A DNA stretch of 60,812 nucleotides, the filler included, from Hausera hauseri (lineage: Eukaryota): assembly GCA_046269625.1 (NCBI GenBank). It is 10 parts of 10 records of this genome, joined end to end, with 100 filler letters (N's around TTAATTAATTAA, not from the genome) between each part and the next. Parts side by side here need not be neighbours in the genome. Positions count along the whole stretch, not along the records: positions 21,123 to 28,794 come from JBJURY010001237.1; 9 more parts are not named here. One strand, written 5' to 3'. Shown in pieces: positions 1 through 60,812 of this stretch. The notes under the pieces are model-generated. The model searched no databases. It had not been told where the DNA came from and was given only the letters and a program-made list of their open reading frames with translations. Numbering within the stretch: position 1 is the first letter of the stretch; every line of letters begins with the position of its first letter. The position numbers and the translations under genes were made by a program.

Positions 1-650
1 AATGTTTAAAACCTGAAACCAATTAATATAGAAACATAAGAAGCTTATACAAACTAATGTTTATGGATCTTGTCAGGATAGTGACACCAGACAGTGGAGC
101 AAACAAATACATTAGCAGCGGAATATGACAAGCAAAAACAATATTGGCTGGATTGAACAACGTTTGGAAGTCACCAACACTACAACATTCAAAATGTATC
201 AGAACTGTATGATGTCGGTGCTGATGTATGGGGCAGTGCGTTGGAGAGAAAATTAAACGGAAATAAGAAACTTATCTTCATTTCACACAACTAACCTAAG
301 AAACATTCACAGCGTTCTGGCCATAGACCATTAGTGAATCATGAACTTATCGTCCGAAGAGGACTAACAGATCGATAAACAGTGATAAAAAAGACACTGG
401 AAATGGACTGGACATGTCCTCGGGAAGGATTCAGAGGACATCATCAGGATCGCAATGTGTTAGACACCAGAGGGAAAGAGATGAAGAGGAAAACCAAATA
501 AACCCTGGCAGTGGAAGCGGAACTGAACAACATGCAGCAAGGCTGGGACACAATACAGAGGCTGGCTGCAGACCGACAGAATTGGATAAAATTTATTGAG
601 TTTTCGATGATGGCTGGTGAACAGTATTTGTTCAACGATAGATGATAAGC
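1..650 (+). mobile_element. Decayed non-LTR retrotransposon (RTE-like) 3' fragment
   Basis: Broken frames give SVLMYG..W, FHTTNLRNI, GHVL.K, W.PEGK..RGKP..T, A.DR..W-like motifs typical of the RT C-terminus of RTE-clade LINEs, then a short (GAT)n-like tail. Confidence 0.65.
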
Positions 651-1099
651 TTGATATACATTCTTAGAAAAAAAAAACGTTACCTTCCCCCATGAACACT
701 TCCGTTAGAAACCAAAATACCACACCGCTCCAGTGCCTTTCCTGACCTATGGTCTCCATCCGTGTAACAGTGCGTATGACATATTTTGTCTGGCTTCTGG
801 GAAATATATGGTTTCCTGTAAATATGTCTCAAGCAAGGGGTTTATGCATCTATAAGGCTTGGTCTATGTATCATACATGTCATCTACAATATACAAACAA
901 TATGATCAAAATATATAGCCTTGATCATTATATTCAAAGGAAATGCCATATAAAATAATGTCAAAACTGCTCATGTTAAGAAACACCACATTTTCTCATA
1001 GTAATCAGTCACCATTAGGACTAGTTAGTTGTGACCATGTCTCTACTGTGGTCAGTCTCTTCTAGACCCACGTTATGCCGTATTTCAATTCTTTTGACG

Positions 1100-1560
1100 A
1101 CAACCTTAACCGGTGTAAGGGATTTGATTCTCCTTTAACTGTTCTGGACTCTTCCAGATTCTTTCACCCAGATTAACAATGAACCACTTCTCCCAAATGT
1201 CAGTGGTCCTCAAATTGGTGGATGATTGCTTAACCAGCTTTATTCCACCTTTAATCTACATGTATTGGATAAAGCTGCAGTTAGCAATCCACTTTATAAT
1301 GTGACAGCTCACTTTCCTGTAGGCGGACTCTCACTGGGTGTATAAAGGCACTTGACTAAATTCAGCGTACCTCAAAGCCTACACACAGTTTTCATTCCAC
1401 CATTGTCACCACCGATACCTATTCCCCCACTGTTTTCAACAAGTAAACAACCTTAATTCGCCACAAATATCCATTGCAGCCTTACAATAGGCTCATTCAT
1501 TTATCAGCAAATTCCATATCTGCCCTCACTTCCTTGGAACCCATTGCTCATCAACTCCAT
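1100..1560 (-). mobile_element. Possible decayed LINE ORF2 (endonuclease-RT linker) remnant
   Basis: Minus-strand translation WNLLINE*AYCKAAMDICG...QWWNENCV*AL resembles the W..L...AA...CG...WWN.EC linker of LINE ORF2; many stops. Confidence 0.35.
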
Positions 1561-4500
1561 CAAACCCAGTCTAGCCCTTTAGTTCACTATCTCCCTTTGC
1601 TTCATGCCCAAGGCCCCTCTGTCTCTTGACCTCTCATTAAACATCACTAGCCTGTCTGTATGTATGACCTACTTTCCCCCGGCTGTGGAAAATTTTTGTT
1701 TTGGATTTTGCTCATTGTATATGACACGTATACTGTTGTGGGTGAATGTTAGTTGTATGTTAAGGGTGTGTAGTAGCGCTATGTGAATGTGTATATGTGC
1801 TATTCATCTTGGCTAGCAGTGCAGTAATGTTCTTCTTTAGTTCACACTTTTCTGTTGAACTACTCTCTTTAAAATATTGCTTCTGTTTTCCATCAACGGA
1901 ACTTTGTGTCTCCCTTATTGTCTTTTCCTTTACCATTGGTTCTCCCTTATATCAAATTTTGAATACTTCCTTGCTAAGTCTATTTTTGCTCTTAAAAATG
2001 TTCCACTGCATATTTGGCTAATACTGTAACAATATGTTCTTTTAATGTATCCTCGTTCTTTGATTTATTTATCTTATTAATTTGCTTCTGTTGGTCAAAT
2101 TCAAATTTTCATGTTGTCCTTATTCGCTCCTCTTTTTCACTTGTGGGTTCGTCATGTATCCCAGCCTTGGGTTGTTTCTCGACTGGTTCTATGCTTATTT
2201 TAATCTTTTTCTCGTCCTGTCTTCCTTCACGATATTGTACTTTGTCCACCTGTTTTTGTTTCTACTTCCTCCTCTTAATTGCGGCTTTACGTTTCACTCT
2301 TGGTTCCTCATCACTTGACCCTTCAACGTCCTGATGAACAATCCACCATTTAACCCAGGTGGCATTTAAAATGTTAATATCTTCTTGAGCTTACATGTCA
2401 GTAATGTCTGTCTGTTGTTATTATTATTTATGTTGTCCTGTTGGCGTTCTTCAGTCACTTGTTCTATGCTTCTCAAGTTGATGCACAGTTAATTAAATAC
2501 TGTTCAATTTTATAATGAAGCCGGTATACAACTCAATGTTAATTATTACCTGTGTTGTTCACTAGATCAATTGTTCATTTATAGCTAAATTTGTCAATAT
2601 ACCAATGTCTAACATTTAGTTGCTTTATCCAACTGCACAAGTCACTATGCATCACGTTGACTAGGACTCGTTGTAATATGTAAATGTTCATGCACGTGGA
2701 GTGTTTCCCTATGTCTGTATCACTCAAAATGTCTTTTGATTATTCAGTTTAACTGTGACTACAAGTATACTCTGGCTATGGATTAAGTTTCTCAGTTACT
2801 TACATCGGAAGATTGTCCCCACAACAATATAAAACACACATAATGGCAAATACCATCTCTCAGTTTTCCTCCACCTGATTGGCAAATGCGCACTTCGTTG
2901 TTCTAACATCAACTTAATTCATTATACACCGCTGCCTGCGAGACAGCTCAAATTGAAACCCCGACTTGTCAACAAGCCTGCAGTGGTTCTAATCTTATGT
3001 TCAATAGTCAATGCGCCGCCCACTATAGTTTCTATGAATTAGCTGAAGGTTCATCACCGTGATTCTAAACCCTTAGTTAACTGTCTCTGGACTATCACTT
3101 CTTTAACCTCATTGGTAAGTTTGCGGTGGTTCTAAATATTTTAATTGTTAAAGCAGTCATTTCTAACAGCCATTAGCCACTACACTTCCCCTTCTAAGAC
3201 GCTATAGACCTCAGTTTCTCTGCTTACGATGAGTGGCATTGTTAACAATGGCTGCCGATGCTCTCCGGAGAAACAAACGTTCTATAATCAGCACATATGG
3301 CAACAAATGGGTCTTCTCTCAAAGGATGTCAACAGAGGGCTTGGCTTCTCACTGACCCAGAGATAGCAGATATACTAAAGTTGTGTTCTGCTCTATGCTC
3401 TCTTCAGCCCTCGGTAAGTGTGAGGTTCGTCTCTGCTGGCTAGGGAACAAGATTGCACTCCTCGACTCAGTGCGTGAAAAAGTGTCTTTATTGCTGATCT
3501 ACTGAGATTTTTACAGTGCCCAATGCCCATTACTGACTATTTTTCTACAACTTCCCACACGCACCTATCACGTGTTCATCATACAGTCAGGGCAACAAGT
3601 TTACTAATGTCAACTTTGACAATCTGGGAATGAATTCTCCAGCAATGTCCTCAGTTTCACACCAAGAATACTGTCATTTAGTGGCTAACTATTGGATTGG
3701 GTTGGCAGGTCTGCTGTAAACCTATCAGTCTAAATGTCTAGTGTGAATACTTTCTGCCAAAAACAGGGTCTCGGGGCTCTTTTTAGTATGCGTTGGCATG
3801 AAGCAAATGTATAAAACATGTACTACATGCACTCACATCTGCACCTAGACCCTGGGAAAGTCTAAGGGGTTTCATGCAATTTCACTAAAAGTCGCTATGT
3901 CTCTAAGTCATTTCTAACCTTTGTCTAGTCCATGTTACAGCGACTGCTTTCAAGTAATCCTAAATGTCTCTACATTAATTCTGTATTCTCGCTTGTCTTC
4001 CCAATTTGAGAATCACTGTTTGTGCTACACTGTATGAGGTAACCCCTTTTTAGTGTCATATATCGTAACATTTCACGTGCATGACCTGTGACTATCCCCA
4101 TTATCTCCTGCCTGGGCATGCTGCCATTTAATTCCTTCGTGGGATAGCTGCTTATCACGTGTTTTGTGTGAACGTTTTATTCCTTTACATTTTTAGTGCC
4201 TTGGTTATCCTATCATCATCATGTGGCGTGTCCTGTGGTGTATTCTGCCACAATACCCTAGAGACAAAGAAGATTCAGGTGACCAACAAATACCTGGAGA
4301 AAGACCCATGTCAAAGAAGTCAAAGAAACAAATGCAGCATGAGGCAGGAGAAAAATAAATGCACACTGGACCGTCTGAGATGAATATTTGCAGTGAATAC
4401 CTTATGTTCTGTNNNNNNNNNNNNNNNNNNNNNNNNNNNNNNNNNNNNNNNNNNNNNNNNNNNNNNNNNNNNNNNNNNNNNNNNNNNNNNNNNNNNNNNN

Positions 4501-5163
4501 NNNNNNNNNNNNNNNNNNNNNNNNNNNNNNNNNNNNNNNNNNNNNNNNNNNNNNNNNNNNNNNNTATTTCAGGGATAGTTGAGTCCTGAAATGACGCCAT
4601 CACCATGCTACCAGAACCAGCGGACCACAGACTACACTAGCTATACATGGGATCCAAGGTCGATGGCTGTTAACCTGATTCCCAGAGTGAATAATTTCCT
4701 TAATGTTTTCTTCTGTTGTTTAGTGTGTTCGTCTTCGTATCTACTTTTTTCGGTCTGTCGAATGCCCTGTCCAAAACAATAATATTTGTTTGTTTATTTC
4801 ACTGTTTGCTCACCGAAGAAGCCATACGACAGGCTATGTAACGATTAAGTTGATAACGTTAAAATATTCCTTTTAATTAGATAACTCGTTACAATTTGCA
4901 GGAATGTTCGTGTGCCGGGACCCAGATTTACTGCATGGACCTGGGACTGCCATTTTTTCCAACGTTATCAAATAGATCTTACGGCTTCACGAATTTGTTA
5001 CTTGACGTAAGATGTCCTTTTTTCCTACAATACAAACACTATATTTATGCTGTTTTTGCTGTTTTGCATTTATGAAGTCCGGTTTGTCGTTCAGCTACTG
5101 AGTTGAGTGCTTGGAGCGACACTGTGGCTGCGATTTTGTAATTAGTCTTTAACACTACACATA

Positions 5164-5600
5164 ATGAAGAAGGTCCTAAATTTATATAATGCCTATACTG
5201 TTTATGGAAGTGAGTCGTGGACAACGAATAAGCAAATACAAAAGCATCTAGAAGTCGCAGAGATGTGTCTCCTGAGACGAATGTTAAAAATATGGACAAA
5301 GAAAAAGCCAAATAGATATGTATTGAAAGACGCTAATGCGAACAGAAGAATAATTTCAGATATAAGAAAACGACTATCAAAATTGTTCGGACATGTAACG
5401 AGAAAAGGGGGAGGGGGTTGTAGAATTTAATAACAACGGACACAACAGATGGGAAGAGAGCCACAGGAAGACAGGGGCAGAAAACTGTAGATCGATTGAC
5501 AACATGGCATGGTTAAGAAAAAAACATCGACAGGTTTGTTATCGAGCACAAGAAATAGAGAGATGATCGCCAAACCCATTAGGCAGGGTACATCATGTTG
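5164..5600 (+). mobile_element. RTE-like LINE 3' fragment
   Basis: YGSESWT...LEVAEMCLLRRMLKI.W...IRKRLSKLFGHVTRK, typical RTE RT C-terminal domain. Confidence 0.65.
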
Positions 5601-5659
5601 ATGATCTTTGCGTCTATGTCCTCCAACTGATCGAGCAATGCAGTTGCGAAAATTATAAT

Positions 5660-5800
5660 GCTGAACGATTGTTAACTTTGTATTATTCCATACTGTTTTT
5701 AATAGTTTTTCGAAAGTTGTGGCCGCCTTACCAATTGGTATGCTCATTTCCTCGTCGATATATGACATTGCTTTTATAATGGAGCCTAAGTAATTATTGA
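5660..5800 (-). mobile_element. RTE/BovB-like LINE fragment
   Basis: YLGS...IDEEMSIPIGKAATTFEKLLKTVWNNTKLT matches the ID.E...RI.KA...F..L...VW motif of RTE RT. Confidence 0.5.
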
Positions 5801-6376
5801 TAAACCTATTACAATCAAACTAAAGCCACTTTACTGGTTTTTAGCAGGATACGCACTGATACATACCATTTTAGCTGTCTTTAGTAGGATATACACTGAT
5901 ATGAAAGCCAGTGTACTTGTCTTTAGGATATAAAGAGTTGCGTGGAGATGTGTCATTGCTGTCCGAGACTCTACCAGTGGTAACGAACACTGACTGCTTT
6001 TGTGGATCGCTGTCGAAGAAACGAATATGCATTTGCCTCTTCATTGGATATTGTAACAACATGGAATATGTATATATGACATTAGAATTATGATGGAAAC
6101 GTCAGAAAGGAAAAGATGAGAAAATATAATAACACATTCAGCTGTAGAGGTGTATGTGGAGTTACTGTCCTCATTTTATTTCTTGACCAGCGGTACATTT
6201 TAAAATTATAATAATGTTATTCTCGTTGCCTTAGTAATATTGTTGATTCTAAGTTTGTTTGTTATGCTTTTATAAACACAGCCCCTCTAAAATGTTAAGA
6301 CTAGATTCGATTATGACTATGTGTTCGCTAATTCTTTTATTTTAACATTCATTTTAACTGTTGTTATTCTCAACAG

Positions 6377-7634
6377 ACGAACCACATCACTGCAGTTCCT
6401 GGAAATTGCTGTCCACTAAATCTGACAGACATTTCCTTTGCAAACAATCCAATTTCAGTTGTAGATGATACAGCTTTTGAAGGATCGACATCATCATTGG
6501 AATCATTGACGTTTTCAGGTGCTAGTTTCACTCGCATCCCTAACGCTTTTCTTGGCTTAACATCGCTTAAATACTTATCAATCACCGATACCAAGATTCT
6601 AGATTGGAACGTTGACGCCTTCACAAATGTCGGAAAAACTTTACTTCGACTTGATCTTGAAAATGTGAACTTAAGGGAGTGGCCAGTTTGGATTCAAAAC
6701 TTCACTCTGCTCAGAGAATTAAATTTGGACTATACAAATATCTCGTCTATTCCTGATGGCGCATTTGATTTGATGGTCAGTAATCTTCAAGGCTTGTCAA
6801 TCAGTAACGACGATTTAACAACTGATCCAAAAGCGATTTTCAAACTTTCAGCTTTGGAGTCTCTACATTTGGAAAACAATAAAATTAAAAATGTAACATA
6901 CGTTCCAAAATTAAGCAAACTATCAACGCTATCGTTAGAAAATAACAAAATATCAGATGCCGAGGAGCTGAGCAATGTGCTGCAAACATTTGCTGATTCG
7001 TTACTTTCTTTGGAAATCGAAAACAATCAACTTCCTGTTATTCCTAATTTGTCATTTTTATCAAAAATAGGAGGCTTAAATTTTAAACACAACCTAATTT
7101 CCAATCCGTATTTAGGATCTATACCAAATGTATATGACTTTGATTTAAGCTACAATCTACTACCTTCTATTCCCAGACTTTGTTCCCAGCTTCTGTCGAT
7201 GACGTCTTTGATTATTCCTTTTAATCGAGTAACAAGGATTCAAGCATCGGACTTTCATTCGGACATCGGCGAAATTAATCTAGGAAACAATCTTCTGACT
7301 GAGCTAACAGATGACAGTTTTCCGCTCAACTCTAGTATTTACGCCATATACTTCAACAACAATCCTATTACAAAAATCTCCCCTCAAGCTTTGAAAAATC
7401 TTCACCGGCTCCTCACGTTAGATCTACACGGAACAAAACTAACCCGGCTCCCATTACAACTGGGGTCTCTGGTCAGTTTATATAGCCTTGACTTAAGCGA
7501 TTCAGCTTACCTGGTATGTACATGTGTAGAGAAGGAGTTGGGGTCGTGGATCACCGCCCTGCAAGAGGTTAAGGGGAACTGTGGGATAATAAGCATATAT
7601 AACTTCTTTGCAAATTTCAGTTCAGCTTGTCCTG
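6377..7634 (+). CDS. Large internal exon of an extracellular leucine-rich-repeat protein (LRR array + LRRCT-like cap)
   Basis: Uninterrupted frame with many LxxLxLxxNxIxx repeats ending in CTC...W...C...CP. Polypyrimidine + CAG acceptor ends at 6376 (in frame with ORF 6497); GTAAG donor at 7635. Confidence 0.88.
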
Positions 7635-8300
7635 GTAAGGTATAGTAGTCATAAGTGTACAGGGGATCTTGGCATCCGGGGTAAGTGATACTTGCAAGTA
7701 ATTACTAGGAGAAACTTCCCCCTCCTAAATTAAGCAATTATAGTAAAGACTAGTTATTGTTCATGTTTTGATGAGACTGGAGACAATCTATCATATATTA
7801 GAACAGCCTGGGATTCTATCATCACTATCACCTTTCCCCTACCACACGTAGACTTTTTGGGAACACTGAAAGATTCATTGACGACTTCCCTGGATTTGTT
7901 TCTTTTCCGTGCTGCGTTACGTGATGCTCTGGATGTTGACATCACCATGTTCTGCAATTATGTATTAACGCCCTCTTTTCCTCCGCGAACACAGCAATTA
8001 TGTATTCGCTATCTCCATTCTCTTGAGCGCAAAACAATTCTGTATGAAATTCTGTCTTGCTCCTGCAAGGAGATTATCTCTTTGTCCCTTTTATGGAAAG
8101 AAATAGCTCACCTTCTTTTTTACAACACGGTCTGCAAAGTCTTCGACATTATGGAATGAGTGGGCGGCTTCACCGCATTTCTGTGAACACAAACTTGTAT
8201 AAATTAACTATCTACAGATAATCTGTATTCTTAATGAAGAACCCTCCAAAGATTTAGCTTGTTATTATGGATTTTTTTGGGAGGGTGTGTGGGGGGGGGG

Positions 8301-8375
8301 AGATCCTCAGTGGTCTTGAGTAAGATGTCCGCCTTAAGTGCTAGGGGTACCGGGTTCAAATCCTGGTGGAAGCAC
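8301..8375 (+). mobile_element. tRNA-derived SINE head (Pol III A/B boxes)
   Basis: A-box-like TGGTCTTGAGTAAG and B-box GGTTCAAATCC with tRNA-like spacing; too degenerate for a functional tRNA. Confidence 0.5.
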
Positions 8376-9633
8376 TTGTGATTTTTTTCTCCTGGATCTT
8401 CTAGTAAAAAACAAAAAATCACATGATCTTTGACTAGTGAGATCGGACGTCCGTGTACATTGTCGTGCACATTAAAAATCGTTTGGCAGTTGAAAATCGA
8501 TAAAGAGTTGATGATGGACAACGTCGATTCTAGGAAGATGCAGTAAAAGAAAGAGGATGCTATAGAAAAAAAAAAAATTGACAAAGCAACAATGGCTAAA
8601 CAGTAATGGAGCCAAATGTATTCTTTCTGGATTAAAAAAGAAGTCTGATACGAAATCAAAGACTTACTTGGACAGCCAGCCAGATGGCGAGCGCTTCAGT
8701 GGTTGCTTGAATTTGAATAGAAGCATATTTGGGAATATCCTTAATGGTGTATTTTTTGTTACATTTTCACATAAAGACTGTCAGCTAACGTTGTTACTTA
8801 ATTTGTTTTTTTTTTTGTAAGAAACACTTTGTATATAGAAGTATTATATTATTTCATTTGTGTCTATCAGTTACGTTTTTGTTAACTCTGCGTTTGTAAC
8901 TGTGTCTGTGTCACCGTTGTGTAATTCTATCAGTCTCGTCGCGTGGTAAGGGTAGAGAGTTCGTAAAGTTGGTAAACTTATTCAAGAAATTTTATTGCTA
9001 CGGAAACGGAAGCAAGAAGAACCACAACAGGCTGACATGACAAATCAGATGAAACAGTGGGAAACAGCGACGCCTATGGACAGGGCAAAGACATGATTAC
9101 TTGGCAGTTTCCTTTAAGCCTTACACGCCACATGGCATGAAAGAGGTTCATGATGATAATGCTTTTTAATGTTTTCCAGAGCTGTTTGAGTTCCCCCTGA
9201 CAAAGAGGCTTGCTGTTTGGGCTCCAAACTGTGGAATGTGTGACGAGGAATTGAACAGGTGTAAAACTGTACTGTCGATATCAGATTTTTCACGGAAATA
9301 AATAAAATTAGAAATCCAGCCCCTAGTCCCTGAGAAGGTGAAACCGAACATCAAATGTCTATCAGAGACGGGCGATAAACTCGGAGATCCCGAGTGACAG
9401 TTCCGCTTGTCAAAGCTCATTTTGAGTTTTAAACTCGAGAAGCCGTTACCATGGTTACATTTCAGTGATCAAATTCCCACCAGAAACATTTGACTTTTTA
9501 TTTCAGTTCTATTTTTTTCCTTTTCTCCCTAGCATCTTTTACCTTATCTACATTCGTCTATTATTGTGCACTAACTCTCCATCTCAGCTTTATTTCTTCC
9601 TCTCACTTCCTTTTACACTATGTAATTCTCTAT

Positions 9634-9733
9634 NNNNNNNNNNNNNNNNNNNNNNNNNNNNNNNNNNNNNNNNNNNNTTAATTAATTAANNNNNNNNNNN
9701 NNNNNNNNNNNNNNNNNNNNNNNNNNNNNNNNN
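9634..9733. other. Artificial contig spacer
   Basis: 44 N + TTAATTAATTAA (stops in all six frames) + 44 N. Confidence 0.97.
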
Positions 9734-10219
9734 TTCTTTTTAAAGTTTCAATTGTATCATTTTTGTGTCTGAGGTCTATTTGAGCATCTGACAACTGTGA
9801 TTTGAGATTTTCCAATTTAACATTCAAAGAAGCAACTTATCGATCGGTCGGAGAATTTCCGAATTCCGTTCTTAATTAATCAAAAAGTTTATCAGATGAT
9901 GATTTGACTTCGAGTCTAGATATTTGTTCAATTAATTTATTCGTTTTCCTAACTCATCCTGAGAAGCTTTGATTTGTTCTTGTAGTTTGAACAGATGCAA
10001 ACGCTCGTTCGGGGACGGTAATTTTGCATAGGATGCTCGGCTACCTGTGTTTAACAGGAAACAAACCAAGATTCAGTGGTGCTCGCTCCTTCGACGAATC
10101 TTGGAAAATTTTCGAGGCGGGAAATCGGGCCCAACTATGAATCCGAAGCGACGGAAACGGACGCCTGGCTGCGTCCGACCAAATAGACCAGAGGGCACCG
10201 GCCACTGCGGGCACCACAT

Positions 10220-12746
10220 AGCTTCTGGCCAACGTAATGAACGATCCATCATGGTCAAAATGAACTGATGACCGTTTTCAGGAGGAAGGAGTGGCTTCAA
10301 ATGTTTGGTGATTTTAAATTTCTGGCAAGCCATGCATTCCTTAATCCACGCTTGCGCATCAGAACGCATTGACGGCCAAATTACCTGTGGGTGGAGTAAA
10401 CGAAAAGTGGCCTTAGCGCCAGGGTGGTGTAGCGAATGCACACTGTTAAACGCTTGCCGTTGTAAAGGTGGTGCGAAAATTATTACTGATTGATCTGGTT
10501 TGGAAGTGTCTAAAGCCACGCCGTCAACAATTGTGCAAGACTTAAAAGAATTAAGCATGTCCTGAGGTGGCTGGTAATGTTGAAGTTGTACTTGATAGAA
10601 GATTGGTGAAAAATTAATCGAACCAACCGTCCTAGATAAAAAATCGGCAAACAAATTATTAACCCCGTTAATATGTTTTATGTCAAAGTTAAATGTTGAC
10701 AAATATAATATCTGTCGTTTTTGGCGTGAGGAAAGATGTTTCATAGCCATGATGTTTAGCAAGGGCTTGTGATCGGTCTGTATGGTAAAATGGTGAGCAA
10801 CAAGAAGGTGGGAGAAATGCTTTAAAGCGAGAACGATGGCCAATAATTCTTGACCGAACGTTGAATACCTAGTTTCAGGGAATGTTAGCTTAAGAGAAAA
10901 AAATTCTGGCGGTTGATATTTTCTTTTGTGGACTTAATGAAGCACAGCACCTACCGCAGTTGTTAAAGCGTCTGTAGTAAGGATGAGTTTCGCATCAGGC
11001 TTAGGGAAAGCGAGAATGTCGACGGTCTTAATTCCTTCGCGTAGCTTATCAAACTTATCAACCAGTTCAGGTGTCCACTGAAATTGGCTTACGTTTTTTG
11101 CCGCCGCTTAAGTGTGCAAATGGTGCCTTACGTTCAGAGCAGTACGGCACATACTTATGAACGAAGTGCAAAGTTCCCAAAAAGCTTCTCATTTCTGTTG
11201 TTGTTCGAGGTAGCTACACCTTTTTATGGCTTCAACTCAATCGGGCTGAGGAGAGTGACCTTCAGCAGAAATAATGTAACTATGGAAATTTATACGCTTC
11301 TGGGAAAAGTAAAATTTGGCAGAATTGACCTGCAGATTATGCTGGTGTGAACGTCGCAAGATTGATCTGAGATGTTCCTCATTTTGTTGGTTCAAAGAGA
11401 AAACAACTAATATGTCATAAATATATGGGTGAGCATATGGAAAATGAGAAAGGATAGCATCAATGTGGCGTTGAAAAGTCTGTGCGGCATTCCATAGGCC
11501 GAAAAGCATGTACAGATATTTGTAAAGGCCAAAAGGAGCAGTTACGGCTGTTTTTAGATATGATCTGGTGCCACCGGAATTTGGTGGTAGGCTTTGAATA
11601 AACCAATGGTAGAATAAATTGTGATATTGTTAAGACGGTGTAAAATATCCTTAATGAGTGGTAGCGAACATGCATCCATTATTGTCAAAGTGTTCAACTG
11701 ACAATAATTGCTACATGGTCGAAAAGTTCCGTTTTTCTTTTGCACGACATGTAATGGTGATGACCATGGGGATTTAGAGCGACGTACAATGCCGAAACGT
11801 TCGAGTTCTAGAAATTCGGCTTTAACCACCTGTCTACGAGGAGGAGATAATGGACGCACTTTTTAGCGGATAGATCTTTGACGTTGTGTGACAATGTGGT
11901 GAAAAGTGGTAATTGCTGGAGTAAAGACTTCTCTTTTTTAATTATTCTAGAACAGGTTACGTTAATGAATTGCTGAAGACTTGCAGGTAATTGTAAAAAG
12001 TTTGGTGGGAGCGAGGTGGTTTTATCCGTAACTGATGCAATTTGGACGTTATTTGGTGTTCTAAAATGAAGTGGTATTCGATTCAGGATGGTAGTACTGA
12101 AGATGGTAGTATAGATTGTATTTTATCTAATGATTCGGCAGTGGTAACAGAATCACTTTCATCACCGTGCAAACTCCAATCGCCAGTAATATTGTTCATC
12201 AGTAATTTATAAAATATGGTACAATGATTGTAAGAAAAAGGTTTGTTCAACGGTTTTTTAATATCGGCTTTCGAGTAATATTCACCTGTACGACAGCCGA
12301 AATGGTATTGGCGTGATCAATTTGCTCCTTATTGCAACCACTTGTTAAGCAACGTTGCTTGCAATTGACAAGTAGATTATAGTGCGAAAGAAAGTCGGAT
12401 CCTAAAATGGCTGTCTGGACGTTTACAACGGTAAATGTCCAGTGAAACATTGAAGTAAATTTCGGAAGGGTAAAAGAAAGCCTGCATGTACCGGAAACGT
12501 GTAGCGGTTGTCCAGAAGCGGTAAATAGAAGTTTATTTTTGGATGAAGTGTGTTGAGTTGAAAAGTGAGCGGCAGTAAGGACATCGCTGCACCTGAATAG
12601 ACGAGGAAATCTATATGGCGGAATGTTGATAACGTAGTTACTGCTTTTACTGTAAATACGGTGAATGATAGTTTTTGGCTGGTAGAAACTGAAGAATGGC
12701 CTTCACCAAGACTCGTCGTAAGCTCTGGCGGCGGAATTAATTTTTT
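10220..12746 (-). pseudogene. pol: pol pseudogene (PR, RT, RNase H, 5' integrase)
   Basis: ORF fragments 12247-12450, 11554-11859, 11237-11509 and 10073-10843 with frameshifts. Integrase lacks the VHVDIVGP segment seen in the 35-kb copy and runs into unrelated sequence at ~10220. Confidence 0.9.
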
Positions 12747-14060
12747 GGCAGTGGTGAACTTGGGCGGCTGTTAGAAGACAAGACAGTATGTCCGACGTTC
12801 GTATGCTGTGTGCTGCTTCTAAAGGTACAACCAGGAATACACTTATGCGCCTCATTCTTAAATTTTGAGTGGTAGATGCACATAGGTTTGTTAACTTGAT
12901 ACTTTTGACTGTACAAGCGGCACCCGAGATGATATTTTTGTGATTTACGAGCAAACCTATCATGGTAGAAACAGATCAGCGATCGCGCAGGAGACGGTGA
13001 CCGACCTCTGGATACAGACCGTGTGCGATCGGAGGTGGAACTCTTTCGTTGAGACAAAGAGATTTTATTTAAACTATCATTGATATTGTTTATTGTATTA
13101 TGTAGGACTGCGTTTTCAGTACGCAACTGTTGAATTTGATATTCTAGTGTGTTGTCGTTTGCTGTAAGTGATGCAGAAATGATATGCTGTTTGTTTAGGT
13201 GTAAGACCTCGTAATTTTTTGCCTGCAAGTTCGGCTCAATTATCCAGCGCCGTCGATTCCTCGACGATGGTAAGCAGAGCCCTGATCTGAATCGGTAATG
13301 CATTTAGAAAGTAACGCCGTAATAGATAGGAATTATTTTGTTTTGCAACGCCGAGTGTTTGCAGTTGAGTGAGAGAGGTTCTGAGAAAATCGGATAATTT
13401 TTGTGTACCCATAGCATTATCATTGAAGAATCTATGGATTATGGAATCCATAGACAGTTCCTTGAGTTTCAAAACGGCATTATAAAGATTGGTGTACGGG
13501 TCGGAGTGTTGATAGATGTCTAAGATATCGTGAAGAGAAGTTTTTACTGTGTTTGGTAAGAGGCAAAGTAAACTATGAGCTTTGGCAGATGGATCAATAA
13601 TGTTGTTAGACTGCAACCAGAGTTTGTGAAAGTTAAGCCAGGTTTTGCTGGACTTTTCATGATCAGTAAAGTACTTGCATTAAGAACAAGTGTGTTTGGA
13701 TGGCGAATGGAAGGTGCATAAGCGGTGAAAGTAGATGGCATGGTTACGGTCGTTGATTTTTGGTGAAAGTGAAAGGTGATGGTTTAGAGGTAGTTTTGTC
13801 AGTTGTGTCAATGGTGGGCGAAAATTCTATGCCACCATAAATACGAATGTGTACGCGAATAACGACATAACGGGGTGAAGGAACAAAAAGGTTGCGGAAA
13901 TTGGCATTAATTACAGGTAGGTTGTTGTAAGTCAGGTAAAAATCAGAAATATTAGTGAAGCGTAGTAAGTAATTGTGCAAGTAATATACGTCAATAAAAT
14001 ACGTTGCATTGTGAGTAATTGGCAATTATTAAGGAAGAATAAAACGGAAAGTGCCAGCGT
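12737..14060 (-). pseudogene. gag: gag pseudogene with N-terminal ubiquitin-like domain
   Basis: FYLTYNN...IRVHIRIYGG (ends 13831), capsid-like MGTQKLSDFLR..YFLNALPIQIR, knuckles CFYH.. and CIYHSKFKNEAHKCIPGC, ends KN*. Confidence 0.8.
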
Positions 14061-15142
14061 TGGCCCTAGTGGTTAATGTGGTGACGCAGTGGACCATGGC
14101 GTAGGATCCACTGACATTGGACAGACGGTCGGACAGTCAGTCACGCTGATGTACTCCAAACTCAACAGTTTTGTTGTGCGTACTGTGCAGGATCGCTATT
14201 TGAATTACTTTTAGGGGTCTGAACAATGTCAAATCTTGTTACACACATTTATTCTCATAAAGTGAGAAATTGCCACAAGGGCTGTTGCATTTATGTCATT
14301 TTCTCTTAAATCAAATGTGATGAGCTGTAATGTATCACCAAGGTAATCAGCAGTTGCTATACCGTTTTTGCGTGTTAATTTGCGACATGGCAGACACGGC
14401 CTCAGTAATGAACGATTAGTCAGCAAACCTGCACGACGTGAATGGTCAGAAACACTAGAAATCAGATGGTTGTCAATATTGAGGAACTGTAAACGTTTTT
14501 TATTATGTCGGCCAACGTAAGAATTGCATTATAAGGTATGGGGTCGTACCGGGTGCTGAGACTATTCAAACCAGTTTCTGTCCTTTCATATTCAGTTCCA
14601 TCATGTGGATGTATGGGCTGATCACAAATACCATCAGCAATATGGCCTAACCCGACGTTCCATTGGGGATTATGCTTTGCATTCGATAACTCTAAATTGC
14701 GAATGACATGGAGCAAAGAACCCAATTGGATTCCGGTAGATCGAAACATACGATTAAGTGTCAAATATAAGTCGTTCAAATGAAAGTATAATATTAGGGC
14801 TAAAGAAGATATTAGTGGGTTATATGAGCAAATAACTGAGGTCTCTAAGTAAATGGGCCTTAAGTGACAAACGCAACGGAGGGCTATGTTTAAAGAGGGT
14901 GATGTTATGTCAACAGCAGACAAGTTATGAACAAAAACAGGTGGGAAAAATAAGAAATAGGAATTATTAATAAAAAGCATATGAAAAAACTGTATGCCAG
15001 ATGAATAGTACACAATAATAAATCTCACCCCATCGTGTATCAGTTTCGCCGAAAAGTATATATAGGGATTGTCCATAAAGCCCACCAGATTGAATGCTGT
15101 TATTTCCGTCTGTTTCATTGTGTTAGGATTTCTGGACAGACT

Positions 15143-15672
15143 GAGTATCTCATACACGTATTCTTCAACTAAATTATTTGCTGCTGCCTTTTCCTTTTCC
15201 AATGTGATCTGCACCTTCATTTGACTCTTTCGCCGTAAATTCGTTGATACGCTGCACGCTGTACTGCAAAATGGGTGCATTCAATGGAAGATCGATATGC
15301 TTGGTAAATATGTTTGATGCATCCACCTCAACTTTCACCGGCTTCACCACAGCCTCTACTAATTGCGCCTGGAAAAATGTGAAAATACCCTTGTTGTTTA
15401 CACGCAATTTTACGTAAACTTTCGAAGGTTCTCCATGGAAACTTGGCTGGACTTCGGGTATTGGGAATGATACAATCAATTTCTTGTTAGTTGGTATGTC
15501 ATCACCTTCAGAATATTTCGCTTCCAAACAGAAATCAGCTAATCTGTTAAATGTCCGTTGTTGCTATACCGGACATGAATGCCATTTTGGATAAATTTAT
15601 ACAGTCTCCGATCCGTCTTGATCCCCATAATTCAGTGAAACCGAATAAGTGCAAACGTCCGTAACACTAAAA
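15143..15672 (-). pseudogene. HSPA4: HSP110 (HSPA4/HSPH1/Sse1-like) substrate-binding-domain fragment
   Basis: FSVTDVCTYSVSL..YPKWHSCP..TFNR..FCLEAKY..SKVYVKLRVNNKGIF..IDLP..LEKEKAAANNLVEEYVYE aligns with HSP110 motifs; contains stops and a frameshift. Confidence 0.8.
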
Positions 15673-15749
15673 TATAGTGATTTCAGTGTTACGGACGTTT
15701 GCACTTATTCAGTTTCACTGAATTATAAGGATCAAGATGGATCGGAAAC
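15604..15749. repeat. Inverted repeat, 69-bp arms, 8-nt spacer
   Basis: 15604-15672 is the reverse complement of 15681-15749 at 63/69 positions; the right arm runs into the contig end. Confidence 0.92.
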
Positions 15750-15849
15750 NNNNNNNNNNNNNNNNNNNNNNNNNNNNNNNNNNNNNNNNNNNNTTAATTA
15801 ATTAANNNNNNNNNNNNNNNNNNNNNNNNNNNNNNNNNNNNNNNNNNNN
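15750..15849. other. Artificial contig spacer
   Basis: N-run with TTAATTAATTAA core. Confidence 0.97.
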
Positions 15850-18800
15850 TCTCTTCATCTCCCTATCTCCTATCTCTCTATCTCTCTATCTCTCTATGTC
15901 CCAATCTCCCTATCTCTCGACCTCTCTATCTCGCTATCTATCTATCTGAATCCCTATCTCTCTTTCTCTCTACCTCTGTATCTATTTCCCTATCTATCTA
16001 TCTCAAACTCTATTTCTCTATCTTTCTATCTCTCTATCTCTCTATCTCTCTAACTCTATCTCTCCATCTATCTATTTCTCTATCTCACTATCTCTCTATC
16101 TACCTCTCTATCTCTCTATCTCTCTATGTATCTATCAATCAATCTATCTCTCTATCTCCCTATCTCCCTATTTATCTATCTCCCAATATGTATATCGCTC
16201 TATCTCCTTATCTCTTTATCTCTCCATCTCACTGTCTCTCTATCTCTCTATCTCCCTATCTCTCTATCTCCCTCTCNNNNNNNNNNNNNNNNNNNNNNNN
16301 NNNNNNNNNNNNNNNNNNNNNNNNNNNNNNNNNNNNNNNNNNNNNNNNNNNNNNNNNNNNNNNNNNNNNNNNNNNNNNNNNNNNNNNNNNNNNNNNNNNN
16401 NNNNNNNNNNNNTATCTCCATATATTTCTCTCTGTCTATGTCTCTATCTCACTAGCTCTCTATCTCTCTATCTCTTTGTATCTCTATATCTCTATATCTC
16501 TACCTATCTATCTGCCTCTCTGTCGCTCTATCTCTATCTATATCTACCTCTACCTATCTATCGCTCTATATCTCTATCTCCCTATCTCTCTATCTCTCTA
16601 TCTGTCTCTCTGTATCTCTATCAATCAACCTCTACCTCTCTATCTCTATATCTCTTTATCTCCCTATATCTCTATCTCTTTATCTCTATATCTGTCTATC
16701 TGTCTATCTCTCTGTCTCTCTATTTCTCTATCTCCCTATCGCTATATCTCTCTTTCCCTCTATCTCTCTATATCATTATCTATGTATCTCTGTGTCTCTC
16801 TATGTCTCTAACTCCATATATCTCCATCCCTCTATCTCTCCATCTTTCTACCTCTCTATCTCCCTATCTCTCTATCTCTCTACCTCTCTATCTACCTCTC
16901 TATCTCTATCTCTCTAATTATCTCTCTATCTCTCTATCTCCCTATATCTGTATCTCTTTGTCTCTCTATCTCTCTTTCTATCTATCTCTCTCTTTATATC
17001 TATCTCTCTATATCTCTATCTCTCTATCTCCCTATATCTCTATCTCTGTATCTCTGTATCTCTCTATGTCTCCATCTCTTTATCTCTGTATCTCTGTGTC
17101 TCTCTATATCACTATCTCCACATACCTCCATCACTGTACCTCTCCATCTTTCTACATCTCTATCTCCCTATCTCTCTATCTCTCTATGTGTCTATCTATA
17201 TATGTCCATATCTCCCTATCTCTCTATCTCTCTATGTCCATATCTCTATATCTACCTATATCTCTATCCCTCTATCTTTCTATCTCACTATCTCACTATC
17301 TGACTCCGCATCTCTCTATCTCTCTTCCTCTGTATCTATTTTTCTATCTCTCTATCTCTCTATCTATCTCTCTATCACTCTATCTCCCTATCTCTCTATC
17401 TCGCTGTCTCCCTATCTCTATATCTCTTTATCGCCCTATCTCTCTATCTATCTGTCTCTCTATCTCCATATATCTCTATCTACCTATCTATCTATCTCTC
17501 TGTACCTATCTCTCTATCTCTCTATCTCTCTATCTCCATATATTTCTATCTCTCTATTTCTCTACCTCTCTATCTCTCCATCTATCTATATATCTTTCTA
17601 TCTCCCTATCTCTCTATCTCTACATCTGTCACTCTGTGTCTCTATCAGTCAACCTCTATCTCTCGATCTCTAGATCTCTCTATCTATCTATCTCGCTATA
17701 TCTCTACCTCTATCTCTCTATCTCTATATCTGTCTATCTCTCTATCTCTCTATGTCTATCTCTCTCTCTCTCGCTCTATCTCTCTATGTCTTTATCTCTG
17801 TATCTCTGTGTTTCTCTATGTCTCTATCTCCATATATCTCTATGCCTCCATTTCTCCATCTCTCTACCTCTCTATCTCTCTATCTCTTCATTTCCCTATC
17901 TCCTATCTCTCTATCTCTCTATCTCTATCTCTCTATCTCCCTATCTCTCTATCTCCCTAATTCTGTATCTCTCTATCTCGCTATCTCGCTCTCTATCTCT
18001 CTATACCTCTATTTATCTACCTCTCTATCTCACTATGTCCCTATGTAACTCCTTATCTTTGTATCTCTCTACGTCTCTATGTACCTCTCTGTCTCTCTAT
18101 ATTTCTATCTCTCTATCTGTCTATCTGTCTATCTCGCTATCTCTCTAACTCCATATCTCTCTAGCTGTCTATCTCCATATCTATCTATCTCTCTATATCT
18201 CTATCTCACTATCTCTCTATCTCTTTATCTCTCTATTACTCTAACTCTCTATCTCTCTACCACTCTATCTCCATGTATATCTATCTCTATTTCTCTATCT
18301 ATCTAGCTCTCGATCTCTGTCTCTCTATCTCTCTATGTCCCTATTTCTCTACATACATATCTACCTCCCTATCTTTCTATCTCTCTATCTCTCTATATCT
18401 ACCTCTCTACCTAAATATCTATCTATCTCTCTATCTCTCTATCTCTCTACCTCTATATCTCCATTTATCTATCTCTCTATCTCTCTATCTCTCTATCTCT
18501 TTAACTCTCTATATATTATCTATCTCTCTATCTCCATGTATCTTTGTCTCTCTATTTCTCTACCTCTCTATTTCTCTCCCTCTATCTCTCTATGTCTCTA
18601 CCTCTCTACCTATCTATCTGCCTATTTATCTCTCTATCTATCTCTATATCTGCCTCTCTAGCTATCTATGTCTACCTCTCTATCTCTCTGTCTCCTTACC
18701 TCTCTATCTCTCCATTTATCTACCTCTGTGTCTCTGTATTTCCCTATCTGTCTATGTCTATATCTCTCTGTCTTTATATGTCTATCTCTCTACCAATCTA

Positions 18801-21022
18801 TCTCTCTATCTTTCTATCACTCTATCTCTCTATCTCCATATAGCTCTCTCTCTATCGCTCTATCTCTCTATATCTCTATCTCTCTATCTCTCTATCTCTC
18901 TATGTCTATCTCTCTATATCTCTATCTCTCTATCTCTCTATCACTATCTTTCTATCTATCTCTCTATCTCTCTATCTCTCTATGTCTATCTCTCTATATC
19001 TCTCTCTCTATCTCTCTATCACTATCTTTCTATCTATCTCTCTATCGCTCTATCTCTGTATCTCTGTATCTCTCTATCTCTCTGCCGCCATACATCTCTA
19101 TCTCTCTATCTATCTCTCTAGGTCTCTATCTCTCTATCTTTGTTTCTTTTTCTCTATCTCCCTACCTCCCTATCTCTCTATGTCTCTATCTCCCTATGTC
19201 TCTAGCTTTATATCTCTTTCTCTCTATCTCTCTATGTCTCTATCTCTCTACCTATCTATATGCTCTTTATCTCTCTATCTCTCTATATATACCTCTCTCC
19301 CTATCTATCTCCCTATACCTCTATCTCTCCATCTCTCTACCTTTCTATCTCTCTATCTCTCTATCTCCCTGTCTCGCTATCCCTCTATCTCTCTATCTCT
19401 GTATCTGTCTATCTGTCTATCTTTCTATCTCTTTATCTCTCTACGACTCTATCTACCTCTCTAACTCTATATCTCTATATCTGCCTCTCTAACTAAATGT
19501 CTCTGTACCTCCCTATATCTCTCTCTCTACTACTCCATCTCTCCATCTCTATTTCTCTCTATGCCTCTATCTCCCTATCTCACTATCTCTCTATTTCTTT
19601 ATTTCTTTACCTCTCTATCTCCCTATCTCCCTATCTCTCTATGTCTCTATCTCCCTATCTCTGTAGCTCTTTATATCTCTTTCTCTCTATCTCACTATGT
19701 CTCTATCTCTCTACCTATCTATCTGCTCTTTATCTTTCTATCTCTCTCTATATATATATACCTCTCTACCTATCTGTCTCTCTATCTCTCTATCTTTCTA
19801 TCTCTCTATATCTCTCCATCTGTCTATCTATCTATCTCTCTATCTCCCTTTTTCGCTATCTCTCTATCTTGCTATCTCTGTCTATCTCTCTATACCTCTT
19901 TCTATCTATCCATCTATCTCACTATGTCTCTATCTGAATCCCTATCTCTTTATCACTCTGCCTCTCTCTGCCTCTCTATATCTCTATAGCTCTATCTCTC
20001 TATCTCTCTATCTCTTTATCTCTCTATCTCCCTATCTCTCTATCTACCTATCTCTCTATCTCGCCATATGCCTATCTCTCTATCTCTCTATCTCCCTATC
20101 TATCTATCTCTCTATCTCGTTATCTCTCTATCACCCTATCTCTCTATATCTCTATAACTCTATCTCTCTATGTCTCTAACTCTATCTCTCTATCTCTCTA
20201 TCTCTCTATCTGGCTATCTCTATATATCTCTATCTCCCTATCTCCCTATCAATCTGTCTATCTATCTCCATATATCTCTATCTACCTATTTATCTATCTC
20301 TCTATCTCTCTATCTCTCTATCTCTCTATCTCCATATATTCCTATCTGTCTCTCTCTCTCGATCTCTCTAGCTCTCTATCTCTTTATCTCTCTATGTCTC
20401 TATGACTCTATCTCTCCATTTATCAATCTCTCTATCTCTCTATCTCACAATCTATCTATCTCTCTATCTCTGTGTCTCTCTGTATATCTATCAATCAACC
20501 TCTATCTCTCTATCTCTCTATATCTCTATCTCTCTATCTCGCTATATCTCTATCTCTTTATCTGTCTATCTCTCTTTCTATCTATCTCTCTCTCTTTATG
20601 TCTATCTCTCTATATCTCTATCTCTCTATCTCCCTATCTCTCTATCTCTGTATCTCTGTATCTCTCTATGTCTCTATCTCTTTATCTCTGTATCTCTGTT
20701 TCTCTCTATATCACTATCTCCATATATCTCCATCACTGTACATCTTTCTACATCTTTATCTCCCTATCTCTCTATCTCTCTATCTCTCTATGTGTCTATC
20801 TATCTATGTCCCTATATCCCTTTCTCTTTATCTCTCTATGTCCATATCTATATACCTATATCTCTATCTCTCTATCTTTCTATCTCACTATCTCACAATC
20901 TCTCTATCTGTCACTCTGCATCTCTATCAGTCAACCTCTATCTCTCTATCTCTAGATCTCTCTATCTACCTATCTCGCTATATCTCTACCTCTATCTCTC
21001 TATTTCTATATCTGTCTATCTC
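15850..21022. repeat. Degenerate (TCTCTA)n/(TCTA)n simple satellite
   Basis: Whole contig is pyrimidine-rich TCTCTA/TCTA variants (internal N gap 16277-16411); the S/L/Y/I-rich ORFs are artefacts. Confidence 0.97.
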
Positions 21023-21122
21023 NNNNNNNNNNNNNNNNNNNNNNNNNNNNNNNNNNNNNNNNNNNNTTAATTAATTAANNNNNNNNNNNNNNNNNNNNNN
21101 NNNNNNNNNNNNNNNNNNNNNN
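21023..21122. other. Artificial contig spacer
   Basis: N-run with TTAATTAATTAA core. Confidence 0.97.
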
Positions 21123-21890
21123 AAAGGAAGGTGGTTTTGGACAAGTAATCGGAGAGGTTATATTGACATACGAGTGTGAGACGAAAAACGTATCGATCAA
21201 CGTAGAAGAAAAGAGATGTATACAAGAACTTCCAGTGACATATCAGGACGTCCCAAGATTAGTAACACCAATTACAAGAGTGTTGCTAGCAAACGCCACT
21301 CAACCGACAATTTTGAGAGACTGTAAAACTAGCTTAGGAAAGCCGATGTTCAGACGTAGCGAAATTGACTGGGTAAGTTTACCAAACGGCGGTATTATTG
21401 CACCGCCTACCAAATTGACAGGAACAAACCTAATAAAAGGAATAACCGATGACAAATTTCAAGACAGCCGCGAAGGGTATTTATGGACCAAAAGAAGTAG
21501 AGGCGATCAGACAATTTCTCGCTTTTCCTCGTCAACACACACATGAATTAAACAGAGCAATGCATACAATATTGGAGGACTCGCGCTATCAAGCGAGATG
21601 GGAATCATTACTTGGTGTTGGCTATTACAAGAAAGTAACCACAGAAATATTAAACAAAATTTGGGGAAGATTCCTGATATTCGGACAAGCCGCGTCAGGA
21701 TTTCTAGCGATAGACTTCGTAATTCAATTAGTAAAAGCTATAATTCAAGCAATCATAAGTGAATATGAGATATATACTTTGACAGGATTCTCGTGTAAAA
21801 TTTTAACGGCTATTATTACACCCTTCGGTAAATTCTTAAAAGCTTATGAAGAAAGTAAATGGAAAACAAATGTGGAGCGACATGTGGGTT
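21123..21890 (+). pseudogene. Chuvirus-like glycoprotein (env-like), C-terminal half
   Basis: GEVILTYEC...CIQELPVTY...LVTPITRVL...C...P.F, KGIY..E.EAIRQFLAFP, KIWGRFLIFGQAASGFLAI..VIQLVKAII...Y.LTGFS matches the motif series of Chuviridae-type glycoproteins; frameshift near 21450. Confidence 0.78.
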
Positions 21891-22472
21891 ACCATAATCG
21901 AAAACGCAAAGGACACATTTGATTATAGACAGAAATTCATAGTCAATAAGACACGAAGAAATAATTCCGATAATGAAGAGACTAATGGAGGAGGCATCAT
22001 CACCAGGCCGAGTAGGCACAAAAACTACTCTGTTATGAAACTACCATTACCAATATTTCCACCAACGGCACCTATATATGAAGATAGCGAGAAACAATCT
22101 ATGAGCTCGTGCCAGATAGACATCTATCGGAAGCCGTTTAGTTTAGAGGATCCTTACGAAGGAACAAAACGCTATAGAATATTGCGCAAGATCCACGAAA
22201 CAGAGAGGACCTCGGCTCCACCTTATCGGTCAGCAGTCGACGACCACAATATAATTTACTCACCTACAATACCTAAGCCAAACGAAACGCAATTGATATT
22301 TACTCGAAGCTGTGAGGCACGAAATCTCCGAAACACAGATGTTCAGCCACCAGTTAGAAACCCAAGAGTAGAAAACGCGAATGGAGCGAATAACGAACTA
22401 TACCCAATTGGAGAGTTAAGACAGTTAGTCGAGCAGCCAGTTGGAACCACTGAAGTTACCATCAACGGTTAA
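21846..22472 (+). CDS. Pro-rich linker/cytoplasmic tail between glycoprotein and protease with late-domain-like motifs
   Basis: 208-codon open frame with PTAP (22062-22073) and ELYPIGELRQL (22395-22427); same frame as the downstream protease ORF, separated by one TAA. Confidence 0.55.
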   Translation: MKKVNGKQMWSDMWVTIIENAKDTFDYRQKFIVNKTRRNNSDNEETNGGGIITRPSRHKNYSVMKLPLPIFPPTAPIYEDSEKQSMSSCQIDIYRKPFSLEDPYEGTKRYRILRKIHETERTSAPPYRSAVDDHNIIYSPTIPKPNETQLIFTRSCEARNLRNTDVQPPVRNPRVENANGANNELYPIGELRQLVEQPVGTTEVTING

Positions 22473-22475
22473 AAA

Positions 22476-25400
22476 GTGTCTACCACACGACAGCCCAATA
22501 TAGCACCAAGCTATTACGGTACAGTAATCGAAGGCAGACCCTTCGCAAAGATTCAGTTGGAAGATTTGGAGCTTTACGCACTAATAGATACGGGATCTGA
22601 AATCTCACTGATAAAATATGATTCGATACCACAATTCTTACGGAAACAATTATATCCACCTCCTACGACAGACCCAGGAAGCATTGGAGCCTTTGGACAA
22701 TCGTAGAAAAGTAAATTTTGTTGGAAACCAGAGATTCACATAATGGGACAAATTTTTCATCACGAATTCTCAGTAATGGAGCCATTAACGGACGATGTAG
22801 TGTTAGGGTGTGACCTATTGAGACAACTACCTAATATATCAATCGATTTCAGTGCAGGCAAGTTGATAGAACTTGGTCCAATAAAGGAGTTAAAACCACT
22901 AAAGACAGAAAATTTGGAGAAGTGTGGATTCCAGTGGATGAAACCATACCATCTAGAACAGAAATCCTAATATATGCTCAGATACGTCAGGATGATAATC
23001 AGCCGATATATTTTGGACCAAAGGAATCGCTCGATCCAAACCTCGTGCTCAGCAATATTTTGACAAGAGTATCAACAGGCCGCGTGCCAATCAGAATAGA
23101 AAATAATGCGCCAACTCCAACCAAACTGTACGCCAATACTACTCTAGGCCACACGTATAGAGTGTCATCGATTACCATCGAAGAGAAGCCATATAAGGGT
23201 GCCGAATTTCCACCCCACGTTGAGACTAAATTTACACCAGAATCATATTGTCGATTCTACGAACTACTTTGTTGCTATAGCTCAATTATCGCGAGAGATA
23301 AAGAGGATATTGGCCGAGCCAAAACTTTGAGGCTCACGATTCCGCTTAAGAAAAAGCCAGGATCTAAAGACGAAATAGACTTAGAGGATCAAAAGATGCC
23401 GAAATGGTATCCTCCTCCACACTAGCTAAGGCCAGAGATAACTAAGGAAGTTGAACGAATGTTAAAGGCCGACATAATTAGACCAAACTATCGATCTTGG
23501 TATTCACCTATACTAATGGTTAAGAAGAAAGGTACCAGTAAGCACCGATTTCGTATCGATTACCGAGCGTTAAACACACTGATGGTGAAAGACTCTTCCA
23601 TTACCATCAGTAAAGGAAGCTTTAGACAGACTTTCGGTAGCGAAATGGTTTACTACGCTCGATTTGCAATCTGGATATTGGCAGGTAGAGATAGAGGAAG
23701 AAGATCGTTACAAAACGGCATTTAAGACACATTACGGTATATATGAATTTAATGCTATGCCATTTAGAATTACTACCGGACCGGGCATCTTTACCCGTAT
23801 GATGAATAAGATGCTGATGGGACTTGAACACGCATTCGCCTATTGGGACGATGTCATGATTGCCTCGAAAACGGAAGAGGATAACTTAAAGGATATCGAA
23901 GGTACGCTCATGAGATTAGAGCAGGCTGGATTAAAACTGAATCCCAAGAAATGCAAATGGGCTAAAAATGCTGTATCATACCTTGGACACATAGTTGGAG
24001 AAGGAGGATCAAAACCGGATAAATCATTATTAAGTAAGATATCGGATTGCATGGAACCTCAGAACCAAAAGGAATTAAGACATTGGTTGGGTTTGTGTGG
24101 GTATTATGCCACTTACGTGCCAGAAAACGCAAAGATAAATGCACCCTTGTATCGTTTATTAAAGAAAGGAATCAAATGGAAATGGACCGATGTTGAACAA
24201 AAGTCTTTTGATGAAATGAAGAAAATTATGATATCTCGACTTCAACCTACCATTTATAATCAAAACAGACGCCAATAAGGAAGGTATCGGATATGAACTA
24301 ACCCAAAAACAAGAAGACGAGGAATTAGAACACTCGATTGCATAAAGAGGACGTTCTTTAAAGAAAGAAGAAAAGAACTATTTGTTACGGAACTAGAAAC
24401 ATTAGCAGCAAAAGAATCACTGCGGCATTTTAATGTATATGTCTACGGACAAAAGATCATAATCGTTACGGATCATAAGGCAGTTACGACCTTGAAGGGT
24501 ACAGTGAATAATCCAACTTGTAGACTCAACAGATAGATTGAGGAGATATCGCGATATAATATCGAGTTCCAATAAAAGCCCGGAAGTAAGCATGTCGATG
24601 CTGACGCATTATCGAGACTTAAAACCAAAACAAGCGCAGTTACAGTAATGAAGAAAGCACACCTTAAAGATTTAATAGAAAGACAAAGGACTCTCACACT
24701 AAATAAGGCATAAAAGATTGCTGTTAAACAGAGAAAAGACAAGGTTATACAACAGATTATCGAGTTCGTCGAGACCAACGTAACAACCAAGGCTCATCAG
24801 TTATGGAAACACTTACGACAATATGGTCACAAATACTGCGTCGCTGGAAATTTGAACCGCGAAAATATGTTATATTACGAACGAAAAGCACGGAAATTAG
24901 TCGTCATACCGAAAGAACTACGAACGGAAGTACTCATGGCCGAACACGATTCATACTTAGCGGGACACATGTTATGGAAAAAGACATTAGAAAGGATTTT
25001 AAATAAGTAATATTGGCCGAGCATCTATATCGACGTAAGAAATTGGGTGAATGCTTGCAAAGCATGCGCAACTAAGCAAAGAAAAGTAAAAAAATTACGT
25101 CGCTGAGCTTAAACCTACTGACGTGCCCGATAGGCCAATGCAAGCAATGTCTATGGATATTGTAGGACCGTTACCTACAACATACAAAAATAACAAATAT
25201 ATTCTGACCTGTGTAGGTCGATTGACTTATTTCGTCGAGCTTATAGCGTTACTAGACCAAAAGGTTGAGACCTTGGCAGAAGCGGTAGTTCAGAAGATCA
25301 CTTGCAGATACGGGCCATCCGAACAAACATTTACACACCGAGGAAGAAACTTCACGAGTGAACTGTTCGAGAAAATTACCAAAATTTTTGAGATCGAACG

Positions 25401-26000
25401 ATTAACTACCACAGCTTACCTTCCCCAATGTAAAGGAATGGTCGAGTGAATGAACGCGACCGTTATACAGATCTTATCAACAGTAGTCACGAAGGACCAG
25501 AAAGATTGGGATAAGTTCTTAGAAGACACACAGTTCGCCATTAATACTACTCCACATCCTGCGACAGGATTCACTCCATTTTTTATGATGTACGGTTGAG
25601 AAGCTGTACTGCCTACCGACTTAGGACTGATTTCATATAAAACAAGAACAGAAGACTTAGAGTAAAATTTTGTCGAGGTATTACAATCAAGATTACACAA
25701 GTGTTGGGAAATAATCAAAGACGTATCTAAAGACTACCAGGAACAATTTAAGAAGCAGTATGATAAGAATGCTAAACCGCACGATTTAGAACCCGGAAAC
25801 TGGGTTTACGTACACTACCCAGTGGCGGAAAAAGGCACATTTCTTAAACTTACTAGAACCGGTAGGGACCTTATGACGTTACTAAGGTTACGCCGACCAC
25901 AGTTTATATAAATAAAAACGGCAAAGAAGAGGTTGTATCGATTCAGAGAGTAGTAAAGACGGAAATAAGGCCGGATAAACGCTATCATTTGCGTTCAAAT
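22476..26000 (+). pseudogene. pol: Gypsy pol pseudogene (PR, RT, RNase H, integrase)
   Basis: ALIDTGSEISL and VLGCDLL (PR); SPILMVKKK, DYRALN, SGYWQV, KTAF, YWDD (RT); TDHKA (RH); MDIVGPLP, TTAYLPQCKG, GPY (IN); ends RYHLRS; many stops/frameshifts. Confidence 0.93.
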
Positions 26001-27356
26001 AAGATTAATAAAGAAAAGAAAACATCGTCAATCGTAACCAGACCGGTATCATGTGTACAAATAATTCTTGCCCTATCGTTAATCGCTTCGTATATGCCTA
26101 CAGCGAAATCAATAACTAGAGCCGAAAAACTACGATACGCGATGAAACGCCGGGATATCCAAAACATGCAGTCACTTAGAGTACGTGATTTGGATTGGAG
26201 TAAACCATGTGCATGGTTCGAAGCAAGCGAACCGGTTCAGAGCTATGTAAAATTTCAGATAATATTTGTCACCGGAAACACGATGAGAACGTGCGATTTT
26301 CCGTAGGGACATTACAAAAGATGTTGTGATTTAGACTTTGGACGAGCCTACGCATACAGATTTTAAATGTTTTATTCTAATCAGTTTGGAGCTCAAGCTT
26401 ATATACATTTAGAACTTGTAATAAGAATGCCCCAACGGAAGGATGCAAATCAAGCCAAGACGGACGAAACAATCCGAAGCACTGACCCGTTTAAAAGGCT
26501 CTTAGATTATAACATTATGGGAATTTACAAGGACTTGAAGAATCAATGCATACGAATTGAAACTAAGATAGAACTGCCTGGAGACAGACAAATTTCTATC
26601 CGATTTATACCATTGAATGCTTCTATTCCTATTCCAAAGTATTGTTTTTTGGCCAGACACCGATCTACTACGTGCTGCGTAATACAATTATGACAAAAGT
26701 ATCAGTTGCAATTCGATTTGTATAATACGTACCCCGGAGAGCCAAGCACTTATTTGCGTGGATATCGCCCGAGAATTGGAATATGGGAGCTTCCTCTTCC
26801 AACCACTACAAGTAAACCATCTACAAGTCCAAGTACAACTCTTCCTACTACGATCGTCACTTTGGACAAAATACCAGGAAGCATGCCAGTTAAGATTTTG
26901 GCAAAAAGCGACAAAATTGTATTTTATGCAGAAGAGACACTTAGTCGAGACATCAAAATTGAATGTCATACTTTGCACACCAACCAAGTCGTGATCCTGA
27001 AAAAGAATAGTCAAGAAGTTGAATGCAGGTTATTACGACCACAACATGACTATATAATCAGAATTACCGCAAAGGGTAAGAATCCTAAAACTTTAACAGT
27101 ACGAACTCTTGGCAATAAAGTTGAAGTAATGCCATATAAAGATATCAGTACTCAAAATGTATTCACCACGGAAAGTTCTATTGAGCCGAGTAATTTACCG
27201 TTAATAACTATATTTAGTTTGTCAATTTTCGTTCTTGTCATAATAACAGCGATGATTTTTCTAGTTCCCAAAAATTGTAATAAACGCTGTAAAAATCAAA
27301 AGGGATATAAATGGGTAAACGAGCACCGAGACGGACCTTATGATAGCATAACCTGA
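25989..27356 (+). pseudogene. Type I membrane protein (signal, Cys-containing FN3-like domains, S/T stalk, TM, short tail) in frame with integrase C-terminus
   Basis: ORFs 25989, 26367 and 26706 share one frame broken by three stops. Signal-like VQIILALSLIASYMPTAKS, FN3-like LLRPQHDYIIRITA, TM LITIFSLSIFVLVIITAMIFLV. Confidence 0.65.
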
Positions 27357-27949
27357 CAACTACAGATCGGGTTATCCTATCATCAGACAGAGAAAATGTT
27401 TTATTTCAAAACGATGACCTGTCTTAGGATTAACCTTTATTTTTATTTTAGCAGAGTAAGTATGGCCGAGAAGGCGAAAAATTCAGCAGTCAGTTCCAAT
27501 TTCGATATCGATGATTTCTTCCAGCAGCACGTCACTGTTCTTAAACCACTGTCCAAAAGTCTATACCGACAAATTGGAGAAACCCGAAAATCCAGAACTA
27601 TCTAGAGTTCAACCAAGAGAGTAAAAGACCAAACGGACTAAAATGGGGCTTAGAAGAGAATCGACTGGTTCGATTATATGCCATGAGAAATCCAAAAGAT
27701 GCACGAGCATACCTTTTAAGAGATCTAATTCAATATGAGCCGACACATTAGCAATTGTACGTACATGTCGCTGATGGAGAAATTAAATACAGAATCGTAG
27801 GACAATCCTGGAGTACGCAAGAAGGGCAGCAGTGGAAGTTTAGTACTTATGAGCTATGTTGCTAAAGCCTCATGAATTATGCCATAGAATTTAGGATCGC
27901 GGACCTTCCGACCAAAATCATGATCGAGATGACGTAGCGAACCGATGTA

Positions 27950-28645
27950 ATGAAGCCGCTACCACAGTTATTATACGTACAGAAACCATCGGAAGACGAG
28001 GTAGAGCAAAATGGAGAATCTTACAGATTAGTTGCAGACGGTAGGAACACCAGAATACTGGCCGTAAACTATGGAGAAAAAGATAACAGGTGGTATGCTC
28101 CAATTGAGGTCTCTATCAAAAATATTAATGGAGAAGAGATCCTAAATAAAATAATCGCGCCTCGAGTTATAATAAAGGACACTTTTCTTGACGTCACAGG
28201 AATTACGAAAGTTCAGCTTGAAAAAGGAAAGGATTTTTTGGAGATCCAAGAAGATATAAGCCATTGCTTATATGGATACGTCGTTACCGGATTCCGAGTG
28301 CACGAAGCTCTGGAGCGACTAGGAATTAGGCAAGAATACATGGCCGGAATTTGAGAAGTGAGCCGAAACCCAACAGTAGTGAGTCAAGTAGAAAACACGT
28401 TGATGCGGAAAAGAGGTTGTCTGCTTCCTTCCTCAGCATCTCGCGAATCACAGTTCAAAATGATGCTAAAGGCCATGAATGGCGAACAGTTAAAATTCCC
28501 TAAACTAGTGACAACGAGCCAACGAACTAAATTTATAAAGGACACCTATGACCATCTACGAGGGGATCACGAATGGAAACCCAGAAATCCCATACAGAAT
28601 GCGATATGCGACAACAACCCCAAGGCACTGATACAAAAATTTTGA
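27950..28645 (+). pseudogene. REX4/ISG20-like DEDDh exonuclease homologue with catalytic residues substituted
   Basis: EVSIKNINGEEILNKIIAP..DVTGIT..L..G.DFLEIQ..I...L.G.VVTG....AL..L follows the REX4 pattern RVSIVN..G..V.D.FVKP..VSGI...F...Q......L.G.ILVGH...DL; one in-frame TGA at 28352. Confidence 0.65.
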
Positions 28646-28794
28646 AAAGGGTTTAGTGAATACCCGAGCTATAGGCAGATCGAACCCCAAGGACATAACC
28701 GATTTTGAGTAACAATACATAATAACCCAATGGAAGTCCCGAACAACCAACAGAAACCATCAACCAGTAAAGCCCAAGGAGAAGTAACAATAAA

Positions 28795-28894
28795 NNNNNN
28801 NNNNNNNNNNNNNNNNNNNNNNNNNNNNNNNNNNNNNNTTAATTAATTAANNNNNNNNNNNNNNNNNNNNNNNNNNNNNNNNNNNNNNNNNNNN
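28795..28894. other. Artificial contig spacer
   Basis: N-run with TTAATTAATTAA core. Confidence 0.97.
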
Positions 28895-29200
28895 GAATGC
28901 TCCATCGGTTATACGAGGACGGGGAAAATCGACGTCTCTTCGACTCGTCGGTTTTCCTGCCATTGTTCCTGAGACTGATGGCGGCAACCGACCGCATTTA
29001 CGAATCCCTGGCTCCTTCGAAAAGTCAGTTAATTCCAGGCTGCCGTACCATCAAAGCACTGCGCACACTGACGTCGAGCTCCAGCTCGGACGATATTCGA
29101 GCCTGTCCACGTCGACGTCGTAGACTCGGATCGTCTTGATCCGCTACCGAGGAGTCGTATGCCTCCGCAGATGGCGATTGTCATGAAAATAAATGTTCCA
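28895..29200 (+). repeat. Dispersed GC/CpG-rich coding-like repeat, homologous to 53520-53870 (-)
   Basis: HRLYEDGENRRLFDSSVFLPLFLRLMAATDRIYESLAP vs HRFYQDGGNRRLFDLSVFLQVFLTLIAATDRLYESSAP. Confidence 0.75.
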
Positions 29201-29313
29201 ACAATTATCCAGTTTTGTTCATTTATATTTTTGTTTACTTGCTGTTTTATTGTTTTGGCGCAATGAGGTTATGGGGCAGAATTATGGTCTGTATTAAGGC
29301 AGAAACTTCTAAA

Positions 29314-31925
29314 ATGGTGGCACAGAATACCGCACACACGTCCCTTTCGCACAGGACCGTACATACTGGTTCAGGCATTCCGATAAACTCAGTCGTTGAA
29401 AACAATCCTGCTCAAACACCGCACACATCAGATGACAACAGTCAGGATAAAAATCAGAGTAATGCCGTCGAAAACAATCCGGCTACACTCATTCACATCA
29501 CCAAACGTGATTACACAACACCCGCTGACAATATCTTCAGCGCGGCTATCATTCAGGCAATCACAACGAGTGGAACTGAACAAAAGTCGAAGCCTGAATA
29601 TCCAAGCCAGGTTTCACGCACCAACACAGTCAAATCGGCACACAATTCCGATGACACAACAAAACCGCAAGTGATGCAAATTTCCATACGCGGATTACGC
29701 AACACGAAAGCATATCGTTTTTTGACACACATGTCTCTTAAGGCAATGCTACAACAGCTAGCCATTTCATATCCGGACCACATTTTTTCACGCAACGCGA
29801 ACATTTTGCGTCCATAGGATAGTCCAATTTTGGATCATTTCCCTAAAAATAACGCGACACTGCTCGCTACTCCGAAACTAAAAGGAGGCGCTGATGACCA
29901 CAAGCCGGACAAAAAAGCCGCAACTGCATCATCAGCACCGGCCAAACCTAGCAAATTAGCATGTCCCACTTTCTTCATAGGTTTGGACGGAACTCCATTA
30001 AAGTGGTTCCATGTGTTTGAAACATGGACTACTCAATTCAACATCACCGGCCAACTAAACGAGTCCTTAACACTAATACAATACCTGCAGCCAACAAGGC
30101 TCGCAGCAATAACGGATTTGGACACGTTACTGTCAAATGAAAAGGCGTTTGATAAAATCAGAGCAACAATATGCAAAGCATACCTGCCATCCCAACAGGA
30201 CCAGTTCAACTTGGTCTTCACCAAGCGACAGACAGGGAATATGAAACCTTCTGCTCTGCTTCAAAAGTTATGCTCAGAATTGAGCAATGCTGAGCTGGAC
30301 CTCCACAGCAATCAAATTCAAGCGGTACTTGTGCTATTACCGCCCGATACCACTTTGGGCGATGTGGCATCAAAAGCCAACAAAATACATGAGTGCACTA
30401 AAGGTACCGTAGAATCCGCATCAACGGAAAACATTCACTGCGTCACGGCGACCCACCAAAATAGATTGAACACCATTATTTCCGTACTGCACGCACTTGT
30501 AACGCACAAGAATCCGTCAGCCAGGGACTGTGTTTACATGTTTATCCTTTTTATATTTAAAAGTTCCATACACAAGGATGAGAACACTAAAGCAAATTTT
30601 CCAAAATTTGCCATTTCCACACACGATTTGGAGAATACGCCCATAAATGTTTCCATGGTTGTCAATTCGACAAGCCATCCGCAAATATAAAAATGCGAGG
30701 CACTTGCATTTATCACAATTATTTCGGTCCAGATGTAAAAATCTGTCGACCCAGCTGCAAATTTCACAAACCTAAATGGGCTCAGACGACCAACGGCACT
30801 TCGACTGGAAACTCAATCACCACAACTGCCGTGCACAAATAGCGAACGCATTGTCGATGCTATTTTCACCCTCAAGGCGGAGCCACTACACTCTGACATC
30901 TCGAAACAACTCCATTTTCTAATCGACACTGGTGCAGCTTTATCGCTGATACCTAGCGCATACGCTAGACCTACGCTGGTCTCCCATGCATCGCTCAAAG
31001 CTGCCAATGGCACGCGTATAGCAACTACAGGTACACTGTACCTACAATTTCACCTACAAGGCCGAAGATACGCTTGGTCATTCATATTGGCCGATGTCAT
31101 GCAACCAATCCTTAATTCTGACTTCCTAGATCACTACGATCTCACAATTAATTGCCTAAATCAACAACTCACCAGCGGGGGCAATCATTACCTCCACCCG
31201 CATTCACATTAACTACAAATGCTGTCACGGGCATTAAAATCGCAAATCCCATTGACATCGCTCCATTGCTGCAAGCGCAATACCCTAACCTGTTGAAACG
31301 CTCAGCACAACCAACACAGAAAGAGATGAATACATCACACTCTCTCGTCACATCATGTGACCGACCGATTCGATAACCCCGGAGGGAGCTTGACCCTGTC
31401 AAGCGAGCAGCCGCGGAAGCCGAATTCCGACACCTTGAAGAAACAGGCATCATACGCCATTCCACATAACCGTGGGCATCACCATTGCACATAATTCTCA
31501 AAAAGAACGGATCATACCGGCTTGTGGTGACTATAGAATGTTTAGTAACGTCACCATCCACGATTCATATCCAACACCGTTGGTAACAGACATATTGCAT
31601 TGCCTACATGATGCCGCAATATTCAGCACAATCAATCTGGAAAGGGCATACCATAAGATCACAGTGGCTACCGAAGATATTCCAAAAACTGCCGTAATAA
31701 CGCCTTTTAGTTTGTTCGAGTATCTACGTATGCCTTTTGGCTTACGGAATGCAAGTCAAACATTCCAACGCCACATAGACCAAGTCCTCATCGACATGCC
31801 TTATGCAATCTCGTATATAGATGACATATTGATTGCATCACCCAATGAAGCGACTCAAAAAACACATCTCGAACATGTTTCATAGGTTGAATGAAAACAA
31901 CCTAGTTAAACATAAACAAATGTTC
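29314..31925 (+). mobile_element. Decayed CsRn1-type Ty3/Gypsy element, divergent subfamily (UBL-gag, PR, RT; 3' truncated)
   Basis: MQISIRG...TPKLKGG (29674-29889), capsid P.FF...P.KWF..FE, two knuckles (CHFH..CFHGC, CIYH..CRPSC), FLIDTGA, PWASPL, YIDD. Confidence 0.9.
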
Positions 31926-33257
31926 AACAATTTTAATACTGTATAATTAGTTATAAAATAACTCAATTACTTTGAAATTGAATCGATCAATGTGACATGC
32001 TCAAATTCATATAAATTTGTTGACAAAGTAAATCAATTGTAAAATTTTTGAGTCATTTTTAATGGAGTCATTAACTCGTTTAATGTTCAAATAATAACTT
32101 AAAATATTCACGAATGGAAAACCGATCTTGCATCATTCAAAATTGTTCCAAAACATTTGTAAAGCTAGAGGTTTTATAAATCTATAATTCAACATTGATT
32201 TCAAACGTATCAATTTTTTGATCGACGAAAAAGCCACGTCTTACACACATCATCACCGATAATTAACCGACCGTTCAGCACGTTGACCTTGGGTATGACA
32301 AATTACTATTGATTTTCTGTATCAACTTCAACTAAGCGTTGTTCCGATGAGTCACTCAATCTTGTGAGCTGAAAATCATTGAACTTGCGCTTCAGTAACA
32401 GTTTTAAAATCATATAGTCTACGAAGCAATACAAATCCAAAAGGTTATAATTTCTTAATATTGAAACATTATTTTAAAACAAACTTCAGATTCCTTGTCA
32501 GTGATTATTTAACAAATTTTGTTGAATGGGAAAATTTTCCATATAAAATTAAAATGTATACGTCAAATACTAGTATTCCTTCAGGATTTTTCTGAAAGAG
32601 CAAGAATCGTCAAATATTTTGCAACGTTGGTCCATATTTTTATGACCGGGATTAAATGTACAAATTTCTGAAATAAAATTTTTTAGTGTTAGTTTGATAC
32701 AATCCGCCATTCATGAAAATGATTTGTCAATTTTATTTTGACTTGTAAGCATTATAGTAAAGTGGATCCCAACCACATTTTAGAAATTTTATAAGTATTA
32801 ACATTCAGATTATTATAAGTTCCATGTGAAATTATTTTAATGTTAAACACGACGTCATTAGCAACAAACCAAACCAAATTTGTTCAGTACCAGGAAATGC
32901 AATATATTAAAATGAATAAATTAAGACTGAATTTGGTGTGATTTTCGAACAGCTAAAACATTCTTGTTTAGCACATAAGCAATAATGAAAATAAAATAAA
33001 AATTGGTGGGTATGGATGAAAAAATAAAACGCTCCAGGAAGGGCTAAAATTACACAATTTTAACTTTCACTCCAGCGACGAGTAACATTGCAAATGTGTG
33101 AACAGATTTCTTCGGTCAACGGAAATTCAAGATAATTAGATTTTATTACGTAATCAATAAAGTAATGTTCATCGTTATATTCAGATTGAAATTGTCATTT
33201 TTGTTAATGTTTATCATGAAGAATTAATATTAACTCAAGTTACATTTCACTCACAAA

Positions 33258-33357
33258 NNNNNNNNNNNNNNNNNNNNNNNNNNNNNNNNNNNNNNNNNNN
33301 NTTAATTAATTAANNNNNNNNNNNNNNNNNNNNNNNNNNNNNNNNNNNNNNNNNNNN
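33258..33357. other. Artificial contig spacer
   Basis: N-run with TTAATTAATTAA core. Confidence 0.97.
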
Positions 33358-34670
33358 TAATAAAAAACTTTCCTGTTTTGATTTATTTTTTTAAACAATC
33401 TAAATAAGTGTAAATAGGTAAGATCAAGTAACGTAAGACATTTAATACATTTATTTAACTAAAACCATACGGAATTTTTTGTTTCACAACTGTATCACAA
33501 CCATTTACATTTAAAGTTTTACTAAAATTGTTCGGACCATGCACACAAGTTTTGAACATTTCTCTGTTTGCCCATATATGTTTCCTGTTTTGAGGATTTA
33601 GAGTTTTATCTAGACCTCTGCATTCGTCTGGTAATTTGGTTATAAGAAATGGTTTTGTCGGAGCATTAAATACTGCATCCATTGTATGAATAACACTGGT
33701 CGTAGGAATAATGAAATTTAGTATAATACTTCTCAATATTGCACTATTTTATATAACATTTTATGACCAATCAAATATTACCTTAATATAATTGGGGCTC
33801 AATTATGGCTCAACTATGTAATGCAATCAGTTAGCAAGTAATTAACAGGTCATTGTTGTTATTTATATAGTTGTGTGGATGTTGTACACGTGTATCAGCC
33901 GTTGGTCTTTGTGAATAGATAATCAAATGAATAAATTTATAAACTTTGACCAAATTTTGTTGGTGCAACAAAACGTAATCCGACCATTTCGGTTGAACCA
34001 ACAACATTTTATTATTTTCTTTTGGAATGGAGTTTGTACAATTTGTTATGATACATAACTCATAACCTTTCCCAGTCATTGTAGCAATATATTGAAAAGG
34101 ATACTTCGTATTGAGATTCAAAAGTCTTTATTAACAACGTTCAAAATGTTATTTTTAAAAATTTTATTAGTTATTGTGAGTTTCAAAAAAAGTCTATCAC
34201 GATTATCTGTTAACGAGATCAAGGTCATCCGGCTACTATTCAGAAACCCCCAAACGGTCGTTTTGAAACTGATTTATACGTTATGAAACAGTGTTGTTAA
34301 ATGAAAGACTACATAATCCTATGCACATATATAACAGTTAAAACCATCGTAAATATAAGTAAACCTCTAACATGAAATAACAAGTTGTGCTACAAAAAAT
34401 GATCTATAACGTTTCTTTACTGATAAAATATGGGTATTAAAATTGCATTGGTAAACATTCATAGACACCTATTGTGTTAAGCAAAATCGTTGCGTGTGAT
34501 AAATATTACAATACCCGTAACACATAACACAATACGGTAACAAATGTTTTATAACCTTTGTCAAAAAAAAGAATTATGTACATAAACTTGTGAACCTGAA
34601 AAAATAGCTTGTGGTAGGTACTACAGTGGAAATTATCTATAAGTGTAAGGGATATGTAATAGATGATTGG

Positions 34671-34693
34671 CACTACAATAACTCCCCCTTTCC
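34671..34693 (-). promoter_or_regulatory. Polypurine tract and start of 3' LTR
   Basis: Minus strand reads GGAAAGGGGGAG-TTAT-TGTAGTG downstream of integrase (PPT followed by a TGTAG LTR start); LTR end not determined. Confidence 0.65.
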
Positions 34694-35049
34694 GCGGCAA
34701 GGCGCGAACTGTAAAGATAAAACGAAATACGCAATGAACGCAAAACAAAGTAATGTGAACTAACTATACGGTCTTCCTATATACAAGGCGTTGTATTCCT
34801 TCAGATTTAGCACTATACTGTAGGTGTCGTTGAATCCGGTTGACGAGTTGATGAGGATAAAACTATGTCGGATGTCGTAGTTGAAGTTGGTATATTGTTC
34901 AGAGACGAGGAATGGGCTGGATGGGAAAATATAGGAGAAGAGGGGAGAAAAGTGGGGATATTAGTAGAAGGGATTTTAGGGGTAGGTTCTAGTAAAGGAG
35001 AAGGTGTAGGGTTTAGAGAAATGGGAATGGGAAAAGGTATTTGCGTCTG

Positions 35050-38000
35050 AAAAGGTGTAGAAGGTTTAATTTGGGGTGCATCATCAACGAAATAGGCTGG
35101 CTTTACGTTGTTGATGTGTACCGCCAGTTCCTTGCCGTCTTAAAAATAATGGCATTGTGGAAATTCAATTGCACGAGTTTGTAAGGCCCAAAATACCGTG
35201 GTTGAAAACTGCACGGCATTTGGTTTCTCAACCAGACGAATTTTGCATAATATAGATCCTCCGGTAAATATGTTCTATTGTTATTCAAGATCCTGCAGAA
35301 GAAATCTTTGATGACTAAAACAAAATGATCTTGTGCTAATCGGATAGTTTCGTCTGTCGGTGTATCTTCTAAGGCCGTTAACTCAAACAATGAACGTACG
35401 GGTGTTCCGAAAAGGGCTTCAATAGGTGAATAACCTGTAGAGGTAGAAGGGTTGTTACGCCAACCCAGAAGGATCAACGAAAGGAGAGTAGTCCAACTGC
35501 TATTGGATTCTGCGAGGATCCTCAATGACGCTTTTAGTGTTCTGTGGATTCTCTCTAGAAGACCACTCGATTGAGGGTAATACGGTGACGTGTGGATGTG
35601 GCTGATTCCTAATCGGTTAACGAGAGATTTAAACAAATTGGACTCAAACTCAGTACCTTGGTCCGTAATAATGAATCTAGGAGATCCAAATCTGCTGATC
35701 CACGTGCGTATAAAAAAGTAGGCTATTGTGTCCGTATTGGTGCTCCGTAGTGGGACGGCTTCCGGCCATCGTGATGAACGATCCATCATGGTTAAAATGA
35801 ACTGATGACCGTTGTCAAGAGGAAGGGGGCCAACAATATCAACGTGAACAGACTTGAAAAGTAATGTGCAAGGGAAACGGTATAATGGTGGCTTCAAATG
35901 TTTGGTGATTTTAAATTTCTGGCAAGCCACGCACTCCTTAATTCACGCTTGCACATCAGAACGCATAGTAGGTCATATTCCTTGCCGGTGGAATAAGAGA
36001 AAAGTCGCCTTAGCACCAGGATGATGCAAAGAATGTACACTGTTAAACGCTTGCTGTTGTAAAGATGGTGCGAGAAGTATTACGGAATGACCCGGTTTCG
36101 AAGTGTCTAAAGTCACGCCGTCAACAATTGTGCAAGACTTGAAAGATTTGAGCATGTCCCGAGATGGTTGGTTCTGTTGAAATTGTGCTTGAGTAAAGAT
36201 AGGTGAAAAGTTCATCGAAGCAACCGTTCTTGATAGGAAATCGGCAACCAAATTATTGACGCCGTTAATATGCTTTATGTCAAAGTTGAATGTCGACAGA
36301 TATGATATTTGTCGTTCTTGGAGTGAGGAAGGGTGTTTCATAACCATGATGTTTAGCAATGGCTTGTGATCGGTCTGAATGGTAAAACGGCGAGCGACAA
36401 GTGGGAAAAATGCTTCAAAGCAAGTACGATGGTTAATAATTCTCGATCAAACGTTGAATATCGAGTTTCAGGAGATGTCAGCTTACGGAAAAAAAATTCT
36501 AATGGTTGATTTTCTCCTTTGTACATTTGATGAAGTATAGCACCCACCGCAGTGGTTGAAGCGTTTGTAGTAACAATGAGTTCCGCGTCAGGCTTAGGGA
36601 AAACGAGAATGTCGACGGCCTCAGTTCCTTCACGAAGCTTGTCAAAGTTATTAACCAGGTCAGGTGTTTACTGGATTAGCTGATGTTTTTTGCCGCCGCT
36701 TAAGTGAGCAAATGGTGCCGTAAGTTCATAGCAGTACGGCATATACTTGTGAACGAAGTGTAAAGTTCCCAGAAAGCTCCTCATTTCTGATGTTGTTCGA
36801 GATAGTTGTATACTTTTGAGAGCTTCAACACGTTCTGGCTGAGGAGAATGACTGTTAGCTGAAATGGTGTGTCCTAGAAAGTTAATACGCTTTTGGGAGA
36901 AGTGGCATTTTGTAAAATTAATTTGTAAATTATGGTGGTTAAGTCGTTGGAAACAGAACGAAGGTGTTCCTCATGCTGTTTGGTTGAAGAGGAAGCAATC
37001 AAGATATCGTCGATATATGAGTGCGCGAAAGTGAAATCCGAGAGGATAGAATCAATGTGGCGTTGGAAAGTCTGTGCAGCGTTGCGTAAACCAAAAGGCA
37101 TATAAATGTATTCGTACAGACCGAAAGGTGTCGTAACGGCGGTTTTCTCAATGTCCTCAGATGTTACAGGAATTTGATGATATGCCTTGGCTAAGTCTAT
37201 GGTTGAGTATACTGTAGTAGAATTGAGCCGGTGTAGAATACCCTTAATTAATGGTAAAGGATATGCATCCATAACAGTTAAAGTGTTTTGTTGACGGTAA
37301 TCACCGCATGGTCTAAAAGATCCATCCTTTTTTGACAACGTGTAAAGGTGAAGACCAGGGCGATTTAAATCTGCGTACAATACCGGAGCGTTCAAGGTTT
37401 ATAAATTCCTCTTCGACAGCTTTCCTACGACGGGGTGACAAAGGGCGTACCTTTTGACGAATAGGTCTTTGGTGTTGCGTTATGATGTGATGAAAAGTGC
37501 TGTTTGTAGGTGTGAAAGTTCGGTCATTCTAGATTAAGCGGGGGCATGAATTGAGTATGTATTGCCGTAGGCTTGCAGGCAATTGCGAAAGATTGGATGA
37601 TGATGGTGGTGTTGAATCAATATGTGCTGTGACGAGTGATGTGTGATAGTTATTGAAATCAAGAGGGATTTAGTGTAGGATAGTAGCATTGAAAATAGTG
37701 TTTGAAGAGGTAATTTTGTCAAGTGAATGTACTGAACCAACACAATTGTTGTTGTCAGAACCAAATCTTGACTGAATATCAATATTGTCGTTAAAAAATT
37801 TACGAAATGAAGAATGCTTGTTGAAGAAAGTTGCATTACTTACAGAATGTTTGAGTATAGGCTTCCGCAGGTAGATCTTTTGCGCCTTAGCGGATATACC
37901 ATTTATTTGCTTGGTAAGATATCCAGTAGGGTTACGTTTCAGACACTGTTGTTTGCAATCAACTAAAAACTTATAGTGCGATAAGAAATCCGAACCTAAG

Positions 38001-38341
38001 ATTGCTGTGCGGACGTTAGCGACGGTAAACGTCCAATGAAATGTGGAATGGAATTTTGGTAAAGCGAACGACAATGTAGATGTACCTGAAATGTCAAGCG
38101 GTTCTCCAGAAGCCGTAAATAACAATTTAGCTTTGAATGGTGAATTTTATACGGGGAACGTGAGTGGTAGCAGAGAAACTGCAGCGCCTGTGTCGATAAG
38201 GAAATCTATGGATTAAATTGTTAGTGTGATTATCGAAGCCTTTAGTGTAAAGACTACAAAAGAAGAGTGTCGGCAGGTAATATTAAAGGAGTTGCCTTTG
38301 CCAGACTCTGCCGTGAGTACTGGCGGCGAAATCAGTTTTTT
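35050..38341 (-). pseudogene. pol: pol pseudogene (PR-RT-RH-IN)
   Basis: ORF fragments 37670-38125, 36874-37395, 36353-36547, 35973-36359 and 35103-35930. Confidence 0.92.
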
Positions 38342-39650
38342 GGATTGGTAAGTTAGGGCGATTACCTTTCAAGAAACTGGAATGTTTATCAGTAGCGTAG
38401 TTATTGTTAGTTTTATAGTTACGACCTGAAATACAATTCCGAGCTCTAGATCCGAATTTTGCATGATAGATGCAAACTATATGATCTGAGTATAGATTCG
38501 GCGAATAATATTTACAACTTGAACAACATTTATTTGCGTTGTTATTAAATTTGTCGTGGTAGTAACATACAAATGACCGCGTTGGTGACGGTGTTTGATT
38601 TCTGGAAGGAGAACGTGTTTGATAAGGTGAGGAAGCATTACGTCGATGTAAGGAAAGGTCATTCAGCTTGTCGTTGATGGTGTTGATTGTGTGTTGTAGT
38701 GCCTCATTTTCTGCGCGTAACTGATTCAATTGGTGCTCGATAGATGTATGTCGCTGACTGCCATCGGTTGTAATAGCGGCTGATATGATGGGTTGTGATT
38801 GGATTTGTAAAACTTCGTGTGCTTTATCGGCCAACTCAGCTAGTTTATCGAAGGCTGTAGAATCTTCAACAACTGTAAGCAAAGCCCTAATTTGAATTGG
38901 TAAAGCGTTAAGGAAATATCGTTGAAGTAGTTCCGGATTATGTTCCTTGGTGACGCCTAGAGTACGTAAGTGATCCAACAAAGTGCGTAGGAAATCACTA
39001 GGTTTTTGTGTCCCCATTTCGTTTCCGTTAAAGAAGCGTTGTACTATAGAGTCAATTGGTAGTTCTGTCAGTTTTAACACAGCATCGAACAATTGGGTAT
39101 AGGGGTCAGAGTGCTGAAAGATGTCCAGTAAGTTAAGGATTGAGGCCTTTATGGAGTTTGGTAGAAGGTAGAGTAGATTATTAGCTTTGGTTAACGAGTA
39201 TATAATGCCGCTGGATTGAAGCCAGAGTTGATAAAAGTGGAGCCAAGTTTTGCTAAAATTTTTATTATCTGCGATGTATTCAGAGCAATGTGAGGGTGTA
39301 TTTGTAGGTCTTTTATTAGATGAGTTAGTGTTGATTGAAGTAGGGGGATGGTTCGATTTGGAGTAGTAAAGAATGGATTTGGTTTTTGTGCTCGGCTTAT
39401 CTGTAATATCGCTGGTTGGTGAGGAAATCATACCGCCGCGGATTCTGTGATGTATATGAATACATAGAAAATAATATGAAGATGTAAGGTGTGGGAGGTC
39501 AGTTAAAATGAAACCATTGTGGGTTAAGTAGACGTCATTGTGGGCGGTAGCTTTACGAATGATGTCATATAATTGTAGTGTATCGATATAGTGTGTGATA
39601 TTTGTGGAATGTATCAATATGTTATTAGCAAAAAGGTAGATGGGAAATGA
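38283..39650 (-). CDS. gag: Ubiquitin-like domain-Gag fusion ORF
   Basis: Open frame FPIYLFANN...VYLTHNG...IHIHHRIRGG|M, capsid-like region, coiled coil, RS-rich stretch, two CHCC knuckles; a late frameshift carries it past the natural KN* end. Confidence 0.85.
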   Translation of the reverse strand, partial: SFPIYLFANNILIHSTNITHYIDTLQLYDIIRKATAHNDVYLTHNGFILTDLPHLTSSYYFLCIHIHHRIRGGMISSPTSDITDKPSTKTKSILYYSKSNHPPTSINTNSSNKRPTNTPSHCSEYIADNKNFSKTWLHFYQLWLQSSGIIYSLTKANNLLYLLPNSIKASILNLLDIFQHSDPYTQLFDAVLKLTELPIDSIVQRFFNGNEMGTQKPSDFLRTLLDHLRTLGVTKEHNPELLQRYFLNALPIQIRALLTVVEDSTAFDKLAELADKAHEVLQIQSQPIISAAITTDGSQRHTSIEHQLNQLRAENEALQHTINTINDKLNDLSLHRRNASSPYQTRSPSRNQTPSPTRSFVCYYHDKFNNNANKCCSSCKYYSPNLYSDHIVCIYHAKFGSRARNCISGRNYKTNNNYATDKHSSFLKGNRPNLPIQKTDFAASTHGRVWQRQLL

Positions 39651-39687
39651 CGTTGGTAAACAGCAAGCTGCGTAATGTGGTATTTCT

Positions 39688-41156
39688 TCATGGTTTAGTT
39701 CGTGTTTTTTCTATTGGTTGAGTCGTTGAGAACATGATTTTAGCTCGATCAGTCCCAATTGTCAAGACAAGTTGGATTCTATCAATGTGTACAGTCGTAG
39801 GTGTGTTAAGACCCAGAGATTTTCCATTTTCAGTCCGTTTGATTAGTTGTGCTTCAGGGAACCTTTTGTGAACGTCTAAGATGGCATGGGTGAATAGTGT
39901 GTCGTATGATGAATCAGTATTATGCATGTAGAATAAAATTTTTTGGAAACCCAATACCAATCAGCTAAATAATTTCCTTTTATAAAACCTTCACGAAAGG
40001 CATCGAGATGCCTCTCGGATAGATCGGGTAATATATTGAGCAGATGAACATCAGTAATTAATTGGATAGCAACATCGTCAAAACATTCAAATTTTTTGTT
40101 TCTGGACCAACTCGATTGTATTACATTTCGGTGATGGGTATGCGACGATGTATTGTTACAATTACTTATCTTGTATTAAATCGGTGTTTTATTATAATTT
40201 TTTGAATAATTGATTCTGTTTCAATAATGTTGGCATGTAGTTTCTCGTCGGAACGTTAACTATTGACGTAATGGTTCTGTATGTTGAACTTTGGTGAAAA
40301 TGTCATTCGGTTATTCGTTAATGGGTGTACGTTAGGATGTTCAGCAGGGTATGTGCGCGTGTATAATGTGAGAGCAATGATATCCTTCGTCGATTTATTC
40401 GATTGGTGATTGCAGATCGAGTAAGAACTACTATTGTCGATATTCAATATAAGTATTCGACCCTGCATCCGTGGAATATTTGTGCGAGATGAAATTCCTA
40501 TTTGTTTATAAGGAATTGATCTGTAACTGTTTTGGCCCTTTCACCATCAAAACGTTCTGGTTAATGTTCTGGTATAAACTGTTTTGAAAGATATAGAGTT
40601 CGTGTATTATATATGAAAGTTCAGTGTCATGTAAAAAGAATCCTTTGTCACCTCAAAATTATTATAAACGTCTACAGTTGTCAAAATAGCTATTCTGTTT
40701 TGACTACATTGAATATTACACAGACTATCTTTAAATGTAAAATAGGTATCGGTAATACTTTGGGACTTATTGTGGATAACAGGTAACCATTCAATATCGA
40801 TGGGTAATACGTTCGAAGTGAACGAGATGTATGTCCTCAAACAAATAAATTTATGATGCCAGTCGTTATTTTGTAATGGATACATGTTAACGAAAGGAAA
40901 ACAAGCAGAGTAAAGTAACAATCGAGTATATTCTTGATAAAAAATATTTCCAATTCACGATTAAAAAATTATCGTGACGATCGAAATCGTTTATTTGAGT
41001 TTTATTTGTGCAAGCATAATAGCTAAACAGTACGAATAAAGTATTTTTGTCTTTATTGTATCCAAACAAATTGGGATAACGAATAGTCAACTGATACGTA
41101 CAATCGAAAATTTTGGTGAATATAGTAGTTAATTCATACGAATCAAATGAACTCAA
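39688..41156 (-). pseudogene. Decayed coding fragments, possibly DOCK-family GEF (DHR1/DHR2 pieces)
   Basis: Weak resemblance only: LTIRYP..KNTLFVLFSYYAC (DHR1-like) and HKRFPEAQLIK..FSTTQPIEK (DHR2-like). Confidence 0.25.
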
Positions 41157-41159
41157 AAA

Positions 41160-41606
41160 ACCACATCGGTCATTAAATTTGTGGTCGAATACAGACCCAT
41201 CCTCTTAGACAACGTCTTCTAATCTATCAATGGTTCTTTCAAAAGGATTCAATATTGTTTGCGTTAATCCACACATTTGTGATGTCGAATCCCATCCATC
41301 ACTGCAATGGACAACAATGTTTTCGCCGGGATCAAGTTTCTGGGTAATGTAAAATGATGTTTCGAGAATCAATTGGAAGTACTTCAGTCGGCCGCCCTTT
41401 TTAAGAGGAGAAAGGAAAGACGGATATGCTTGTTTAGCGTGCCGGTATGTTTTTAAAATTTGTTCTAAAATGGATCTGAATACATAGATATATTTGATTG
41501 GTTTCAGTATTATAATGTCTTCATTGCAACGAGCTGAGAAACCTACTATTGGTTGACTGTAGCGACATAAAGCAGATTTGATAGGTTTATGGTAATAGGT
41601 CATTAC
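41160..41606 (-). pseudogene. Myotubularin (MTMR6/7/8-like) phosphatase-domain fragment
   Basis: YYH...LCRYSQPIVGFSARCNED, VVHCSDGWDSTSQMC (catalytic Arg lost), NPFERTI, HKFNDRCG; internal deletion and a stop. Confidence 0.88.
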
Positions 41607-41706
41607 NNNNNNNNNNNNNNNNNNNNNNNNNNNNNNNNNNNNNNNNNNNNTTAATTAATTAANNNNNNNNNNNNNNNNNNNNNNNNNNNNNNNNNNNNNN
41701 NNNNNN
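41607..41706. other. Artificial contig spacer
   Basis: N-run with TTAATTAATTAA core. Confidence 0.97.
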
Positions 41707-41937
41707 AATGGGTTTTTACGGTCATCTTGTCTGAGATCCAGTAAACGACATTTGGATAACGGGTTGAATTGGATTGTTTTACTTATTCATGGATACGTTG
41801 GTAAGAGTTGTATTCAAGGAAGTGGCAGTAGTGTTGAAATTAACGTTTGTCTTTTTGCACGACAAGATCATCATTTCGCCGGCATTAGATTCATGAAACG
41901 AGGTGTAAATCTATGTGGCAATGTTGCGAAGGAAGTT
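41707..41937 (+). pseudogene. FIG4: SAC-domain phosphoinositide phosphatase (FIG4-like) fragment
   Basis: W..LIHGYVG...LFARQDHHFAGIRFMKRGVNLCGNVAKEV matches FIG4 IIHGF..LIARRS..FAGTRFLKRG.N..G.VANEV. Confidence 0.75.
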
Positions 41938-41946
41938 TTTTATCCT

Positions 41947-42200
41947 ACTCCATTATTGTACGATATTGTACGGCTCCAACACACTGAACATATTATCCCT
42001 ACTCCAGAGGGTTAACGACTTAATAAAGAGTAACATTATTTCTACGAATTTTAACTTTGAAAGCGTGTTAGATAACATAACAAGTGAATTGCTAAGTTGT
42101 CGAATTATGCTCTACTCTGCTATGTTTCCGCAAACTGTACAGTCATTTCTAAAAAAGCACATAAAAGATTCTTATGAAATCAATCTAATGAACGATGAAG
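41947..42200 (+). pseudogene. DDX6: DDX6/Dhh1/Me31B DEAD-box helicase fragment (motif Ib to III, DEAD motif deleted)
   Basis: DIVRLQHTEHII.TP(fs)RVNDLIK...IMLYSAMFPQTVQSFLKKHIKDSYEINLM. Confidence 0.8.
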
Positions 42201-42355
42201 GAGGAAAGTTAATGGATATTGTTTCATACATGAATATTCTATCACCGAGATTAGGTACGATAAATTTTGACAATAAATTCTTTTATGGGTACGATTCTTA
42301 TATGGTACTGCGGAAAAGTGATTTGAACTTTTGTTTAACTTTTGAAAAAATCAAA

Positions 42356-43890
<1,535 letters not shown>

Positions 43891-44319
43891 CTCAACCAAA
43901 GACATTTTATTGTCTCCGTTTAATACTGTCCAGACTCGCCCAAACAAGTAGCTGACATTCGAGCGGTGATAAAGGCCGAAACGAAAACATTGTTTTGGTC
44001 AAATAAACGTCGACAAGTACTAGCGCCTGTTAAGCAATTAAACAAACGTTGTCGCAATCGTTACACAGATTCGATGAAAAACATTTGGAAATATTTTCGA
44101 GATCTCATCGTTGTCAAGCAATTAGTTCTTTTCAACTCCTGCCTCACAGATATTACCGCTCATGAGTCGAGGAATAATTTGCGGGATATATTCATTCTGT
44201 TGTCACCTAATGACCTCTGTACGGGGATACGCAGCAAACTTTACAGTCGCGTTGTTCACGCTGTGAGAACATTTATTTCCTCAATACATGTCAATATGTC
44301 CCGTGCTCACCACCTCTTG

Positions 44320-47300
44320 GTATCAAAATAATAAATGCCAGAGCAACCGATGGAGAAACGCTACTTATAGTAATTTTGGTTAACCTGAAATTTAAGACCC
44401 GCCGCGGCGAGGCTGAGCTCTCGGCAGCTCACCCTGCGCCATTAGGTCATATGGCGCCCCACAACACTCCCCCGGACATATTACCTCTCCTTACTTCATT
44501 CTCTTTTTGTTAAATAACAAACACATTCACACATATACAGTAATACATTTATACACTGCGGCTATTCACAACTTCACCTCCAACTTACTCACTCCTCCAA
44601 CTTCTATCTCACATACAATGGATCTGTAGTGCATTTCGCTGGACCCTTCCAACTTTCTACAACTTGTGTCTGCCTTTGCATTTACTTCCGTATCCGTAGT
44701 AGCATGGATTCACCACCCAAAATTGATACCAAGGGCAAACTCACCAAACCACAGATCTCTTTTACTTACTTACCCAAACAAAGTGCATCAAGCACTTCGA
44801 CACAGCACACACTCCTCACTCATTCAACCTGCATAGAATACTTCTTCGACAGAAAAAACTCTACTCAAACTTGGCTAAAACTGCATTAATTCTGGCTCAA
44901 ACCGCAAAACGTAGTCGACTCGTTATCCAAAGCCAACAGCCTTTTTTCATTTACAAGCTTCCATCAAAACTAAAATTACCAATATCATCGACATCCTTCA
45001 TCACACCGATCCATATACTCAACTGTATAATGCCGTTCTTAAGCTCACCAAGCCGCCAATCGACTCAATCATTCAAAGATTCTTTAATGACATCGCCATG
45101 GACCTTCAGAAGCCTGCTGAATTCTTGCGCACATCTTTGTCTTTTCTCGATACCCTTGGCGTAACATCTCAGAATAGTCCAGAACTTCTTCGTCGCTATT
45201 TTTCAAATGCATTGCCCCTTCAAATAAGAGTTTGCTAATTGTGGTCGAAGACTCCACGACTCTGGAAAAGCTAGCCGAAATGGCAGGCAAAGCATATGAA
45301 GTACTGCACTCACACACAGCACCAACCATCTTTGTGGCATTAACAACAGAGCAACAACAACAAAATGCAATGCTACAGCAACAAATTGCGCTATTACGCA
45401 CGGAAAATGAAATGTTACAAAAGACTATTAACAACATAAATGAGAAATTAAATTAATTAACGCTGCCTCGATGGGGTTTTTCTAGGTCTGCTTCCCCTAA
45501 AGTATTTAATCAACGTCAAAGACGGTCGCTGTAGCCCACGCGGTCGTCTATCTGCTACTACCATAACAAATTTGGTAATAATGCTCAGAAATGCTGCATC
45601 GGATGCAAATTTTACTCCCCCGATTTTAATACAAGCAGCATCGTTTGCATCAATCACTTGAAATTTGGCACAAAAGCACAAAAATGCCTACTTGGCTGTA
45701 ACTACAACACGCACAATAAAATCAACACTATTAAACCCACACAAAATAGTAGGCCATATTCACCAGTTACAAAAAACTGATTTTGCCGCTAGGACACACA
45801 GCAAGGCCTAGCAAAGGCAACAACCTGCAAAAAGATAGCCGACACATTTTTTTGCTGTATTCACGTTCAAAGCAGCAGTGGACACTCCAAGAAAGCAAAA
45901 CATTAACTTTCTTATAGACACCGGCGCAGCAATCTCTTTACTACCGCCAACAACACATTCAAAATAATTTCACTTCAAAAAAGCAACTTCTCACTGCGTC
46001 CGCTGAACCTTTACAAATTTTTGGTATTACCAAATTAACGTTCACACCTCCACATTTCCCAAACACATTCACTTGGAAATTTACAGTAGCCAATGTACGC
46101 ACACCTATATTGGATTCAGTCTTTCTGTTTCACTACAATTTACTTGTAGATTGCAAACGATGTTCCTCAAAGAGTGGAAATAATTGTAATCAAATTAACA
46201 GCATTTTGGTTACTACCCGGGCGATCGCTTGCAGCAAGTCAGTACTGAAGAAAACGACTTCCGATTTAAATTATTTTTATAATCATACATTATACAGAAA
46301 TTTTTACTACAGTGGCAAATACGATATTGCCAACTGCGTGGCACCTATTATTGATAGCACAGCTGCCAACACCATCTTCAACACGAATATCCTGCATCAA
46401 ATACCACCCAGTCACAACGCCTCGTCAACAACTCACACCTCAGCTGCATTTAGTCACGATACATCAACACCATAGGATAACTTTTCATCGTTGCCTTTTG
46501 ATCTACAGCAATACATTTTGTCTTCCTGCACGCGTCTGTTGCAAAAGGACAAATCATTCGTACCACCTCAATCCACCTTCCATCACATAGTAAAAGCACA
46601 TCAAAGACCAATACGGCAAAAGCTCCGCTCGCTATCGCCTGGCCGCAGACAGGCCGTGGAGGCTGCGTTTCTCGAACTGGAAAAATCAGGCATAATCAGA
46701 AGATCCAAATCCCCGTGGTCTTCACCACTGCATGTGGTCCCAAAAAAAGATGATACTTTTCGTCCATGAGTGATTACCGCCAACTTAACACCATAATAAC
46801 AATGGATGCCCACCCTCTACTATTAATCAACGATATCCTTCACAGGCTTCATATTTCGATCATCTTTTCCTGCATTGATCTACACAAAGCATGCCATCAT
46901 ATCCCCGTGGACCCAGCAGATATTCCGAAAACGGCTGTCATTACACATTTCGGCCTTTTCGAATACCATTTCAAACCTTTTGGACTCCGCAGCCATTCTC
47001 AGACCTTCCAAAGGCATATTGATGCAGTCCTGTCAGGTTTAGACTTTGCTTATCCCTATATAGATGATATCTTAATTGCATCATCCTCCTCGAAACAACA
47101 CTCTGAACACGTACGTTTGAGCTTCTAACGCTTGCACTAAAACAACTTGCAAATTAATTTCTCTAAATGATCTTTTTTCAACATAAGATCAATTTCCTAG
47201 GACACGCTATTAGCTCCTCCGGACATTCATCTCAGCCAGAGCGCATCATGCAGCTCAAAACATTCAGCTACCACGTACATCAACAAAGATGCGTTCTTTC

Positions 47301-47613
47301 CTCGGAATCTTGCACTTTATTTATAATATATTCCACACTGCTCCACTCTAACCGCTCCATTTGCTTCACTAAGCTCTGGAACGAAGAAACAGGCTATTCA
47401 ATGGACCGCCAAGCTAGTCAGCACTTTCGACCACCCCAAAGAAAATTTAAAAACCGTAAAAATCCTGGCCTATCCAGACTCCCATGCAGAACTCTTCTTA
47501 ACCACGGCCGCATCCACAACAGCTGCAGGTGCTGTCCTTCATCAAGTCAAAAATGGATCCCATGAGCCATCAGAATTCTTCTCTTAAAAATTCACGGCGC
47601 AAGAGCAAAGATA
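44320..47613 (+). mobile_element. Decayed CsRn1-type Ty3/Gypsy element (LTR end, PBS, UBL-gag, PR, RT, RNase H start)
   Basis: FYLTYNG..IYFRIRSS|M, two perfect CHCC knuckles (45553-45700), AAAAAAC-TGA at 45771-45780, FLIDTGA, SPWSSPLHVV, YIDD. Confidence 0.92.
44377..44392 (+). promoter_or_regulatory. Degenerate tRNA-Trp primer-binding site
   Basis: TGGTTAACCTGAAATT, same position as the better-preserved PBS at 57355-57370; preceded by AATAAA and CTAC. Confidence 0.45.
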
Positions 47614-47713
47614 NNNNNNNNNNNNNNNNNNNNNNNNNNNNNNNNNNNNNNNNNNNNTTAATTAATTAANNNNNNNNNNNNNNNNNNNNNNNNNNNNNNN
47701 NNNNNNNNNNNNN
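47614..47713. other. Artificial contig spacer
   Basis: N-run with TTAATTAATTAA core. Confidence 0.97.
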
Positions 47714-47799
47714 AATTACAATCTTAATTTAAATTTAAAATTGTATCTGATTTAAATTTAGAACTTCTGTTATCAATTATATCCTCACAAGACATAACG

Positions 47800-48020
47800 A
47801 ATTAAAGTTGGCGGCTTAGCGAGAATTGGCCGAAGGTGTTAATTGTGAATATTATTTGATTATCAATCCATTAAACGATAGGTCATGTAGTGAAGTTCAA
47901 GATGGAATGATTTTAAACAAATTGGTCGATATTTTAATGCCAAAACCAAGGATCTGCGTGAACGAAATTCGCGATGAAAATAAATTGTCAATTCGGGTGA
48001 TATTTGGGTATTTATAAAGG
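47800..48020 (+). pseudogene. Plastin/fimbrin-like calponin-homology fragment
   Basis: ELAEGVNCEYYLIINPLNDRSCSEVQDGMILNKLVDILMP resembles plastin CH1 (L..D.DC...P.NP..D.L...V.DGI.L.K.IN...P). Confidence 0.45.
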
Positions 48021-48059
48021 TCGAGTTTTTTAATCTATTGGAGGTCTATCGTCAGCTAG

Positions 48060-50300
48060 GGTCCACACAACCATCATCCTTCAACCTATTACCATCGGAT
48101 TTGTAAACATTTATAACTTCACAGTGACCAAGAACCCTCAAGAAAGATCCTATTTTCAAACATTCCGACACTTTCCATTTTATAGTCCCCTGTAACCAAC
48201 CACCAATTCGTCAGAAAGTACGACTCCTTTCACCAAGTCTCAGAAAAGCCGTCGTTGAAGAATTTCAAACCCTAGAGAATGCTGGCATCATCAGACATTC
48301 CACATGACCTTGAACCTCAACCTTACACGTTGTACCCAAGAAAGACGGTACATTCAGGCCTTGTTGCGACCATCGCCAATTAAACACTATTACGATCATG
48401 GACGCATATCCATTGCCATTTATCAACGATATCCTGTACAGACTGCATGGTAAATCAAACTTTTTGTCCATTGATCTCCATAAAGCGTTTCACCAAATAC
48501 CAGTCGTCCCCGCTGACATACCGAAGACGGCAGTAATAACATCTTTCGGCCTTTCTGAGTATGCCTACTTGCCTTTTGGTCCTTGCAGTGCCTTAGAGAC
48601 ATTCCAAAAGCACATTGATACAATTCCCACTGGCCTTTATCTATGTAGGCGAAATACTCCTTAACTTGTCGTCTTCCAAACTACATACTGAACATTTGCA
48701 CATAATTTTCATACGCCTTCACCAGATCAACCTCAAAGTGAACTTTACCAAATGTTCTTTCTTCCAAAACAAAATTTACTTTCTTGGACATGTCATTACT
48801 CAGTCTGGCCACTCTCCTCAACAAGACCGCATTACTGAACTCAAAAATATCTAACTGCCACACACAAACAGAAATGCGTTCCTTCCTTGGAATACTTCAC
48901 TTCGTTCACAAGTATGTGCCCCATTATTCAACCCGCATGGTATCATTCCCTTTACTCAGCTCGGGTAAAAATAAAGAGCTTATTCACTGGACTGCTGATT
49001 TAGTCAACTCGAACACCTCAAAGAAAACCTGAAAACTGTTTGAAATTCTTGCATATCCTGATCCGCGCTCGGAACTTTTCTTTACAACAGATGTATCAAG
49101 TACATTAGAAGATGCAGTGCTTCATAAATTTAAGGACGGATCCCACTAACCTCTTGAATTTTTCTCACGAAAATTCATCCTCCGACAGGGAATTACCTGC
49201 TATGGGTCTGGCAGTAAAGCAATTTAAACACCTCCTGCTTTCATATACATTCACCATCCAAACGACAATAAGCCCTTAATTCACATTTTTACTATTAAAT
49301 CTCCATCCTCACGTCAGGGTAAACAAATATGATATCTCGCAACGTTCGTTTTTGACGTAAAACACATTTCAGGGTTTAATAATTTAGTGGCTAATTTTTT
49401 GTCGCGTTCCGTCGACTTGATCACATTTGCACCAGTTTTTTGACATCGAGTTACGTAGACGGAACCAGCCAGATGACTCATACTGTCCGCCTTCAAATCT
49501 TACAAAATCATTGATGGCGTAGCTTTGGACACTTCCAATCCTGGATTCAATAAATTATCTTATCTCCGATGAAAATCTCCCTTAAAATACTAGCAGAATC
49601 GAATTCACACTGGAAAATCCTTCTGCCTTACGTCTTACATGGATGACGGAATACGTCATCCACTACAACTGCCTGCTTTCCGTATGAGGAGCTTTTTGGC
49701 ACACCTGTATGCGCTTTTTGAGTTGACTGAGTGCGATGAAACACCCACTGACGAAACAATTCATGCTGCGCAGGAGCATTTTGTTGCACTGAATAACGAT
49801 TCATTATGTAAAATTATTAATTACAACAAGTCATACATACCAGACACCTTGTATACATCTAAGTTTGTCTGGCTGAAAAATCTGGTGTCGCACGGTTTCC
49901 AACCTCATTACATTGGACCATTTAAGCTAATCTAGTTTGAACTCATGTACTGAAACAATCCCTAAAAACGGACAAGAATGTTCAGTGCACATCACCAACA
50001 TCAAACCCGCATTCTTCATCTACGATAAACCTGATGATGCTATTCCACCTAGCAATAAATACTTTCTTTATTCATTTTCCCAGCCTTCTATTGCACCTCA
50101 CAACCAATCTTTCTGTGGCCCTTCTTCTCAACCTCCATGAAACCCCCAATCTTCCTACCCTTCTTCTCACAAACAATCCTTTTTTGATAAATTTTCTCAA
50201 CTTTCGTCCAACACACAATCTTAATTTCTGTGAACTTCACCACGAAGATTCACTTCATGTCTTTACTCAATATTCTTCTTATTGTTTTAAATTATATCGG
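48060..50300 (+). mobile_element. pol: CsRn1-type Gypsy pol remnant (RT, RNase H, internally deleted integrase)
   Basis: LHVVPKKDGTFRP, DAYPLP, KTAVITSFG, LEFFSRK, DETPTDETI..GPFKL; homologous to the 35-38 kb copy, integrase core deleted near 49570. Confidence 0.88.
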
Positions 50301-50520
50301 TAGACACAGAATGATACTGATACACGATATAATCCAAAAATTGAATCTAAGAATCACGAATAAAATTCCAATGCGAAAATGTATAATTGCTATCTGAAAG
50401 CAAAATCAACATGGTGGATAAATCGATTGTATTTTTTAACAAAATTTACAATTTAAAAAACGTTTTTACATTATTTAAACAATTTTTTTAAAACATGTTT
50501 ACATATATAGTTATTTTTTG

Positions 50521-52100
50521 TGGGCCAATGTGGGCATCACAGTGGAACTGGACCCCACTAACCCATTGACCCGCATAAATTTACGATTATAGAGACGAAT
50601 TACTCATTATATACCTGAAGCCTGTGGAAAATTATATTTAATTATAGGAATCATATATGTTAGTTGCTACGCCAACCTACAAGAATCGTATTCTGATCTT
50701 ATTATTGGTTTAGATATACTATACAAGCTGATTGGAGCAGAACTCAAAGTCATTGGTAGATCAATTATATTCAACTGCGACAATTACCAAGATACAAAAC
50801 TTCAACCTAACGATTAATGGTGGTTCGCTCCAGGGGAAGAGAGTGTTCCACCCTTATTAAATTATGTTACATTAAATCAAACGACCGAACAGAATACAGA
50901 ATCCACACCAGCTCGAAAATTAATTCAAACTCGAATCATAGAAACACCTTCAACCAATACCCCTTATATGATTTTCGGGAATCCTTTTAACTTGTCTACA
51001 ATAACCTTGATAATTTTAATACTATTCATAATATTTGGATGCGCGAACGCCCAACCAACCTCAACAACTACCACGACTAACTCCTGGAGTATTACAGTTG
51101 TACTATTGTTGATATCTGTATATTATATGTTTCAAAGTAGTATGACAAGTGACGAAGAGGAAGTAGATAGTATCTCTTCGGGTGATCATGCAAGAAGATT
51201 TAAAGTTGGATTCCAGTACACTGATCCCACCAGATAAACTTCTAACAAATATAAGTTTTGAAGAGGTATATTACACAATTCTTGACCTAGCCAGGCCAGG
51301 AAAATCCAAACATCACGACTATGTAGCTGCTAGACGAGCGTTAAAAATGTATAAACATCATAATCTAAATACAGGAAGCCGAGAACTCATTAATAAAGTA
51401 GAAAAGGTGAAACGAGTTTGGAGCAAAAGAATTGGACAACCTCTAGATAGCAACCTTCCTCCAGAACAATGGATGAAAATCGATCAATTACAGTTCACAG
51501 GAAACAGTATTAAATATTTGAGTGAATTTGCAAAGGAGACAAAAACCATGCATATACAAGATCTCCAAGAAAAAATAAAAAAAAGAATCCTCGAAAATAA
51601 AAGGTTATTCTTCGTTCTCATTGGGAACATTATTCTTTATGGGAATATGCTTCCTATACATGATCAATATAGCAAATGCAGCTGAGACCACATCGCAACA
51701 TCCGAGTCCCACATGGATCTCAATATTAATATGGATATTCTCGTTATTCATGCTAGGTAAACTTTCTAGTGATGACGATGAGACAAAATGATATTGGAAG
51801 ATAATACGTATCCCAGCATTCTTTTGGAATGAACATCCTAATAAAAGAGAATCTAAAACACTCAAGGACATAGATTGCGAACCAAATGAATCTCCTTTAA
51901 ATAATACGGAAGCCCCACCAGAATCCTCATACATTAACCAACTGAGAAAAGAATACTTAGACCAGCAAGAATTAACAAAGACCTTAAAAGAACTTTACAA
52001 AGTACAACGGATATTAAATCAAAGTTCCCATACACACTCTCCATCAGAACTGATACGCTGCGCCGTACCTTTAATTTGGGCCTTCAAAGATGTGAATTAA
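50521..52100 (+). pseudogene. Decayed unknown coding region: retropepsin-like C-terminal motif followed by signal/TM segments
   Basis: Frame from 50521 has SDLIIGLDILYKL, then ITLIILILFIIFGCANA|QPT and a second hydrophobic stretch; further ORF 51182-51685. Confidence 0.35.
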
Positions 52101-52118
52101 TGAATGACGATAAAAATG

Positions 52119-52218
52119 NNNNNNNNNNNNNNNNNNNNNNNNNNNNNNNNNNNNNNNNNNNNTTAATTAATTAANNNNNNNNNNNNNNNNNNNNNNNNNN
52201 NNNNNNNNNNNNNNNNNN
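52119..52218. other. Artificial contig spacer
   Basis: N-run with TTAATTAATTAA core. Confidence 0.97.
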
Positions 52219-53480
52219 CCCAGGAGCATTTATTTGGTATTATATTTTGGCTTAATTGTATAACTTTTCCAGTGATTATTTTTATATCGTTTTGATCGTG
52301 AATATCTGTTACTAGGAGACACAAACACTTTTTAAGTTTTTCCACTAATATTTGCGCTAAATCTTATGAAGTAATGTTTTTATATGCTGGAATTTTCATC
52401 AGCTTTTTAATGTATTTTAATAATTCAATCACTCTGATTCTCCATTTCTGATTTAAGTTAACTTTTACCATGCCTCGATCAGTATCAAATATTTCTTTTA
52501 TTAAGCTTTTTACTTCTTTATATTCTTTATACAATTGTGGGACTTCACAGTCTTGAAGTTGTTTTGCATATTTTTGGGCTAAAATAATGGTTTTTGTTCG
52601 TTTTGTTTTAGTTGTGTTGTTTAGTTCTAATAAAGTGCATTTTGCAACATTTTCAACCATTTTTGCGTCATCATTACAAACTTCAGTAAAGTTGATATTT
52701 TCTAGTAATACCCGTACTGATTTAAAATCACATTCTTCTACATCTATAGCATATGTCATTTCAGGTAACATTCCTAAGTCAGTAATATAGTCGTCTAAAT
52801 TCAAGGACGGCCTCTTAAAAATATAATTTAACTCGTTTAATGGTTTGTCGATACTAGCTGTAATATGAATGTCTAAATATCTAACGGTTTCGTTTACAGA
52901 AAGCTTAACTTGTGGCATTATTAAGCTATTAAATTTTGGTACAATACTTACGTAGTCGATTTCAGGATTTACCGGCAACCTAATGTTTGCTCCTAATAAT
53001 TTTTGTAATACTTTAGGAGTTCCATTATATGGGTTTTCATCCGATCCTAATGGGGTCAACTTATGTGCAACTCTTTTTATTTCTTCAGCGTTTGGTTTTT
53101 TGCGAGATAAGTCCCTAGTAATGTTTCTAAGAAACTAGAATAATTCTTGAAAGCATCCATCTGCTTTTCTAAATTATTATCTGTACTCATTTGCTGTGAT
53201 TCTATTTTCTGAATGGCAGTATTTATTAATTCATCTCTTTGTGGCTTATATGCATCTTCGTCGGAGTCTGATGATATTACTACTGTATCTGATTTCTTTT
53301 CTTGTACCCCTTCCATGGGCATTGGTTTTGATGTGATAGTTTCCGATTCTACATCGGTTTTATCTAGATTAACACTACATAGCACATTATTTCTAATTTC
53401 ATTTACTGTTTTTAGGAGTTTTCACTTTATTAGAGTCACTAGCTCTATGCAAAAACATCTTAATCGTAAAACAGCAACAA
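52219..53480 (-). pseudogene. Unidentified protein-coding region, interrupted
   Basis: Consecutive ORFs 53077-53385, 52364-53059 and 52219-52345 (last two in the same frame, one stop); no motif recognised. Confidence 0.4.
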
Positions 53481-53499
53481 AAAATGAACGTGAAAAAAC

Positions 53500-54289
53500 G
53501 ATATAACAAGACTGCATAAGAGTCACAACGTTTATTCACATCAAAATTATCACCCGCTGAATCCACCGAGGCGTATGATACGTCCGTGGAGGTTTCGACG
53601 TACACAAATCGGAGTGTCATCCGAACTCGAGTCAGGCAGCGATGGTTTTGTGGATGTCATATCCAATCGGCGTCTGCGACGTGGCTTTGACGGAATCTTA
53701 GGGTTGGAAGTCCTTGGACGCGTTGGGATTAACCGGATCTCCGAGGGGCCGAGGATTCGTAAAGGCGATCGGTTGCCGCAATCAGTGTCAGGAACACCTG
53801 CAGGAAAACCGACAAGTCGAAGAGACGTCGGTTTCCCCCGTCCTGGTAAAACCGATGAGGCGTGATTGCCGGTAGAGAGTAAGGATCCTCTCGGTCCAGC
53901 CCGACCAAGTGTCGTACGAAGCGGCTGCTTTGCAGGAGCTCCCGTACCGTCAAAAAATCCGAGTAGGACCGGTACGGGACTCGCTTGTCTGTGTCGCGAT
54001 GGCGATTTCAGCGGTAGGCGGCGTCTCGCTGGATTTGGCGTGGTTGTTCTTCCGATCGGTTTTGTTCCCGTAAGGCGACGTGCCGGTCGGCGGTACTGCC
54101 TGGTTCGTCGTGTGTCGGTCGGGGTATCTTTGGAATGCGATACCCTGGAGTCGATGATGTCGTCGTGGCGTTTGCTCGAGTAGTAGCATCGGCCGGGATG
54201 GACTTTGAACCATGTTTGGCAATCGGTTCGCCTGGTTTCGCGGCTGTCGATATCTGTACCTGTTTGAATGTTTTTGTTGCTGCTGACAT
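53500..54289 (-). repeat. GC/CpG-rich orphan ORF repeat, homologous to 28895-29200
   Basis: MSAATKTF... start at 54289 leading to the RRLFDLSVFL..AATDRLYES block shared with contig 5; interrupted. Confidence 0.65.
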
Positions 54290-55539
54290 GTTTGAGTTTA
54301 TTTGCTTTTTCCTTTTAGTTTTGAAAAGTAATGTGCAATCTTTAATCTGTGAATTTAAACAAACGGATTAAATCCACAGATCTTAATTGTTAATTTTTAT
54401 TATTACAAGTGCTGGTTACTTCGGCACTTGTAATCCTGATTTATTTTGTGATTTTAATTTTAGTATTTCAATTTATAGGAATTTGAGAAAACAATTTTTG
54501 TTTAGTGAATCCGTGATTTATTTTGATTTTATTTTAAATTGTTATTTGAGATTCTGTTTTAGATAAAATTTCACGGGGAATAAATTTTTTTAAATTCGTG
54601 ATTTTATTTTCGAATATTGTTTTCTGAACAGGTCTGTGTTAAATTTTGAGATTTAAATTTTGAATTTTCTTAAAAATATAACTTTTAATATTTTGTAGGG
54701 TGGAACCTTAAAAGGCTCCCCTGCCTAAAAAATAAAATTAAAATAGCGATTTTAATTGTTTAAAAGTTTGCGTACATGTGCAAGGTCCATTTGCTTGAGT
54801 TTGGGAAATTGTAATTTAGATTTCAGTGTACGTAAGCAGGCATATTTTGTAAATCACCACAAAAATATCTTGAACATATTTAAAATTGTGATCAATTTAA
54901 TTTAGTTTTTCATGTTTTATATTTAAACTTAATTATTATTTCAGTAAAGGTTAATGTAAAACGAATTTAATAAAATATTGTTAACAAAAACAGTATAACA
55001 TAAAATACTACTTAACGAATTCATAATTAGCAATAAATAAATGGATATGTAAATTTAAATGTATTACATAAAACTTTTATGTGATTTAATTTCATATGTA
55101 TTGTACTTTTAAGCTACTCAATTATGGACGTTCTCAAAATCAAGCATATATTTGCAAAATGATTTGTTGAACGATATATTCAAATGCTTGTATTTTTGTA
55201 ACATCTAATTGTGTAAAAAATTAAAAGACGTGCTACGTATAGTTTGAAACACATAAGTGTATTTTCGATTGTGAGTCCACAATATTAGACCAAAACTTAT
55301 TTAACAAAGTTATTCTATACATTTAATTCGATATTACAAGTGTTTTAAGTACACCAAATAATAATGAAACTGACTTATGACATGGACATGTAGATATTTT
55401 AAGTTAAGTAGTAAATTGATATATCTATATATTGATGGAAAACCACGTATGACTGAAGGGCCGTAATAAGATTTTTGTATATAAATAATAAAATTGATAA
55501 AATTACAAATATTTGTTTGAATATTCAATTTTTTATTCC

Positions 55540-56443
55540 ATGGGCAGTAAGTTCAATCATGTTATTTTTTCCATTTTTATTGAAATTCAGAGCGATCAAA
55601 TTTCACAAATGTCAACAAATTCATGCGAAATGAAAACAAAACAAAGAAAAAAGCCGATAATGCTAAGGTAAAAACCGATAAAGTCATTATTGAAGCCCAT
55701 CGTCACGAAGGAGTATTTGTCTCCAAGGGTATAAATGATTATTTGCTAACACGCGTACTCGAGAAAGGAAAGAATCTGTACAATGACAAACGTATTGTAG
55801 TCGAGGACAAACAACAAAAACAAGTGGAATATTTCACATGGAATCCATTCAAATCGAAATTGGCTGCCGGCATTTTGGCTGGCGTCGACAAAACATTTAT
55901 CAAATTAAATTCGATAAGTTTATATCTCGGTGCACGGAATGCATCTAATTTATGTCACATCAGTGACGTTATCGGCCCATCGGGATGTTTATTTGCCGTC
56001 TCACCGGCAATGCGTGATGAAGTGATGCATTGCAGTAACCAACGTACGAACATTTTCCCCATTTCTGCACCGATAGCCAACGTTCAGTCGTACGCAATGC
56101 TGTTGCCGATGGTCGATGTCGTTATTTGTGATGTGTCGTCGTTTGATACGCCGTCAGTTGTTGCCGATGTTGCACGGCATTTCCTCAAGACAAACGGGCA
56201 TCTTGTGTTATTTATTGATGCTTCAAAGATAGACAAAGAGTCGGCGCCAGAGGCGGTATTTACCATGCAAGTAGAGTCGATGAAATCGAAGGAATTCACA
56301 CCAAAATCCCGAACGTTGTTGCAGCCGTATTACGAAAATTGTTGCATGGTTGTTTTTGCGTTTAGGTTTTGTTTTTTCTGTGAGTTCTTGATTGAATTTT
56401 GTTTAGGTCGACAAAACAGAAAAAACGGGCATGGAAAATATAA
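55540..56443 (+). CDS. FBL: Divergent fibrillarin paralogue; exons 55540-55546, 55591-56365, 56407-56443
   Basis: IEAHRHEGVF, WNPFKSKLAAGIL, LYLGA, HISDVIGP, RTNIFP, MVDVVICDV, PEAVF. Introns 55547-55590 (GTAAGT..TTCAG, 44 nt) and 56366-56406 (GT..TTTAG, 41 nt) give an in-frame MGKRSNF...FRSTKQKKRAWKI*. Confidence 0.88.
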
Positions 56444-56602
56444 TTGGGTTGATTTTATGTTTGTTGCTTTGTATGTTCGGTTTTTGTTTTGTTCTTGTTG
56501 CAGTATTGAATTTTTTTTTATGATTTTTGTCGTAGATTGATGGAAATTAATTTCTGAATATTGTTTTCAAAAATATGCGGGGATTTTTGAAGTAACCATA
56601 TG

Positions 56603-56702
56603 NNNNNNNNNNNNNNNNNNNNNNNNNNNNNNNNNNNNNNNNNNNNTTAATTAATTAANNNNNNNNNNNNNNNNNNNNNNNNNNNNNNNNNNNNNNNNNN
56701 NN
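56603..56702. other. Artificial contig spacer
   Basis: N-run with TTAATTAATTAA core. Confidence 0.97.
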
Positions 56703-57420
56703 GAAGGCTTCTGAAGGCCCATGGCGTTATCGTTGAAGAACCTTTGAATGATGGAGTCGATTGAAGGCTCAGTAAGCTTGAGAACAGCATTATAAAGTTG
56801 AGTATATGGGTGGCTTTGGATAGAGTCGACGACGTTTTGTGATTGGAGCCAGAATTGATGCAGTTCTAGCCAAGTTTGAGAAGAGTTTTGGCTGTCGAGG
56901 AAGTATTCCGTGCAGGTAAATGAGTGAGGAGTGTGTTGTGTTAAAGTGTTTGAAACACTTTGTTTGGGTAAGTGAGAGATCTGTGATTTGGTGGGTTTGT
57001 CCGTGGTATCAATAGTGGGTGATGAATCCATGCCACCACAGATATGGAAGTGAATGTGAAGGCACACGCAAGTTGTAGAAGGTTGGAGGAGTCCAGCGAA
57101 AGACACTACGGATCCATTGTGTGTGAGATAGAAGTCAGAGGAATGAAGTAAGGTAGAGGTGAAGTTGTGAACAGCCGCAATATGTAAGTGTAATACTGTA
57201 TATGTATAAATGTGTTTGTTATCTAAAAAAGGAAAATGAAGTACGGAGAGGTTGTATGTTCGAGGGCATGATGTAGGGCGGCAACGAAGGTGCTGTCCGA
57301 CCCAATGGTACAGGGTGGGCGGCCGGTACTTCAGTCCGGCCGCGGCGGGTCCCACATTTCGGGGTAACCAAAATCCCAACATGTAGCGTTTCCCCATCGA
57401 TTGCTCTGGTATTTATTATT
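56703..57420 (-). mobile_element. gag: 5' part of CsRn1-type Gypsy element (LTR end, PBS, UBL-gag start)
   Basis: AATAAA..GCTACA, PBS, then open frame LSVLHFPF..DFYLTHNG..LHIHFHICGG|MDSSPTIDTTDK..MGLQKP. Confidence 0.85.
57355..57370 (-). promoter_or_regulatory. tRNA-Trp primer-binding site
   Basis: TGGTTACCCCGAAATG vs TGGTGACCCCGACGTG expected from the tRNA-Trp 3' end (13/16), ~10 nt after a CTACA LTR-like end. Confidence 0.65.
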
Positions 57421-57849
57421 TCTACGTTGTGAGCACACGACGTATTGACATGTATTGATGAAATATGTTCTTACAGCATAAACAACGCGATTGTAAAGTT
57501 TGCTGCGTATCCCCGTACAGAGATCATTAGGTGACATCAGGATGAATATATTCCGCAAATTATTCCTCGACTCATGAGCGATAATATCTTTAAGGCAGTT
57601 GAGAAAAACTAATTCCTTGACAACGATGATATCTCGAAAATATTCCCAAATGTTTTTCATCGAATCTTTGTAGCGATTGCGACAACGTTTGTTTAATTGT
57701 TTAACTGGCGCAGGTACTTATCGACGTTTACTCGACCAAAACAATTTTTGTTTCGGCCTTTATTACCACTCGAATGTCAGCTACTTGTTTGGACGAGTCT
57801 GAACCGTATTGAACGGAGAAAATAAAATGACTTTGGTGGAGAATGATTT

Positions 57850-59351
<1,502 letters not shown>

Positions 59352-59507
59352 TTTGATTTTTTTAAAAGTGAAACAAAAGTTCAAATCACTTTTCCGCAGT
59401 CTCATATCAGAATCTTACCCATAAATGAATTTATTGTCAAAGTTTATCGTATCTAATCTCGGTGATAGAATATTCATGTATGAAACAATTTCCGTTAACA
59501 TCGGTCC

Positions 59508-59720
59508 TTCATCGTCCAATAGATTGGTTTCATAAGGATCCTTCATATGCATTTTTAGAAATGACTGTACAGTTTGCGGAAACGTAGCAGAGTAGAGCAT
59601 AATTTGACGATGATTTGGCAATTTACTTATTATGAAATTTAGAATGCTTTCAAAATCTGACGATAACAACTTATTAGCTTCATCAATTACTAGGATTTTA
59701 CAAAAATTCTTAGTAGTTAT
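59508..59720 (-). pseudogene. DDX6: DDX6 helicase fragment (motif II-III)
   Basis: LVIDEANKLLSSDF..I..LP..RQIMLYSATFPQTVQSF....DPYETNLL. Confidence 0.88.
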
Positions 59721-60219
59721 AAAATTCACAATGTTTGAAAAAAAATATTATCTTGGTGTGGCACGAAATAGTTTTAGATGTTTTCTGACACCAATTATTA
59801 TTTCCTTCATATTGATCTTTCAATGAACAATGAGTGAGAAAGGTCAAATTCCAGAATTCGTCGCGATAACGAAAATCATCGATCTTATCCAGCATTTCTT
59901 TTTGGCGATGAAGAAAAGCAAAAAACGCACCATTGAGTATAGAATGGAATAGATCTGCTAATTCCTTGTTCGGTGTTTCGTAATTGCCGCAATCTCTCCA
60001 AATCTTTCAGAACCAAAAAAAATCGATGTCGGTAATATAAACTATGATGTCTTCATGAATAATATCGTCGACTTTTAAACTCCCGATATTTATTAAAAAC
60101 GGAACAATATCCATTGATCCAGAGTAAAGTATATTACAAACAAGGGGCAAGCGAATGAAAAAATTTTTTTTAATTTGAGGGGCCAAAATACAAGCCTTCT
60201 TTTATAACTACTCATAGCA

Positions 60220-60343
60220 ACGGTGCCTAAATGCACCGTCCCCATGCACATGTGCCGGTCGATAATGCACAGAGTGCACTATCGATTAGCACATGTGTAC
60301 CATCGATTTTATCGACTACTTCCCGGCGGTGAGGGGGAAGGTA
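60220..60343. other. Cluster of four adjacent hairpins
   Basis: ACGGTGC/GCACCGT (60220-60239), a ~26-bp imperfect stem (60245-60299), TCGAT/ATCGA (60303-60315), CTTCCC/GGGAAG. Confidence 0.6.
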
Positions 60344-60812
60344 CATTCGCCCATACTGTCTCTACTTACTTCAAATTTTCACTCCGCACTTTAATATTAT
60401 AAACACAAAATTCTGATAACATTATCTACGTAAATTAACATTTTCACGATGGGAAGTTAGTCACTACAATGATAGTTCACTTCTCAGTGACTCGATGGTC
60501 TATGACTGAAGTCATCACATATTTTCATAAATTGGCATTGTAAGGAATATCCACTGAATTCAATAGATTTAAATATCTGGAAAACGTGTAGGAATAAGAA
60601 TATTTTAAAAATTTAGAAAATCAATATTATTCACACAAACGTTTGCAAAACGATAGTTTAAACTGTTGCTGTCAGCCAGAACACTTTATTGAACTTTTTC
60701 AATATTCAAAATGTTGTAAAATTCAACTTATAGAACAAGCGTTTTTGATAAAATGAAACCAGACTGTTGTAGAATTTGAAGTGTATTGAATAAATTAAAT
60801 AATTGAGGTGCA

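Follow-up and report, generated by a model that had tools for sequence, protein, structure and literature searches.

The closest described systems to the locus analysed here are planarian Ty3/gypsy elements that carry an envelope gene. In Burro, env lies in frame between gag and the protease (PR) and gives mononegavirus-like glycoprotein matches, and a dUTPase-like domain sits between PR and the reverse transcriptase (RT) (PMC6431247). One Burro-type element has been reported to aid stem-cell survival (PMC13465017, citing Lee 2026). GAG-ENV-POL errantiviruses with a gB-type env, chuvirus-like glycoproteins being termed gB-like, have been described from Platyhelminthes, Nematoda and Bryozoa; six Schmidtea entries of this type measure 14.5-18.0 kb, similar in size to Burro's 4,873-aa ORF1, and eight of nine flatworm rows list neither LTR nor primer site (PMC13524379). 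Further afield, DEDD exonuclease cargo is known from bdelloid LTR elements (PMC5408684), and stop-codon read-through has been described as type I (CARYYA), seen in Providence virus as well as tobamo-, beny- and pomoviruses, and as type II, with a stem-loop (PMC3542737).

An internal fragment of an env-bearing Ty3/Gypsy element

We analysed a window of 60,812 nucleotides made up of ten joined parts of the Hausera hauseri assembly (GCA_046269625.1). Positions 21123-28794 on the plus strand are exactly one 7.7-kb contig, bounded on both sides by N44-TTAATTAATTAA-N44 joiners. Since these joiners are artificial, the flanks are unrelated, and gag and the LTRs lie outside view. The contig begins inside env, ends inside ORF4, and carries the following features:

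21123..28794, + strand: whole contig, an internal piece of a decayed Ty3/Gypsy element that carries env and is present in high copy number; its ends are assembly joiners
21124..21919, + strand: chuvirus/gB-type (class III) fusion glycoprotein, C-terminal half (PF24664; hydropathy)
21840..22472, + strand: linker, predicted cytoplasmic, with presumed late-domain-like motifs (sequence, Pfam, shuffles)
22533..22880, + strand: aspartic protease, DTG at 22587 (RVP E 0.0024, below the Pfam cut-off)
22922..23200, + strand: additional domain lying between PR and RT, by eye resembling a dUTPase (sequence; position as in Burro)
23426..24620, + strand: reverse transcriptase (YWDD) and RNase H, interrupted by stops and frame changes (RVT_1, RT_RNaseH)
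24900..26039, + strand: integrase with H2C2 finger, core, and tail with a terminal basic stretch (Integrase_H2C2, rve)
26040..27356, + strand: ORF3, ~435 aa, continuing the reading frame of the integrase tail and predicted to be a type I membrane protein (hydropathy; Atlas look-alikes)
27340..27461, + strand: bridge; TGA at 27354-27356, then CAA CTA, with the frame open into ORF4
27462..28794, + strand: ORF4, truncated where the contig stops; a beta-rich domain at the N-terminus is followed by a DEDDh-like pseudo-exonuclease at ~28052-28380 (P0003, P0004; profile matches via relatives)

We put a probability of roughly 85% on the following reading: this contig is a dead internal piece of a Ty3/Gypsy element present in high copy number, most likely flatworm and Burro-like, in which a gB-type env precedes pol, and the family regularly includes ORF3 and an exonuclease gene that is likely inactive. 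The pol region has the PR-RT-RH-IN order and Ty3-type RT of Ty3/Gypsy elements (Metaviridae), with Pfam matches to RVT_1 (E 3.3e-28), RT_RNaseH (E 1.5e-9), Integrase_H2C2 (E 8.8e-7) and rve (E 8.2e-7; below the Pfam cut-off). Compared with solved structures, the RT matched entry 4ol8 best among 12, followed by Ty3-G Gag-Pol. The putative dUTPase-like domain at 22922-23200 found no match in Pfam, PDB, NCBIfam or PHROGs. Rfam gave a single chance-level match, and a tRNA search of the window gave none.

The envelope glycoprotein (GP) was recognised in Pfam through its rear half only, as Monjiviricetes_fusion (PF24664) in two frames covering profile positions 368-436 (E 1.4e-6) and 474-603 (E 1.9e-18). 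It has a single frame change near 21450-21500 and a hydrophobic anchor at 21686-21763. From the end of PF24664 to PR is a gap of ~600 nt, within the <2 kb by which PMC13524379 defines an env upstream of pol. A word-based search of longer proteins with the GP piece returned 0 matches. The linker that follows contains PTAP at 22062 and LYPIGEL (LYPx3L) at 22398; among 20,000 shuffles PTAP arose in 0.64%, LYPx3L in 0.47% and both in none, and we take the two to be late-domain-like motifs. Predicted to lie on the cytoplasmic side of Env, PTAP and LYPxL could recruit ESCRT and so promote budding, and Env itself would mediate cell entry. The linker was also considered as a short Gag, giving the ENV-GAG-POL order of two mites; this was rejected, as neither Pfam nor the sequence gave a capsid or zinc-knuckle signal there.

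By analogy with Burro, the element may encode one polyprotein, Gag (off-contig)-Env-linker-PR-dUTPase-like-RT-RH-IN-ORF3, which would cross the membrane twice after Gag and be processed both by the element's own protease and by signal peptidase. In the contig copy env and pol are out of frame, with frame shifts between the GP tail and the linker.

Junctions between modules recur in other copies

At a likeness of at least 80%, run X1 gave 20,079 contigs matching the present one and run X2 gave 1,911, and 30 of 30 bins were covered in both runs; in X1, 16,100 of the 20,079 were less than 95% alike. This indicates a very high copy number, as in Burro/GYPSM1; depth itself gives no copy number. Contigs from other copies crossed the joint between GP tail and linker (21910-22013; 2 contigs, shorter side 33 letters), the linker/PR junction (X2 record 22331-22646, 31 differences), the IN/ORF3 joint (25980-26056, shorter side 40 letters), the ORF3 stop (X2 record 27268-27417, 18 differences) and the bridge/ORF4 junction (X1 record 27359-27748, 61 differences). 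Along the contig no pile-up of molecule starts or ends was seen among X1 and X2 contigs, 1-5% of which continue unlike. Because other copies' short contigs cross each junction, and because no internal boundary is seen, we conclude that the modules are parts of one high-copy element. The junction-crossing records are short and single, and the whole stretch is spanned by no contig of other copies.

Decay is spread evenly. There are 20 stops in 2,509 codons, amounting to 0-1.35 per 100 by module compared with 6-8 per 100 off-frame, and the rate is homogeneous across modules (p 0.72). The first-pass annotation had described a one-strand order of GP, late-domain linker, PR-RT-RH-IN, membrane protein and exonuclease-like ORF, all similarly decayed and all within one enveloped-type Gypsy element. 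The order is borne out by Pfam and hydropathy, the similar decay by the stop counts, and the unity by the recurrence of every junction. Its further suggestion that this layout is not recognisable among described Metaviridae did not hold, as env ahead of pol has been published (PMC6431247, PMC13524379).

Scans of viral contigs with the RT, the GP and the ORF4 alignment found no relative. A metagenome scan with the RT found 9 generic Gypsy loci at 34-46% identity, and none of these had a GP, ORF3 or ORF4 match.

A predicted second membrane protein and a likely pseudo-exonuclease downstream of pol

ORF3 has 13 Cys, a Ser/Thr-rich stalk, a short tail and three internal stops. Its hydropathy profile reveals an internal signal-like stretch at ~26050-26105 and a strong transmembrane segment at ~27200-27270 (peak 2.96). 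A region at ~26880-27110 is FN3-like (Atlas 0.88; 10 of 10 best family matches to the same family or clan, at a recognition below the reliable level), and with no FN3 match in Pfam or PDB we treat this identity as a lead only. ORF3's nearest Atlas look-alikes are cellular FN3 single-pass receptors. Homologues numbered 0 in Pfam, in PDB and in a word-based protein search with the C-terminal half among longer proteins. For ORF3 we infer a place at the surface and binding to a host partner, and slightly favour an entry or attachment helper, attachment being the role put forward in the first-pass annotation, over a captured receptor-like modulator.

ORF4 is 42% identical to P0003 and 53% identical to P0004, both of them intact relatives encoded on two ENA contigs (16.2 and 12.4 kb), and P0003 carries a C-terminal RING finger past the pseudo-exonuclease. 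Homology to the DEDDh (REX4/ISG20/RNase T) fold was recovered mostly through these relatives and at weak to moderate E-values (DnaQ, 8e-4; phrog_192, 1.1e-4), along with an hhalign probability of 95.9 to the RNase_T protein P0005; the ORF4 exonuclease had no direct Pfam match. Motif I is without its acid in 3 of 3 sequences (contig, P0003 and P0004) in either alignment register, and the motif II position is without an acid in both sequences that reach that far. Judged from these residues, the exonuclease is likely dead by lineage, beyond the contig copy's own decay. Both ORF4 structure models were poor (mean pLDDT 31 and 36). No match reached E<=0.001 in a fold search, and its weak beta-sandwich/cupin rows were set aside. 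With the exonuclease piece, a word-based protein search among longer proteins found 0 relatives, and a FliL match (E 0.0035) was judged to be chance. A prokaryote-genome scan with P0005 gave nothing, and neither did phage searches. ORF4 might act as an RNA-binding pseudo-nuclease and RING ubiquitin ligase in counter-defence.

These results agree with much of what had been annotated 3' of pol: a second membrane protein, in the hydrophobic N-terminal stretch and strong transmembrane segment of ORF3; a dead exonuclease, in the catalytic acids missing from ORF4 and two intact relatives; and a 'REX4-like' domain, by way of relatives (DnaQ, phrog_192, hhalign). The 'further ORF(s)' beyond the membrane protein proved to be a single long ORF4 cut by the contig end.

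Copy variation was sorted by codon position among the 40 best-supported differences of each set (34 in ORF3 and 11 in ORF4). On this basis, differences common to copies fell on the third position in 7 of 11 cases in ORF3 (p 0.039) and 3 of 3 in ORF4, and those private to the contig copy were distributed evenly, 9/7/7 over the codon positions of ORF3.

Two explanations would break up this unity. The GP could come from an endogenous chuvirus, or from a different element upstream, lying by chance beside an ordinary Gypsy copy. The frame shift between GP tail and linker and the differences among copies at 21910-22015 would fit such an arrangement, and jingchuviral glycoprotein inserts do often adjoin fragmentary Gypsy copies without capture (PMC10084718). 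We nevertheless regard it as very improbable: the GP is covered by many contigs from differing copies and shares in the homogeneous decay, its tail and linker are joined in 2 contigs without a boundary pile-up, the GP-linker-PR junctions recur elsewhere, and intact flatworm elements have been published with the identical order. It is only a little less improbable that one sub-lineage acquired ORF3 and ORF4 as passengers, either as pieces of host genes or as a nested insertion, without the element ever using them, as might be suspected from the cellular FN3 receptors among ORF3's look-alikes and from the lack of ORF3 homologues in the searches run. Against this, ORF3 is intron-free and in frame with IN, copy variation falls at third codon positions, intact and diverged relatives exist for ORF4, and the junctions recur in one or both runs.

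Comparison with described elements

The contig element shares with Burro1-4/GYPSM1 a mononegavirus-like fusion glycoprotein upstream of PR, a further domain separating PR from RT, accessory ORFs and a very high copy number (PMC6431247). Ubiquitin-related cargo is present in Burro and, here, only as the RING of the ORF4 relative P0003; the contig copy is decayed, and decayed Burro copies are known from another planarian (PMC6431247). Burro cargo also includes BIR, BCL2, MATH and ankyrin in an element of giant size, whereas the contig covers the internal part only (PMC6431247); in this fragment Pfam found no BIR, BCL2, MATH or RING. With GAG-ENV-POL errantiviruses the element has in common a Ty3/gypsy pol and a gB-type env ahead of it at a gap <2 kb; that set consists of intact elements, with other ORF arrangements outside the survey, whereas the contig copy is decayed (PMC13524379). 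Bdelloid Vesta/Juno ORF3 and contig ORF4 both place a DnaQ-superfamily exonuclease 3' of pol, but the former is RNase D-like (DEDDy) and replaces env, whereas ORF4 is DEDDh/RNase T-like, without catalytic acids and fused to other domains in an element that has env (PMC5408684).

The env-before-pol order is thus already published, and the 3' end (ORF3, the pseudo-exonuclease ORF4 and the leaky-stop context) was not found described in the literature examined. The Burro review mentions neither a membrane protein joined to the end of integrase nor an exonuclease-like ORF nor a read-through signal (PMC6431247), and the word 'exonuclease' is absent from the main text of PMC13524379. Planarian genomes are rich in Burro-type elements, and our literature search found no description of their 3' genes; figures or supplements of the primary papers may already show these. 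A second surface protein would make this an invertebrate retroelement with split entry machinery, and a pseudo-nuclease-RING, if conserved, would be a candidate for countering piRNA silencing.

Possible read-through or splicing at the ORF3-ORF4 bridge

The ORF3 stop is followed by a CARYYA motif and by an open frame beyond; CAA-CUA is the hexamer listed for Providence virus (PMC3542737). For a given stop the chance of this context is 0.27%, and of the contig's 400 stop triplets 2 have it, only ORF3's being in a coding frame. As in the read-through viruses, an extended stem-loop is predicted shortly 3' of the stop (27369-27436), and the product would lengthen a structural protein; unlike in type I viruses, the stop is UGA rather than UAG, the host an animal retroelement and the read-through predicted (PMC3542737). 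The stem-loop is an alternative to a hairpin at 27340-27384, which was rejected as a 3' read-through stimulator because the stop lies within it. The bridge aligns in frame with P0004, and within it the span 27348-27383 is bracketed by loose ends of other copies. Among retroelements, the plant Copia element SIRE1 is a read-through precedent; a literature search found no report of CARYYA read-through in retrotransposons. An animal retroelement that used it to join ORF3 and ORF4 would be expressing its genes in an uncommon way.

The same bridge also contains a strong predicted splice acceptor. Upstream of the AG at 27450-27451 lie a branch-point-like TTAAC (17-18 nt) and a pyrimidine tract, and among the contig's 222 YAG sites this acceptor has the most T and is tied for most pyrimidines (13 of 15). 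An ATG in good context follows at 27462. ORF4 might then be made solely as a free protein from RNA spliced in cis or by spliced-leader trans-splicing, with the leaky-stop context due to chance. In both P0003 and P0004 the conserved core opens with a Met, and a frame-bound acceptor alone would suffice to account for the in-frame alignment of the bridge with P0004. Splicing alone, however, leaves unexplained the stop with CARYYA, the stem-loop 3' of it, and the open frame upstream of the AG, which was found in 8.5% of shuffles. We place this account just short of an even chance and give read-through of the ORF3 stop, yielding ORF4 as a membrane-anchored extension, about the same or slightly less weight; both routes may also be used.

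More tentatively, and at well under even odds, the element may be a complex enveloped virus with two surface proteins from one polyprotein, in which programmed UGA read-through, directed by CAA-CUA and a switchable stem-loop that also hides the splice branch point, attaches the pseudo-exonuclease-RING to the second protein's cytoplasmic tail. A single short stretch of RNA would then switch between membrane-anchored and free forms of a ubiquitin ligase that binds RNA.

Module anatomy of the element

The element fragment studied occupies exactly one contig of 7,672 nt, one of about ten unrelated contigs in the window (artificial joiners N44-TTAATTAATTAA-N44 at 21023-21122, 28795-28894 and seven other places), and includes the following features.

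21123..28794, + strand: contig JBJURY010001237.1, fragment of a decayed high-copy env-bearing Ty3/Gypsy element
26040..27356, + strand: ORF3, predicted membrane-protein ORF behind integrase
27340..27461, + strand: bridge between ORF3 and ORF4
27462..28794, + strand: ORF4, pseudo-exonuclease ORF, cut by the contig end

Since the contig begins inside the glycoprotein (GP, a chuvirus/gB-type fusogen) and ends inside ORF4, the last ORF, Gag, LTRs and total size fall outside the sequence seen; the adjoining window sequence, coming from unrelated contigs, is uninformative on element context, and 'giant' goes beyond what the 7,672 nt show.

When the 20 unbroken frame pieces of the contig were searched against Pfam, eight gave matches at E < 0.01. 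The first two pieces matched PF24664 Monjiviricetes_fusion (profile positions 368-603 of 653), and GP was followed by protease (PR), reverse transcriptase (RT), RNase H and integrase (IN) in Gypsy order, the closest solved structures to RT being 4ol8 and Ty3-G Gag-Pol. The same search gave no match at E < 0.01 for the linker behind GP, the PR-RT insert or any piece of ORF3 or ORF4. The linker contains PTAP and LYPIGEL, which we take to be late-domain motifs; each arose in fewer than 1% of 20,000 shuffles, and both together in none. The PR-RT insert, of about 90 codons, resembles a dUTPase by eye only, structure and profile searches being blank. Stops numbered 0-1.35 per 100 codons across all eight modules, against 6-8 off-frame, and this decay was homogeneous (p 0.72), bearing out the similar decay of all modules proposed in the first-pass annotation.

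One element with all modules

Copies were gathered from two public sequencing runs at 80% likeness, yielding 20,079 and 1,911 contigs. These covered 30/30 bins of the contig, most being less than 95% alike to it, and across both sets we found no pile-up of molecule starts or ends along the contig. The junction between GP tail and linker was crossed by two contigs (shorter side 33 letters) and that between IN and ORF3 by one (40 letters), while other-copy records crossed the linker-PR junction (31 differences in 316 nt), the ORF3 stop (18 in 150) and the bridge-ORF4 junction (61 in 390). This evidence is a chain of short records, none covering the whole stretch, and so does not amount to one full-length molecule. 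Codon positions were counted among the differences listed, a small, filtered sample of the best-supported 40 rows of each longer listing: ORF3 differences private to this copy were evenly spread (9/7/7), 7 of the 11 common to other copies fell at third positions (p 0.039), and for ORF4 3/3 common differences did so. Thus, with junctions recurring in other copies and no boundary pile-up, the order and modules are real and all belong to one element, as had been proposed.

A second predicted membrane protein and a likely dead exonuclease

ORF3 lies in frame with the integrase tail, behind a basic stretch. It combines a signal-like segment with 13 Cys, a stalk of Ser/Thr and a strong predicted TM. 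In Atlas, our source of protein look-alike scores, its rear half resembled single-pass FN3 proteins (0.88), which we treat as a lead only. The predicted cytoplasmic tail (27276-27353) carries two juxtamembrane Cys and two tyrosine-based motifs, presumably sorting-like.

For ORF4, a search of 1.84 billion representative proteins returned three.

Proteins returned by the ORF4 search
P0003: 870 aa; 42% identical to ORF4; encoded on an ENA contig
P0004: 333 aa; 53% identical to ORF4; encoded on an ENA contig
P0005: RNase_T family protein

P0003 matched DnaQ (E 8e-4) and a family of polymerase exonuclease subunits (E 1.1e-4), the three-row ORF4 alignment matched P0005 (probability 95.9), and the Atlas look-alikes were RNase_T clusters (0.87-0.89). 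The first exonuclease motif lacks its acidic residue in 3/3 related sequences, in either register, so the loss is older than the decay of this copy, which supports the description of the exonuclease as dead. The P0003 C-terminus is a C3HC4 RING finger (E 2.6e-7), a part that falls beyond the contig end here; the ORF4 product may combine RNA binding with ubiquitin ligation. Atlas look-alikes of P0003 residues 56-430 also include an arenavirus nucleoprotein C-terminal exonuclease cluster (0.87), likewise a lead only.

Possible read-through or splicing at the bridge

The last ORF3 stop is a TGA at 27354, followed by CAA CTA. According to PMC3542737, CARYYA promotes read-through at all three stops, and UAG-CAA-CUA is given for Providence virus. 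A stop followed by CARYYA has a chance of 0.27% for a given stop and occurs at 2 of the contig's 400 stop triplets, the ORF3 stop being the only one in coding frame. Beyond it this frame runs on into ORF4 with no stop for 35 codons, as happens in 8.5% of shuffles, and the other two frames close. Among the differences listed, one internal ORF3 stop differs in nearly all covering contigs and none falls at the TGA or its hexamer, 197 further rows lying outside that listing. A hairpin at 27340-27384, the most stable of 2,543 45-nt windows, encloses the stop, and an alternative fold 3' of the hexamer, a predicted extended stem-loop at 27369-27436 (z -2.1, 3/200 shuffles), has the lowest z of 77 tiles and a raw energy matched by 56/758 windows; the folded windows were picked after the motif had been seen. 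Loose ends of divergent copies bracket 27348-27383.

Expression of ORF4 by splicing is about as probable as read-through, and the bridge also holds the contig's best splice acceptor and a good ATG. When translated, the bridge can be aligned in frame to the P0004 N-terminus (0/2,000 shuffles as good), a fit that a frame-bound acceptor would equally explain; against P0003 the alignment is not significant (161/2,000). The two routes are not mutually exclusive and may coexist. The acceptor AG is followed, 4 nt on, by a donor-like GTAAGT (27450-27461), and in both relatives of ORF4 the corresponding residues are Val-Ser, which may reflect the same motif, as a micro-exon or recursive splice site.

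Relation to known elements

The layout had been thought undescribed, but the env-first order is already published. In PMC6431247, planarian Burro/GYPSM1 has an ORF1 of 4,873 aa in which env lies between gag and PR and matches mononegavirus glycoproteins; PR and RT are separated by a dUTPase-like domain, and the cargo relates to apoptosis and ubiquitin. PMC13524379 reports elements of GAG-ENV-POL order with a gB-type env in Platyhelminthes, Nematoda and Bryozoa. Six Schmidtea rows in the latter's supplements (14.5-18.0 kb) would, we infer, be Burro. The env domains given in that supplement are the front ones only; our contig has the rear half. None of the defining Burro-type features testable on the contig failed, and by analogy we take the element, known here from the GP rear half to ORF4, to work like a Burro-type GAG-ENV-POL errantivirus. 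Bdelloid LTR elements are reported to carry DEDDy cargo (PMC5408684), and for arthropod jingchuviral glycoproteins no clear Gypsy capture was found (PMC10084718). Our literature search outside the original Burro descriptions found no account of a second membrane protein like that predicted from ORF3, of the lineage-wide pseudo-nuclease-RING or of the candidate read-through.

Other contigs of the window

Two decayed Gypsy copies (10073-13679 and 34813-39710, - strand), 74-91% alike over shared blocks, are distant from the element studied. The stretches 42099-44760 and 56975-59608, in opposite orientation on two contigs, are 85-94% alike across some 2.5 kb, and both carry a jaz-type, dsRNA-binding C2H2 finger. 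A degenerate 8-nt pyrimidine-rich tandem repeat of about 5 kb makes up the whole contig at 15850-21022. Uninterrupted ORFs encode a leucine-rich-repeat protein (6332-7645, 437 codons) and a divergent fibrillarin (55584-56540, PF01269 E 2.8e-54), the latter possibly a retrocopy.

Follow-up and report, generated by a model that had tools for sequence, protein, structure and literature searches.

We consider it very likely that 21124-28794 holds a copy, decayed and truncated at its 5' end, of a Ty3/Gypsy element of the GAG-ENV-POL (Burro/NERV-like) kind that is repeated and has a probable land-snail host, an assessment that takes in the mechanism proposed below. In the intact relatives of this element one ORF encodes gag (CCHC), a spacer, a signal, a class III glycoprotein (GP) with its anchor, protease(s), reverse transcriptase (RT), RNase H and integrase, followed by a further signal, a fibronectin type III (FN3)-like ectodomain and an anchor, and a separate exonuclease-family ORF lies 3' of this polyprotein ORF. 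The window (the whole stretch of DNA that was analysed, 60,812 nt) keeps the same order from the middle of the GP onwards. The gene order flagged by the initial annotation, a GP before pol in a Gypsy element, is already published and is ordinary when taken alone; the second membrane protein, the exonuclease-like ORF and the probable land-snail host with a highly repeated family are the parts that we did not find in print.

Structure of the element and its relatives

The features of the window copy, from 5' to 3', are the following.

21023..21122: spacer on the 5' side (N44, 12 bases, N44), which truncates the element
21124..21465, plus strand: GP piece 1, class III gB-like, chuvirus-type (PF24664 E 1.4e-6, profile positions 368-436)
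21467..21850, plus strand: GP piece 2, in the next frame, with the membrane-proximal part and the anchor (PF24664 E 1.9e-18, profile positions 474-603)
21840..22472, plus strand: Pro-rich linker with no family match, terminating in a stop in the window copy
22473..22900, plus strand: aspartic protease with DTGS at 22587 (RVP E 1.2e-6, stop read as X)
22916..23596, plus strand: spacer region and 5' end of the RT (tblastn identity of 24-31% to five GP-bearing polyproteins, no Pfam family); the spacer is, as we take it from position and look, dUTPase-like
23592..24620, plus strand: RT (YWDD at 23841) and RNase H, broken (RVT_1 E 1.3e-27, RT_RNaseH E 9e-10)
24900..25935, plus strand: integrase with H2C2 zinc domain, core and GPY at 25866, broken (Integrase_H2C2 E 4.9e-17, rve E 4.3e-6)
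26043..27356, plus strand: second membrane protein, in frame with the integrase GPY tail (hydropathy, structural model and Cys motif)
27430..28794, plus strand: remnant of a 3' accessory ORF, of which 28058-28405 is related to the ORF behind the polyproteins of loci L001 and L002
28795..28894: spacer on the 3' side (N search)

The element copy measures about 7.7 kb and lies on one contig (21123-28794); because this contig holds no N, the GP and pol are joined without an intervening assembly break. Most of the collinear segments are interrupted by stops, and the reading frame changes within the GP (at about 21460-21480), in the overlap of GP and linker (about 21850-21920) and in pol, with a stop at 22470 ahead of the protease. 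The initial annotation had the GP followed by linker and protease with no gap; the contiguity stands, and the three do not form one open frame here. A single GP-linker-protease frame is seen in relatives only, and the window copy, split over frames, is dead, being unable to make the products of the element. Gag, any 5' LTR and the first ~56% of the PF24664 profile are cut off by the spacer at 21023-21122, and no 3' LTR or LTR-like repeat was seen in the 3' end of the element ahead of the spacer at 28795. Gag, the LTRs and the primer site thus fall outside the window, and their presence in the element family is taken from the relatives.

PF24664 (Monjiviricetes_fusion) has 653 profile positions, and the window GP corresponds to its C-terminal part, under half of the whole. 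Both GP pieces match this family and named chuvirus GPs also match significantly, in agreement with the chuvirus-like identity that had been proposed. The motif series behind that proposal is present, with CIQELPV (21217) and TPITRVL (21265) sharing one frame and GIYGP (21476), FP (21524), IWGRF (21659) and FG (21680) the next one, and the expected hydrophobic C-terminal segment was recovered at 21671-21760. Piece 1 is 29-38% identical to polyprotein relatives in 12 of the 12 tested; a PDB sequence search with the GP piece returned no significant match. The AlphaFold model of the relative P0122 (pLDDT 77.7) matches chuvirus glycoprotein models (E 2e-42) and herpesvirus gB (E 3e-14), and the class III type, for which a check of the fold had been suggested, is therefore confirmed.

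The partner of the GP is of Gypsy type, as had been read from its pol motifs. Gypsy-type profiles match the Pol pieces, which follow the Ty3/Gypsy (Metaviridae) order PR-RT-RH-IN, the integrase combines H2C2 with GPY, and the RT matches include Pols named transposon-297-like and ty3-gypsy. No BEL/Pao-specific Pfam family, the mark of an Anakin-type Pol, was found on the window Pol pieces. The gB-type GP stands directly 5' of the retropepsin, hence upstream of pol as originally stated, and the Pol groups with those of env-before-pol elements. A free chuvirus or non-retroviral EVE was discarded as an identity for the stretch, given the retropepsin 3' of the GP and the nesting of the GP among polyprotein GPs.

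A full HMMER scan with GP piece 2 yielded 119 proteins at E ≤0.001; an earlier word-index search with the same piece among longer proteins had given none from 191 candidates. Behind the GP, 12 of the 13 best matches carry an aspartic protease in the same protein, and RT and RNase H continue in P0121, P0124, P0126 and the cluster members P0240 and P0243, with integrase in all of these except P0124. A metagenome scan added two loci out of 54 candidate stretches: L002, with one ORF of 3703 aa containing CCHC knuckles, GP, proteases, RT, RNase H and integrase, and L001, with an ORF of 3426 aa whose 5' end is open. Nothing was found in IMG/VR with the GP alignment as query (0 of 43 stretches) or in GTDB with P0121 (0 of 21). 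From GP to integrase the window is collinear with P0121, P0126, P0240, P0243, L001 and L002, the six full-length relatives, P0124 being excluded from this count as it ends in RNase H. Gag was recognised in relatives as zf-CCHC (L002, P0129) and Retrotrans_gag (P0133, E 1.7e-4), most relatives have four hydrophobic segments per polyprotein, and no LTR pair was found in L001 or L002.

Some relatives are more elaborate. Several protease-like domains per polyprotein, some of them 3' of the integrase, occur in P0240, P0129, P0126 and L001; P0240 has ankyrin and C2H2 inserts, P0122 a Bcl-2-like domain before the GP and L002 a ubiquitin-like domain, and in P0167 immunoglobulin domains are fused N-terminally to a PF24664 glycoprotein. 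P0121, a full GP-PR-RT-RH-IN polyprotein, is filed under a Flavobacteriaceae MAG and is most likely a mis-binned contig of an animal retroelement.

The window is divided at nine sites, such as 9634-9733 and 21023-21122, by artificial spacers that all have the same make-up (N44, 12 bases with stops, N44), and linkage across them is therefore uncertain. Ahead of the spacer at 21023 lies a degenerate, CT-rich simple repeat of some 5 kb (~15840-21022) whose period is 8 bases. Four decayed Gypsy-like remnants lie at 10073-15563 (minus strand), 29140-31885 (plus), 34813-39710 (minus) and 45918-49410 (plus); one has a weak DUF7041 gag match, those at 10073-15563 and 34813-39710 are 74-91% alike, and none of the four gave a GP match. 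No second copy of the GP, FN3 or exonuclease region was found elsewhere in the window. An uninterrupted, divergent fibrillarin-like ORF at 55584-56540 (plus; PF01269 E 2.8e-54) is possibly a retrocopy or a paralogue. A decayed gene encoding dsRNA-binding C2H2 fingers is present in two inverted copies that are 85-94% alike, at ~41900-44760 (plus) and 56975-59608 (minus), and looks to us like a processed ZFR-type pseudogene. The ORFs at 51167-51685 (plus) and 52364-53134 (minus), both family-scanned, and at 53550-54314 (minus), which was translated only, belong to no convincing family.

The second membrane protein and the exonuclease-like ORF

The product of 26043-27356 comprises a signal-like segment (26043-26096), a Cys-containing ectodomain with a Thr/Ser/Pro stretch and an FN3-like region (~26860-27115), an anchor (27189-27281) and a short tail; three stops interrupt the window copy between 25866 and 27353. 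The initial annotation mentioned neither this protein nor the exonuclease-like ORF. A signal and an anchor follow the integrase in frame in the window and in all six full-length relatives. Among ordinary Gypsy Pols (≥950 aa) the same is found in 1 of 78, and this exception carries PF12259, an F-type env fusion. BLASTP can hardly align the ectodomains (best off-self E 0.004), yet seven of seven contain a motif with two cysteines that ends in an FN3-like strand, the motif having been written with five of these sequences already seen and some of the relatives being close kin (P0243 and L002 are 62% identical), and it has no match in 125,806 aa of control Pols. Leave-one-out HMM scores exceeded those of all 500 shuffles for each of the seven sequences.

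The AF2 single-sequence model of 26850-27185 is an eight-strand sandwich (pLDDT 70.9). Its best match in a structure search is a fibronectin type III domain with Z 9.0, a value near what common beta-sandwiches give, at rmsd 2.0 over 78 aligned residues, and other Ig-like sandwiches follow at Z 7-8. The top Foldseek match is likewise FN3, with a best E of 6e-3 and none reaching 0.001, and Pfam fn3 gave no match on the protein. The modelling is thus suggestive of an FN3 fold for the ectodomain and not conclusive.

The 3' ORF has its own counterparts, since 28058-28405 matches the ORF of L001 at E 4e-7 and that of L002 at E 6e-6. These two ORFs in turn match RNase_T (PF00929; E 1.4e-5 for L001 and 1.1e-3 for L002), which we take to be DEDDh. 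The window copy gave no RNase_T match, and the acidic motif of the L001 and L002 ORFs is not recognisable in it. An exonuclease-like ORF lies 3' of the polyprotein in all three loci with DNA context, and one may speculate that it trims or shields the RNA of the element. Coiled-coil-looking ORFs of no significant family stand beside it in L002 (11375-12040) and L001 (12229-12663). For neither module did we find a published description in the paper texts searched; the words "fibronectin" and "exonuclease" are absent from the text and supplements of PMC13524379.

In the mechanism that we propose, the polyprotein would be threaded several times through the ER membrane, with both ectodomains lumenal and Pol cytosolic, between the GP anchor and the second signal, and its processing would fall to signal peptidase and to the protease that the element encodes. 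With Pol tethered to the envelope tail, the enzymes could be carried to the site of budding, and fusion of the enveloped particle with a neighbouring cell, for example of the germ line, would be the work of the gB-like trimer. The FN3-anchor protein, on the same membrane, may serve as an attachment or adhesion accessory, or otherwise as a host-facing decoy or modulator.

Between these roles, we would give a host-facing accessory something near an even chance, attachment or triggering a lesser, still substantial one, and any other role a small one. A receptor-like accessory unrelated to entry, captured for use as a decoy or in adhesion or signalling, would be comparable to those of Burro (Bcl-2, ankyrin and ubiquitin-like). 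The look-alikes of the protein in the Atlas are cell-surface FN3 and cytokine-receptor proteins (0.84-0.88, a lead), its ectodomains have diverged extremely in sequence, and relatives bear host-modulating domains of the kinds just named (P0122, P0240 and L002, respectively). Class III proteins of the chuvirus and rhabdovirus types are, moreover, thought to act independently of a partner. On the other side, position, topology and Cys motif are constant in seven of seven whereas the other accessories come and go, and the protein is encoded in the fusogen's own polyprotein. We regard as rather doubtful the wider proposal of a clade of two-glycoprotein reverse-transcribing viruses that would reach land snails and have multiplied widely in them. 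In this proposal the env-before-pol Gypsy polyprotein would combine a gB-like fusogen with an FN3-like protein for attachment or triggering, Pol lying between the anchors, and an exonuclease accessory would be added; if true, a retroelement would divide attachment and fusion between two proteins in a herpes-like manner.

Host, copy number and history of the glycoprotein

In sequencing run X1, 20,079 contig records fall on the 7.7 kb at 80-100% identity, 957 of them at ≥99%, and in run X2, from a second organism, there are 1,911; the summed contig depth is no measure of copy number, and X1 could be the source sample itself. All 30 bins along the element are covered in both runs, and these records indicate a highly repeated family, its 3' modules included. 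An open ORF of 437 aa at 6332-7645 (plus strand) encodes a leucine-rich-repeat (LRR) protein of a family expanded in land snails, whose named relatives (≤50% identity) are nearly all from land snails (Candidula, Bradybaena), with one weak match in Physella; the host is therefore probably a land pulmonate, as judged from a gene that lies on another contig, across N spacers.

That separation of the LRR gene from the element contig would also accommodate a contig derived from a nematode, flatworm or other passenger and not from the snail genome, and nematodes, bryozoans and flatworms are the published GAG-ENV-POL hosts in the available text of PMC13524379. We consider such an origin improbable, since the number of X1 records suggests that the main genome sampled in this run harbours a large family, which is present in the second organism as well.

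The history of the GP was approached through both halves of the element. The six polyproteins found via the GP alone took ranks 1-6 of 76 against the window Pol pieces, and in a tree of three Pol pieces (31 rows, taking the best 30 of the 76 Pols, with published Burro and NERV sequences not among the rows) they and the window make up one clade (SH-aLRT 97). With the RT alone, the top five of 127 matches are GP-bearing, and the RT-only tree leaves the window outside the GP clade (98) with no settled position. The window GP groups with polyprotein GPs at 92-94 in a quick tree of 66 rows, which left out matches of <205 aligned residues and also P0127 and P0130 (cluster mates of P0240 and P0243), and is nested among them with support 100 in a tree of 21 rows (the window and 20 chosen relatives). 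Its fine placement is uncertain because its branch is long in all trees. The comparison with free viruses suggested by the initial annotation thus places the GP with the polyproteins and away from the two named chuviruses tested.

These data bear directly on a recent, independent, Anakin-like capture of a chuvirus GP gene by a snail Gypsy element. Named chuvirus GPs are significant matches (P0149 at E 3e-7, P0168 at E 7.8e-6), and the survey in PMC13524379 calls, in the text available, GAG-ENV-POL elements non-monophyletic in POL. The polyprotein GPs, however, outscore the named viruses against the window GP (86-144 versus ≤72 bits), and AU tests reject the window GP as sister to Wufeng shrew chuvirus 2 (p 0.003), to Lishi spider virus 1 (p 0.001) and to two free-standing GPs (p 2e-5). 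The GP is not alone in this, since Pol and the 3' modules track the same relatives. Recent capture is thereby largely refuted and appears very improbable. As the GP and Pol group with polyproteins and not with the two named chuviruses tested, old inheritance appears the likelier history. Least probable of all is a chance neighbourhood, in which a free endogenous viral GP fragment lies beside, or was mis-joined to, an unrelated Gypsy insertion: the window copy is not one open frame and begins at a spacer, no listed X1 or X2 contig spans the whole stretch and the joints that bridge the GP tail and the linker are short-sided (29 and 33 bases), but there is no N from GP to integrase, the order and the matching partners are the same in six intact relatives, and the GP bins are about as deeply covered as the pol bins in both runs.

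Relation to known elements

The old-inheritance reading of a GAG-ENV-POL element sets the window apart from Anakin, to which the initial annotation had presented it as a surprising counterpart. That surprise is not supported, as Gypsy elements with an in-frame env between gag and pol have been described, both in Burro (in the available text of PMC6431247) and in the GAG-ENV-POL elements of nematodes, bryozoans and flatworms. Anakin resembles our element in that the same broad glycoprotein family was captured by an LTR element (PMC7642597, as far as its available text goes), but Anakin is a mosquito BEL/Pao element, whereas the window element has a Gypsy-type Pol and its GP belongs with Gypsy polyprotein GPs. 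The available text of Dezordi 2023 (PMC10084718) reports no clear Gypsy capture; that of PMC13524379 (Chary and Hayashi) describes Chuviridae-like glycoproteins adjoining gypsy POL in 114 arthropod elements. Troyka was ruled out as a match, having neither env nor the GPY motif in the part of PMC12440569 available. The bdelloid LTR elements (available text of PMC5408684) also have a 3' accessory exonuclease ORF; their ORF3 is RNase D-like (DEDDy), whereas the relatives described here have RNase_T (PF00929) together with a gB-type env before pol.

The nematode endogenous retroviruses (NERV), as far as their available description goes, are alike in having env before pol in a metavirus. Those of Sacco et al. 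2022 reportedly have a continuous gag-env-pro-pol ORF, are said to be restricted to nematodes and carry other accessory ORFs. The window element is set apart from them by description, not by sequence.

Burro/GYPSM1, the planarian giant Gypsy, shares with the element family an in-frame env between gag and protease with matches to mononegavirus fusion GPs, a dUTPase-like region between PR and RT, and many copies (available text of PMC6431247). The relatives found here share extras of the Burro type, namely Bcl-2 before the GP (P0122), ankyrin with several proteases (P0240) and a ubiquitin-like domain (L002). The window copy, by contrast, shows one protease, a short linker and a probable land-snail host, and none of the Bcl-2, BIR, ankyrin and MATH domains of Burro sensu stricto (>30 kb) was found within its 7.7 kb. 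Section 7 of PMC6431247, the part of the text concerned with Burro, mentions neither an FN3 membrane protein behind the integrase nor an exonuclease ORF.

Also close are the GAG-ENV-POL errantiviruses of Chary and Hayashi (PMC13524379), which have a Gypsy POL and an HSV/gB-type class III env before it and which the available text places in Nematoda, Bryozoa and Platyhelminthes, citing Sacco 2022 for the nematodes. The mollusc elements of that survey carry ENV_F in 10 of 10 gastropod rows and in the 15 of 36 bivalve rows listed, and in 30 of its 43 gastropod rows unannotated ENV-POL candidates are counted for species including Achatina (4/0), Arion (6/0) and Haliotis rufescens (3/1). Transmission is, according to the same text, unexplained for most elements, and the conserved second membrane protein offers a concrete candidate attachment factor for the gB-type envelopes of invertebrate retroelements. 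A gastropod host, if true, would show that surveys restricted to intact copies overlook large decayed families, and would add a fourth phylum to those in which the GAG-ENV-POL arrangement occurs.

Follow-up and report, generated by a model that had tools for sequence, protein, structure and literature searches.

In a stretch of 60,812 nucleotides from Hausera hauseri (the window), which consists of short contigs chained by N linkers, a 7.7-kb contig (21123-28794) carries part of a retroelement that encodes a gB-type fusion glycoprotein ahead of pol and, behind the integrase, a second membrane protein whose domains are predicted to be of FN3 type. The frame of the integrase tail runs into the gene for this second protein, and fusion of the two is probably a trait of the family. 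We tentatively regard the second membrane protein as an attachment protein that acts beside the fusogen and is cut from the Pol precursor, a role favoured here over a host-surface modulator, a Pol anchor, a separate spliced gene and a passenger.

Genetic organization of the element

The contig contains, in this order, the gB-type fusion gene (env), a spacer, protease, reverse transcriptase, RNase H and integrase (PR-RT-RH-IN), the FN3-type membrane protein gene and one further gene. The PR-RT-RH-IN order recovered with Pfam is that of Ty3/gypsy elements: the broken pol gene (22473-25997, + strand) matches RVP (E 0.0024), RVT_1 (E 3.3e-28), RT_RNaseH (E 6.1e-7), Integrase_H2C2 (E 8.8e-7) and rve (E 8.2e-7), with the RVP and rve matches lying under the curated cut-off. 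The integrase tail is without a Pfam match, and its GPY (25866) and RYxLR (RYHLRS, 25980-25997) motifs carry labels that we presume to apply. On the same strand, a gB-type (class III) gene for a fusion glycoprotein is present with its C-terminal part (21124-21922). This part is interrupted by a frameshift, has a hydropathy-defined transmembrane segment near 21701 and matches PF24664 (Monjiviricetes_fusion) at E 1.4e-6 and 1.9e-18. The latter match ends approximately 550 bases before the protease, and the order of the Pfam matches thus places env ahead of pol in this element. The contig starts inside env, and gag and the LTRs lie beyond its end; no internal repeat was found within it. Env and pol of this copy are broken by stops and frameshifts, and the copy is dead. 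The frame changes between env and the spacer, a stretch that differs in length among contigs.

The family is large, with 20079 contigs of run X1 (possibly the window's own source) and 1911 of run X2 placed at a threshold of at least 80%; in each run, none of the 30 bins is left empty. Summed contig depth was lower over the ectodomain of the FN3-type protein than over pol in both runs, a measure that cannot rank the parts of an element. No second copy of the FN3-type gene was found within the window.

The spacer frame between env and protease (21840-22472, +) contains the late-domain-like motifs PTAP (22062) and LYPIGELRQL (22398). Both motifs, which were first chosen by eye, occurred jointly in none of 20000 shuffles. 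In six frames the window, which includes satellite and N, yields 121620 residues, and among these this PTAP is the sole PTAP or PSAP. In HIV-1 p6, motifs of these types recruit Tsg101 and Alix, according to the available text of PMC2651531. The spacer motifs suggest, at the level of sequence, that elements of this family form budding particles. A literature search for late domains (PTAP, ESCRT) combined with gypsy retrotransposons found nothing. The spacer motifs are located between the env transmembrane segment and the protease, as is an APPY motif at 22215, and p6 of HIV likewise precedes the protease.

Downstream of the FN3-type gene, the element continues with another broken gene (27465-28645, +), which is weakly DEDDh nuclease-like and has a homologue, P0005, with 53% identity (E 3e-76). 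One X1 contig spans 27359-27748. No Pfam match was obtained for this gene at 27465-28645, SDN1 and PolC exonuclease were reached at E 1.1 and E 1, respectively, and the position of the first DEDDh aspartate holds asparagine in both of two sequences (by eye). It is possible that the gene encodes an inactive DEDDh nuclease.

Layout and homologues of the second membrane protein

A phmmer search of 1.84 billion representatives gave two matches to the window protein: P0002, an uninterrupted protein of 479 residues (39% identity, E 3e-83), and P0003, a C-terminal piece of 189 residues (45% identity). Both are ENA singletons, considered here at the protein level. A word-based search among 2877 candidate proteins (E 0.01) found no match to the window protein, and no related loci were found in JGI metagenomes or IMG/VR. 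A search of PDB sequences gave a single match, a chance one to the transmembrane segment (E 0.56), which was discarded.

The protein has the layout of a type I membrane protein, with a signal, an ectodomain, one transmembrane helix and a basic tail, as judged from hydropathy and alignment. Of its two hydrophobic segments, the first covers residues 14-38 (mean hydropathy 1.9) and the second residues 400-431 (mean hydropathy 3.0). On the + strand, a basic linker (25998-26045) is followed by an internal signal-like segment (26046-26111) with small residues at the likely cleavage site (by eye). This segment is the best-kept region of the protein, identical to P0002 at 15 of 26 positions compared with 34-46% in the domains; the signal of P0002 itself lies below the 1.6 hydropathy threshold, yet it is 58% identical to that of the window. 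The ectodomain consists of domain 1 (26163-26438, with stops at 26304 and 26364), domain 2 (26499-26798, with a stop at 26691), a Thr/Ser/Pro-rich stalk (26799-26870), which corresponds to a region of low model confidence in P0002 (residues 263-322, pLDDT <50), and domain 3 (26871-27122), which carries an LxPxxxY strand. The transmembrane helix (27201-27266), already proposed in the sequence-only reading, is a hydropathy peak of 2.3-3.0 in all three sequences, and the short basic tail of approximately 29 residues (27267-27356) has a juxtamembrane cysteine and a terminal YxxI-T, both kept in 3/3 sequences. Domains 1 and 2 contain four cysteines each and domain 3 two, and P0002 has kept all ten, together with the signal segment, the transmembrane helix, the juxtamembrane cysteine and the terminal YxxI-T. 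No conserved furin-type site was found.

By sequence, domain 2 duplicates domain 1: the two align in P0002 with z 9.1 (0/300 shuffles), although within the window copy with z 2.0 only. Unit 3 gave z -0.3 and 2.6 against units 1 and 2 of P0002. Of the three cysteine-containing units, each with a tyrosine-containing strand, that had been described earlier, the strands are present and the third unit is not an equal repeat of the other two. The Thr/Ser/Pro stalk is likewise present, with its main stretch between units 2 and 3 and only a short stem before the membrane, and of the two tyrosine motifs named for the tail, YKWV occurs in one of three sequences and the terminal YxxI in all three. That the protein was captured from a host stays an inference, as a host donor gene was sought among the 1.84 billion representatives and none was found; the codon-position GC of the FN3-type gene resembles that of env and pol and is uninformative on the donor.

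Continuity of the integrase-tail frame

The frame of the integrase tail, which includes GPY and RYHLRS, is open to 26303 and reaches a terminal stop at 27354-27356, interrupted by three internal stops (26304, 26364 and 26691), compared with 31 stops expected from local composition in 455 codons (P(≤3) = 2.5e-10). The 103 open codons past RYHLRS have a probability of 7.5e-4 by local composition. It had been noted from the sequence that the frame passes RYHLRS into a signal-like peptide, and this is confirmed. Upstream of GPY, the integrase of this copy is broken by stops and frameshifts, and 'in frame with integrase' is therefore established for the integrase tail only; for the tail, the in-frame fusion to the integrase C-terminus claimed earlier is supported. 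No in-frame Met was found ahead of the hydrophobic core, the only Met (26094) being located behind it.

Variants from the two runs were examined over 25890-26140, where 40 of 46 are listed and each was classed singly. Among the 40 listed variants, 27 fall on third positions and 28 are synonymous in the integrase-tail frame, with no stop and no new Met; the same 40 would introduce five and four stops into the other two frames. Within the linker, 7/9 listed variants are synonymous in the integrase-tail frame and none gives a stop or a Met (p 0.008 for third position), and no indel at 20% was found among the variants listed over 25890-26140. Four of 16 listed contigs extend at least 31 letters on both sides of 25997, three of them gap-free and one reaching 26089, and five contigs of X1 connect the two sides of the linker through undetermined letters. 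Because the linker variants are mostly synonymous in the integrase-tail frame, fusion of the integrase tail to the membrane protein is probably a trait of the family rather than of this copy. A host exon block caught by a single copy, with no role of its own, is very improbable, as contigs from two runs span the gene and reach across its flanks on either side, the variants are biased towards synonymous changes and an uninterrupted homologue exists at 39% identity.

A stand-alone form of the gene is likely in a relative. In P0002, Met occupies positions 1 and 10, and the first residues show no match to the linker; since this intact homologue begins at its own Met, the gene may stand alone elsewhere, and fusion to Pol would not be universal or not be needed. 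A word-based search (E 0.01) of 4397 longer proteins (840-2395 residues) found no Pol fusion, which is weak evidence. The FN3-type gene might also be a separate third gene here, expressed through splicing or from a start codon of its own, with the open frame incidental; such an arrangement would fit either of the surface roles discussed below, and we consider it unlikely. The Met residues just ahead of the P0002 signal point in this direction, as do two in-phase AG sites (25855 and 25885) with at least nine upstream pyrimidines, and LTR elements typically express their third ORFs as distinct units by way of splicing (available text of PMC5408684). Against it stand the lack of an in-frame Met before the hydrophobic core and the lack of a stop in this copy or in the 40 listed variants, so that ribosomes on pol would read on anyway. 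Slightly less probable still is that the fusion serves mainly to tether Pol to the membrane where budding takes place, with the ectodomain secondary: the high conservation of the signal segment and the coding constraint on the linker would agree with it, whereas the retention of 10/10 ectodomain cysteines at 39% identity, and a P0002 that is apparently not tied to Pol, would not.

Predicted fold

The window protein modelled alone gave a poor model (pLDDT 41, best Foldseek E 1.4e-3), which was not relied on. A model of P0002 built from a three-sequence alignment was of middling quality, its mean pLDDT being 53.7, with 62-78 in domain 1, 53-62 in domain 2 and 64-76 in domain 3. With this model, Foldseek returned 435 PDB matches at E ≤0.001, led by FN3 fragments, with the three-domain fibronectin FN10-12 at the top (E 1.5e-10). 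In a VIA structure comparison over 48161 chains, of which the best 50 rows were considered, domain 3 (P0002 residues 321-401) superposed on IFNAR2 D2 (Z 9.7, rmsd 2.6, 76 aligned residues) and on fibronectin EDB (Z 9.5), and domain 1 (residues 75-171) on DCC FN1 (Z 8.4, rmsd 3.1, 88 aligned residues). Domain 2 had no clean single-domain row among these matches, and its FN3 likeness is derived from its sequence similarity to domain 1 (z 9.1). We take 47 of the best 50 rows to be FN3 modules or receptors built of them; the other three are Ig-like sandwiches of other kinds that score nearly as high (Z 8.8, 8.4 and 8.3). Identities to the fold neighbours are 8-18%, and none of the three sequences reaches the curated 25 bits of Pfam fn3 (PF00041), the best being P0003 with 13 bits (E 0.12). 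Atlas matches to FN3 clusters scored 0.88 and serve as leads only. The domains are thus predicted from the model to be divergent members of the FN3 type, outside PF00041, in accordance with the FN3-type fold assumed before any model was available.

In the viral structure library BFVD, the best rows comprised FN3 proteins of phage tails and of algal viruses, together with two proteins from herpesviruses, and no fusogen was found among the 38 named of the best 50 rows. Furthermore, the FN3-type protein had no match to a Pfam fusion family in the sequences searched, and the all-sandwich model argues against a fusogen. As the gB-type fusion gene of the element lies upstream of pol, the FN3-type protein is probably not the fusogen, and the earlier reading is supported in this respect.

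Possible function of the second membrane protein

In the attachment reading, which is our first choice although held with caution, the integrase-tail frame would run stop-free into the signal-like segment, the three FN3-type domains, the transmembrane helix and the tail, across a linker that appears, with support from the variants, to have evolved as coding sequence in this frame. Pol would be cytosolic, and the internal signal would open translocation, so that the FN3 domains enter the ER, where disulfides would form between conserved cysteines that hold the predicted folds. Signal peptidase would free a type I membrane protein, with integrase either trimmed from or left on the signal anchor. 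The terminal YxxI could sort the protein to the budding membrane, the late-domain-like motifs would recruit ESCRT, and the ectodomain is proposed to bind a host surface molecule and to hand the particle to the fusogen.

The presence of a fusogen plus PTAP and LYPx3L motifs in the same element favours this reading. Against it, related class III fusogens, among them rhabdovirus G and baculovirus GP64, need no partner for attachment and fusion. The available text of a survey of 1512 errantiviruses (PMC13524379) names no second surface protein, which also counts against it. A broader proposition, that a lineage of enveloped reverse-transcribing invertebrate viruses uses two-glycoprotein entry, with a gB-type fusogen before pol and an FN3 receptor-binder behind integrase, both released from one membrane-threaded polyprotein with PTAP and LYPxL for ESCRT budding, is more doubtful.

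The same protein, processed in the same way, may instead act on the surface of the producing cell as a host-receptor decoy or mimic or as a superinfection blocker, which we consider possible but rather less probable than attachment. Its fold neighbours include receptors of the cytokine, adhesion and phosphatase kinds (IFNAR2, IL-22R1, gp130, Dscam and CD45), and the tyrosine motif of the tail and the juxtamembrane cysteine are conserved; a common fold at 8-18% identity, however, shows no function. The tail, with its approximately 29 residues, is without an enzyme domain, and no host counterpart was found among the 1.84 billion representatives. An ITIM-like consensus needs a conserved residue two places before the tyrosine; as no residue is conserved there, the tail is without such a consensus. 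The element also carries other non-core cargo, as do Burro elements (available text of PMC6431247), which would suit a modulator. If the protein is a receptor mimic, it would point to the host pathway manipulated by such elements. In the attachment reading, a conserved second surface protein would provide a concrete, expressible and ligand-screenable candidate for how gB-type errantiviruses find their target cells.

Comparison with known elements and proteins

The GAG-ENV-POL layout with an HSV/gB-type ENV has been reported for errantiviruses of Nematoda, Bryozoa and Platyhelminthes (Chary and Hayashi, PMC13524379), and the element described here resembles these in its gB-type env before PR-RT-RH-IN and in being a many-copy animal element. 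It differs, as far as the available text of that paper goes, in the second membrane protein behind integrase and in frame with it; where that paper deals with an extension of integrase, it is a chromodomain. 'Fibronectin' and 'FN3' occur nowhere in its main text and seven supplements, and six short motifs had no match in its supplements, of which up to 400 characters per cell were covered.

Giant gypsy-like planarian elements (Burro/GYPSM1; PMC6431247) share the env ahead of pol and the presence of extra cargo. Burro env is located in frame between gag and pol (PMC6431247), which sets a precedent for membrane proteins within such polyproteins. The extra Burro cargo may form ORFs of its own or belong to the polyprotein as subdomains (PMC6431247). 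The present copy changes frame between env and spacer. The cargo given in the available text of PMC6431247 comprises MATH, BIR, ankyrin, BCL2 and SUMO-like domains, with no FN3 named, and none of it was recognized on the 7.7-kb contig. LTR elements of bdelloid rotifers are similar in that their extra 3' genes (third ORFs) include small transmembrane proteins and DEDDy nucleases, but in the available text of PMC5408684 these are separate ORFs, with no FN3 protein and no env ahead of pol. The poxvirus decoy described in the available text of PMC5998005 is an Ig-domain protein and offers no FN3 precedent.

With cellular FN3 receptors (class II cytokine receptors, DCC, Dscam and RPTPs), the protein shares tandem FN3-type domains, a single transmembrane helix and a tyrosine motif in the tail; unlike these, it has 8-18% identity to them, no Pfam fn3 match, a stalk inside the ectodomain and a very short tail. 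No cellular orthologue was identified. Herpesvirus entry uses gB plus a separate receptor-binding protein, and, by analogy only, two glycoproteins might share out attachment and fusion here as well. Literature searches over openly accessible text came upon no retroelement with an FN3 protein. The env-before-pol layout is published, and in the text covered no printed account of an FN3 membrane protein downstream of integrase came up. The Pol of such elements can have membrane proteins on both flanks, a topology that is known from RNA-virus polyproteins and is not known from retroelements, and surveys ending at integrase miss genes.

Other contents of the window

Decayed gypsy-like elements were identified at 10073-13679 (-), 29140-31885 (+), 35103-39710 (-) and 44518-50300 (+), with no env among the ORFs listed. 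ORFs at 50818-51685 (+), in which a basic helical region comes after two hydrophobic segments and which have no Pfam match, are possibly the 5' part of another element. Two copies of approximately 90% likeness (41909-44600, + and 56975-59750, -) adjoin gypsy-like DNA and join helicase-like and ZFR-like pieces (by eye; zf-met E 2.9e-6). A whole contig (15850-21022) consists of degenerate C/T-rich satellite with a period of approximately 8 bases. Gene fragments include an HSP70-like one at 15174-15563 (-; E 9.1e-5) and a myotubularin fragment at 41205-41654 (-; E 4e-23). Furthermore, the window contains an unbroken leucine-rich-repeat frame of 437 codons (6332-7645, +; LRR_8 E 3.5e-31) and an unbroken fibrillarin frame (55584-56540, +; E 2.8e-54), which is possibly a retrocopy.

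What the first reader, a model, noticed from the sequence alone, without database searches (positions are those of the whole stretch)
29674..29889. Ubiquitin-like domain with di-glycine end fused ahead of Gag (clearest copy)
Seen: a 72-codon segment MQISIRGLRNTKAYRF..SLKAMLQQLAI..HIFSRNANILRP*DSPILDHFPKNNATLLATPKLKGG is in frame with the Gag capsid (one internal TAG at 29815). It mirrors ubiquitin at both ends (MQIF.. / ..TLHLVLRLRGG) and in length. Known: ubiquitin/UBL precursor fusions (UBA52, FUBI-eS30, SDE2) are cleaved after GG by host deubiquitinases, and cytopathic pestiviruses use ubiquitin inserts as processing signals. Inference: this lineage may use a host DUB to release mature Gag with a defined N-terminus, or produce a free UBL. 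I do not know of this architecture being described for Ty3/Gypsy Gag.
Basis: partly seen in the sequence, partly recalled or inferred. Interest (0 to 1): 0.9.

Follow-up and report, generated by a model that had tools for sequence, protein, structure and literature searches.

The report
Ubiquitin-like domain built into retrotransposon Gag
A dead copy of a Ty3/gypsy-type retrotransposon preserves a small ubiquitin-shaped domain ending in Gly-Gly just ahead of its capsid protein; intact relatives keep the same layout, which suggests, without proving it, that host ubiquitin-type proteases cut the capsid protein free.

Summary
The 72-codon segment is at 29674-29889, in frame with Gag, with one TAG at 29815-29817.

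- **Fold:** the closest intact relative (P0001, about 70% identical in the capsid) folds at the matching place into strand-strand-helix-strand-strand-turn-strand. Foldseek matches that model to SUMO, ubiquitin, ubiquilin and ISG15.
- **Gly-Gly:** it sits at the domain's end in the window copy and in three relatives' lineages that share only 26-38% identity.
- **Start codon:** there is no Met between the Gly-Gly and the capsid core, so the capsid must be translated together with the domain.

- The M of 'MQI' is not a start. The frame is open about 150 codons upstream, and P0001 has a different residue there.
- Sequence similarity to ubiquitin is not significant in Pfam or PDB searches. The call rests on predicted fold and layout.
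- The window copy is a fossil: a stop, a frameshift, a deletion, and truncation after the RT motif YIDD.

The RT is Ty3-like. Cleavage after Gly-Gly by a host ubiquitin or SUMO-type protease is the best-supported mechanism, but it is inferred. I found no description of this architecture in the held literature. Only six related proteins and no related DNA could be reached.

The parts
29311..29673 (+). N-terminal extension of Gag. It runs from the conserved Met (MVAQNTA) to the UBL, is low in complexity, and carries AVENNPA-type repeats.
   Evidence: It is in frame and open. It aligns to P0001 129-272 with many gaps. The repeat is family D5. The matching part of the P0001 model has pLDDT below 50.
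29674..29889 (+). Ubiquitin-like (beta-grasp) domain of 72 codons ending in KLKGG, broken by one stop.
   Evidence: Translation. It aligns without gaps to P0001 273-344 at about 44% identity, with the last eight residues identical. P0001 272-339 is modelled as E-E-H-E-E-h-E, and the model matches SUMO and ubiquitin structures.
29815..29817 (+). In-frame TAG inside the UBL, in the loop between the fourth strand and the short helix by homology to the P0001 model.
   Evidence: P0001 has a sense codon at this position.
29884..29889 (+). Gly-Gly codons at the end of the UBL, the proposed cleavage site (basic-Leu-basic-Gly-Gly tail).
   Evidence: Gly-Gly is at the same place in P0001, P0004, P0007, P0009 and P0010.
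29890..29961 (+). Linker of about 24 residues between the Gly-Gly and the capsid core. It is rich in Ala, Lys and Pro and contains no Met.
   Evidence: The matching P0001 341-378 has pLDDT below 50. The linker varies in length and sequence among relatives.
29962..30525 (+). Capsid (CA)-like helical core of Gag. Its N-terminal part resembles DUF7041. It has a 14-residue gap relative to P0001.
   Evidence: About 69-76% identity to P0001. The DUF7041 match is weak (E 0.0056) but strong in the UBL-less relatives P0005 and P0006. The P0004 model is confidently helical and weakly matches HIV and MLV CA and the PEG10 CA C-terminal domain.
30594..30773 (+). Two zinc-knuckle-like Cys/His motifs of Gag, now in a different frame because of a frameshift between 30525 and 30594.
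   Evidence: tblastn of P0001 586-645 gives 73% identity in the shifted frame.
30739..31209 (+). Aspartic protease remnant, with DTGA at 30925-30936.
   Evidence: Translation. Weak Pfam matches to gag-asp_proteas (E 7e-4) and RVP.
31472..31885 (+). Reverse-transcriptase fragment (PFGLRNA...YIDDILIA). The element ends just after it.
   Evidence: Pfam RVT_1 at E 2.2e-15. The best PDB relatives are Ty3 RT 4ol8 (E 4.9e-23) and Ty3 Gag-Pol 7q5b. GC content falls to 24-31% beyond about 31890.

Best explanation
The segment is the decayed remnant of a ubiquitin-like (beta-grasp) domain that forms part of the Gag protein of a small family of Ty3/gypsy-type LTR retrotransposons. The Gag layout is: N-terminal leader or extension, then a UBL ending in Gly-Gly, then a disordered linker of 20-35 residues, then the two-lobed capsid, then two Cys/His knuckles. 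This much is shown: the domain is in frame with the capsid and must be translated with it, its intact homologue is predicted to adopt the ubiquitin fold, and the Gly-Gly directly after the last strand is kept in three lineages that otherwise share 26-38% identity. The rest is inferred. As in cellular ubiquitin and UBL fusion precursors and in cytopathogenic pestiviruses, a host cysteine protease of the deubiquitinase or SUMO/UBL-protease type would recognise the folded UBL and its tail and cut right after Gly-Gly. That would release capsid-nucleocapsid Gag with a defined, non-Met N-terminus (Ala in the window copy, Thr in P0001, Asn in P0004, Gly in the P0007 group), without needing the element's own protease. 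It would also leave the leader plus UBL as a separate product. The window copy itself is non-functional. I put about 0.85 on the statement that a real UBL with Gly-Gly is built into Gag, and about 0.45 on cleavage by a host UBL protease.
For: Sequence and frame. Homologues found with the capsid piece include P0001 (E 2.6e-94) and the distant P0004 and P0007 (E 5e-6 and 6e-5). All three carry a strand-rich N-terminal module ending in GG before the capsid. The AlphaFold2 model of P0001 has strands at 272-278 and 283-289, a helix at 294-304, strands at 308-312 and 315-317, a short helix at 323-326 and a strand at 333-339, with GG at 343-344; mean pLDDT per ten-residue block is 52-76. Foldseek against the PDB returns SUMO1, SUMO2, Smt3, ubiquilin UBL, ubiquitin and ISG15 over about 77 columns, with TM 0.58-0.68, rmsd about 3-4 A and E from 3.6e-4 to 2.5e-3. 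Foldseek against BFVD returns viral ubiquitins and BVDV ubiquitin inserts. The P0004 model has the same order of elements. Weak, independent sequence hints point the same way: ThiS on P0001 274-323, Rad60-SLD on P0004 16-59, and a family profile that aligns end to end with ubiquitin and eS31 at E 0.43-1.6. No Met lies between the GG and the capsid core. The tail ATPKLKGG is identical in 8 of 8 residues between the window and P0001, while the domain overall is about 44% identical. Precedents: USP36 cleaves FUBI-eS30 (PMC8354635), and cellular ubiquitin C-terminal hydrolases cut after a ubiquitin insert to make the NS3 N-terminus in BVDV (PMC8310069). From general knowledge, UBL domains that stay inside their protein (ubiquilin, Rad23, Ddi1, parkin) usually lack a terminal Gly-Gly, whereas processed UBLs keep it.
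Against: No cleavage has been observed. Identity to ubiquitin or SUMO is only 13-19%, and host deubiquitinases read the ubiquitin surface as well as the tail. No Pfam ubiquitin-family match is significant. The P0001 model is of moderate confidence and was built from five sequences. The UBL part of the P0004 model has pLDDT below 50. The UBL of the P0007 group is only about 54 residues and has no room for the second strand and helix. P0004's tail is AYGG, not Leu-x-Gly-Gly. Between the window and P0001 the UBL is less conserved (44%) than the capsid (76%). Only six related proteins were available and no related DNA, so no dN/dS could be computed.
Confidence: 0.5

Rival explanations
1. The UBL is real but is not cut off. 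It stays on Gag as a built-in ubiquitin or SUMO mimic that docks Gag or particles onto host ubiquitin- or SUMO-binding machinery, such as ESCRT-type sorting, proteasome receptors, SIM-containing nuclear factors or the silencing machinery. On this reading the Gly-Gly is a leftover from the captured host gene.
For: The fold evidence is the same. In the window/P0001 lineage the UBL is internal, behind an extension of 120-145 residues, like integral UBL domains. The domain is very diverged from ubiquitin and SUMO (13-19% identity), which argues against recognition by standard deubiquitinases. From general knowledge, ubiquitin fused to retroviral Gag can stand in for late-domain function.
Against: Gly-Gly is retained at exactly the end of the last strand in three lineages whose UBL sequences have otherwise diverged almost beyond alignment. 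The basic-Leu-basic-Gly-Gly tail is the best-conserved part. Integral UBLs generally lose the Gly-Gly (general knowledge).
Confidence: 0.28
2. The domain is separated from the capsid by the element's own aspartic protease cutting in the linker, as retroviral MA, p12 and CA are separated. The beta-grasp would then be simply the family's matrix-like N-terminal Gag domain, and the Gly-Gly would have no part in processing.
For: A disordered linker follows the domain, and the element encodes a retroviral-type protease. Gag maturation by the element's protease is the rule in Ty3 and retroviruses (general knowledge).
Against: This does not explain why Gly-Gly is conserved at the domain's edge while the linker itself varies freely in length and sequence.
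Confidence: 0.12
3. There is no ubiquitin-like domain. The match is a chance pattern (MQI at one end, GG at the other) in a fast-evolving, low-complexity N-terminal region of Gag, and the predicted fold is an artefact of a shallow alignment.
For: Pfam and PDB sequence searches gave no significant hit. The model is only moderately confident. 'MQI' is not conserved.
Against: The order and spacing of secondary-structure elements match ubiquitin in two independently modelled lineages. Dozens of Foldseek matches, in two libraries, are all to ubiquitin-family proteins. Sub-threshold sequence hits from three different searches all fall on beta-grasp families at the right place. The window and P0001 domains align without gaps.
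Confidence: 0.07

Closest known systems
Cellular ubiquitin/UBL fusion precursors (Ub-eL40/UBA52, Ub-eS31/RPS27A, FUBI-eS30/FAU, SDE2)
   Same: A beta-grasp module ending in Gly-Gly is translated as one chain with a downstream protein, and a deubiquitinase cuts right after Gly-Gly (USP36 for FUBI-eS30, PMC8354635 and PMC10611586). In P0004 and the P0007 group the UBL sits almost at the N-terminus, as in these precursors. The family profile's sub-threshold PDB hits include eS31.
   Different: Here the downstream partner is a retrotransposon capsid protein. A linker of 20-35 residues follows the Gly-Gly. In the window/P0001 lineage an extension of 120-145 residues comes before the UBL. Sequence identity to ubiquitin is 13-19%, and cleavage has not been shown.
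Ubiquitin, NEDD8 and other UBL inserts in cytopathogenic pestiviruses (BVDV Osloss, CP1, CP Rit)
   Same: A mobile or viral polyprotein carries a ubiquitin-fold module directly upstream of a protein whose N-terminus must be defined. Host ubiquitin C-terminal hydrolases make the cut (PMC8310069). BVDV polyprotein fragments with ubiquitin appear among the structural matches.
   Different: Pestivirus inserts are recent captures of nearly unchanged host ubiquitin in individual strains. Here the domain is old and diverged, is shared by several element lineages, and belongs to a retrotransposon's Gag, not to an RNA-virus replicase.
Integral UBL domains of shuttle proteins, especially Ddi1 (UBL, helical domain, retroviral-type protease), Rad23 and ubiquilins
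   Same: An N-terminal UBL lies in the same chain as helical domains and, in the element's polyprotein, upstream of a retroviral-type aspartic protease. Ubiquilin UBLs are among the best structural matches.
   Different: These UBLs are not cleaved and generally lack a terminal Gly-Gly (general knowledge). Ddi1 is a cellular gene found throughout eukaryotes. No homology to it was shown here beyond the common fold.
Ty3/gypsy (Metaviridae) Gag proteins and DUF7041-type arthropod Gag-like proteins
   Same: The RT is closest to Ty3 RT and the gene order is Gag, protease, RT. The capsid core shows weak DUF7041 and retroviral-CA similarity, followed by Cys/His knuckles.
   Different: The UBL-less relatives P0002, P0005 and P0006 start directly at the capsid core. 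In the ten literature searches, seven of which bore on this question, no described Ty3/gypsy Gag with a UBL turned up.

Membership tests
Ubiquitin-like (beta-grasp) superfamily | Beta-grasp fold: strand, strand, helix, strand, strand, short helix, strand, in about 70-80 residues | tested here: met
   This was tested on the intact homologue P0001 273-344, which Foldseek matches to SUMO, ubiquitin, ubiquilin and ISG15 at TM 0.58-0.68. It applies to the window copy only by gap-free homology at 44% identity. The window's own broken segment could not be folded as one chain.
Ubiquitin-like (beta-grasp) superfamily | Significant sequence match to a ubiquitin-family profile (Pfam PF00240, PF11976 and similar) | tested here: not met
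   The window pieces gave no hit at E<=10. For the relatives there was only ThiS at E 0.26 and Rad60-SLD at E 0.9. The family profile against PDB ubiquitins gave E 0.43-1.6.
Processed (type I) UBLs and UBL fusion precursors | Gly-Gly immediately after the last strand, followed by further residues in the precursor | tested here: met
   KLKGG followed by ADDH in the window. KLKGG followed by TGAN in P0001, KAYGG followed by NDEP in P0004, and RLLGG followed by GPKK in P0007, P0009 and P0010.
Processed (type I) UBLs and UBL fusion precursors | Endoproteolytic cleavage after Gly-Gly by a deubiquitinase or UBL-specific protease | not testable with these tools
   This needs expression and cleavage assays.
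Processed (type I) UBLs and UBL fusion precursors | Conjugation of the freed Gly-Gly end to targets through E1, E2 and E3 enzymes | not testable with these tools
   There are no data. I judge it unlikely given the divergence.
Ty3/gypsy (Metaviridae) LTR retrotransposon | RT of the Ty3/gypsy type | tested here: met
   Ty3 RT 4ol8 at E 4.9e-23 and Ty3 Gag-Pol 7q5b at E 2.2e-22 are the best PDB relatives of 31472-31882. Pfam RVT_1 at E 2.2e-15.
Ty3/gypsy (Metaviridae) LTR retrotransposon | Gene order Gag, protease, RT, RNase H, integrase | tested here: inconclusive
   Gag, protease (DTGA) and RT are in that order. RNase H and integrase are missing because the copy ends after YIDD at about 31885.
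Ty3/gypsy (Metaviridae) LTR retrotransposon | Flanking long terminal repeats | tested here: not met
   There is no long direct repeat in the piece. The copy is truncated at its 3' end, so a pair of LTRs cannot be present. Whether 28895-29205 is a 5' LTR is unknown.
Retroviral-type capsid (CA) | Two all-helical lobes similar to retroviral or Ty3 CA | tested here: inconclusive
   The P0004 model at 113-275 is confidently helical (pLDDT 75-90). Its Foldseek matches to HIV-1 and MLV CA and the PEG10 CA C-terminal domain are weak (E 9e-3 to 9e-2).

The most novel reading that the evidence does not exclude
A family of Ty3/gypsy retrotransposons encodes its own processed ubiquitin-like protein. Host deubiquitinases or UBL proteases cut it from Gag, and the freed leader-UBL, now carrying an exposed Gly-Gly, acts as a modifier or decoy. 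It could be conjugated to host or element proteins, or it could soak up the ubiquitin- or SUMO-dependent silencing and degradation machinery. That would make it the first transposon-encoded type I UBL.
Probability: 0.1. Interest if true: 0.9.

Novelty: new variant of a known kind. Interest (0 to 1): 0.7.

Why it matters
LTR retrotransposons and retroviruses are thought to mature their Gag with their own aspartic protease. A conserved UBL with Gly-Gly in front of the capsid would mean that some elements hand the first cut to the host's ubiquitin or UBL proteases, or carry a built-in ubiquitin-type signal. That would add a new accessory domain to the short list known for LTR elements, alongside chromodomains, dUTPase, env and AlkB. 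It would give a natural, long-lived counterpart to the sporadic ubiquitin inserts of pestiviruses. It would also open a simple, testable link between transposon biology and the ubiquitin/SUMO system. The parallel with Ddi1, which joins a UBL to a retroviral-type protease, may also interest people who study where that family came from.

Tried and rejected
- **Window pieces, sequence searches:** Pfam and PDB phmmer on the two pieces of the window's segment found nothing at E<=10.
- **Word-based protein searches:** the N-terminal 200 residues, P0004, and P0001 265-648 gave nothing or only the query itself.
- **Spurious hits:** P0003 and P0008 are bacterial repeat proteins and were set aside.
- **DNA of relatives:** As a result there was no dN/dS, no LTR comparison and no host identification.
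- **PDB phmmer with whole relatives:** P0001 and P0004 gave no ubiquitin hit. The one hit was a 10-residue identity to the bacterial E1 BilD, which I take to be chance.
- **Reading M29674 as the start codon:** rejected, because P0001 has no Met there and the frame is open and conserved upstream.
- **BEL/Pao classification:** not pursued. The RT matches Ty3 best, and no Peptidase_A17 or DUF1759 hit appeared.
- **Reading through the stop:** this was done only with X at the stop, inside scripts for alignment and identity counts. My first script used the wrong frame, and I corrected it. The read-through was not given to any search or fold tool; the pieces were searched apart.
- **Human DNA:** nothing here looked like human sequence.
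Full report
**What is in the piece.** The piece 28895-33257 holds one decayed LTR-retroelement copy on the + strand, with 3' flank after about 31890 and DNA of uncertain origin (5' LTR or flank) before about 29205.
- One frame runs from the stop at 29137-29139 to 30690, interrupted only by TAG 29815-29817.
- Downstream lie an aspartic-protease remnant with DTGA at 30925-30936, and, in another frame, an RT fragment ending in YIDDILIA at about 31885.
- Beyond that, GC content drops from about 45% to 24-31%, so the copy is cut off after the RT core.
- No long direct repeats are present.
- The RT fragment's best solved relatives are Ty3 RT (4ol8, E 4.9e-23) and Ty3 Gag-Pol (7q5b). LTRs, RNase H and integrase cannot be checked in this piece.

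**The observation.** reproduces the quoted 72 codons, with the stop at 29815-29817 and Gly-Gly at 29884-29889. The segment is in frame with the capsid part of Gag. The frame is also open about 150 codons upstream, with in-frame ATGs at 29263, 29284 and 29311.

**Sequence-level tests.** Taken as sequence alone, the two pieces on either side of the stop match nothing. Pfam gave no ubiquitin-family hit and phmmer gave no PDB chain at E<=10. The similarity to ubiquitin is therefore not demonstrable by direct sequence comparison.

**Relatives.** An exhaustive HMMER search of 1.84 billion representative proteins with the capsid piece (29818-30687) gave eight hits. Two, P0003 and P0008, are bacterial repeat proteins and spurious. 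The informative ones are these:
- **P0001** (648 aa, E 2.6e-94, about 70% identical) is an intact Gag of the same family.
- **P0004** (401 aa) is a distant relative at 26-28% identity.
- **P0007** (396 aa), with its cluster mates P0009 and P0010, is another distant relative.
- **P0002, P0005 and P0006** are Gag-like proteins of the DUF7041 type that start directly at the capsid core.

P0001, P0004 and the P0007 group each have a strand-rich module in front of the capsid core. It ends in KLKGG, KAYGG and RLLGGG respectively, and a variable linker follows it.

The window's segment aligns to P0001 273-344 without a gap, at about 44% identity. The last eight residues, ATPKLKGG, are identical. Where the window has the TAG, P0001 has a sense codon. 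Where the window has M29674, P0001 has a non-Met residue. Both share 'KMVA.NTA' 120-145 residues upstream. In this lineage, then, the domain is internal to Gag, behind a repeat-bearing, probably disordered extension. In P0004 and the P0007 group it lies 9-15 residues from the N-terminus.

**Fold.**
- AlphaFold2 on P0001, with a five-row alignment, gives strands at 272-278 and 283-289, a helix at 294-304, strands at 308-312 and 315-317, a short helix at 323-326 and a strand at 333-339, with Gly-Gly at 343-344. Mean pLDDT per ten-residue block is 52-76. From my knowledge of ubiquitin, this is its order and approximate spacing of elements.
- Foldseek of the whole model against the PDB returns, apart from one long poor alignment, a list of SUMO1/2, yeast Smt3, ubiquilin UBLs, ubiquitin variants and ISG15. 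These cover about 77 columns with TM 0.58-0.68 (normalised by target), rmsd about 3-4 A, E from 3.6e-4 to 2.5e-3, and 13-19% identity.
- Against the viral library the matches are giant-virus and baculovirus ubiquitins and BVDV polyprotein fragments that carry ubiquitin.
- P0004, modelled separately, shows the same order of elements at 16-91, but with pLDDT below 50. Its capsid part is confident and weakly resembles HIV-1 and MLV CA and the PEG10 CA C-terminal domain.
- Three weak sequence signals agree with the fold: ThiS on P0001 274-323 (E 0.26), Rad60-SLD on P0004 16-59 (E 0.9), and a family profile for which seven of eleven sub-threshold PDB hits are ubiquitin or Ub-eS31 aligned end to end (E 0.43-1.6).

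- A beta-grasp is predicted.
- Gly-Gly is kept in every intact relative.
- In the window, P0001 and P0004 the first Met after the Gly-Gly lies deep inside the capsid N-terminal lobe, at 'GNMKPS' in the window and P0001. A complete capsid therefore cannot be made without translating the UBL.

**Mechanism.** It is shown that the UBL, Gly-Gly, linker, capsid and knuckles are made as one chain. The rest is inferred. Because Gly-Gly is kept at the exact end of the fold while the rest of the domain has diverged almost beyond alignment, and because the tail is basic-Leu-basic-Gly-Gly (window and P0001) or Leu-Leu-Gly-Gly (P0007 group), I think cleavage after Gly-Gly by a host deubiquitinase or UBL protease is the most likely function. 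It would work as it does for FUBI-eS30, which USP36 cleaves (PMC8354635), and for ubiquitin inserts in BVDV, which cellular UCHs cleave (PMC8310069).

The rivals are an uncleaved docking module, cleavage by the element's own protease in the linker, and no real UBL at all.

Points against a simple deubiquitinase story:
- The domain is very diverged from ubiquitin and SUMO.
- P0004's tail is AYGG.
- The P0007 group's domain is short, at about 54 residues.
- Between the window and P0001 the UBL is less conserved than the capsid, 44% against 76%. Part of this is neutral decay of the dead window copy.
- Within the P0007 cluster, the UBL is 93% identical, the linker 82% with a 5-column gap, and the capsid 97%. 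That fits a constrained UBL and a free linker, but the numbers are small.

**State of the window copy.** It is a fossil.
- It has a stop inside the UBL.
- It has a 14-residue gap in the capsid.
- A frameshift between 30525 and 30594 puts the two Cys/His knuckles in another frame.
- The protease-RT region has several stops and frame changes.
- It is truncated after YIDD.

I made no attempt to mend it or to build a consensus.

**Novelty.** Ten full-text searches were run in all. Eight of them bore on novelty, seven on the architecture itself and one on DUF7041, and none found a description of a UBL in a retrotransposon Gag. The only near mentions were SUMO-interaction sites in errantivirus Gag and ubiquitination-related domains in giant planarian elements. 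The library is incomplete, so this shows absence in what was searched, not that the architecture has never been described. I rate it a new variant of known kinds: LTR-element accessory domains and UBL-fusion processing.

**Limits.**
- Scans of metagenome and viral contigs found no related DNA.
- The host organism, the number of copies, LTRs and codon-level selection could therefore not be examined.
- The family is represented by six proteins plus this window.
- Both structure-prediction jobs went to whole relatives. The window's own broken segment was never folded as one chain.

Noticed in passing
window 29394-29412 and 29466-29484 (within 29311-29673): The Gag extension ahead of the UBL carries a repeated AVENNPA(Q/T)T-type motif. 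The window has two copies and P0001 has three. Its function is unknown, and the region is predicted to be disordered.
   Followed up: partly
window 30525-30773: A frameshift in Gag. Two unusual knuckles of the form C-x2-H...A..C..GC survive in a different frame at 30594-30773, 73% identical to P0001 586-645. The same motif pair is conserved in P0004 and P0007; P0006 and P0002 carry one copy of a related knuckle (CYYH…C), without the GC.
   Followed up: partly
window 28895-29205: This stretch is richer in GC (53%) and holds an 80-codon ORF (28897-29139). It has no match to the first 100 residues of P0001 in any frame. It could be a diverged 5' LTR or UTR, or flanking DNA. A TGGCGC stretch that resembles a primer-binding site lies at 29256.
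   Followed up: partly
window 31886-33257: Very AT-rich DNA (24-34% GC) with no sizeable ORF follows the abrupt end of the RT after YIDD. I presume it is host flank, or the site of a deletion that removed the rest of pol and the 3' LTR.
   Followed up: no
P0001 residues 367-378, matching window 29962-29991: The first ten residues of the capsid core in P0001 (CPTFFIGSDG) are identical to a stretch of the bacterial E1-like enzyme BilD (PDB 8tyz, E 0.17). The window copy differs from them at one position. This is probably chance, but it is odd next to a ubiquitin-like domain.
   Followed up: no
P0007, P0009 and P0010, N-terminal about 54 residues: In this lineage the module before the Gly-Gly is about 25 residues shorter than in P0001 and P0004. 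It seems to lack the second strand and the helix. Whether it still forms a beta-grasp is unknown.
   Followed up: partly
P0002 (UYV70018.1, Cordylochernes scorpioides): This 1865-aa 'hypothetical protein' from a pseudoscorpion is a mosaic. It contains two copies of a DUF7041-type Gag plus fragments of at least two different retroelement pol regions. It is the only relative with a named organism, which points to arthropod hosts for the wider Gag family.
   Followed up: no

What the first reader, a model, noticed from the sequence alone, without database searches (positions are those of the whole stretch)
39432..39650. Same UBL-GG|Gag architecture in a second, divergent subfamily (four copies)
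Seen: gag is preceded in frame by ~70 aa ending VYLTHNG..IHIHHRIRGG|M (39432), FYLTYNN..VHIRIYGG|I (13831), FYLTHNG..IHFHICGG|M (57032) and FYLTYNG..YFRIRSS|M (44698-44703; GGT GGC to AGT AGC by two G>A changes). The segments are very divergent yet keep the YLTxN(G) strand, an alternating hydrophobic last strand and the GG position. Inference: purifying selection on a ubiquitin-like fold and cleavage site, shared with the much more distant contig-5 element, so a lineage-wide feature rather than a single capture.
Basis: partly seen in the sequence, partly recalled or inferred. Interest (0 to 1): 0.85.

Follow-up and report, generated by a model that had tools for sequence, protein, structure and literature searches.

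The report
Ubiquitin-like module fused to retrotransposon Gag
A whole clade of gypsy-type jumping genes carries a ubiquitin-derived domain, ending in ubiquitin's Gly-Gly cleavage signal, directly in front of its capsid protein Gag, which suggests that these elements borrow the host's ubiquitin-cutting enzymes to release Gag; the copy in this window is a dead relic of that design.

Summary
On the minus strand the gag frame is open from 39710. It encodes a ~70-residue segment (39647-39432) ending IHIHHRIRGG, then Met (39431-39429), a ~50-residue disordered linker and a capsid-like Gag with CHCC zinc boxes. Broken PR-RT-RH-INT follows.

The segment gets no Pfam or PDB hit by itself, but it is ubiquitin-derived:
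- 30 Gag relatives keep the same module in frame, with an invariant GG and an R-L-x-G-G tail.
- One relative (P0032) carries near-canonical ubiquitin there (PF00240, E 3.7e-23).
- A profile without the ubiquitin-like members still finds only ubiquitin-family chains in the PDB.
- AlphaFold gives a beta-grasp fold (pLDDT 84; Z about 10 to UBLs).

On a Gag tree all 30 informative members of one clade have the module and 55 complete members of the sister clade lack it. One further member (P0068) gained it independently.

The Met after GG is not conserved, and no member has Met at the module's start. Upstream ORFs are long, unrelated between elements, and often hold fragments of cellular genes.

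Most likely host deubiquitinases cut after GG and free Gag from any upstream leader. Cleavage is inferred, not shown. I found no published description.

The parts
39651..39710 (-). Open leader of 20 codons between the in-frame stop (39713-39711) and the first strand of the UBL. It has no ATG and is not conserved with relatives.
   Evidence: Translation. BLASTP homology to P0001 begins only at the UBL's first strand. Contig depth in organism A drops about tenfold upstream of 39703.
39432..39650 (-). Ubiquitin-like (beta-grasp) module. The folded part runs from about 39647 to 39438. The tail is R-I-R-G-G, with the GG codons at 39437-39432.
   Evidence: Leave-out HMM E 2e-4. AF2 pLDDT 83.7 with b-b-a-b-b topology. 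Foldseek top 50 are all ubiquitin/UBL/ATG8 with TM 0.65-0.73. VIA Z 9-9.9, rmsd about 2 A over 70-75 residues. Family profiles hit ubiquitin in register.
39279..39431 (-). Met directly after GG, followed by a 51-residue Pro/Ser/Thr/Asn-rich linker predicted to be disordered.
   Evidence: AF2 pLDDT below 50 for residues 92-138. The family linker is 13-51 aa, median 21.5, and rich in P/S/T/D/N.
38796..39278 (-). Gag capsid-like all-helical core. It starts at the family motif (FFLDxxxSPxxWL; here YIADNKNFSKTWL).
   Evidence: AF2 pLDDT 80-97. VIA matches to MLV CA, PEG10 CA-CTD, Copia capsid and dARC1 at Z 8.6-9.7. Weak PF23055 DUF7041 in relatives. 2756 profile hits.
38514..38567 (-). First CHCC zinc box, CX2HX9CX3C (C382, H385, C395, C399).
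   Evidence: Invariant columns in A4. The motif definition for the CsRn1 clade is in PMC2582038.
38421..38474 (-). Second CHCC box (C413, H416, C426). The last Cys position holds Arg in this copy.
   Evidence: A4 invariant and nearly invariant columns. ORF translation.
38283..38285 (-). Stop codon of the UBL-Gag frame.
35103..38212 (-). Broken pol. The pieces are PR (38212-37940), 37621-37328, RT (37395-36952), RT/RNase H (36952-36398) and RNase H/integrase (36401-35163). They lie in three different frames.
   Evidence: Pfam RVT_1 1.5e-23 and rve 5.3e-12. tblastn of the intact L001 pol. RT 59% and INT 43% identical to L001 pol.
40887..41606 (-). Decayed myotubularin-type phosphatase fragment. 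It is on the same strand and in the same frame as gag, 1.2 kb upstream of the UBL, and runs off the piece's edge. Whether it belongs to the element is open.
   Evidence: PF06602 2e-23 and 2.3e-3. An in-frame stop at 41204-41202 lies inside continuous homology, and the catalytic motif reads CSDGWDST.

Best explanation
The segment 39647-39432 (minus strand) is a highly diverged, ubiquitin-derived beta-grasp domain. It is the first conserved module of ORF1 in a clade of Ty3/gypsy LTR retrotransposons whose Gag carries the CHCC zinc boxes of the CsRn1 group. ORF1 has four parts in order: a variable leader, the UBL ending in R-L-x-G-G, a disordered linker, and the capsid-like Gag with two CHCC boxes.

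The most likely mechanism is that of natural ubiquitin-fusion precursors and of ubiquitin insertions in pestivirus polyproteins. Host deubiquitinating enzymes cut the peptide bond after GG. This releases Gag (and Gag-Pol) with a defined N-terminus, whatever was translated upstream, and sets free a leader-UBL piece.

Shown here:
- The segment is coding.
- It is homologous to ubiquitin and is predicted to have its fold.
- GG and the tail are invariant.
- The linker after GG is predicted to be disordered.
- There is no conserved Met at either end of the module.
- The module is clade-wide, and it has been gained or replaced repeatedly.

Inferred: the cleavage itself and its benefit.

The copy in this window is a non-functional relic, with no in-frame ATG before the UBL, a frame-shifted pol and no LTR pair.
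For: Family-wide, in-frame conservation:
- P0001 is 40% identical and keeps ...SRLLGG|M.
- A local HMM plus inspection found the module in 31 members.
- Tail logo: R19/K5 at -4, L25/I4 at -3, G31, G31. P1' is never Pro.

Homology to ubiquitin:
- P0032 has PF00240 at 81.5 bits, E 3.7e-23, at the same position.
- P0068 scores 27.6 bits, above the cut-off.
- P0018, P0010 and L003 score 21.6-23.7 bits, just below it.
- Profile A2 hits ubiquitin at E about 1e-9, end to end.
- Control profile A3, built without the ubiquitin-like members, hits only ubiquitin, ISG15 and FUBI chains. Mono-ubiquitin scores 0.012 and Ub-S27a 1e-5 to 1e-6.

Fold.

Phylogeny: a 95* split separates 30 UBL members plus 12 cut rows from 55 complete UBL-less rows, 49 cut rows and 1 UBL member. 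The fewest changes needed is 2.

Functional equivalence of canonical ubiquitin and the diverged UBL: P0032's Gag core is 55-67% identical to its sisters, but its UBL only 24-29%.

No Met at the UBL start in 19 of 19 members. The nearest in-frame Met lies 11-308 residues upstream.

An intact relative, L001, has UBL-Gag ORF1 followed by an intact RT/RNase H/integrase ORF.

Analogues in the literature are the independent ubiquitin acquisitions at the NS2/NS3 junction of BVDV (PMC13517609).
Against: - No cleavage data of any kind.
- The window's own sequence gets no Pfam or PDB hit.
- Both AF2 alignments included the near-canonical member P0032, which could bias the models toward the ubiquitin fold.
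- Residues of ubiquitin's Ile44 patch are not kept (position -6, Val70 in ubiquitin, is mostly N/H/S), so standard DUBs may bind poorly.
- Several members have a Met between GG and the Gag core, or directly after GG (5 of 31), so internal initiation cannot be excluded.
- Four clade members (P0017, P0019, P0023, P0026) are predicted to start 16-24 residues before the core, without a UBL.
- Protein representatives may be biased toward long ORFs.
Confidence: 0.65

Rival explanations
1. The UBL stays attached and acts as an integral domain of Gag. It would be a built-in ubiquitin signal that recruits ESCRT, proteasome or shuttle factors to assembling particles, as in UBL-domain proteins and in artificial Gag-ubiquitin fusions.
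For: Ubiquitin fused directly to retroviral Gag can replace a late domain and drive budding (PMC2958808). The fold is well predicted next to Gag. Ile44-patch residues have drifted, which might lower DUB recognition.
Against: Integral UBL domains generally do not keep a C-terminal Gly-Gly (established knowledge). Here GG is invariant in 31 of 31 and the R-L-x-G-G tail is the best conserved part of the module. The module is separated from Gag by a 13-51 residue disordered linker of variable length. It is preceded by long unrelated leaders that would then also stay on Gag. In the published experiments ubiquitin was fused to Gag's C-terminus, not its N-terminus.
Confidence: 0.2
2. The useful product is the released leader-UBL, for example a conjugatable or decoy ubiquitin-like protein that interferes with host ubiquitin-dependent restriction. 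Fusion to Gag would only ensure co-expression.
For: Free GG and Arg at the position of ubiquitin's Arg72, which E1 needs, are kept. Leaders often carry fragments of cellular proteins.
Against: The lysines and the surface of ubiquitin are not conserved. The UBL evolves faster than Gag (28-41% against 54-67% identity in one subclade). Leaders are unrelated between closely related elements, which argues against a conserved leader function. This reading is not exclusive of the main explanation.
Confidence: 0.1
3. The stretch is an untranslated leader that happens to be open. The Met after GG is the true start and the resemblance to ubiquitin is chance.
For: This copy has no in-frame ATG before the UBL, and its own sequence has no Pfam or PDB hit.
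Against: They show in-frame conservation across relatives down to about 20% identity, an invariant GG, a non-conserved Met, significant leave-out HMM detection, and canonical ubiquitin at the same site in P0032 and P0068.
Confidence: 0.02

Closest known systems
CsRn1 clade of Ty3/gypsy LTR retrotransposons (CsRn1, PwRn1, AgCR, Boudicca, kabuki)
   Same: Gag carries the unusual CHCC box CX2HX9CX3C, here in two copies. The order is PR-RT-RNase H-integrase. Gag is unusually well conserved over its length (PMC2582038).
   Different: The paper read here does not mention a ubiquitin-like module before Gag. No tRNA-Trp primer binding site and no LTR pair was found in this degraded copy. Placement by RT phylogeny against reference members was not done.
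Cellular ubiquitin-fusion precursors (polyubiquitin, Ub-eL40/UBA52, Ub-eS31/RPS27A, FUBI-eS30)
   Same: A ubiquitin-fold module ends in GG and is followed directly by another protein. These precursors are the best PDB sequence matches of the family profile. The junction GG|M seen in 5 members is that of polyubiquitin repeats.
   Different: Here the module is not at the N-terminus of the translation product, and no member has Met at its start. It is far more diverged. The partner is a retrotransposon capsid protein.
Ubiquitin and ubiquitin-like insertions in cytopathogenic pestiviruses (BVDV)
   Same: Host ubiquitin coding sequence was captured by a replicating RNA element and placed directly upstream of a protein whose N-terminus must be freed. 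There were repeated independent acquisitions at the same site, often as mosaics with other host fragments (PMC13517609). Compare the replacement in P0032, the independent gain in P0068 and the host-like fragments upstream.
   Different: In pestiviruses the insertions are sporadic, recent and linked to a dead-end biotype. Here the module is a fixed, ancient feature of a whole retrotransposon clade and has diverged almost beyond sequence recognition.
DDI1/DDI2-type proteins (UBL plus retropepsin-like domain)
   Same: A ubiquitin-like domain is combined with a retroelement-type protein module (my own knowledge, not tested here).
   Different: In DDI1 the UBL is an integral N-terminal domain without a cleavable GG junction, and the partner is the protease, not Gag. 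There is no sequence relation to this module.

Membership tests
Ubiquitin family (Pfam PF00240) / ubiquitin-like beta-grasp superfamily | The sequence itself matches the PF00240 profile above the gathering score (25.4 bits). | tested here: not met
   The window UBL (73 and 93 aa) got no Pfam hit even at E 10 and no PDB sequence hit. I therefore do not file this copy under PF00240 on its own sequence. Homology is claimed through profiles and intermediates.
Ubiquitin family (Pfam PF00240) / ubiquitin-like beta-grasp superfamily | Homology to ubiquitin through family profile and intermediate sequences at the same position. | tested here: met
   P0032 81.5 bits, E 3.7e-23. P0068 27.6 bits. P0018, P0010 and L003 21.6-23.7 bits. 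Profile A2 to ubiquitin about 1e-9. Control profile A3 finds only ubiquitin-family chains, at 0.012 to 1e-6. The leave-out HMM finds the window copy at E 2e-4.
Ubiquitin family (Pfam PF00240) / ubiquitin-like beta-grasp superfamily | Beta-grasp fold (b-b-a-b-b with a final strand leading into the tail). | tested here: met
   AF2 pLDDT 83.7, pTM 0.68. Foldseek top 50 are all ubiquitin/UBL/ATG8, TM 0.65-0.73. VIA Z 9-9.9, rmsd about 2 A. Caveat: the alignments used included P0032.
Ubiquitin family (Pfam PF00240) / ubiquitin-like beta-grasp superfamily | C-terminal tail R-L-R-G-G with a terminal di-glycine. | tested here: met
   The window copy has R-I-R-G-G. In the family GG is present in 31 of 31, with R/K in 24 of 31 at -4 and L/I in 29 of 31 at -3.
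Ubiquitin family (Pfam PF00240) / ubiquitin-like beta-grasp superfamily | Processing after GG by deubiquitinases or UBL-specific proteases. | not testable with these tools
   Needs expression and N-terminal analysis. No eukaryotic DUB reference was available for complex prediction.
CsRn1 clade of Ty3/gypsy LTR retrotransposons | CHCC Gag signature CX2HX9CX3C. | tested here: met
   Box 1 is C382-H385-C395-C399 and box 2 is C413-H416-C426, with the last Cys replaced by Arg in this copy. The definition is from PMC2582038.
CsRn1 clade of Ty3/gypsy LTR retrotransposons | Gag followed by PR-RT-RNase H-integrase of Ty3/gypsy type. | tested here: met
   RVT_1 and rve in the window. The order was mapped with L001 pol. 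L001 pol has RT_RNaseH, Integrase_H2C2 and rve.
CsRn1 clade of Ty3/gypsy LTR retrotransposons | tRNA-Trp primer binding site. | tested here: inconclusive
   No match with up to 3 mismatches.
CsRn1 clade of Ty3/gypsy LTR retrotransposons | Flanking long terminal repeats. | tested here: not met
   No direct repeat pair in the piece (blastn word 7) and none in the L001 contig. The contigs may simply not reach the LTRs, or the copies may be truncated.
CsRn1 clade of Ty3/gypsy LTR retrotransposons | RT groups with reference clade members in a phylogeny. | not tested
Ubiquitin-fusion precursor design (works-like comparison, not membership) | The ubiquitin module starts at the initiator Met. | tested here: not met
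   0 of 19 members have Met at the module's first residue. The nearest in-frame Met is 11-308 residues upstream.

The most novel reading that the evidence does not exclude
The UBL-GG module may be a universal adaptor that uncouples Gag production from the element's own start codon. Any in-frame upstream ORF could then be translated into leader-UBL-Gag, with host DUBs cutting Gag free. The upstream ORF could be a read-in or spliced host-element chimeric transcript, or a captured host exon. The 5' end of these elements would become a tolerated landing site for host coding fragments, and host gene expression could drive the retrotransposon.

Support:
- Homology between elements starts at the UBL, even at 86% identity.
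- The frame before it is open for a median of 134 residues, against 13 in the UBL-less sister clade (p 9e-7).
- L001 has 0 stops in the gag frame against 24 and 10 in the other frames; L003 has 1 against 40 and 53.
- The leaders carry fragments of CNOT1 plus Rrp44, histone H2A, cohesin SA, a RING finger, 5'-nucleotidase and, in the window, myotubularin.
Probability: 0.3. Interest if true: 0.9.

Novelty: new variant of a known kind. Interest (0 to 1): 0.78.

Why it matters
LTR retrotransposons and retroviruses are thought to process Gag and Gag-Pol with their own aspartic protease. A clade that places a ubiquitin module with an invariant Gly-Gly junction in front of Gag would add a host-enzyme-dependent processing step to the retroelement repertoire.

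It would be a fixed, ancient counterpart of the sporadic ubiquitin captures known from pestiviruses. It would also be a natural experiment on how far a ubiquitin fold can drift while keeping its tail.

It gives a directly testable prediction: a Gag neo-N-terminus right after GG that is sensitive to DUB inhibition.

If the leader observations hold, it offers a route by which host coding fragments are captured and by which host genes drive retrotransposon expression.

Practically, TE annotation pipelines that start Gag at the first Met after GG mis-annotate ORF1 of this clade.

Tried and rejected
- Single-sequence searches of the window UBL against Pfam and PDB sequences found nothing.
- Searches for an LTR pair or terminal inverted repeats in the piece and in L001 found none.
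- A tRNA-Trp primer-binding pattern gave no match. The pattern was recalled from memory, so this is weak.
A scan of viral contigs with A1 found no relative.
- The Atlas search of the 800-residue leader of L003 gave only weak immunoglobulin-like leads under 0.9. I drew no conclusion from it.
- Rfam and tRNA scans of L001 and L003, run to explain the GC-rich repeated leader, found nothing.
- The listing of cluster members gave no names or taxa, so the host organisms of the relatives and of the window remain unknown (organism A is coded).
- Codon-position analysis from read laying was not possible. Only six variant sites in the UBL were listed (three third, one second and two first positions). 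That is too few for a dN/dS statement.
- No RNA run held the stretch, so expression is untested.
- Complex prediction was not used, because no eukaryotic deubiquitinase reference can be given to it.
- The idea that the long leaders are chance-open untranslated sequence was rejected on the stop counts per frame and on the comparison with the UBL-less clade.
- The idea that the leaders are conserved element proteins was rejected because they are unrelated between close relatives.

Full report
**What is there**

The piece 33358-41606 holds one degraded Ty3/gypsy-type retroelement on the minus strand.
- The gag frame is open from 39710 (stop at 39713-39711) to the stop at 38285-38283.
- Downstream lie protease, RT, RNase H and integrase remnants. 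Pfam gives RVT_1 at 1.5e-23 and rve at 5.3e-12.
- Mapping the intact pol of a relative shows five pieces in three frames between 38212 and 35163.
- RT is 59% and integrase 43% identical to that relative.
- No LTR pair or inverted terminal repeat is detectable.
- Gag carries two CX2HX9CX3C boxes. This is the CHCC signature described for the CsRn1 clade (PMC2582038). In this copy the last Cys of the second box is Arg.

**The observation**

By itself the segment matches nothing in Pfam or in PDB sequences.

**It is coding and family-wide**

- The nearest database relative is P0001 (40% identical). It aligns through the whole segment with two small in-frame gaps and ends ...SRLLGG|M.
- A profile search returned 2756 Gag relatives.
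- In the best ones, a ~75-residue segment precedes the Gag core. It ends in an alternating hydrophobic strand plus (R/K)-(L/I)-x-G-G.
- A local HMM found the segment in members that were not used to build it.
- In 31 members GG is invariant. Position -4 is R or K in 24, and position -3 is L or I in 29.
- The residue after GG is S, M, N, A, T, G, V, D, Q or K, and never Pro.
- A linker follows, 13-51 residues long (median 21.5) and rich in Pro, Ser and Thr. Then comes the core motif FFLDxxxSPxxWL.
- A leave-out HMM, built without the window copy and its three nearest relatives, picks the window segment as the best of 133 six-frame open stretches (E 2e-4). It scores 23.1 bits against at most 12.8 in 1000 shuffles.

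**It is ubiquitin-derived**

- P0032 carries near-canonical ubiquitin at exactly this position. PF00240 scores 81.5 bits, E 3.7e-23. By eye it is about 72% identical to the ubiquitin sequence shown.
- P0068 scores above the Pfam cut-off.
- P0018, P0010 and L003 fall just below it.
- The family profile A2 matches ubiquitin end to end, with GG in register, at E about 1e-9.
- A control profile (A3), made only of diverged members, still hits nothing but ubiquitin, ISG15 and FUBI chains. Mono-ubiquitin scores 0.012 and Ub-S27a 1e-5 to 1e-6.
- AlphaFold2 models the window's 80 residues as a beta-grasp (pLDDT 83.7, pTM 0.68).
- The 50 best Foldseek matches are all ubiquitin, UBL or ATG8 chains (TM 0.65-0.73).
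- VIA gives Z 9-9.9 at about 2 A rmsd over 70-75 residues.
- Caveat: both alignments used for folding included P0032.

**Domain layout**

In the model of the whole 475-residue frame:
- The UBL (residues 22-91) is confident.
- Residues 92-138, starting at GG, are disordered.
- Residues 150-305 form a confident helical core. It matches MLV capsid, PEG10 CA-CTD, Copia capsid and dARC1 at Z 8.6-9.7. For helical domains this level is suggestive only.

**Distribution**

A FastTree of 147 Gag cores splits with 95* support.
- One side has 42 rows: 30 with the UBL and 12 N-terminally short or cut. None is complete and UBL-less.
- The other side has 105 rows: 55 complete and UBL-less, 49 cut, and one with ubiquitin (P0068).
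- The fewest changes needed is two.

Four members of the UBL clade (P0017, P0019, P0023, P0026) are predicted to start 16-24 residues before the core. They may be truncated calls or real losses.

In the subclade of P0032, Gag cores are 54-67% identical and the diverged UBLs 28-41%. P0032's ubiquitin is only 24-29% identical to its sisters' UBLs, although its Gag is the closest. The simplest reading is replacement of the old module by a fresh copy of host ubiquitin. There were therefore at least three events at the same site: an old gain, a replacement, and an independent gain. This argues that what is selected is a ubiquitin fold with a GG end directly before Gag.

**Where translation starts**

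- No member has Met at the first residue of the module. The nearest in-frame Met lies 11-308 residues upstream.
- Homology between elements begins at the UBL's first strand or a few tens of residues before it. This holds even for P0009 and P0010, which are 86% identical from there on. Before it the two ORFs are unrelated.
- Yet the frame stays open. In the intact element L001, ORF1 runs 41-2392 and the pol ORF 2392-5739. There are 0 stops in the gag frame in the 1031 nt before the UBL, against 24 and 10 in the other frames.
- In L003 the counts are 1 against 40 and 53 over 2.7 kb.
- Residues before the UBL have a median of 134.5 (n = 20), against 13 before the Gag profile in the UBL-less clade (n = 55; Mann-Whitney p 9e-7).
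- The leaders hold fragments of unrelated cellular families: CNOT1 plus Rrp44, histone H2A, cohesin SA, a RING finger and 5'-nucleotidase.
- In the window a decayed myotubularin phosphatase fragment lies 1.2 kb upstream, on the same strand and in the same frame. Taken alone this has a 1 in 6 chance.

**Reads**

One public run of the coded organism A holds the family in very many contig pieces. Summed depth is about 2000-9000 over the Gag core, 300-1100 over the linker and UBL, and 20-180 upstream of 39703. The UBL therefore belongs to the repeated unit, and most copies stop resembling this one just before it. No RNA run was found, so expression is untested.

**Mechanism**

From established knowledge of ubiquitin-fusion precursors, an N-terminal ubiquitin fold with an R-L-x-G-G end, followed by a flexible non-proline residue, is a substrate for deubiquitinases. 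The invariance of GG, while the rest of the module drifts, points to cleavage after GG. So do the disordered linker, the interchangeability with real ubiquitin, and the absence of a fixed start codon. Cleavage would free Gag from whatever leader was translated.

The closest precedent is the repeated capture of ubiquitin directly before NS3 in cytopathogenic BVDV, often in mosaics with other host fragments (PMC13517609). An uncleaved, ESCRT-recruiting ubiquitin on Gag is the main rival (PMC2958808). Integral UBLs seldom keep GG, and the leaders would then stay on Gag.

I put the identity of the module at about 0.95 and the cleavage mechanism at about 0.65.

**Novelty**

Five full-text searches found no description of a ubiquitin or UBL module before Gag in any LTR retrotransposon. 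The CsRn1-clade paper read here does not mention one. The library lacks most subscription journals, so this is not proof. I rate it a new variant of a known kind.

**Limits**

- Taxa of all relatives are unknown.
- Cluster representatives may favour long ORFs.
- The tree is FastTree only.
- dN/dS could not be computed.

Noticed in passing
window 40887-41606 (minus strand): A myotubularin-type phosphatase domain fragment (PF06602, E 2e-23). It has an in-frame stop at 41204-41202 inside continuous homology, and its catalytic motif reads CSDGWDST instead of CSDGWDRT. It is on the same strand and in the same frame as gag and runs off the piece's edge. It could be a pseudogene, an exon of a host pseudophosphatase, or a captured fragment.
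   Followed up: partly
P0002/P0151, P0011, P0009 = L003:147-2690, P0068, P0022: The ORFs continue far upstream of the UBL. There they contain fragments of cellular protein families: CNOT1 CAF1-binding plus Rrp44 CSD1, histone H2A, cohesin SCC3/SA HEAT, a RING finger and 5'-nucleotidase. These parts are unrelated between closely related elements.
   Followed up: partly
P0032 (residues 175-252): Near-canonical ubiquitin (PF00240, 81.5 bits) sits where sister elements have a diverged UBL. Its Gag is 55-67% identical to the sisters but its UBL only 24-29%, which suggests replacement by a fresh host ubiquitin copy.
   Followed up: yes
P0068 (residues 243-269 and 453-515): This is the only UBL-bearing member of the otherwise UBL-less DUF7041 Gag clade. 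It has ubiquitin above the Pfam cut-off directly before Gag and a RING finger further upstream. It looks like an independent acquisition.
   Followed up: partly
L001:92-281: A tandem duplication of a GC-rich 85-nt unit (95% identical, 105-nt spacing) lies inside the open leader of ORF1. It has no Rfam or tRNA match.
   Followed up: partly
window 34858-40400: The element's sense (minus) strand is markedly G-poor. GC skew on the plus strand is +0.15 to +0.39 across the element and near 0 outside it. This gives a compositional estimate of the element's extent, about 700 nt beyond the gag frame's start.
   Followed up: no
window 33358-41606 and L001: Neither the degraded window copy nor the apparently intact L001 contig shows an LTR pair. 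L001 has 1 kb before the UBL and 1.4 kb after pol. The 3' part of L001 (5740-7171) is very AT-rich (GC 0.20-0.31).
   Followed up: partly
window 38421-38423: The last Cys of the second CHCC zinc box, which is invariant or nearly so in relatives, is Arg in this copy. This fits its decayed state.
   Followed up: no
window 37621-37940: About 320 nt between the protease-like and RT-like pieces have no counterpart in L001 pol.
   Followed up: no
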